Shown in pieces: positions 1 through 32,000 of a stretch of 32,000 nt of DNA (positions within the stretch are counted from its first letter, which is position 1; each line of letters starts with the position of its first letter). Origin of the DNA: Acaryochloris thomasi RCC1774 (GTDB lineage Bacteria > Cyanobacteriota > Cyanobacteriia > Thermosynechococcales > Thermosynechococcaceae). A program made the translations under genes and the position numbers. The stretch spans positions 1 to 32,000 of the forward strand of contig NZ_PQWO01000026.1 of the NCBI RefSeq assembly GCF_003231495.1, given 5' to 3'. Below the pieces are notes generated by a model. It was not told the DNA's origin. It saw only the letters and a program-made list of their open reading frames with translations, and did no database searches.

Positions 1-351
1 GGACACGCTGGTAGAGCAGAAGACACGGAAAACGATGGATGACGACGAGTCAACACTCGCATAAGCATAGGAGAACATACATCCCCTTATCGATAGAATA
101 TCCTTACCCGTTTAGGACTACCAAAAATTCCATAGGAATGTTTCCCTCGTGAACAAACTTGCTGTTCAGCGACCTCTTAGCTTTCTCTTATTTTCGTGGA
201 TTAAAGCTATTGCATTCTTGTCTTTTACGTGATTTCTATCCTCAGATCTCAAATCACTATTCTACGTAGGTATAATGCATCGAATCTGCCATACATATAT
301 TCTTAAGTTGTCTATAAAAATTCCACTTTCCCATAATTTGAGGCAAACAAC

Positions 352-540
352 ATGAATTTCATAGAGCGCTTTTTCGGCAGAATCTTCGGGAATATTCTAT
401 CTCGAATTCGACGCAGCTTTACTTCCTCTGTTGAACGACAAGTTAGGACTTCCGTTGAGAGACAGTATAACAATTCGGTTTCATCTAGGAGTAAGAAATC
501 AAACAGTCGACAAGGACTAGAGCCTGACGAAATTGCTTAG
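352..540 (+). CDS. small basic hypothetical protein (62 aa) directly upstream of the eCIS tail genes
   Basis: ATG at 352 with GAGG (338-341) 10 nt upstream. N-terminus FIERFFGRIFGNILSRIRR looks amphipathic. Internal duplicated SVERQ motif (SSVERQVRTSVERQY). Ser/Arg/Lys-rich tail. No family recognised. Confidence 0.4.
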   Translation: MNFIERFFGRIFGNILSRIRRSFTSSVERQVRTSVERQYNNSVSSRSKKSNSRQGLEPDEIA

Positions 541-662
541 GACTTCTTGTTAGGTTTCTTTTCTAAGAAAAGGTTGAAGGCATCTTAATTGCAACAAAGG
601 TCTAATTGCTTTCAAAAAGTTTGCCTTTATCTTGATGATATCAAAGCGCATCTTACTCGCAT

Positions 663-1508
663 ATGCTTAACTCTCTTCTTCAAACCCTTGCGGAAATTTT
701 AGCCAGCGGTACTGCCCTCGCTAGTACTGAGCAAATTGACTTCAGCCACCCTTCTGCATTTCTGCGGGAGACCGGTAGGGGTTCATCCTTGAATCTCCAT
801 CTGTATGATGTGCGAGCAAGCCAGCAAATGCCGCTAATGGGGCGTCAGGTTGAGCGCCACTATGAAGGCGGACGGCCGGTTGCTAGCATTCAACGGGCAG
901 CCAGTTGGTTTGATGTTTCTATTTTGCTGACGGTTCGTGATCAGACTGTGCTTGGTGAACATCGCTTGTTTTCAGAAGCCCTTGCTTTGCTGATGCGCCA
1001 TCCTGTTTTGCGAGAGGAGTTCTTGGTGTCAGACCTTCAAGGTTATGGTGACCTGCCCATCTCTCTTTCGCGCGATCCCCCGATCGATATTGGGAGCTTA
1101 TGGAGTTCTCTGTCGGCTCCCATACGTCCCGCAATTTATTTGACAGTTACGGTTCCGTTCAATCCTTGGCACAAGACGACCGTTCCTCTGGTTGTCGAAC
1201 GACGCCTCAGAGAAAGCAGTCGATTTCCAGATTCTATGGGCGAAGACTTAGCGGCGCATCGGGTTGCGATCGCAGGTCTGGTCAAGAATGAACTGACCCG
1301 AAGGCCGATTAAAAAAGTGCGCGTCATGTTGGAAGGCACAGAGAAGTCCGTGACCACTAATCCAGAAGGACTGTTCTTCTTCGAGAATCTGAGAACTGGC
1401 AGCTACGTTCTGCAGTTAATGCGCTTCGGTTATCAAGCTCAGAGCTGCAGTGTTCTAGTCGATCAGCAAATCGACACACCCCAGGAAATCTTTCTGATGC
1501 CTTCTTAA
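663..1508 (+). CDS. DUF4255 (Pvc16_N-like, Afp16-type tail cap family) protein with C-terminal carboxypeptidase-regulatory-like beta-sandwich
   Basis: 281 aa. The N-terminal ~170 aa has the layout typical of DUF4255 proteins that flank eCIS sheath genes. The C-terminal segment GLVKNELTRRPIKKVRVMLEGTEKSVTTNPEGLFFFENLRTGSYVLQL resembles CarboxypepD_reg domains. It sits immediately upstream of the sheath gene. Confidence 0.75.
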   Translation: MLNSLLQTLAEILASGTALASTEQIDFSHPSAFLRETGRGSSLNLHLYDVRASQQMPLMGRQVERHYEGGRPVASIQRAASWFDVSILLTVRDQTVLGEHRLFSEALALLMRHPVLREEFLVSDLQGYGDLPISLSRDPPIDIGSLWSSLSAPIRPAIYLTVTVPFNPWHKTTVPLVVERRLRESSRFPDSMGEDLAAHRVAIAGLVKNELTRRPIKKVRVMLEGTEKSVTTNPEGLFFFENLRTGSYVLQLMRFGYQAQSCSVLVDQQIDTPQEIFLMPS

Positions 1509-1563
1509 AGATTCCATCGAAGATTCCAAAACTTATTCATCACAGTAAATACGGAGTAATCCT

Positions 1564-3279
1564 ATGGCTAGATTAGACTATTCGGCTCCAGGCGTATATG
1601 TAGAAGAGGTAGACAGAGGCGCTCGCCCCATTGATGGCGTCAGTACTTCAATAGCGGGCTTTATCGGTTTCACCGAAGATATTCGGGATGACGCTGAACT
1701 CTTTAAGCCTATGTTGGTCACAACCTGGACGCAGTACCTTCGCTACTTTGCAAAACCTAACTCTGATGGGTACACAGATTTTGATGCCTATCTCCCCTTT
1801 GCAGTTCGAGGCTACTTTCTTAATGGAGGCGGGCGATGCTGGGTCACCAGCATTGGTACTCAGCTCCCAGGAATGAAACAGGTTGAGGTAGAAGAAGAAA
1901 CACCAGCTTTGGAAATTCCCCGACGCGGAAACCGCCCTAGCTTAAAGCTGAATCTCCTTCCTCAGCAGGCTGAAGAAGGGAACGTCAAGATTGAGATCAT
2001 CGATGGCTTTCCCCGAGCGCTACCGCCTGGGATGGACGGAGATGAAGAAGACGCAGAGGGAACTGGGACTCTGGGGGGCAACACCTGGTCTGAGACACCA
2101 CCGGATACCGGAGAGTTCTTCGATATCAGAATTTCTCGGGATGGCGAGGTCTTAGAGCAATATGAACACCTGAGTATGGACCCTGAGCCCCAAGCGGCCA
2201 CCTACGTCGTCGAGGCGTTGAGAGGATCTCAATACGTTGCGATTGGTGACATTGCTCAGCCGGGACAACCCCTAGCGCGTCGCCCGTTAAATGGTGAGTA
2301 TGAGGTAAAGGCTCCACTAGAGCAAACATCACCGGAGCAGTTCACTAAAAAAGTTGAAGGGGTGCGTGATGATCGCACAGGGGTACGCGGCATCTTTGAG
2401 ATCGATGAGATTACGATGCTCTGCTTCCCTGATCTAATGCGTGCCTATGAGACGGGTCTCATTGATCTTGAACAGGTCCATGGCGTTATGGAGACCATGG
2501 TGAGTCTGTCGGAAGGGTCCAGTGATGGAGATATTCCGGGCGCCTCAAACCGAATGGTGGTGCTTGATCCCCCCCCGGATCAGACTCGCCCTCAAGATGT
2601 CGTCAAATGGCTAGATGCCTTTGGCCGCCGGTCGATGTTCTCTGCAATGTATTATCCCTGGATCAAGGTTCCGAATCCTCGTAAGGCAGGACGGCCCATT
2701 CTTATTCCACCCAGTGGACACATGATGGGGGTCTGGGGACGCACTGATGAAACCCGAGGAGTGCATAAGGCACCGGCCAATGAGGTACCGAGGGGTGTAA
2801 CGGGTCTGGCATATGACGTCAACTTTCGTGAGCAAGAACTCCTTAACCCTTTGGGTATTAACTGCATTCGTAAGTTTCCTAACCGTGGCATTCGCATCTG
2901 GGGCGCTCGAACGCTAGTAGAACCTGACATAACAGAATGGCGCTACATCAGTGTTCGACGGCTGATTAGCTATATTGAGCGCTCCATTGAAATCGGGACT
3001 CAGTGGGCTGTCTTTGAACCCAATGATCCGAAGTTATGGAGCAAGGTCAGGTATGTTGTCAGCAGCTTTTTGGAACGAATCTGGCGCGAAGGTGCTTTGG
3101 TGGGCAGAGTGCCTCAACAAGCTTTCTTCGTGAAATGCGACGAAGAGATCAATACGCCTGAGACGATGGCACTCGGTCGTTTATATGTTGAAGTCGGCGT
3201 CAGTCCAGTCCGACCCGCTGAATTTGTGGTGTTCAGAATCAGCCAAATGAATTTCCAGTTAGATCAAGGTGACGATTGA
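1564..3279 (+). CDS. contractile tail sheath protein (Afp2-4/Pvc2-4/Cis2-like)
   Basis: 571 aa with GGAG RBS upstream. The N-terminus YSAPGVYVEEVDRG...IAGFIGFTE and the C-terminal core (YYPWIKV, GVWGRTDETRGVHKAPAN, INCIRKFPNRGIRIWGARTL) are classic phage/eCIS/T6SS sheath signatures. Confidence 0.95.
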   Translation: MARLDYSAPGVYVEEVDRGARPIDGVSTSIAGFIGFTEDIRDDAELFKPMLVTTWTQYLRYFAKPNSDGYTDFDAYLPFAVRGYFLNGGGRCWVTSIGTQLPGMKQVEVEEETPALEIPRRGNRPSLKLNLLPQQAEEGNVKIEIIDGFPRALPPGMDGDEEDAEGTGTLGGNTWSETPPDTGEFFDIRISRDGEVLEQYEHLSMDPEPQAATYVVEALRGSQYVAIGDIAQPGQPLARRPLNGEYEVKAPLEQTSPEQFTKKVEGVRDDRTGVRGIFEIDEITMLCFPDLMRAYETGLIDLEQVHGVMETMVSLSEGSSDGDIPGASNRMVVLDPPPDQTRPQDVVKWLDAFGRRSMFSAMYYPWIKVPNPRKAGRPILIPPSGHMMGVWGRTDETRGVHKAPANEVPRGVTGLAYDVNFREQELLNPLGINCIRKFPNRGIRIWGARTLVEPDITEWRYISVRRLISYIERSIEIGTQWAVFEPNDPKLWSKVRYVVSSFLERIWREGALVGRVPQQAFFVKCDEEINTPETMALGRLYVEVGVSPVRPAEFVVFRISQMNFQLDQGDD

Positions 3280-3331
3280 TGGATAGATTCAAATAATTTC
3301 TCAGCACAATTTATAACCTAGGAAATAAATC

Positions 3332-3778
3332 ATGGCAGCAGAGCAGACATTTTGTACGAGTTTCGGTCTTGATTTAGGCGGAGGTGCGGAATTACCTGTC
3401 CTTGGGGTTCAGAATTTGGAGGTTGCGGTTAAGCTGGCTGAACACAATACAGGTACTGCTTCGGATGGATCATTCGGCAGTAAACCCGTTCCTGGCCCAC
3501 GGAATGGCACGGTTGTCACAGTTGACTTTGCCTTAACCAAAAGCAGAGACGTCTACGATTGGTTTAACACAGTGAACCCTAAATACAATGTAGGTGCTAC
3601 GGAAGACCCTAAAGATCTTACTTTATACGGCTATGACGGAGGGACAGCTGTTGGTTTGGAGTTGGTACTTGAAGGTGCTTACCCTATTCGTTGGAGTTTA
3701 TCGGCTGCGGGTATTGAGGAAGAGGGCATCATGAAGGAATCCGTAGATTTTGTTGTTACCAATGTTGTGCAGGCGTAA
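3332..3778 (+). CDS. tail tube protein, T4 gp19-like (paralogue 1)
   Basis: 148 aa, a size typical of eCIS tube subunits. Pattern SFGLDLGG...PGPRNGTVVTVDFALTKSRDVYDWFNTVNP...ESVDFVV. Paralogous to ORF 4011-4475. Adjacent to the sheath gene. Confidence 0.85.
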   Translation: MAAEQTFCTSFGLDLGGGAELPVLGVQNLEVAVKLAEHNTGTASDGSFGSKPVPGPRNGTVVTVDFALTKSRDVYDWFNTVNPKYNVGATEDPKDLTLYGYDGGTAVGLELVLEGAYPIRWSLSAAGIEEEGIMKESVDFVVTNVVQA

Positions 3779-3788
3779 TTTCAAGCTG

Positions 3789-3833
3789 GGGCTGACGTCG
3801 CAAAAAAACAGCGCATTTCTAATGATGTCAGCC
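3789..3833 (+). promoter_or_regulatory. intercistronic RNA stem-loop after tube gene 1
   Basis: GGCTGACGTC (3789-3798) pairs with GATGTCAGCC (3824-3833), giving 10 bp with one G-U and a 25-nt A-rich loop. No U-tract follows, so it is not a canonical intrinsic terminator. Confidence 0.3.
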
Positions 3834-4010
3834 TCAATGAATCCTATTTACAGGGAAAATTCCCCTTATAAATAAGATGCGTCAAGTCAGAGCATAACTA
3901 GAACAAATATTCATATGTCATTAGATTTTTCTTCATGATTCCTAATATTTTGAAGAACAAAGACAGATCCAATTAACGCCTCATCAAGTCAATATATCAG
4001 GAGAATAATC

Positions 4011-4475
4011 ATGGCAGATTCAAATTACGATGTTGCTTTTGCAAGTAAGTATGAAATTAATATTCCAGGATATACTGAGAATCTACCGATCTTTTCGATT
4101 GAGGAACTCTCAGCCAGTGTAGAGGTAATTGCAAGCAATGTCGGGAACAAGGCAGCAGAGCAACTTAGCTGCCCTCAGACTGGCCCCCGGCAGCCTGGAA
4201 ATGTCATTATTACAGCACTTGCAAATACAGACAGCAAAGTATTGTTTGAATGGTTCGATAAAGTTAATCCTGTCGGTGGTATGGGGGCCGATTTATCAGG
4301 CAACTTACAACCACCCAATATCGTTATATCAGATGCAAGTGAGAAGCCGATCCTAACGGTCGACATGATAGATGCATACCCCTTCTCGGTTGTATATGAG
4401 GGTCTTGATTCTAAGCCTTCGGCTCCTGTAAAAATCAAGGTAACAATAGCTTGTTCAGATATTGACTGTTCGTAG
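4011..4475 (+). CDS. tail tube protein, T4 gp19-like (paralogue 2, lower GC)
   Basis: 154 aa with AGGAG RBS. TGPRQPGNVIITALANTDSKVLFEWFDKVNP aligns with PGPRNGTVVTVDFALTKSRDVYDWFNTVNP of paralogue 1. Confidence 0.8.
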   Translation: MADSNYDVAFASKYEINIPGYTENLPIFSIEELSASVEVIASNVGNKAAEQLSCPQTGPRQPGNVIITALANTDSKVLFEWFDKVNPVGGMGADLSGNLQPPNIVISDASEKPILTVDMIDAYPFSVVYEGLDSKPSAPVKIKVTIACSDIDCS

Positions 4476-4499
4476 CTCTGATCCAACTTATTTTTGAAT

Positions 4500-4534
4500 G
4501 CCTAAGAAATTGCATAAAAAATATCTTCTTAGGC
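4500..4534 (+). promoter_or_regulatory. intercistronic RNA stem-loop after tube gene 2
   Basis: Perfect 9-bp inverted repeat GCCTAAGAA (4500-4508) / TTCTTAGGC (4526-4534) with a 17-nt AT-rich loop. Confidence 0.3.
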
Positions 4535-4573
4535 TAAATTACTTAGCCCTTAGTTCTTCGGAAGAAAAACAGC

Positions 4574-5113
4574 ATGTCAATGATGTTTAAAAAGCCCGAT
4601 CCTTTACCTTCTTCTAGGTTCGGTGTAGAACTTGATTTAGATGGTTCTAACAGCACCGATGGTTACTTTATGGATTGTTCGGGAATCAATTATACCCAGG
4701 ATGTAATTGATTTTTGCGAAGTTACCTCTAACCAATGGGGAAATGCAGGTAAAGGACAGGTTGTCAGAACAAAGCTTCCTGGCAACGCCAAGTCCGGTCA
4801 CCTTACGCTCCGCCGAGGGTTGATTAAGTCCATGGCTATATGGGACTGGCTTGAGATCGTGGAGCAAGGAAATTGGGCGAAGAAGCGAAAAAATTGCTCT
4901 CTGTATTTTTATGACAACAATTCCACGCGTACTGTCCATTTAGAGCTTGAGGCGGCCTGGCCTATAAGTTACAAGATCGGCGATGTTAACTCCAATGATG
5001 CTCAGGCCGCGCTTGAAGAAATCGAAATTGCCTTTGAGGGATTTAAACGGATCAAGGCTGGCGGTGCAAAGGATAAGGCGGTGGGGGCGGCGCGCAGAGC
5101 TTGGCATGGATAA
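4574..5113 (+). CDS. tail tube protein, T4 gp19-like (paralogue 3, with basic C-terminal extension)
   Basis: 179 aa. SSRFGVELDLDG...GYFMDCSGINYTQDVIDF...KLPGNAKSGHLTLRRGLIKSMAIWDWLE...LEEIEIAFEGF matches the gp19/Afp1/Afp5 tube pattern (F.V......F....G......PG....ITL.RG......W). Confidence 0.85.
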   Translation: MSMMFKKPDPLPSSRFGVELDLDGSNSTDGYFMDCSGINYTQDVIDFCEVTSNQWGNAGKGQVVRTKLPGNAKSGHLTLRRGLIKSMAIWDWLEIVEQGNWAKKRKNCSLYFYDNNSTRTVHLELEAAWPISYKIGDVNSNDAQAALEEIEIAFEGFKRIKAGGAKDKAVGAARRAWHG

Positions 5114-5157
5114 AGGAGATAAAGCTCTCAATATCGTTATTGATTCGTGAGGCTCTC

Positions 5158-6528
5158 ATGAATAGTGGACTTGCGATCGCATCTATAACTGCGGTCCTAA
5201 AAAATCTATTAGAAGACGGCTTAGTGCAGAATACAGCACTATCCAGCATGGGTAATATTCTGGTCACGACCCTTCCACCCGACCAGATTTCAGTCGGCGT
5301 CGATGGCCAGCCCCAGCTCAATCTATTCTTATACCAGGTTTCGCAAAATCGCAATGCAGACTGGATTGGGCATGGTGCTCAAGAGACAAATCCAGACAAT
5401 TTCAGTCGTTCTGCTCAGGCGAACCCCCTGAATGAAACATCACGACTCGCCATCAACCTCCACTATTTAATTACCGTTTACGGAACTCAAGATTTTCAGA
5501 CAGAGATGCTGCTAGGGTGCGTCATGCAGCTTATGCATCAAAGCCCTGTGCTCTCTAATGATGCGATTCGCAGTTCGCTAAAGCATGCTGCATCTATGAA
5601 TCGCGCCGGACCTTTTGCTCAAGCAGTTGCATCGAACTCATTTGATGTCTTGATTAACCAACTCGGTCAAGTACAAATTGAGCCAGATCTATTCGATACC
5701 GAGCAAATGTCTAAATTATGGTCTCTGCTGCAAGGTTCGTACCGTCCCTCTGTTACCTACCAGGTTTCAATGGTGTCCATCTCCTCGGAGAAATCTTCTA
5801 ACCCAATGGTGATGGATTCTAGAGAAGAAGCATCTAACGATAGAGAAGTCCCAGTTATTGAAAAGGTGATAGCTTCACCCGCGACCAATGGTGCGATCAC
5901 ACCGGGTTGCGATCTCATTCTCTATGGCAAACATCTAGACGGCGATATCACCAAAGTTCGTCTCGATGGGGATGAGCTAACTCCTACCGTTGTCGAAGAT
6001 ATAAGGCTTTTAGTGAAATCGTCGCCTACACTTCAGGCCGGGGTGCACCAGATTCAGGTGATTCATAAAGAGGTTACTGATCCTCTGTCTGCAAGTGGTA
6101 TTTCCTCCAATGCGGCCACTTTTATACTTCGACCACGCATCACAGCTTCTGCCAAGATACCAAACAGCGATAGTCAACAGCAGTCTGAAGAGACAACTAT
6201 AGCGGTTCAATTCACACCAAAAATTTCACCACAGCAGCAGGTTTACCTCAAATTAATTTCAGTTGATGAGTACTCAGATAAAGTCTATCAAATCAGAACT
6301 CCTCCCGGAGATTTAGAGACTGATACCGTTGAGATCTCGGTCAATGATATTCCATCAGGACCATATCTAGTACAGGCCCAAGTTGATGGAGCTGAGAGTC
6401 TATTAGATGTTGATCAGAGTAAGAATCGAGTCATAATTCAAACTCAAAATCTAGCCTCTAGCAACGAGGATGAAGAAATGAATGGAATGGAACATCAGGT
6501 TACTGCGCTAACAGGTGGTGACTTTTAA
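5158..6528 (+). CDS. second DUF4255 (Pvc16_N-like) protein with C-terminal Ig/IPT-like repeats
   Basis: I prefer the ATG at 5158 (MNSGLAIASITAVLKNLLEDGL, the usual DUF4255 N-terminus) over the TTG at 5101 in the ORF track. The C-terminal half has two IPT/Ig-like stretches (ITPGCDLILYGKHLDGDITKVRLDG..., ...VEISVNDIPSGPYLVQAQVDG). Confidence 0.75.
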   Translation: MNSGLAIASITAVLKNLLEDGLVQNTALSSMGNILVTTLPPDQISVGVDGQPQLNLFLYQVSQNRNADWIGHGAQETNPDNFSRSAQANPLNETSRLAINLHYLITVYGTQDFQTEMLLGCVMQLMHQSPVLSNDAIRSSLKHAASMNRAGPFAQAVASNSFDVLINQLGQVQIEPDLFDTEQMSKLWSLLQGSYRPSVTYQVSMVSISSEKSSNPMVMDSREEASNDREVPVIEKVIASPATNGAITPGCDLILYGKHLDGDITKVRLDGDELTPTVVEDIRLLVKSSPTLQAGVHQIQVIHKEVTDPLSASGISSNAATFILRPRITASAKIPNSDSQQQSEETTIAVQFTPKISPQQQVYLKLISVDEYSDKVYQIRTPPGDLETDTVEISVNDIPSGPYLVQAQVDGAESLLDVDQSKNRVIIQTQNLASSNEDEEMNGMEHQVTALTGGDF

Positions 6529-6625
6529 TGTAGCTCCATCTCATTTGATTAAAGAATATTGGATTGCTTCGGACAAAGTTGAGACTAAAGGCAATCATTA
6601 GTAAAGAAAAAGGAGTTTAGATCAC

Positions 6626-7018
6626 ATGCCTACTACAAGAAGTGGAGGAAAACGAGCAAGAAGTACTGGTGGACACGACTTGAGAAATAGTGGTGGGACT
6701 TCAACCAACTACAACGAAACTCCTGCAGGGATGAAGTCTCGCCCTCAATGGAATGAGGATGTGAAGACACAAGTTTACGCAGACGCTCACGCAGGGGGAG
6801 GGCAATATCGATGTGCAGAAACCGACGGGCTTTACCCTAAAAATGAAATGTCAATCGATCACATAGTGCCGTGGAAACAATATTGCTATGAGAATTCGGA
6901 TGTCAACGATAGAGCCTCTGTTACAGCTGCATACAACAACATAAGCAATCTTCGACTCGTGAGTAGAAGCGCAAACTCAAGTATGGGTGATGGAGGAAAT
7001 CATTTAAACAACTTGTAA
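6626..7018 (+). CDS. small HNH (beta-beta-alpha-Me) nuclease-like protein with disordered N-terminus
   Basis: 130 aa with AAAGGAG RBS. SIDHIVPW ... NISNLRLVSRSANSSMG fits the HNH motif D-H...N-L..L.....N. The first ~45 aa are Gly/Ser/Arg/Thr-rich and probably disordered. Confidence 0.6.
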   Translation: MPTTRSGGKRARSTGGHDLRNSGGTSTNYNETPAGMKSRPQWNEDVKTQVYADAHAGGGQYRCAETDGLYPKNEMSIDHIVPWKQYCYENSDVNDRASVTAAYNNISNLRLVSRSANSSMGDGGNHLNNL

Positions 7019-7145
7019 TAAGATCTTATATTGCTTGGCGTCAGAATTTATTTTTTTGTCAGCCTCAAGAACAAAATATAGGTAAAAACTGTAAAAAACC
7101 TATATAGATAGAGGCAGTTTTGTTCTGACCTCAAAGGAGTAGAAT

Positions 7146-9200
7146 ATGATTTTTTCTTCTAAATCTGATGACTGGGACAAACTCAACCGAAGAGATTTAG
7201 TTGCTGCTATTGACGGTGTCTTTAAGACTCTCCACGATTATGTCGATGAGTCAAAAAATCACACGTCAAGCCATAGATTCCGCTCAAACACGAGCAATGC
7301 AGTTCACTCTCAAGAGGTCAATATGTCTGTGCCGACTGCTCTTGAGCAAGTCTGCAAGCACTTTGGTCTCACTGACTTTGAACGAAGTGTGCTTTTACTT
7401 TGTGCAGGGACTGAGCTAGATACACGATTTCAGCCCCTATATGCTAAAGCACACGGTACCAGTAGCCATAGATACTACCCGACATTCGGTTTAGCTCTTT
7501 CCGTCTTGCCCAATCCACATTGGAGCGCATTGATATCTAATGGACCACTGCGGCACTGGAACCTCATCCGTCTTGGTCAAGGGGATGCTTTGACAAATCG
7601 TTCTCTTTATATCGATGAGCGCATTCTTCATTATCTTGTGGGCACTCAAGCAATCGATGCCTCGTTGACAGAGATTTCTGACCTTCCACAAGAAACCAGA
7701 CAGCTAGTCCCATCTCATCAGCGGCTGGCTGACGAAATCACAGCCCTGTGGCAACAGCAGTCTTCTGGGGATAGCTTACCAGCGATACAGTTGTGTGGAC
7801 CGGAGATAGAAGATAAGACAGATATCGCCCAGGTTGTGTGTCACCAATCTAAGCAACGGGTGAGTTCTATGAGCTGCAATCGCCTCCCCGTCAATTCAGA
7901 GGACTTGGCTGCGTTCATTCGTCGATGGGAGCGAGAAAGCATTCTAGAGCAGAGAATCCTGCTCCTGAACTGTAATGACCTAGATCGGTCAGATCAGCTC
8001 TTGCAATCTGCTCTCAATCACCTACTTGAAGAAGTCGAAGGGCCTGTCATCATTACCTGCCGAACGCCATTTCAGGGCATTAGGCGTCAGATGATTCGCT
8101 TTGACGTTCCTAAACCGTTCCCTCAAGAACAATTGATGTCTTGGGAAGCCTCTATCGCAGAACTCAAAGCCCAGCTCAACGGACAAGGACATCTCGTACC
8201 CGAGCCAGAGCAGCTCTCTCAAGATTTGCAGGAACTCACGGCTCAATTTCAACTGGGTACCTCTATGATTCGACAAGCCTGCACGGCAGCAGTTGGACAG
8301 TTGAAAACGCAATCTACACCGTCCCTCAAACAGACGCTATGGCAGAGTTGTCGAGTTCAAGCGCGTCCAGGTCTAGATGAGTTGGCAGAGCGTCTCGAAT
8401 CTAAACTGTCCTGGGATGATTTAGTCCTGCCGCCACTGCAGCAAGAGACCCTAGAATCAATCTCGGCCCACGTTCGACAACGGGCCAAAGTCTACGAAAG
8501 GTGGGGATTTGCTGCAAAAAACAGGCGTGGCTTAGGCATTACAGCGCTCTTCGCAGGACCAAGCGGCACCGGGAAAACCCTTGCTGCCGGGGTCCTCGCC
8601 AATGAGCTGAAGCTGGACCTCTACAAAATCGAGCTGTCGTCAGTGGTCAGCAAGTACATTGGCGAAACCGAAAAAAATCTCCAGCGGATCTTTGATGCAG
8701 CAGAGACCGGTGGCGCAATCTTGCTCTTTGACGAAGCAGACTCTATTTTTGGTAAACGAAGTGAAGTAAAAGATTCCAAGGATCGCTATGCCAACCTCGA
8801 GGTTAGTTACTTACTGCAGCGCATGGAATCCTATCCAGGGTTGGCTATTTTAACGACAAATTTGCAAAGCAGCTTAGATCCGGCTTTTCTGCGACGGCTG
8901 CGATTTGTGACTCAATTTTCTCTTCCTGATGCGGCTCATCGGGCCGAGATTTGGCGACGAGTCTTTCCATCAACGGCCCCGACAGCAGGGCTTGCTTTTG
9001 ACCGACTGGCTCAACTCAATACACCGGGTGGAAACATTCGTAACATTGCCTTGAATGCCGCTTTTATCGCTGCCGATGAGGGAGATTCCGTTCAAATGAA
9101 GCATATTTTGAAGGCAACTCAAACGGAGTATGAAAAGCTAGGCAAGTCCTTAACCAGTGTTGAAGTCTCGGGCTGGGTTGACGAAAAAGTTCCTATTTGA
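7146..9200 (+). CDS. AAA+ ATPase of the eCIS Afp15/Pvc15 type
   Basis: 684 aa with AAAGGAG RBS. C-terminal AAA module with Walker A GPSGTGKT and Walker B ILLFDEAD, plus SKYIGETEKNLQRIFD and LDPAFLRRLRF. The long N-terminal region (FGLTDFERSVLLLCAGTELD) is as in eCIS-associated ATPases. Confidence 0.9.
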   Translation: MIFSSKSDDWDKLNRRDLVAAIDGVFKTLHDYVDESKNHTSSHRFRSNTSNAVHSQEVNMSVPTALEQVCKHFGLTDFERSVLLLCAGTELDTRFQPLYAKAHGTSSHRYYPTFGLALSVLPNPHWSALISNGPLRHWNLIRLGQGDALTNRSLYIDERILHYLVGTQAIDASLTEISDLPQETRQLVPSHQRLADEITALWQQQSSGDSLPAIQLCGPEIEDKTDIAQVVCHQSKQRVSSMSCNRLPVNSEDLAAFIRRWERESILEQRILLLNCNDLDRSDQLLQSALNHLLEEVEGPVIITCRTPFQGIRRQMIRFDVPKPFPQEQLMSWEASIAELKAQLNGQGHLVPEPEQLSQDLQELTAQFQLGTSMIRQACTAAVGQLKTQSTPSLKQTLWQSCRVQARPGLDELAERLESKLSWDDLVLPPLQQETLESISAHVRQRAKVYERWGFAAKNRRGLGITALFAGPSGTGKTLAAGVLANELKLDLYKIELSSVVSKYIGETEKNLQRIFDAAETGGAILLFDEADSIFGKRSEVKDSKDRYANLEVSYLLQRMESYPGLAILTTNLQSSLDPAFLRRLRFVTQFSLPDAAHRAEIWRRVFPSTAPTAGLAFDRLAQLNTPGGNIRNIALNAAFIAADEGDSVQMKHILKATQTEYEKLGKSLTSVEVSGWVDEKVPI

Positions 9201-9302
9201 GGAATATTCAGACCGATCTCGCTCGAGATGCGGATGGTGGATGGATAACAGCATTTTTCTCTCAGATCAGTATAATTAGTTGGCTGTAGCAGGTTAGTTT
9301 GC

Positions 9303-12300
9303 ATGAAATGCGATCGCAACTCCCCTCTCTTCCCAAAACTTAGCTCCCTCTCGGCGCTAACTATAGGCCTATGCCTCAGTGTTGCGCCGCAGGATACCCT
9401 CGCACAACTAACGCCCGATCAAACCTTAGGGCCTGAATCATCACGGGTTGAGAGACAGCCGCAGCCTACCCCAACCAACCTAATTACAGGGGGTGCTCGT
9501 CGTGGACAAAACCTTTTCCATAGCTTTCAAGACTTTAATGTAGAGTCAGGGCAGTCTGTCTTTTTTCGCAACCCCAACGGCGTCAACAACATTCTGACAC
9601 GGGTAACGGGTGGTTCTACATCAAATATAGATAGCGTGCTGGGCGTTCGGGGGGACGCAAATCTGTTTGTCATCAATCCCAACGGGATTATTTTCGGCCC
9701 TGATGCCTCTCTAGATGTCGGCGGCTCCTTTGTGGCGACCACTGCAGATGCTCTCCAATTCAATGAACAGGATTCTTTCAGTGCGACTTCGCCTCAGACC
9801 TCAAGCTTGCTGAGTATTCAGCCTTCTGCATTCTTCTTTAACCAAATCAATTCTGGAGAGATTACTAATCAATCACAGGCGTTCTTTGATTTTGCCAGCG
9901 GACTAACCGGAGGAATATCGACTGCAGGTCTAGGGGTTCCAGAGGGGAAAAGTCTCTTATTGGTTGGCGGAAATATCAATATCGATGGAGGAGGATTGAA
10001 TGCTATCAGTGGCCGGGTAGAGTTAGCCAGTGTTCAAGCAGGTCAAACTCTAGAAATTGACGAAGCCGATGGTGAGCTATCTTTACAATCTTTGTCGCCC
10101 GCGCAGGCTAGAAATATCACATTTGATAATGCAGGTATTACCACGACAGGAGCGAGAGGCCTGATTCGTTTTCAAGGTAACAACCTTATATTGACAGATA
10201 GCACCATTAGTACCTTTATCCCAACTACTTCTAGTTCAGTAGAGGGAGTTAATACAGGTATTGTTCTGATGGCACAGGATCTCGTGTTAGACGACACCTC
10301 TATAACAACCGCTCTCTTCTCCTCTCCTGAACAAGTCGGAGATATTTTGATTGAAGCAGATCAGTTCATAGCACGAAATAATAGTTCTCTATCGGCAGGA
10401 ACGTCAACTTCGGGTAACGAGGGAAACATTATTATTAAGGTAAAAGATTTATTCTCCCTCGATAGCAGTAGCCTTTCGACCGAATCAACCAATGTCATCC
10501 TCGACGCAGGCGAGAGTGGAGATATTGAGATTGATGCTGAAGAATTCACCTCTCTGAATAATGCAGAGATTTCCACTTCCACCATAGGTATAGGAAACGC
10601 AGGAGATATTTTAATTGAAGCCAGGAACCGAGTCCTACTTGATAATAGTCAAATTCGTAGTGAATCAAACCCATCCCCGTCAGATCCTTTTTCAGAGATA
10701 GGTGAGGCAGGTGAGATTCAAATAAAATCAGCACAATTCACGGCTCAGAATAATTCACAGTTATCCACGTCAACATCAACCACTGGGAATTCAGGCAATA
10801 TCATCATTAAAGTGGATGACTTTTCATTAATAAGCAATAGTCGTATCCGCAACAACATAAGATCTTCAGCTAGCGGAGATGGAGGAAATATAAACATTGA
10901 TGCTGGTCAATTTACTGTACAAGATGACTCAGTTATATCGACTAATCTCAATGGTCAAAGCAGCGCCGGAAGCATCAATATAAAAGCAGATAATCTTTCA
11001 TTAATAAACGATGGACGTATTCGGAGTGATATAAATTCATTGGGTAGAGGAGATGGAGGAGACATCAACATTGAGTCTGATCAATTTACTGCACAGAACG
11101 ACTCAGTTATATCTACCAATCTTTTTGGCCAGGGTAAGACAGGAAATATCAATATCAAAGCAGATGATTTTTCACTAGCAAGTAATAGTCGCATCCGTAG
11201 CGATGTTAACGCTTCTGCCATCGGAAATGGAGGAAATATTAATATTGATATCGACCGTTTTTCCGCACAAAACGACTCGTTCCTATTCACGATTTTATTT
11301 GGTCAAGGAACGTCAGGTGATATCAACGTCAGAGCAGATGATTTCTCACTAGTAAGTAACAGTCGCATCCGTAGCGACATTAATTCTTCAGCTGAAGGAG
11401 ATGGAGGGGATATTAATATTGAAGCTGAACAGTTCTCTGCAGATCAAAATTCATCTTTGACCTCAAATCTTTTTGGTCAAGGCAAGGCAGGGAATATCAG
11501 TATCAAAGCTTCTGCTTTCGACTTGAACGATGAAAGCAGTCTTCGTAGTGATGTTGTTGATTTTGCCAGAGGCGATGGAGGAGATATTAATGTTGTCGCT
11601 GAACAGTTTTCTGCACAAGATGCACGGATATCTACTATCCTCTTTGACTTTGGCGAAGGCAACACAGGAAATATTGATGTTACTGCGAAAGATTTGATGT
11701 TAACTAATACCGATATCTCTAGTGATACTAGGCCTAGCTCTAAAGGTGATGCAGGAAATATTCAGATTAAAGCCGAAAAGCTTATAAGTCAGAACAGTAA
11801 GTTTCTCACAACAACGTCAAGCCGGGGAAATGCAGGGGGCTTGACTTTTAATGTTAGTGATAAGTTTCTGCTTGTGGATAGCTCTATTTTGAGTGATAAC
11901 TTTCAGACTTTAGAGGACGACGGCAGAACTATCTTTGTAGACTTTGTGGGCTCGGGTGACGCAGGCAACATCGAGATTAGTGCTAGACAACTCATTAGTC
12001 GTAATAGTTTGTCCTCTAGTACAACACTGAGTCAGGGCAATGCAGGGAACATTACTTTCAATATTGACGATTTGCTCCAGATTAACAACAGTCGTATCTT
12101 CAGTGCTGTAGGCTTCGAAGATGCAACAGGTGGTGCAGGTAATGTTGAGATTAATGCTGGACAGCTGATCAGCCAAAATGGTAGTGGGTTTTCGACATCA
12201 ACATCCGGTCAAGGCGATGCAGGAGACTTGACTTTTGATATTGGCGGTCAGCTTTTGCTTAACAACAGTTCTGTCTTGAGCGAGTCAGGTCCCCGAGCCA

Positions 12301-13340
12301 CGGGGCGCGGAGGCAATATCAATATTCAAACGCAGGAATTACAGGTTACGAATGGGGCGGTAGTCTCTGCAGCAAATTTTGGTAATGGCGCAGGTGGTAA
12401 TCTAAGCGTCTCTGCCTCAAAGGGGATTGAATTAAGGGGCACAGATAGTCAATTATCTGTCGCATCAGATGCAATGGCCTCTGGTAACGCAGGCAGCTTA
12501 AACGTTGAAACTCAGGACCTAGCCATCGCTGGTGGTGCTCAAATCACAGTGAGCAGTCTTCAAGCCCAGGCCGGAACCCTGACAATCAATGCGAATTCGC
12601 TCGAACTCAATCAAGGAACTCTAAGTGCAGAAACAGGTGAAAGTGGTCAAGAGGGAGCCAACATCAATCTACAAATCTCTCAAATCTTGACGCTTAGAAA
12701 TGAGAGCCTTATTTCTGCTGACGCATTTGGAGAGGCCAATGGTGGAAATATCTTAATCAATGCTCTTTTGCTCCTTGCATTGTCGCCAGAAGGCCCCAAC
12801 GGCAGTGACATCATCGCCAATGCCATCGATGGTCAAGGTGGAAATATCAGCATTACTACTCAAGGACGCTTTGGCATTGAACCCCGCGATTCGCTAACGC
12901 CACTGAACGATATTACGGCAAGTTCAAGTACTAACCTTCCGGGGGAAATTTTCATTCAAACTTCGGAAGTTGATCCTAGCGATAACATCATCAGTCTTCC
13001 TATTCGGCCCCCCGAGGTGAAAGTCGTCAAAAGTTGTTCAGCTCGGCAGGGCCGCAGCGATTTTGTGGTGACAGGGCGAGGTGGATTGCCACCGACAGCC
13101 CAAGAGTCACTGGGGCAGGATGCCTTTCAGGTAGGTTTAGTGACGCTCGATCCTTCGACAGAACCCAACGTAAAAAATCACAATGTGCTGCCCCAAAAAA
13201 CGCAATCACCACCATCTAAAAGTTCAGTGCAGCAAATAAACGAAGCTCAAGGCTGGAGGAAAAATGCGAAAGGGAAATTGATGCTAATAGCTGAAACTCC
13301 ATCGGCAAGCGTATCGCCCCAGCCCAGCTGTCAGGGGTAA
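9303..13340 (+). CDS. filamentous-haemagglutinin-like exoprotein: signal peptide + TPS (haemagglutination activity) domain + long beta-helix repeat region
   Basis: 1345 aa. Signal-like N-terminus LSALTIGLCLSVAPQDTLAQ. TPS-domain hallmarks GQNLFHSFQDFNV, NILTRVTGG, ANLFVINPNGIIFG. After that come tens of G(D/N)(A/G)GNI(N/T)I-type beta-helix repeats. Confidence 0.9.
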   Translation: MKCDRNSPLFPKLSSLSALTIGLCLSVAPQDTLAQLTPDQTLGPESSRVERQPQPTPTNLITGGARRGQNLFHSFQDFNVESGQSVFFRNPNGVNNILTRVTGGSTSNIDSVLGVRGDANLFVINPNGIIFGPDASLDVGGSFVATTADALQFNEQDSFSATSPQTSSLLSIQPSAFFFNQINSGEITNQSQAFFDFASGLTGGISTAGLGVPEGKSLLLVGGNINIDGGGLNAISGRVELASVQAGQTLEIDEADGELSLQSLSPAQARNITFDNAGITTTGARGLIRFQGNNLILTDSTISTFIPTTSSSVEGVNTGIVLMAQDLVLDDTSITTALFSSPEQVGDILIEADQFIARNNSSLSAGTSTSGNEGNIIIKVKDLFSLDSSSLSTESTNVILDAGESGDIEIDAEEFTSLNNAEISTSTIGIGNAGDILIEARNRVLLDNSQIRSESNPSPSDPFSEIGEAGEIQIKSAQFTAQNNSQLSTSTSTTGNSGNIIIKVDDFSLISNSRIRNNIRSSASGDGGNINIDAGQFTVQDDSVISTNLNGQSSAGSINIKADNLSLINDGRIRSDINSLGRGDGGDINIESDQFTAQNDSVISTNLFGQGKTGNINIKADDFSLASNSRIRSDVNASAIGNGGNINIDIDRFSAQNDSFLFTILFGQGTSGDINVRADDFSLVSNSRIRSDINSSAEGDGGDINIEAEQFSADQNSSLTSNLFGQGKAGNISIKASAFDLNDESSLRSDVVDFARGDGGDINVVAEQFSAQDARISTILFDFGEGNTGNIDVTAKDLMLTNTDISSDTRPSSKGDAGNIQIKAEKLISQNSKFLTTTSSRGNAGGLTFNVSDKFLLVDSSILSDNFQTLEDDGRTIFVDFVGSGDAGNIEISARQLISRNSLSSSTTLSQGNAGNITFNIDDLLQINNSRIFSAVGFEDATGGAGNVEINAGQLISQNGSGFSTSTSGQGDAGDLTFDIGGQLLLNNSSVLSESGPRATGRGGNINIQTQELQVTNGAVVSAANFGNGAGGNLSVSASKGIELRGTDSQLSVASDAMASGNAGSLNVETQDLAIAGGAQITVSSLQAQAGTLTINANSLELNQGTLSAETGESGQEGANINLQISQILTLRNESLISADAFGEANGGNILINALLLLALSPEGPNGSDIIANAIDGQGGNISITTQGRFGIEPRDSLTPLNDITASSSTNLPGEIFIQTSEVDPSDNIISLPIRPPEVKVVKSCSARQGRSDFVVTGRGGLPPTAQESLGQDAFQVGLVTLDPSTEPNVKNHNVLPQKTQSPPSKSSVQQINEAQGWRKNAKGKLMLIAETPSASVSPQPSCQG
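10701..11918 (+). repeat. seven in-frame tandem 174-bp (58-aa) diverged repeat units inside the FhaB-like gene
   Basis: The unit-initial GG(A/T/C)GA(T/G) or GGAAAT codon pairs recur at 10701, 10875, 11049, 11223, 11397, 11571 and 11745, spaced exactly 174 bp. The protein unit is about GDGGNINIDAGQFTAQNDSVISTNLFGQGKAGNINIKADDFSL.SNSRIRSDINSSA. Flanking repeats have 192- and 210-bp periods. Confidence 0.85.
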
Positions 13341-13343
13341 GTT

Positions 13344-16244
13344 ATGAAGATTATGTTCTACCTTCAGCTACTGTGCAGATCCGCTATTTATGTTTTCTTG
13401 ATGAAGAGCAAGTACCCACTGCCTGCTCTAGCAATCTCAGCAGTCAGGATGTTATCCACCCAAAAACGCCACCGACCTGAAGTGATAGCAGCCCCTTTCA
13501 CGTCTACTCAGGGAACAGTCGTGACTCAGCCCAATTGTAATTTAGCCCCAACAGTCTCTGTGAACTTTCTTCAATGCGGTTCAAAGTCTGTCTATCCCCG
13601 CTCTTTTTTGTTGCTGAGCACAGTCTGCCTGTGTTTATCCACAGCACCTGCAAAAGCTAATACAGCACGGACGTTCCAAGTTGCTTCAGAACAAGCAGCT
13701 TCAGAACGACCTGCCCCCACGGCTAATGCTGAAGATCTAGTCCGTCAGGGCCGAACGCTATACGACTCAGGACAGTTTACTCAGGCAGCTCAGGTCTTCC
13801 AGCAGGCTGCACGTGCATTCCGCGGTGGTGGAGATGCATTGAGACAGGCAATGGCTCTGGGCAATCTTTCCCTCACCTATCAACACCTGGGGCAATGGTC
13901 AGCGGCAGAAAAATCTATTTCAGATGGACTTGTACTTCTGAGAGAAGATCAAAATCAAGAGAAGAGCCTGCAACAGCCGCAGGCAGAGCAGAGGTCTCTA
14001 CAGGTCTTAGCCCAGCTACATGATATTGAGGGACGCCTAGAATTAGAGCGCGGACGGCCTCAAGCTGCACTGACCCGATGGCAACAGGCCGCTGCAGCCT
14101 ATACCCAGCTTGATGATCCTGCAAAACTTTGGCAGAGCCGAATCAATATGGCCCAGGCCCAGCAGGCTTTAGGGCGATATCGTCAGGCCCGTTCCATGCT
14201 GTTAGAGGCTAAAACTCAGCTCGCCAGCCAGTCAGACTCAATATTGAAGGCAACAGGGCTACGCAGTCTAGGTAATGTATTTCGAGTTGTAGGTGATCTC
14301 CAGCTTTCTCAACAAGCGCTAGAAGAGAGTCTGGCGATTATGACTCAAGTTTCAGATGCTCAAAATACTCAGGATCAGGTTAGCACTCGCTTGAGTTTAG
14401 GGCGGACCCTGCGTGCCCAAGGCGAGATTTATCAGGCGTTAGCGTTATTTCAATCGGCTGCAAACAGCACTGACTCGCTAGAGCTGCAGACTCAAGCCCA
14501 GCTTCAGGAACTATCACTGCGCGTCGCCAATCAAGAGCTAGCGGCGGCGGAGGCTCTGTGGCCCCAACTGGTGTCTCAGATCAAGCAGCTTCCTTCTGGC
14601 CGGACGGCGATATACGCCAGTGTTTTCCTAAGTGAGATTCTTGCTCAGCTGGAAACGGCTAACGCCAGTGGTGCAATACGGCAATCATCGTCTAGCTCTC
14701 GCGAGAGTGCTCAGCTATTGGCAGCGAGTATCCAGCAAGCCAAGTATTTGGGTGATTTGCGGGCCGAAAGCTTAGCTTTGGGAGCTCTCGGTAAGATTTA
14801 CGAGAAAAGTCAGCAGCAGGCAGATGCGATTGATCTGACCCAGAAGGCTTTACTCCTGTCACAATCGCTGGATCTGCCGGATCTGTCCTATCAATGGCAG
14901 TGGCAGCTAGGCCGGCTGCAGCAAAGCGAAGGAGAGATCGAAGCCTCTATTGCCTCATATTCTGATGCGGTGAACAATCTTCAGACTTTGCGGCAAGATT
15001 TAGCGACGCTCAATCCAGAGGTGCAATTCTCCTTTCGGGACAAAGTGGAGCCGGTCTATCGCGAGTTGGTGAGCTTGCTTCTGCTGGCTCCAGATGGGAT
15101 ACCTCCGAGTCAAGCGCAACTCCAGCAAGCGAGAACGGTGCTGGAGTCTTTAAAAATTGCAGAACTGGAAAATTACTTTCGCTCAGCCTGTCTTGATGCG
15201 ACGGAAACCATTGACAAAGTGGTCGACCAGCAAGATTCAAATGCGGCTGTCCTGTATCCCGTTGTGCTCAAAGATCGGCTGGCGCTGATTCTCAAGATTC
15301 CACGACAGGAGCAGCTTGAGTTCTTTAGTACAGAGGTGTCTCAGGGTACGTTCGAGGAAACGGTTAACCAGCTCCAGGTGTCTCTGCCCGATATTACCCG
15401 CGTGTCTAAGGTCAAACAGTCGTCGCAGCAGGTTTATGACTGGTTGATTCGCCCGATTGAGCAGACGCTGGCGGCCAATGAAATCGATACGTTAACTTTT
15501 GCCTTGGACGGTCCGCTGCGAAATATTCCGATGGCAGTGCTCTATGACCAGCAACGGCAGCAGTATCTGGTGGAAAAATATGCGATCGCACTTGCTCCCA
15601 GCCTCCAGCTCGTCACTCCGAAGCCGCTTAAAAAAGTCCCACTTAACGTCTTGGCCGCTGGCATTAACGAACAGCGAATTGTAGAGGGACGCGAGTTTGC
15701 ACCGTTATCCAATGTCAGCAACGAACTAAGTCAGATCGATACGCAACTTTCAAACAGTCAGAATCTGATCAATCAGCGATTCACTGTCAAAAACCTAACC
15801 AGTACGCTGCGGGCAAAGCCGTTCTCTATCGTACATATTGCTACCCACGGAGAATTCAGCTCTAGCCTGGACAACACCTATCTGCTCACTTGGAACCAGC
15901 TTCTCAAAGGGAATGAGTTAGCAACTCTACTGCAGCAGAGTGATGATGATCAAAACGGTATTGAACTCCTGGTGCTGAGCGCTTGTCAGACCGCCGTCGG
16001 AGATGAGCGAGCCACGCTTGGATTAGCGGGCATTGCTGTCCAGGCGGGGGCACGCAGTACGCTGGCTACACTGTGGTCCATTGATGATCAGTCTACTTCT
16101 GTGCTGATGAGCCAGTTCTATCAAGCGCTGAAGGCCGGACAAACAAAGGCGGAGGCATTAAGAACGGCCCAGCTAGCGGCTTTGGACCAAGATCGACGCC
16201 CCTATTTGTGGGCACCCTACGTCTTGGTCGGAAACTGGCTTTAA
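13344..16244 (+). CDS. TPR-repeat CHAT-domain (caspase-like) protease, probably exported
   Basis: C-terminal CHAT signature with a His/Cys dyad (IVHIATHGEF ... LLVLSACQTAVGD ... WAPYVLVGNWL). The central ~500 aa are TPR-like. A signal-peptide-like stretch RSFLLLSTVCLCLSTAPAKA sits at aa ~86-105 of the maximal ORF, so the true start may be ATG 13449 or GTG 13560. The maximal ORF starts 3 nt after the FhaB stop. Confidence 0.85.
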   Translation: MKIMFYLQLLCRSAIYVFLMKSKYPLPALAISAVRMLSTQKRHRPEVIAAPFTSTQGTVVTQPNCNLAPTVSVNFLQCGSKSVYPRSFLLLSTVCLCLSTAPAKANTARTFQVASEQAASERPAPTANAEDLVRQGRTLYDSGQFTQAAQVFQQAARAFRGGGDALRQAMALGNLSLTYQHLGQWSAAEKSISDGLVLLREDQNQEKSLQQPQAEQRSLQVLAQLHDIEGRLELERGRPQAALTRWQQAAAAYTQLDDPAKLWQSRINMAQAQQALGRYRQARSMLLEAKTQLASQSDSILKATGLRSLGNVFRVVGDLQLSQQALEESLAIMTQVSDAQNTQDQVSTRLSLGRTLRAQGEIYQALALFQSAANSTDSLELQTQAQLQELSLRVANQELAAAEALWPQLVSQIKQLPSGRTAIYASVFLSEILAQLETANASGAIRQSSSSSRESAQLLAASIQQAKYLGDLRAESLALGALGKIYEKSQQQADAIDLTQKALLLSQSLDLPDLSYQWQWQLGRLQQSEGEIEASIASYSDAVNNLQTLRQDLATLNPEVQFSFRDKVEPVYRELVSLLLLAPDGIPPSQAQLQQARTVLESLKIAELENYFRSACLDATETIDKVVDQQDSNAAVLYPVVLKDRLALILKIPRQEQLEFFSTEVSQGTFEETVNQLQVSLPDITRVSKVKQSSQQVYDWLIRPIEQTLAANEIDTLTFALDGPLRNIPMAVLYDQQRQQYLVEKYAIALAPSLQLVTPKPLKKVPLNVLAAGINEQRIVEGREFAPLSNVSNELSQIDTQLSNSQNLINQRFTVKNLTSTLRAKPFSIVHIATHGEFSSSLDNTYLLTWNQLLKGNELATLLQQSDDDQNGIELLVLSACQTAVGDERATLGLAGIAVQAGARSTLATLWSIDDQSTSVLMSQFYQALKAGQTKAEALRTAQLAALDQDRRPYLWAPYVLVGNWL

Positions 16245-16264
16245 AGACTCACGCTCCATCCCTG

Positions 16265-17122
16265 CTACTGAGGGGAGAACTGCTCAATGATGGGTTCATC
16301 CGCGACATCCTGCAGTCCGGCTTCAACGAGAAGATTGGACCAGTTACGACCCTGCGATCTCGCCGACCGGGTCAAGGTGTCATACCAAAAAACACTTTGA
16401 GAGCCTGCTACATCTGTGGTCGCTGCACTTGCTGACGGTGTGTTCGGCGCTGGAGATTCTCTTTTGAGCCAAGCATCGACGTAAAAGTACTCTGACTGAG
16501 CCGTAGAGTCACCGCAGTATAGTTTGAAGTACCAATGGTATTCCTGGTCAGGCTGCAGTGCATACTGCTCTGCATTGGGAAGATTGATGCCAATAGAACC
16601 GGATGCTGACGATAGCGGCAAATCGGTTCGGTAAAGATCTTCTCCGGCTTTATTCTGCAGCACAAATTCTCCCGCTCTCGCCTGATTGCCTGCAGGAACA
16701 TAAACCCAAAACGTGGGGTAAGCTACCGCGGTCGAAGCCATGTAAGAAATCGAACGTTGACTCTGTCCAGACGTGCTTTCAACACCAGGAACCAGCGCCG
16801 TCAGCGGCTTAGAGGCTGTTGGACAGTTATTCCGGCTAGCACCACCTCTGCGTCGTCCAGTGGGCGCGCCTCGATCTTTGAGCTTAGGCAGTGTGCCGGT
16901 TGCGTTATTGGGACTCGCTCCCCCCCTTTGACGCCCCACTGGGGCACCCCGATCCTTGAGCTTGGGCAGTGAGGATCCTTCAGATAGCTTTTTCACGCTG
17001 GTTGCAGCCGTCTGCGCCAGGGCAGAGAAAGGTGTGGCACCGAACAATAGGGGCAAAGCGATGCCCACTGACATCAGGGAAACTGACGAAGGCTTACTTC
17101 TCAGGATAGACGTCTTTTCCAT
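16265..17122 (-). CDS. DUF928 family protein with signal peptide
   Basis: YPTFWVYVP...GEFVLQNKAGEDLYRTDL...YHWYFKLYCG...YVDAWLKR is the DUF928 core. Start chosen at ATG 17122 (MEKTSILRSKPSSVSLMSVGIALPLLFGATPFSALAQ). The track start at 17185 would overlap the kinase gene by 85 nt. ATG 17074 is also possible. Confidence 0.8.
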   Translation of the reverse strand: MEKTSILRSKPSSVSLMSVGIALPLLFGATPFSALAQTAATSVKKLSEGSSLPKLKDRGAPVGRQRGGASPNNATGTLPKLKDRGAPTGRRRGGASRNNCPTASKPLTALVPGVESTSGQSQRSISYMASTAVAYPTFWVYVPAGNQARAGEFVLQNKAGEDLYRTDLPLSSASGSIGINLPNAEQYALQPDQEYHWYFKLYCGDSTAQSEYFYVDAWLKRESPAPNTPSASAATTDVAGSQSVFWYDTLTRSARSQGRNWSNLLVEAGLQDVADEPIIEQFSPQ

Positions 17123-19359
17123 AGGAACAGCACAGCTAGTTGGGCTGAGAATAATGCGATCGCGGCAGGGACAAGCGGAATCCATCCACCTTGAGTTAGT
17201 ATACCAAAGCTAATTCCGAACAGGAGGGTGAAGGACATTGCTCCTGCAATAGCGAGATATAGCGGTTTATGCACCGCCCAGGCCAATATGCCGCCCAATA
17301 ACGACCAGGCTCCGATCCAAAGCGCCTCTATCGGTAGGGACCACCACCAGAGTTGCGATCGCTCTTGCAAAGCAATGCTCAGCAGTTGGCTAATCATCTG
17401 AGCTTGAATAAAAACGCCAGGGGTCTGTTCTTGGCTGGGGTCAGCGGTATTGCTATAGGGCGTTTGCCAATTATCTGTGGTGCTCGGAGCCGTGATCCCA
17501 ATCAGAACAATCCGATCTTTGAGTGACTCTAGTGACTCGGGCGGAATTTTATTCTCTAATAGGTCTTGAAGAGAGATTTGCTCAGCAACACTGTCAACGG
17601 TCCGCAGCGAGCGATAGTTGAGCAATATTTGATGTCCAGAGTCATCAATCCCCTGATACCCACCTGCATGGGACGGCAAGGGTTTGAGGACCGCCGGACC
17701 CAGCGTCAGATTTCCGTCAGGGTTGGCACCGGGCTGAATACCGTCTGCGGCCAAGTAATGAGAGGCAAGCTGCAAACTGAAGGCATAATCTGCTGAGCAG
17801 CTTGAGTTGACCGGAGGTGTTAAATAGATCAGATGACGGCGCACGGTATTTCCGGCGTCATCAATAAAGTCGCTAAAGCCCACTCTATTGCTGGGTAGTT
17901 CGGCCGGAGGTGGGGTGGCATCCGGTGCACCGTCTAGGGGAGAAGCGACTTTGCAGATGCCGAAAAAATTGGGGTTTTGCTGAAGGCGCGTCGCCAGTTC
18001 TGGAACCTCAGGTGTCACTGAAAAATCGCGATAGATATCTAGCCCAATGGCTCGGGGCTGGTAGGTTTCAAGAGTTTCTAGAGCCTGATTGAGGGCCTGA
18101 TCTGAGAGCGACCACCGCATCGACATATTCTGCTGATTTTGATACTGAATGTCGGCTTCATCAACTGTGACTAGCAAGAGCCTAGAATCAGGCATATCAG
18201 CAGGGCGCAGCCCCATCAAATGGTCAAAGGCTTTTAACTCTAGAGGCTGTAAAACGCCCAGGTAACGAGCGCCGAAGATGAAGGTTGCGATCGCAACTCC
18301 TATCCCCAACACCCCCATCAGTGGCTTAACCATTCTGGTCTCATCACGAGTAGGGGCGGGACTCACAACCTCAGCAGTCGTCTCACCGGGGAGTGAAGGA
18401 CTGATCTGCTTCAACGTGGTGTTTTCTGAGGTCTCAGAGTTTGGAATACGGGTCTGTTCTAAGGGCGCATTAACTGCCTCTGACATCCAGGCAAGGCGCA
18501 GCGCCAGCACCTGAGCATTATACAAACGCTCCTCCGGGACAGGTGCAATCAATTCATCAATCAAATTGGCGAAGTGATCAGATATCTGCGGTGCCGCCTG
18601 TCTCCATTCCAGACGGCGTTCTTTATCTTTAGAGAACTCATCAGGACCAACCCCAGTGAGTAGATGCACAAAGGTACGACCCAAGGCAAAAAAGTCAGAG
18701 GAATAGTTCGCCTGTCCTTCGATCTGCTCTGGTGCAGTGTAACCAGGCGTGTAGATACGCGTGACGTCTTCGTCTTCCAGTTTTTTGAGATATGTCGTTG
18801 TCACCTTACGGGCAGCCCCAAAATCAATCAGGGAGACGCCCCCATCCGGACTCACCATAATATTGGAGGGTTTTATATCACGGTGAATCAGGCGCTGCTG
18901 ATGGATGCCCTCTAATATCGGGACTAATAGCTGTAGCCACTCGATCGCGAGTGCTTCCGAGAGCAACTCATTCTCAGCGATCCACTGCTGAAGATTTAAA
19001 CCGGGAATTTTTTCCAGGACGAGACAGTGCAGATCTTTGGGGCCATGCTCTGGCGTAAAGCGAAAATAGTTATCGACCCGAGAGACTGACAAGTGCTTTA
19101 GATCCTTCAGTATCTGAGCCTCTTGCTCAAATAACGTCACCAGCCTACGGCGCTGGTTCGTTAGGACTTTAATAACCTTGGGCACGCCTAGATTATCGAC
19201 CTCAAACACTTCCGTACAGTGATCGGCTTCTAGCTCCCGCAGCGGACGGATGATTCGATAGCGCTCATTGATAACCAGGCTGGTTCCACAAGTTTGGCAA
19301 TAATTGTCCTGCTCTGAATTTTGGCGTTGGGAACAATCAGGATTGATACAAAAACTCAT
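17101..19359 (-). CDS. Ser/Thr protein kinase with N-terminal zinc ribbon, TM helix, extracytoplasmic CHASE2 domain and C-terminal TM bundle
   Basis: 752 aa. Zinc ribbon CINPDC...CQTCG. Hanks kinase motifs VIKVL, HRDIKPSNIM, DFGAAR, YTPGYTAPE. TM helix VLGIGVAIATFIFGA. A CHASE2-like region (LLLVTVDEADI...IGLDIYRD...VGFSDFIDDAGNTVRR) is followed by 3 hydrophobic helices. Confidence 0.9.
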   Translation of the reverse strand: MSFCINPDCSQRQNSEQDNYCQTCGTSLVINERYRIIRPLRELEADHCTEVFEVDNLGVPKVIKVLTNQRRRLVTLFEQEAQILKDLKHLSVSRVDNYFRFTPEHGPKDLHCLVLEKIPGLNLQQWIAENELLSEALAIEWLQLLVPILEGIHQQRLIHRDIKPSNIMVSPDGGVSLIDFGAARKVTTTYLKKLEDEDVTRIYTPGYTAPEQIEGQANYSSDFFALGRTFVHLLTGVGPDEFSKDKERRLEWRQAAPQISDHFANLIDELIAPVPEERLYNAQVLALRLAWMSEAVNAPLEQTRIPNSETSENTTLKQISPSLPGETTAEVVSPAPTRDETRMVKPLMGVLGIGVAIATFIFGARYLGVLQPLELKAFDHLMGLRPADMPDSRLLLVTVDEADIQYQNQQNMSMRWSLSDQALNQALETLETYQPRAIGLDIYRDFSVTPEVPELATRLQQNPNFFGICKVASPLDGAPDATPPPAELPSNRVGFSDFIDDAGNTVRRHLIYLTPPVNSSCSADYAFSLQLASHYLAADGIQPGANPDGNLTLGPAVLKPLPSHAGGYQGIDDSGHQILLNYRSLRTVDSVAEQISLQDLLENKIPPESLESLKDRIVLIGITAPSTTDNWQTPYSNTADPSQEQTPGVFIQAQMISQLLSIALQERSQLWWWSLPIEALWIGAWSLLGGILAWAVHKPLYLAIAGAMSFTLLFGISFGILTQGGWIPLVPAAIALFSAQLAVLFLWKRRLS

Positions 19360-19402
19360 CTATTCTTCTCAGCAGGATTGTGGAATTGTCGCATCAACGC
19401 GC

Positions 19403-21076
19403 TTAAATTTGGCGACGAAGCTCATTCCGCGCTTCGAAGGTTAAGGTGGCCCCCAACAAGATTTGAAGATTATTTCTGGCATACCCCACAGCTAAAGACG
19501 GCTTGTCCTCTAGAAATGCCAGAATTGCCACGAGTTGGGTCTCCATCACTGACTCATCTCGGAACAAACGATAGAGCTTATCCTGAATCGGCTGCTGTAT
19601 GAATCGCTGCTGCTGCTTGGTCTGTGTGGGGTCATCTTCAAAGCCAATTAGGTGACTTCGCAGCAAGTCCAACGTCTCGATTTTTAGGGTTTGACTCTCG
19701 GCCTCAATCTCAGCATAAATCTGATCGATCAAGCGTCCTAGAACATAGTGGGAGACAACAGGCTGCTCAATGGAAAAGAGAATATCACCCGCATCCGCAC
19801 TGCGGTCAATCAACTCTCGCCTTAACAATGACCCCAAAGCCTCAAATAACTCCCCTGTTGAAATAGGAGACAGCAGATTAGCCTGCAGCTTTTCTAAAGG
19901 AATGGGCTGGCCTTCAATCGCCAACCAGTACAGCAGCTCCTGCTCTAGCGCCGACAAGCGCTCAAATTGCTCATCGAGAATATCATTGAGGTCGCCAAAT
20001 ACAATAGTCTGCTGCCCCAAAAAGGCAGAGACATCTCCCCCGAAAATATTTTTGACCATTGTAGCCACAATTTTGAGCGCTAGCGGATTGCCCCGATACA
20101 GGCGAATCAGATCGTCCCATTTCTCAGGGTGTGAAAGATTCCGCTCCTTCAGCAATTCCTCTGCGTCAGACTTCAGCCCCTTCAGCCGCAGCGATCTCAC
20201 TGGCAGCGTATCCCCCTCCCAGCGATCAAACTCACTGGGCTTTTCATTGCTCACAAACACGACCGCACTTTGATGTCGCTGCTGCCCTATACGCTCAAGG
20301 AACTGACCATAACCTTCATAGCCGTCGCGGTATTGTCCGGCTAAGTAACCTTCCTGCAAAATCGCAGTCCCAGCATCCAAAATAATCAAATAGCGATGCT
20401 GTCGCAGAACCGCCATCAGACGCGAAAGCTGATGATCAAGACTCTCACCAGCCTCTACGCTCTGTTGAGTGATCGACTGCAGCAGGTCATTTACGAAATC
20501 GCTCACCGAAGGAGACTGATGCAAACTGCGCCAAATCACAGCATCAAACTGATCCTGAAGCAGATGACCGCACCGCACCGATAGAGCCGTCTTTCCGATG
20601 CCAGCGCCCCCCGTCAAAGCAACGAGGCGACAGTGATCCGTCACCAACCACTGCTTGAGCGTCGCTAATTCTTGCACTCGACCGTGGAACACCGAGACTT
20701 CCGGCGCATTTCCCCACAGCGCCTGCGTCTGATCTTGAAGCTCTAGGGCGAAATCAACGCTAGGAGCCATCTCTACAGGAGACGGGTCAGCTGCAAAGGT
20801 CGGCTCCCTTAACTCTGAATAATGTCGCTCCAGCAAAACCCTTACATTCTTCTTACTGACTTTCTGACTATAAACCTGAGACAACAGCTTCCATAGCCTT
20901 GGACCCGTGACCTGCTTGATGTAAGCCAAGCTGTACTGACACTCTTCAGCCATCTGCTCATAGGTCTTTGCCTGCCAGGCACCTTGAAGAACCAAGCGTT
21001 CGACGGGTTTAAGAGCGCGCCCTACATGGGATAAGACGGCCTGATTGACGTTATTGATCACGGCTTCAAAGTTCAT
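19403..21076 (-). CDS. STAND NTPase (NB-ARC-like) with N-terminal HTH-like domain and no C-terminal repeat sensor
   Basis: 557 aa. The N-terminal ~85 aa (LKPVERLVLQGAWQAKTYEQMAEECQYSLAYIKQVTGPRLWKLLSQVYSQKVSKKNVRVLLE) is the module that heads many cyanobacterial NB-ARC/WD40 proteins. Walker A LTGGAGIGKT, Walker B YLIILDAG, GNPLALKIV motif, then a winged-helix-like LYWLAIEGQPIPLEKL. No WD40/TPR repeats are seen. Confidence 0.8.
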   Translation of the reverse strand: MNFEAVINNVNQAVLSHVGRALKPVERLVLQGAWQAKTYEQMAEECQYSLAYIKQVTGPRLWKLLSQVYSQKVSKKNVRVLLERHYSELREPTFAADPSPVEMAPSVDFALELQDQTQALWGNAPEVSVFHGRVQELATLKQWLVTDHCRLVALTGGAGIGKTALSVRCGHLLQDQFDAVIWRSLHQSPSVSDFVNDLLQSITQQSVEAGESLDHQLSRLMAVLRQHRYLIILDAGTAILQEGYLAGQYRDGYEGYGQFLERIGQQRHQSAVVFVSNEKPSEFDRWEGDTLPVRSLRLKGLKSDAEELLKERNLSHPEKWDDLIRLYRGNPLALKIVATMVKNIFGGDVSAFLGQQTIVFGDLNDILDEQFERLSALEQELLYWLAIEGQPIPLEKLQANLLSPISTGELFEALGSLLRRELIDRSADAGDILFSIEQPVVSHYVLGRLIDQIYAEIEAESQTLKIETLDLLRSHLIGFEDDPTQTKQQQRFIQQPIQDKLYRLFRDESVMETQLVAILAFLEDKPSLAVGYARNNLQILLGATLTFEARNELRRQI

Positions 21077-21150
21077 GTCCCACCCCGTTATTACCCCTAG
21101 AGTTCATACTTTTCTGTACGCTTATTGTTAACAATGGTATGTTAATACCC

Positions 21151-21180
21151 TTGACACGTCAATAGTTCATATTGTATTAA
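21151..21180 (+). promoter_or_regulatory. candidate sigma70-type promoter in the divergent control region
   Basis: Perfect -35 TTGACA (21151-21156), an 18-bp spacer and TATTAA (21175-21180). It is oriented toward the mini-ORF and the histidine kinase operon. Sequence-only guess. Confidence 0.3.
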
Positions 21181-21280
21181 CTAAGTTAATCTCTCGTTAA
21201 GTCCGAGGGGCAGCGCAGAATCAGTATCGTCCATAGGTATTAGGTTCCTGTTATCTATTAAACAAAGGAGTTTGAGGGCT

Positions 21281-21370
21281 ATGAAATTAAGCACTAGCGC
21301 CACTATGACTGAGATAGGACGAAAAGCAGAAGTTAATAAGAAAGGATTATCTGCAAGTTCGGGAACCTAA
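21281..21370 (+). CDS. possible 29-aa mini-ORF / leader peptide (MKLSTSATMTEIGRKAEVNKKGLSASSGT)
   Basis: Strong SD AAAGGAG (21264-21270) 10 nt before the ATG. Too short to evaluate by composition and below the ORF-track cutoff. Confidence 0.2.
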   Translation: MKLSTSATMTEIGRKAEVNKKGLSASSGT

Positions 21371-21544
21371 ACAAAGCGATATTCATCTATGACTTTTAGT
21401 GAACAACTGCATAAGTTAATTTTGAGTTAATATTTCTGCAGCCCACTTACCATCGCACCCAACTGAAAGGGTAGACATTAGACCAAGACAAGGCCAGCCA
21501 CCGCTGCCGAATTAGACCCCTAATAGCACCCAGAGGAAAGAACG

Positions 21545-22696
21545 ATGAGTCAAATTAATCATCTCAATACCCATCTCAAGCTCGTCAGAAAGTCCCGGCC
21601 CCCAATGCAAAAGAGCCGGAAGAGTAGTAAGGTGGAGCGCTTCTTACAGCTACAGATTGACCAGCTTGTCAGTCAACCTCAGATTAAGTGGGCAAGAGTG
21701 GTCTGCGAAGATCCGTCATCGATCCACCATCAACTCGTGGCTCATGCCTCCCAGATCCCCTTCCAGATGTCTCGGGCGACCCTCGCAACCATCCGAACTG
21801 AGGACTGGTTGACAGAGGTTTCTTCTCATTTGGGTTTAAATCCTGTTGCTGGACTGACGACCGGATTCTACTATTGCTCTCTTAACGATCAGAAACCGCA
21901 GTATTTGCTGCTCTTTATAGACGGATCTCCTTCTCATCTCTTGCGCCAGTGGATTAAGCGTACTTCTGAAGTTCTAGAGGAGTCTCTAGAGAGCTATCAA
22001 CAGGCCGCAAAACAATCGCGCAAGATTGAATTGTTGGAAGAAGTTGTGCAGCGCGTGGGGCATCAACTCAGGCATCCGTTGAGCCTCATAAACCTGTATG
22101 CCAACAATCTAGCGGTGGTTCTACCTCAAGGGCCAGAGCAGGAGCAGGTCACTGTTATCAATCAAACTGCGCAAAGTCTCAACCAAATGCTGACGGAGAT
22201 TATGCAGTGCGCCAAAAATGACAAGCTGCAGCTCATTTCTCAAGATTTGCGAAGTCTAATGCAAGAGACGCTAGCAGATTTCCGAGGTTGGATTCAAGAG
22301 AAAGGAATTCGAGTCCGTTTACCTGAGCGCACGGTTAATCTGCCTCTTGATCCACTCCAGATTAAGCAGGCTTTCAATAATTTAATCAGTAACGCCATTC
22401 ACTTTAGCCCCGAAAACAGTGAGCTTTTGATCAACTGGGAGATGGCTCAGGGGAATGTACGGCTGAGTATTTCGGATGAGGGTCCAGGATTGCCGCAAGA
22501 CGATCTAGATAATCTGTTTAAACCGTTTTTTACCCGTCGAGAAGGAGGAACAGGCCTGGGTCTAGCCATTGTCCAGAAAGTTGTCCGTGCTCACGGGGGC
22601 AAACTGTGGGCCAAGAATGTAGCCGGTCGCGGCGCAGAATTTTCAATGAGTTTACCCCGTCTATCTGCAAATCTATCCGAGGATATCGCATGTTAA
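21545..22696 (+). CDS. cytoplasmic sensor histidine kinase (HisKA + HATPase_c) with unrecognised N-terminal sensor region
   Basis: 383 aa. H-box [20 protein letters not shown]-box [12 protein letters not shown]1 DEGPGLP, G2 [19 protein letters not shown]. No TM helices. GAGGA RBS. Confidence 0.9.
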
Positions 22697-23379
22697 ATCA
22701 AGCCGAAAAAACCAAGACTCTCTCTGCTGTATTGGTGGATGACGACCATCAGTTTCGAGCAGGTATCCGCTCTCTTCTCAATTTCTATACTGTTCAAGAT
22801 CAGTCCATTTCGGTTGTGGGAGAAGCCAATCGCCCCGATCTAGCCCTCTCTTTAGTGGGCGATAAGCAGCCTGACTTTGTTCTAATTGATATGGAGCTAA
22901 TTGGAGGAGATGGTCTCTCCTTGCTTCAGCAGATCCAGGACAGTGGTTCATCCTGTAAGACGCTTGTTCTGTCGGGCCACGAGGAAGATAGCTGGATTTA
23001 CCAAGCCATGCAAACGGGCGCAGATGGCTATGTGTTCAAAAGCCAGGTAACCCAGCAGCTTCAAGATGCGATCGCATCCATCATGGATGACCAAATCTAT
23101 CTCCCCCCTGAAGTCGCCACAGGTTTCTTCCGCCGCTTTCAGACCACCCAAGCCTCTCTACCTAGTCAAATCGGTCAACCCTGCGACCTGTCTGAGCGAG
23201 AAAATGAGGTTTTGTATTGGCTGGTGCAGGGCGCTTCAAATGTGGTTATTGCCAAAGAACTCTATATTTCTGTGGCCACGGTTAAAGCACATCTCACTAA
23301 TATCTTTCTGAAGCTGCAGGTGACAAGCCGTACCCAAGCGATTGTGGCCGCCATCAAGATGAATCTAGTTCAGTCGTAG
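22690..23379 (+). CDS. NarL/LuxR-family response regulator (REC + LuxR-type HTH)
   Basis: The ATG at 22690 overlaps the kinase stop (ATGTTAA), indicating translational coupling. REC motifs [67 protein letters not shown]. The track start at 22606 is rejected. Confidence 0.9.
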
Positions 23380-23393
23380 CGTGTGAGGACTTT

Positions 23394-25484
23394 ATGTCGA
23401 TTGTTGATCCTCTCACTCAAGCCTATCGATGTACCCAAAACACACCGCTGGGCTGCAAAAAACCGAGAGAGACCATTAAAGAGATCCCCGGTGCCAAGTT
23501 CTGTCTAGAATGTGGTTTTCCAACGCCGCTGCCTGCTCAGTCAGAAATACGGGGCCGTTTGGGAACCTATCGCATCTCCAACCTGCTCCGATCTCAAGGG
23601 CTGGGGCGACTCTATAAAGCGATTCAGATCAGTAATGGTCAACCCGTAGTCGTGAAGGAATTTTTGCTGCCTAACCGCTGTTTTAATTCTGCTGAGGCAG
23701 CTCAGCGGCGGTCAGTCGTACGTCAAATGCCATTCAATACGTCCAAGAGTCGCGAGTTTCGGGTAATCACACCCGTCGAAGCTATTGCGGATCCGAGTTG
23801 CGATCGCATCCACCTCATCTTCCCCAACTCAACAGCATCCACCTCCACACTCAAGCAAACGCTACAAAAATCAGGAGCCTTTCCCTCTGACAAAACTCGC
23901 CAAGTGCTATTACAGGTTTTGCAAACCCTACACTTTATCCATAATCAGTCCACTGCTGGCGCGAAGCCTTTCGGCGCAGCCCACGGTAACTTGAGCCTCA
24001 ATAGTCTCCTTATCAGCGATGATGCCTATGTCTACACTTGTGACTTAGCAGACTGGGAACAACTTTTTACGACGGCTTCGCCCCAGGCATCGTCACCTGC
24101 ACAGGATTTAATCGATCTCGGATTGATAGGCTTCTCCCTATGGACGGGACAGGCAATAGAGTCTGGCGCATTGCCCAATCTCAGAGAGACCCAACATTGG
24201 CCCCAGGATGATCCACCCCTCAAAGACTTTCTGCACCGCTTACTTGCCTTAGATGCACCTTTTGAGAATGCGGCCGAAGCGCGGCAGATGTTACTCAAAC
24301 TCCCACAACCTGATTCAGCAAGGATTGTGCAAGCGAATCGAGAGCCAGAAAAAAAGCGTAAAAAGCGTTCTCGAAAATATTGGTTGTTGAGTTTGCTAGC
24401 CTTACCCATTTTGGGAGGATTACTGTGGCTAATCTTGCCTCGCTCTAGCTCCCATGCTGAGTCCAATCAGTTTAAGCGTCTGCTGCCCTCGTTTGCCGAT
24501 GTGAATGGGATTCAGCCCGGACAGTATCCCTACACAGGGGAAGCACTGGGAACCTGGAGTACAGTTTTGGGGAAAAAGCCGGTCAGCGATCGCAACATCA
24601 GAACTTTGCTCACTCAACCTAAATCAGATGTTGAAGCAACGTTTGAGTATCGTGGGTATCGTCCTGAGCGGTCGCCACTGAATGAGGTGCTGACAGCGAA
24701 TGGGAAAGCTGAGTTTGCGATCGCAAGTCTATCCACTCAACTTCCCGACGGCTTACTTCAGGAACCCATCGCCTACGATGGTCTTTTGGTCTACGTCCCT
24801 GCCTACAAAAGCAAAAATCTACCGCATCTCCTGAACGGTCAGATTAGCCTTGAGCAACTACAGCAAATTTTCACCGGGCAGATCACCAACTGGCAACAGC
24901 TCGATTCTGGTTTGCCGGACCTACCCATTAAGCCCTATCGCCCCAAAGAACCTGAAGCCCTGCGTCTATTTCAACAGAAAGTCTTAGAGAATGATCCACA
25001 ACTGATTGCCCAGTTTAGAAAAGTTGAGCAACGGTCCACCTTTGATACCCTGCGCTCCATTGCGACAGGGGAACAGCAGAGCGAAGCAGGCTCTATTAGT
25101 TTCGGCCTCTTGACCCAGACCTGGGACCAATGCAAAGTCTATCCTCTAGCCTTGAGCCAGAACAATAAAACACCAGTGCAGCCTTTGCTGCGGCAAACGA
25201 CCAGTGGGATCGTGAAGTCGATCTCACCCACAGACAATCTTTGCCTAGAAAAAAAGCCGCTTCCCAACCTATCGGTCTTTCAATCCGGACAATATCCGCT
25301 CAACATGCCCCTGATCGTGGCCTATCCCCTTGACAACAATCTTCCTGGGCATAACTCAGGTCCACTCTTTGCTAAATTTCTCAAAACGCAAGATGGGCAG
25401 TATCTCCTCCAGCAAGCAGGGCTAGTCCCCCTCCAGTCCACGCCCAAAACGCATCAATTATCACAGCCTATTGTCAATCGCTAG
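23394..25484 (+). CDS. zinc-ribbon + degenerate Ser/Thr kinase-like domain + TM helix + periplasmic PstS/PBP-like binding domain
   Basis: 696 aa. Zinc ribbon C..C...CLECG. Kinase-like fold with Lys retained (VVVKEF), but HRDxKxxN is replaced by AHGNLSLNS and DFG by CDLADW, so it is a likely pseudokinase. TM helix YWLLSLLALPILGGLLWLILP. The C-terminal ~330 aa resemble phosphate-binding-protein-like domains (GSISFGLL, YPLNMPLIVAY). Confidence 0.7.
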   Translation: MSIVDPLTQAYRCTQNTPLGCKKPRETIKEIPGAKFCLECGFPTPLPAQSEIRGRLGTYRISNLLRSQGLGRLYKAIQISNGQPVVVKEFLLPNRCFNSAEAAQRRSVVRQMPFNTSKSREFRVITPVEAIADPSCDRIHLIFPNSTASTSTLKQTLQKSGAFPSDKTRQVLLQVLQTLHFIHNQSTAGAKPFGAAHGNLSLNSLLISDDAYVYTCDLADWEQLFTTASPQASSPAQDLIDLGLIGFSLWTGQAIESGALPNLRETQHWPQDDPPLKDFLHRLLALDAPFENAAEARQMLLKLPQPDSARIVQANREPEKKRKKRSRKYWLLSLLALPILGGLLWLILPRSSSHAESNQFKRLLPSFADVNGIQPGQYPYTGEALGTWSTVLGKKPVSDRNIRTLLTQPKSDVEATFEYRGYRPERSPLNEVLTANGKAEFAIASLSTQLPDGLLQEPIAYDGLLVYVPAYKSKNLPHLLNGQISLEQLQQIFTGQITNWQQLDSGLPDLPIKPYRPKEPEALRLFQQKVLENDPQLIAQFRKVEQRSTFDTLRSIATGEQQSEAGSISFGLLTQTWDQCKVYPLALSQNNKTPVQPLLRQTTSGIVKSISPTDNLCLEKKPLPNLSVFQSGQYPLNMPLIVAYPLDNNLPGHNSGPLFAKFLKTQDGQYLLQQAGLVPLQSTPKTHQLSQPIVNR

Positions 25485-25497
25485 GAAGAATATCATC

Positions 25498-32000: not shown

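Follow-up and report, generated by a model that had tools for sequence, protein, structure and literature searches.

A five-gene cassette at positions 9303-21076 of the window, the whole 32-kb stretch of Acaryochloris thomasi RCC1774 DNA that was analyzed, is the kinase/NB-ARC variant of a widespread, multi-copy cyanobacterial sensory module that spans the cell envelope. A. thomasi and its relatives carry the module as an insertion in the locus of a CIS, a contractile injection machine, between the cis15-type ATPase gene and a CIS-native HK-RR-STK-FHA block. The reading of the cassette as an envelope-spanning sensor that is likely an extra input to CIS regulation is tentative, its probability falling a little short of even.

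The sequence-only reading had described five adjacent genes encoding a TPS exoprotein, a TPR-CHAT protease, a DUF928 protein, a CHASE2 kinase, and an HTH-NB-ARC protein. All five ORFs were found at the same coordinates, and all five domain assignments scored above the curated Pfam cut-offs (Table 1). The genes form two convergent, separately transcribed units, with TpsA and TPR-CHAT on the plus strand and NB-ARC, kinase-CHASE2, and DUF928 on the minus strand. The minus-strand junctions were as described, with a 43-nt gap between the NB-ARC and kinase genes and an overlap of the kinase and DUF928 genes, which measured 85 nt in the maximal ORF and 22 nt with the 285-aa deposited DUF928 protein. 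The 3-nt spacing between the TPS and CHAT genes held for the maximal CHAT ORF only: the hydrophobic signal lies at residues 86-106 of this ORF and its likely start, judged from the sequence, is GTG 13560, so the real gap is probably about 220 nt. Export signals were present on TpsA, TPR-CHAT, and DUF928, as had been proposed, by a heuristic using only hydrophobicity and cleavage-site pattern, without SignalP. The catalytic motifs were likewise all in place, including the CHAT His/Cys, the kinase HRD and DFG, and the NB-ARC Walker A.

Table 1. Features of the cassette and its flanks, in window coordinates.
Feature	Position (nt)	Strand	Basis
cis15-type AAA+ ATPase (WHD + AAA); left edge of variable slot	7146..9200	+	Pfam
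TpsA-like exoprotein, 1345 aa, signal peptide	9303..13340	+	Pfam TPS 5.3e-47; TIGR01901 7e-25
TPS domain of TpsA	9402-10154	+	Pfam
174-nt tandem repeats in TpsA beta-helix repeat region	11049-11509	+	TRF
Conserved Cys-flanked C-terminal domain of module TpsAs	12888..13337	+	alignment A4
TPR-CHAT protease, maximal ORF	13344..16244	+	Pfam CHAT 4.5e-63, plus TPR
Signal peptide of TPR-CHAT	13560-13661	+	hydrophobicity pattern
TPR of TPR-CHAT	13728-15002	+	Pfam
CHAT domain of TPR-CHAT	15417-16235	+	Pfam
CHAT catalytic codons	His 15846-15848, Cys 15984-15986	+	conservation
Secreted DUF928 protein; deposited start 17122	16265..17185	-	Pfam 3.7e-37
DUF928 beta-sandwich	16289-16849	-	AlphaFold model
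Duplicated disordered motif GAPxGRxRGG	16841..16948 (copies 16919-16948, 16841-16870)	-	
Ser/Thr kinase-CHASE2 receptor	17101..19359	-	Pfam CHASE2 3.5e-67, Pkinase 8.8e-30
CHASE2 of kinase-CHASE2	17287-18288	-	Pfam
Kinase domain of kinase-CHASE2	18505-19176	-	Pfam; HRD + DFG motifs
4-Cys Zn-ribbon of kinase-CHASE2	19276-19350	-	NF045510 4-Cys prefix
HTH_VMAP-M9 - NB-ARC STAND protein	19403..21076	-	Pfam NB-ARC 4.2e-12; PF26355 on homologues
NBD-HD1-WHD core of NB-ARC protein	about 19757-20725	-	AlphaFold
N-terminal helical domain of NB-ARC protein	20810-21076	-	model
Divergent intergenic region, NB-ARC (-) / CIS-native HK (+)	21077..21544	.	sequence
CIS-native regulatory block: HK, RR(GerE), Pkinase-like/TM/PBP, Zn-ribbon-FHA; outside five-gene set	21545..26040	+	Pfam
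gp25 + Baseplate_J, right-hand CIS structural block	28989..31618	+	Pfam

Among TPR-CHAT orthologues, His835 and Cys881 were kept in 53/53 and an N-terminal hydrophobic export signal in 52/53. The window DUF928 protein, 100% identical to deposited protein P0001, carries its GAPxGRxRGG motif in a disordered tail preceding a confidently modeled beta-sandwich, whose fold matches were generic beta-sandwiches with low TM-scores. The motif corresponds to invariant columns in alignment A1, and the pattern G[RK][RK][RKQ][GA]G occurred in 77 of 81 DUF928 proteins. The kinase-CHASE2 receptor has a TM segment at residues 346-364, CHASE2 at 358-691, and C-terminal TMs (TM scan), and its head, residues 1-315, matched the anti-phage PD-T4-6 kinase model (2e-97, PADLOC). 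The AlphaFold model of the NB-ARC protein matched Apaf-1, plant NLRs, and CED-4 in Foldseek. The protein shares the NBD-HD1-WHD fold and Walker A of Apaf-1, CED-4, plant NLRs, MalT, and bacterial Avs, but lacks the C-terminal repeat sensor of these STAND switches, and its N-terminus is a helical domain of the HTH_VMAP-M9 type rather than a CARD, TIR, or nuclease. The HTH itself went undetected by the local Pfam copy and the PDB sequence profile; it was recovered only through the precomputed PF26355 "HTH_VMAP-M9" assignment on homologues and the helical model.

The five families were co-localised non-randomly across cyanobacteria. In a sample of 80 DUF928-anchored loci from several cyanobacterial orders, whose counts are not phylogenetically independent, CHASE2 occurred in 76 loci, a TPR-CHAT protein in about 58, and a TPS exoprotein in 52. 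Wherever CHASE2 and DUF928 ORFs shared one strand they were co-directional, and about 60 of 77 such pairs lay within -285 to +90 nt of each other, the rest being separated by up to ~3.9 kb. At its invariant core, the module pairs a CHASE2 membrane receptor with a secreted DUF928 protein whose gene follows immediately downstream. Around this core, the module exists as two co-varying variants that the sequence-only reading had missed: variant A has a CHAT-headed receptor with a DUF1822 partner, and variant B a kinase-headed receptor with an HTH-NB-ARC partner. The co-variation of head and partner was perfect (A, 53 loci versus 0; B, 0 versus 14; Fisher 1e-14). Variant A is the majority (60/80 loci), and in variant B an NB-ARC protein was paired with the kinase-CHASE2 receptor in 14 of 15 loci. 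This architecture is compatible with the envelope-sensing and proteolysis system proposed earlier.

The CHAT-headed variant overlaps the EACC2-caspase-(CHASE2)/DUF1822/ECF-sigma systems of Kaur, Iyer, Burroughs, and Aravind (2021, eLife, PMC8195603). They share a core, a caspase or CHAT head-TM-CHASE2 protein beside DUF1822 and a sigma-like protein, as well as a proposed logic in which a sensed stimulus activates a cytoplasmic effector with a transcription output. In the window, a Ser/Thr kinase replaces the caspase head and HTH-NB-ARC replaces DUF1822 and sigma. The text of PMC8195603 makes no mention of DUF928, haemagglutinin/TPS, POTRA, or CIS, which leaves the secreted arm and the link to DUF928 as additions made here; no paper was found tying DUF928, TpsA, or TPR-CHAT to those systems.

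The TpsA exoprotein has NPNG motifs at residues 90 and 125. Its C-terminal domain had no Pfam match at E<=10 and carries a TGRGGLP motif (nt 13071-13085), of which the [TS]GRGG form occurred in 45 of 57 module TpsAs and was missing in 12; the Arg is not universal, being replaced in the TGTGG of the Chlorogloea locus (L163). The "GR..GG" likeness of TpsA and DUF928 is a short motif only, as hhalign found no homology. TpsA resembles the type Vb systems FhaB/FhaC/SphB1 and CdiA/CdiB in its N-terminal signal, its TPS domain with NPNG, its long beta-helix, and a linked dedicated protease gene, related loci having a tpsA-tpsB-protease operon. It departs from them in that the window has no TpsB, a periplasmic TPR-CHAT (clan CD) takes the place of the subtilisin autotransporter, the conserved C-terminal domain does not resemble a toxin, and there is a tie to a CHASE2 receptor. 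The reported absence of TpsB from the window was borne out: neither Pfam on all ORFs of at least 100 aa nor a tblastn search that used six TpsBs of the module as queries (best E 0.36) found one. It is no oddity of this locus, as 46 of 50 module TpsA genes had no adjacent TpsB. Nevertheless, TpsB is part of an ancestral tpsA-tpsB-CHAT operon, which was observed with overlapping ORFs in at least 12 of the 80 loci.

These arrangements bear on whether the cassette comprises two separate systems that do not act on each other, a TpsA/TPR-CHAT unit that secretes and matures an adhesin or exoprotein, CHAT having the maturing role for TpsA that SphB1 has for FhaB, and an NB-ARC/kinase-CHASE2/DUF928 sensor. 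Such independence, which is rather unlikely, would fit the convergent units, the existence of tpsA-tpsB-CHAT as an operon of its own, the Chlorogloea tpsA-tpsB without a sensor, the 6/15 variant-B loci that lack both TPS and TPR-CHAT within 10 kb, and the dedicated-protease maturation of FhaB, which is established (PMC6070651). However, TPS or TPR-CHAT accompanied CHASE2-DUF928, in different cyanobacterial orders and in shuffled gene orders, in 53/60 variant-A and 9/15 variant-B loci, exceeding the expectation for unrelated neighbors.

The position of the cassette inside a CIS locus was upheld, with CIS genes identified by Pfam on either side, including an ATPase 100% identical to A. thomasi RCC1774 protein P0121. 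The non-structural stretch proved larger than earlier described, extending over about 9303-28900, and its HK, RR, STK-PBP, and FHA genes, missed in the sequence-only reading, are native to this CIS type: orthologues with 52-78% identity occur at the same type of CIS locus without the cassette, as in L081. The intergenic region preceding this block held two weak sigma-70-like matches on the minus strand, based on consensus only and fewer than in shuffles. Like the host locus, the cyanobacterial thylakoid-anchored CIS (Weiss et al., 2022, PMC8894136) combines a sheath/tube/baseplate cluster with an AAA+ ATPase, and both it and the Streptomyces cytoplasmic CIS have been connected with stress-induced cell death. 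The Anabaena cluster all3313-all3327 is contiguous as described (PMC8894136), with kinase or FHA genes unmentioned in that text, whereas the window subtype comes with its own HK/RR/STK/FHA block and with a variable slot.

Linkage to CIS genes extends beyond this genome. Of 12 sampled loci of this CIS subtype, 7 contained genes of the module families in the slot that runs from the cis15-type ATPase gene to the regulatory or baseplate genes. These genes came in at least four arrangements, which are not homologous to one another but are all assembled from one small set of families. L002, a close relative, is arranged like the window; two Nostoc genomes (L082 and L165) have variant A directly 3' of the same ATPase; Chlorogloea (L163) has tpsA-tpsB at this place; L168 and L170 have DUF1822 and its ~500-aa partner in the slot, together with a CHAT-STAND in L168; and in L090, DUF928 adjoins CIS tube genes. 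The module was missing in L081, L166, L167, and L169 of the same subtype, and in all but one of 80 more distant CIS loci. Conversely, the module is mostly CIS-independent, since 79 of the 80 DUF928 loci had no CIS gene within 10 kb and only one was linked; any CIS role is therefore secondary and lineage-specific. Unrelated genes occupied the slot in L164 (transposase fragments with AAA_35/WD40), L169 (glycosidase-like genes), and L170 (also an OprB porin and an oxidoreductase), and nothing module-related was found in the slots of L081, L166, and L167, which fits an integration hot spot.

The cassette could accordingly be an island for conflict, defence, or stress sensing that works on its own and is a neighbor of the CIS without sharing its function, a possibility that is real if somewhat doubtful. 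The CIS-independent modules with their own PAS-HK/RR-AraC output, the varied slot (metabolic genes and STANDs elsewhere, empty in L081 and L166), the resemblance of the kinase head to PD-T4-6, and the STAND and caspase modules typical of the conflict systems of Kaur et al. all agree with it. Against this stand the recurrence of one small family set in 7/12 loci, the cassettes of L001 and L002, still attached to the CIS-type HK-RR-STK-FHA block, and the loss of the module's own two-component pair in CIS-embedded copies of both variants. Among displayed non-CIS modules, RR-AraC, often with PAS-HK, was present in 11/14 of variant B and 6/10 of variant A (overall, RR-AraC in 29/80 and HK in 20/80 DUF928 loci), while neither member of the pair was found in the window.

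PVC/Afp-type eCIS loci carry payload genes close to the ATPase gene, directly after the structural operon. This placement, the TPS domain with its long beta-helix, and the caspase-like domains of polymorphic toxins (PMC3482391) would suit TpsA as a CDI-like polymorphic toxin or TpsA and CHAT as CIS cargo effectors. That is highly improbable, given that the C-terminal domain of TpsA is conserved from locus to locus instead of being polymorphic, no immunity-like small ORF follows TpsA, the Sec-type signals of TpsA, CHAT, and DUF928 direct to the periplasm and not a cytoplasmic tube, and the same genes overwhelmingly occur without any CIS.

Under the preferred reading of an envelope-spanning sensory module, TpsA would be exported by a putative TpsB encoded elsewhere in the genome and reside at the cell surface, with its Cys-flanked C-terminal domain facing the periplasm. 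There, the substrates of the TPR-CHAT protease may be TpsA, the disordered DUF928 tail with its GRRRGG sequence, or both. DUF928, a beta-sandwich protein, may serve the CHASE2 ectodomain as co-receptor or ligand. CHASE2 would switch on the kinase to phosphorylate the repeat-less NB-ARC protein, which would then oligomerise and act through its HTH. A comparable threonine-phosphorylation pathway, TagQRST-PpkA-Fha1-PppA, belongs to the H1-T6SS of P. aeruginosa. In both, a contractile-machine locus encodes a membrane-bound Ser/Thr kinase that carries a periplasmic sensor domain, accessory proteins of the periplasm or outer membrane, and an FHA protein. The sensor domains are unrelated, however, and the window encodes a CIS from the Afp/PVC-like lineage and not a T6SS, with no PP2C phosphatase seen.

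Because the module sits in the slot and the PAS-HK/RR-AraC pair is absent, it is probably an extra sensory input to CIS regulation, by which periplasmic proteolysis and the CHASE2 signal would pass through the kinase and the NB-ARC protein to the CIS. The occurrence of module versions in the same slot of other cyanobacteria hints that such signals feed into the injection machine.

The DUF928 profile, built from an alignment of DUF928 proteins (A1), was searched against one genome per GTDB species; of the 256 relatives found, the best 80 loci were retained, each with 10 kb of flanking sequence. These loci came from the Nostocales, Pleurocapsales, Coleofasciculaceae, Microseira, and the Acaryochloris/Thermosynechococcaceae group. 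The co-localization of the cassette families, put forward in the sequence-only reading for DUF928, CHAT, CHASE2, and haemagglutinin-like genes, was confirmed when ORFs in these best 80 of 256 loci were searched with the window proteins: CHASE2 was found in 76 loci, TPR-CHAT in about 58, the TPS exoprotein in 52, and NB-ARC and kinase-CHASE2 in 15 each. Of the four loci without CHASE2, two (L050 and L053) were short contigs with their upstream sequence missing, and two (L003 and L011) had full flanks. All tabulated CHASE2-DUF928 pairs were co-directional, with about 60 of 77 spaced between -285 and +90 nt and the others up to ~3.9 kb apart. Some genomes carried paralogous copies, such as Scytonema NIES-4073 (two loci) and Mojavia pulchra (three loci). 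A complete kinase-variant module was also found on a contig labeled "uncultured Acetobacteraceae bacterium" (L017, CAZZZY010000016.1); the contig is probably cyanobacterial, from a lichen metagenome, and mis-binned, and would then not place the module in a proteobacterium.

Two variants of the gene set were distinguished. By ORF clustering and scanning of representatives, the other 60 CHASE2 proteins were found to carry a cytoplasmic CHAT domain in place of the kinase, with DUF1822 preceding. DUF1822 accompanied the CHAT head in 53 loci and the kinase head in none, and NB-ARC the kinase head in 14 loci and the CHAT head in none; the co-variation of head and partner gave a Fisher value of 1e-14, with the kinship of the loci ignored. 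A divergent RR-AraC gene, alone or together with a PAS histidine kinase (PAS-HK), was common in both variants (RR-AraC in 29 and HK in 20 of the 80 loci) and was present in 11 of the 14 kinase-variant loci displayed, while dCache-HAMP genes were often located beside both variants. The module is a conserved, modular, envelope-spanning gene set in which a protease is exported, the CHASE2 receptor has a secreted partner, and the cytoplasmic head and its partner are exchanged together.

Part of this organization has been described computationally, as neighborhoods that include an EACC2-caspase with a variable C-terminus (e.g., CHASE2), an ECF sigma factor, and DUF1822, for which a stimulus was proposed to lead to autopeptidase activation and transcriptional output (Kaur et al., 2021, PMC8195603). 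The text of that study does not mention FhaB, haemagglutinin, or POTRA, and neither CHASE2 nor contractile systems are mentioned in Kaur et al. (2020). The CHAT-headed core of the related loci matches the EACC2-caspase systems and was found in 53 to 60 loci. In contrast, the window receptor has a Zn-ribbon and a kinase head, and tblastn of the window revealed neither DUF1822 nor a sigma-like gene, nor remnants of these, of tpsB, or of RR-AraC. This makes the window copy a sister variant of the EACC2-caspase systems rather than a member. Literature searches for DUF928 with CHAT, or for CHAT with two-partner secretion or TpsB/FhaC, returned nothing relevant, and those for DUF928 itself returned a single, unrelated paper. 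Hence, four aspects appear to be undescribed: the variant with kinase and NB-ARC, the pairing with DUF928, the secreted arm of TpsA and TPR-CHAT, and the context of the contractile injection system (CIS).

The gene order of the window was determined from an ORF listing and a Pfam scan of every ORF of at least 100 aa. Deposited proteins of A. thomasi RCC1774 match both the DUF928 protein and the AAA+ ATPase of the window at 100% identity.

Features of the cassette and the surrounding CIS locus in the window
Feature	Position	Strand	Basis
Pvc16-like, sheath, three gp19-type tube genes, second Pvc16_N, small ORF, WHD+AAA cis15-type ATPase	663-9200		Pfam
130-aa ORF between Pvc16_N and ATPase	6626-7018	+	Weak HNH/GH-E nuclease matches (E ~0.005)
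Five cassette genes	9303-21076		Pfam
Tandem repeats, TpsA beta-helix region	11049-11509	+	174 nt (58 aa), ~2.3 copies, 72-77% matches
TpsA C-terminal domain	12888-13337	+	Shared among module TpsAs
Tandem duplicate of DUF928 tail motif	16841-16948	-	LPKLKDRGAPxGRxRGG
Kinase head, residues 1-315	18415-19359	-	PADLOC PD-T4-6 models, 2e-97
HK, RR(GerE), Pkinase-like/TM/PBP_like_2, Zn-ribbon-FHA	21545-26040	+	Pfam
STK-PBP	23394-25484		Cys-rich, Zn-ribbon-like start
FHA protein	25471-26040		Cys-rich, Zn-ribbon-like start
Family-less ORF	26320-27300	+	No Pfam or NCBIfam match
Family-less ORF	27530-28426	-	No Pfam or NCBIfam match
gp25 and Baseplate_J	28989-31618		Pfam

The junctions between the five genes were as initially read, with a caveat for the TPS-CHAT gap only. 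A gap of 3 nt holds for the maximal ORF, but the hydrophobic signal of TPR-CHAT begins 86 residues into that ORF, so its start is plausibly the GTG at 13560 and the gap about 220 nt. No direct repeats or insertion scars were found at the cassette borders, nor any intergenic remnant alignable to the cassette-free CIS locus L081. A scan for promoters and terminators was not informative, shuffled sequence giving more promoter-like sites. The small ORF before the ATPase has a 144-aa counterpart at the same position of L081, with a faint HNH match. The two family-less ORFs lie in an A-rich stretch of low GC (0.38-0.40), and their N-termini are long, basic, and, by eye, seemingly disordered. The first has a conserved counterpart of 323 aa in L081, and the second includes a Cys/His-like motif (DGDCSTLARAY...HYW). 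Both are possible CIS cargo or effectors.

The TPS domain assigned to TpsA was verified (PF05860, 5.3e-47, profile positions 1-240 of 252, above the curated threshold), together with the NPXG haemagglutinin N-terminal domain of NCBIfam (TIGR01901), NPNG motifs, and a hydrophobic N-terminus. The absence from the window of a TpsB, the Omp85-type partner (POTRA_2 and ShlB barrel) that goes with TpsA in two-partner (type Vb) secretion, also held: no Pfam match was found in any ORF of at least 100 aa, and tblastn with six TpsBs gave a best E of 0.36. A POTRA_2/ShlB protein was found in at least 12 of the 80 DUF928 loci (the best 80 of 256 relatives). Wherever its neighbors fell within the locus, the TpsB was part of a tpsA-tpsB-(TPR-CHAT) operon with overlapping ORFs, the sole exception seen being L012, where it is placed after DUF928. 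TpsB genes were also found near the CIS in L082 and L163. Among the 50 module TpsA genes with judgeable surroundings, 46 had no adjoining TpsB, and thus the orphan TpsA of the window is typical of the module.

Module TpsAs share a Cys-flanked C-terminal domain of ~150 aa, which had no match among Pfam models. The motif F-x-x-T-G-R-G-G-L-P was found in this domain in 45 of 57 module TpsAs. The TpsA of Chlorogloea (L163), which has an adjoining TpsB, reads TGTGG, and the Arg of the motif is thus not universal; the "invariant" GRGG in the alignment of this domain (A4) is biased, as A4 was assembled from motif-positive TpsAs. A homology between this domain and the DUF928 N-terminus through TGR..GG was rejected (hhalign probability 0.3%). 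A reading of TpsA as a CDI or polymorphic toxin was likewise rejected, since the last 150 aa show conservation across the module TpsAs and the next gene encodes TPR-CHAT, as was that of TpsA and CHAT as CIS cargo, since they carry Sec-type signals and the same genes are mostly found without a CIS.

The remaining domain assignments passed their curated thresholds. In TPR-CHAT (PF12770, 4.5e-63), whose TPR repeats were also recovered, the catalytic dyad consists of His835 (HIATHG) and Cys881 (SACQT) and was kept in 53 of 53 orthologues, of which 52 were predicted to be exported. With the dyad intact, the protein conforms to the clan CD caspase-like peptidases and is a putative protease. DUF928 (3.7e-37) was predicted to consist of a signal peptide, a disordered tail, and a confident beta-sandwich with two helices. 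The tail contains a near-invariant P-x-x-G-A-P-x-G-R-R-R-G-G-x-S-R-x-x-C-P, and G[RK][RK][RKQ][GA]G occurred in 77 of 81 DUF928 proteins. Among 30 aligned DUF928 proteins, the full duplication of the tail motif was only found in P0001, P0002, and P0004 of the window's clade, with a partial extra copy in P0014. Foldseek matches were generic carbohydrate- or lipid-binding beta-sandwiches at low TM-scores, including Wzt and porphyran carbohydrate-binding modules, MD-2, and RhoGDI. The family comprises 4,868 clusters (50% identity) at E<=1e-3.

The receptor matched CHASE2 (PF05226, 3.5e-67) and Pkinase (8.8e-30). It has the architecture of CHASE2 transmembrane receptors, with a cytoplasmic output domain (kinase residues 62-285) followed by an N-terminal TM (346-364), an extracytoplasmic CHASE2 (358-691), and C-terminal TMs (702-720 and 727-745). 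To our knowledge, no ligand has been reported since the CHASE2 domain was defined. The kinase carries a 4-Cys Zn-ribbon prefix (NCBIfam) and the Hanks-type elements VIKVL at 62 (catalytic Lys), HRDIKPSN at 159, and DFG at 179. Matches to the PADLOC PD-T4-6 anti-phage kinase models, seen for the kinase head alone and not for TpsA, DUF928, or NB-ARC, suggest a relationship of the head to defense kinases. The NB-ARC protein (4.2e-12, 557 aa) shows the NBD, the Walker A (GGAGIGKT), and the fold of STAND NTPases but not the C-terminal repeat sensor usual among them; its AlphaFold model (pLDDT 77) matched Apaf-1, plant NLR resistosomes, CED-4, and MalT. The HTH assigned to it was supported indirectly, by the precomputed Pfam match PF26355 ("HTH_VMAP-M9") on nearly all of the 120 NB-ARC homologues listed, but not by a direct profile match, as the N-terminal helical domain of 89 residues had no match in local Pfam (E<=10) or a PDB sequence profile.

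From the side of the module, a link to a CIS was rare: among the best 80 of 256 DUF928 loci, a CIS was found within 10 kb only in L002, from a 68%-identical relative. On the CIS side, 12 loci including the window were sampled, from ATPase homologues of at least 63% identity picked solely for long contigs. Here, linkage beyond the source genome was observed, as L002, L082, L165, L163, L168, and L170 carry module-family genes in the slot that runs from the ATPase to the HK or gp25 genes. The ATPase is followed by the kinase/NB-ARC cassette in A. thomasi and L002, and by sigma-like, DUF1822, CHAT-CHASE2, DUF928, and TPS genes in L082 (Nostoc sp.), which has an additional TpsB upstream of the CIS, and L165 (N. 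flagelliforme CCNUN1). In L163, tpsA-tpsB lies between the ATPase and the HK. Two JGI metagenome contigs (L168 and L170) have DUF1822 and its ~500-aa partner, which was also found in 12 DUF928 loci, and L168 additionally has CHAT-STAND-WD40. Nothing module-related follows the ATPase in L081, L166, L167, and L169 (Acaryochloridaceae and others), and L164 (Dulcicalothrix) has transposase fragments and AAA_35/WD40 proteins. Hence, module-family genes occupied 7 of 12 loci of this CIS subtype, in at least four non-homologous arrangements. By a rough estimate from approximate gene counts per Nostocales genome, these families would occur in under ~10% of random 10-kb segments, and their recurrence in the slot thus seems unlikely to be due to chance. 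The slot is a variable region across genomes, and its contents also include an OprB porin.

Among more distant CIS loci, DUF928 was found beside the tube genes of the cyanobacterial L090, and 79 of 80 had no module genes; this set came from a metagenome scan with the ATPase (42-53% identical), is mostly non-cyanobacterial, and provides no cyanobacterial background. The five genes are not a CIS core set, being absent from the same-subtype L081, L166, L167, and L169 as well as from those 79 loci. In L081, the order is ATPase, HK, RR(GerE), STK-PBP, FHA, a 323-aa ORF, a 132-aa ORF, gp25, and Baseplate_J. The HK, RR, STK-PBP, and FHA of the window have orthologues at 52-78% identity in L081, L163, L168, L164, L170, and also L090, whereas the HKs adjoining NB-ARC in non-CIS modules are PAS-HKs of only ~27% identity. 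The five genes were therefore inserted downstream of the ATPase, ahead of a regulatory block that is native to the CIS. NB-ARC is transcribed divergently to the CIS HK; most kinase-variant copies outside a CIS have it in the same orientation to the PAS-HK (or RR-AraC). The CIS-embedded copies of both variants have no PAS-HK/RR-AraC pair. In L001 and L002, the cassette stays joined to the CIS-type HK-RR-STK-FHA block. H1-T6SS includes the Ser/Thr kinase PpkA and the FHA protein Fha1, and a Ser/Thr kinase with an FHA protein in the locus of a contractile machine recalls this pair by analogy. No PP2C phosphatase was seen in the window.

The proposal that the cassette senses the surface and is coupled to the CIS is partly supported by the co-localized families and the recurrent occupancy of the slot, but the presence of a CIS at only one of 80 DUF928 loci speaks against it. 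The main rival, which views the cassette as a self-standing conflict island at an integration hot spot, is a tentative yet serious alternative. The cassette represents a variation on a type of system that has been described in part, and surface-to-CIS coupling is a testable possibility. The most likely mechanism may be envisaged as follows. TpsA, exported through a distant TpsB, and a periplasmic TPR-CHAT would make or modulate a periplasmic signal, plausibly by cleavage at the basic GR..GG tails, and DUF928 would act as co-receptor or ligand of CHASE2. Since head and partner co-vary, the partner may be the substrate of the cytoplasmic head: the kinase would phosphorylate the sensor-less NB-ARC protein, which would act through its HTH. 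In the A. thomasi locus, the signal would converge on the CIS-native HK/RR/STK/FHA regulators. In a more far-reaching reading, which we regard as unlikely, TpsA, TPR-CHAT, DUF928, and CHASE2 would be an exchangeable trans-envelope trigger. Contact, an attack by a predator or phage, damage to the envelope, or a similar event at the cell surface would be converted into Ser/Thr phosphorylation (in the other variant, into caspase-like cleavage), thereby licensing the assembly or firing of an intracellular CIS and a decision on cell lysis. If true, the trigger would do for a CIS other than a T6SS what TagQRST-PpkA-Fha1 does for the H1-T6SS, as a functional analogue made up of a periplasmic caspase-like protease cascade.

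The near-obligate CHASE2-DUF928 pairing and the co-varying head and partner provide a concrete, testable handle on both families. Caspase/STAND "conflict" systems have been described computationally in multicellular bacteria, and the module takes these to the cell surface through its type Vb exoproteins and its export of a caspase-like protease. If the recurrent placement between cis15 and gp25 is functional, it would reveal sensory inputs to the cyanobacterial CIS.
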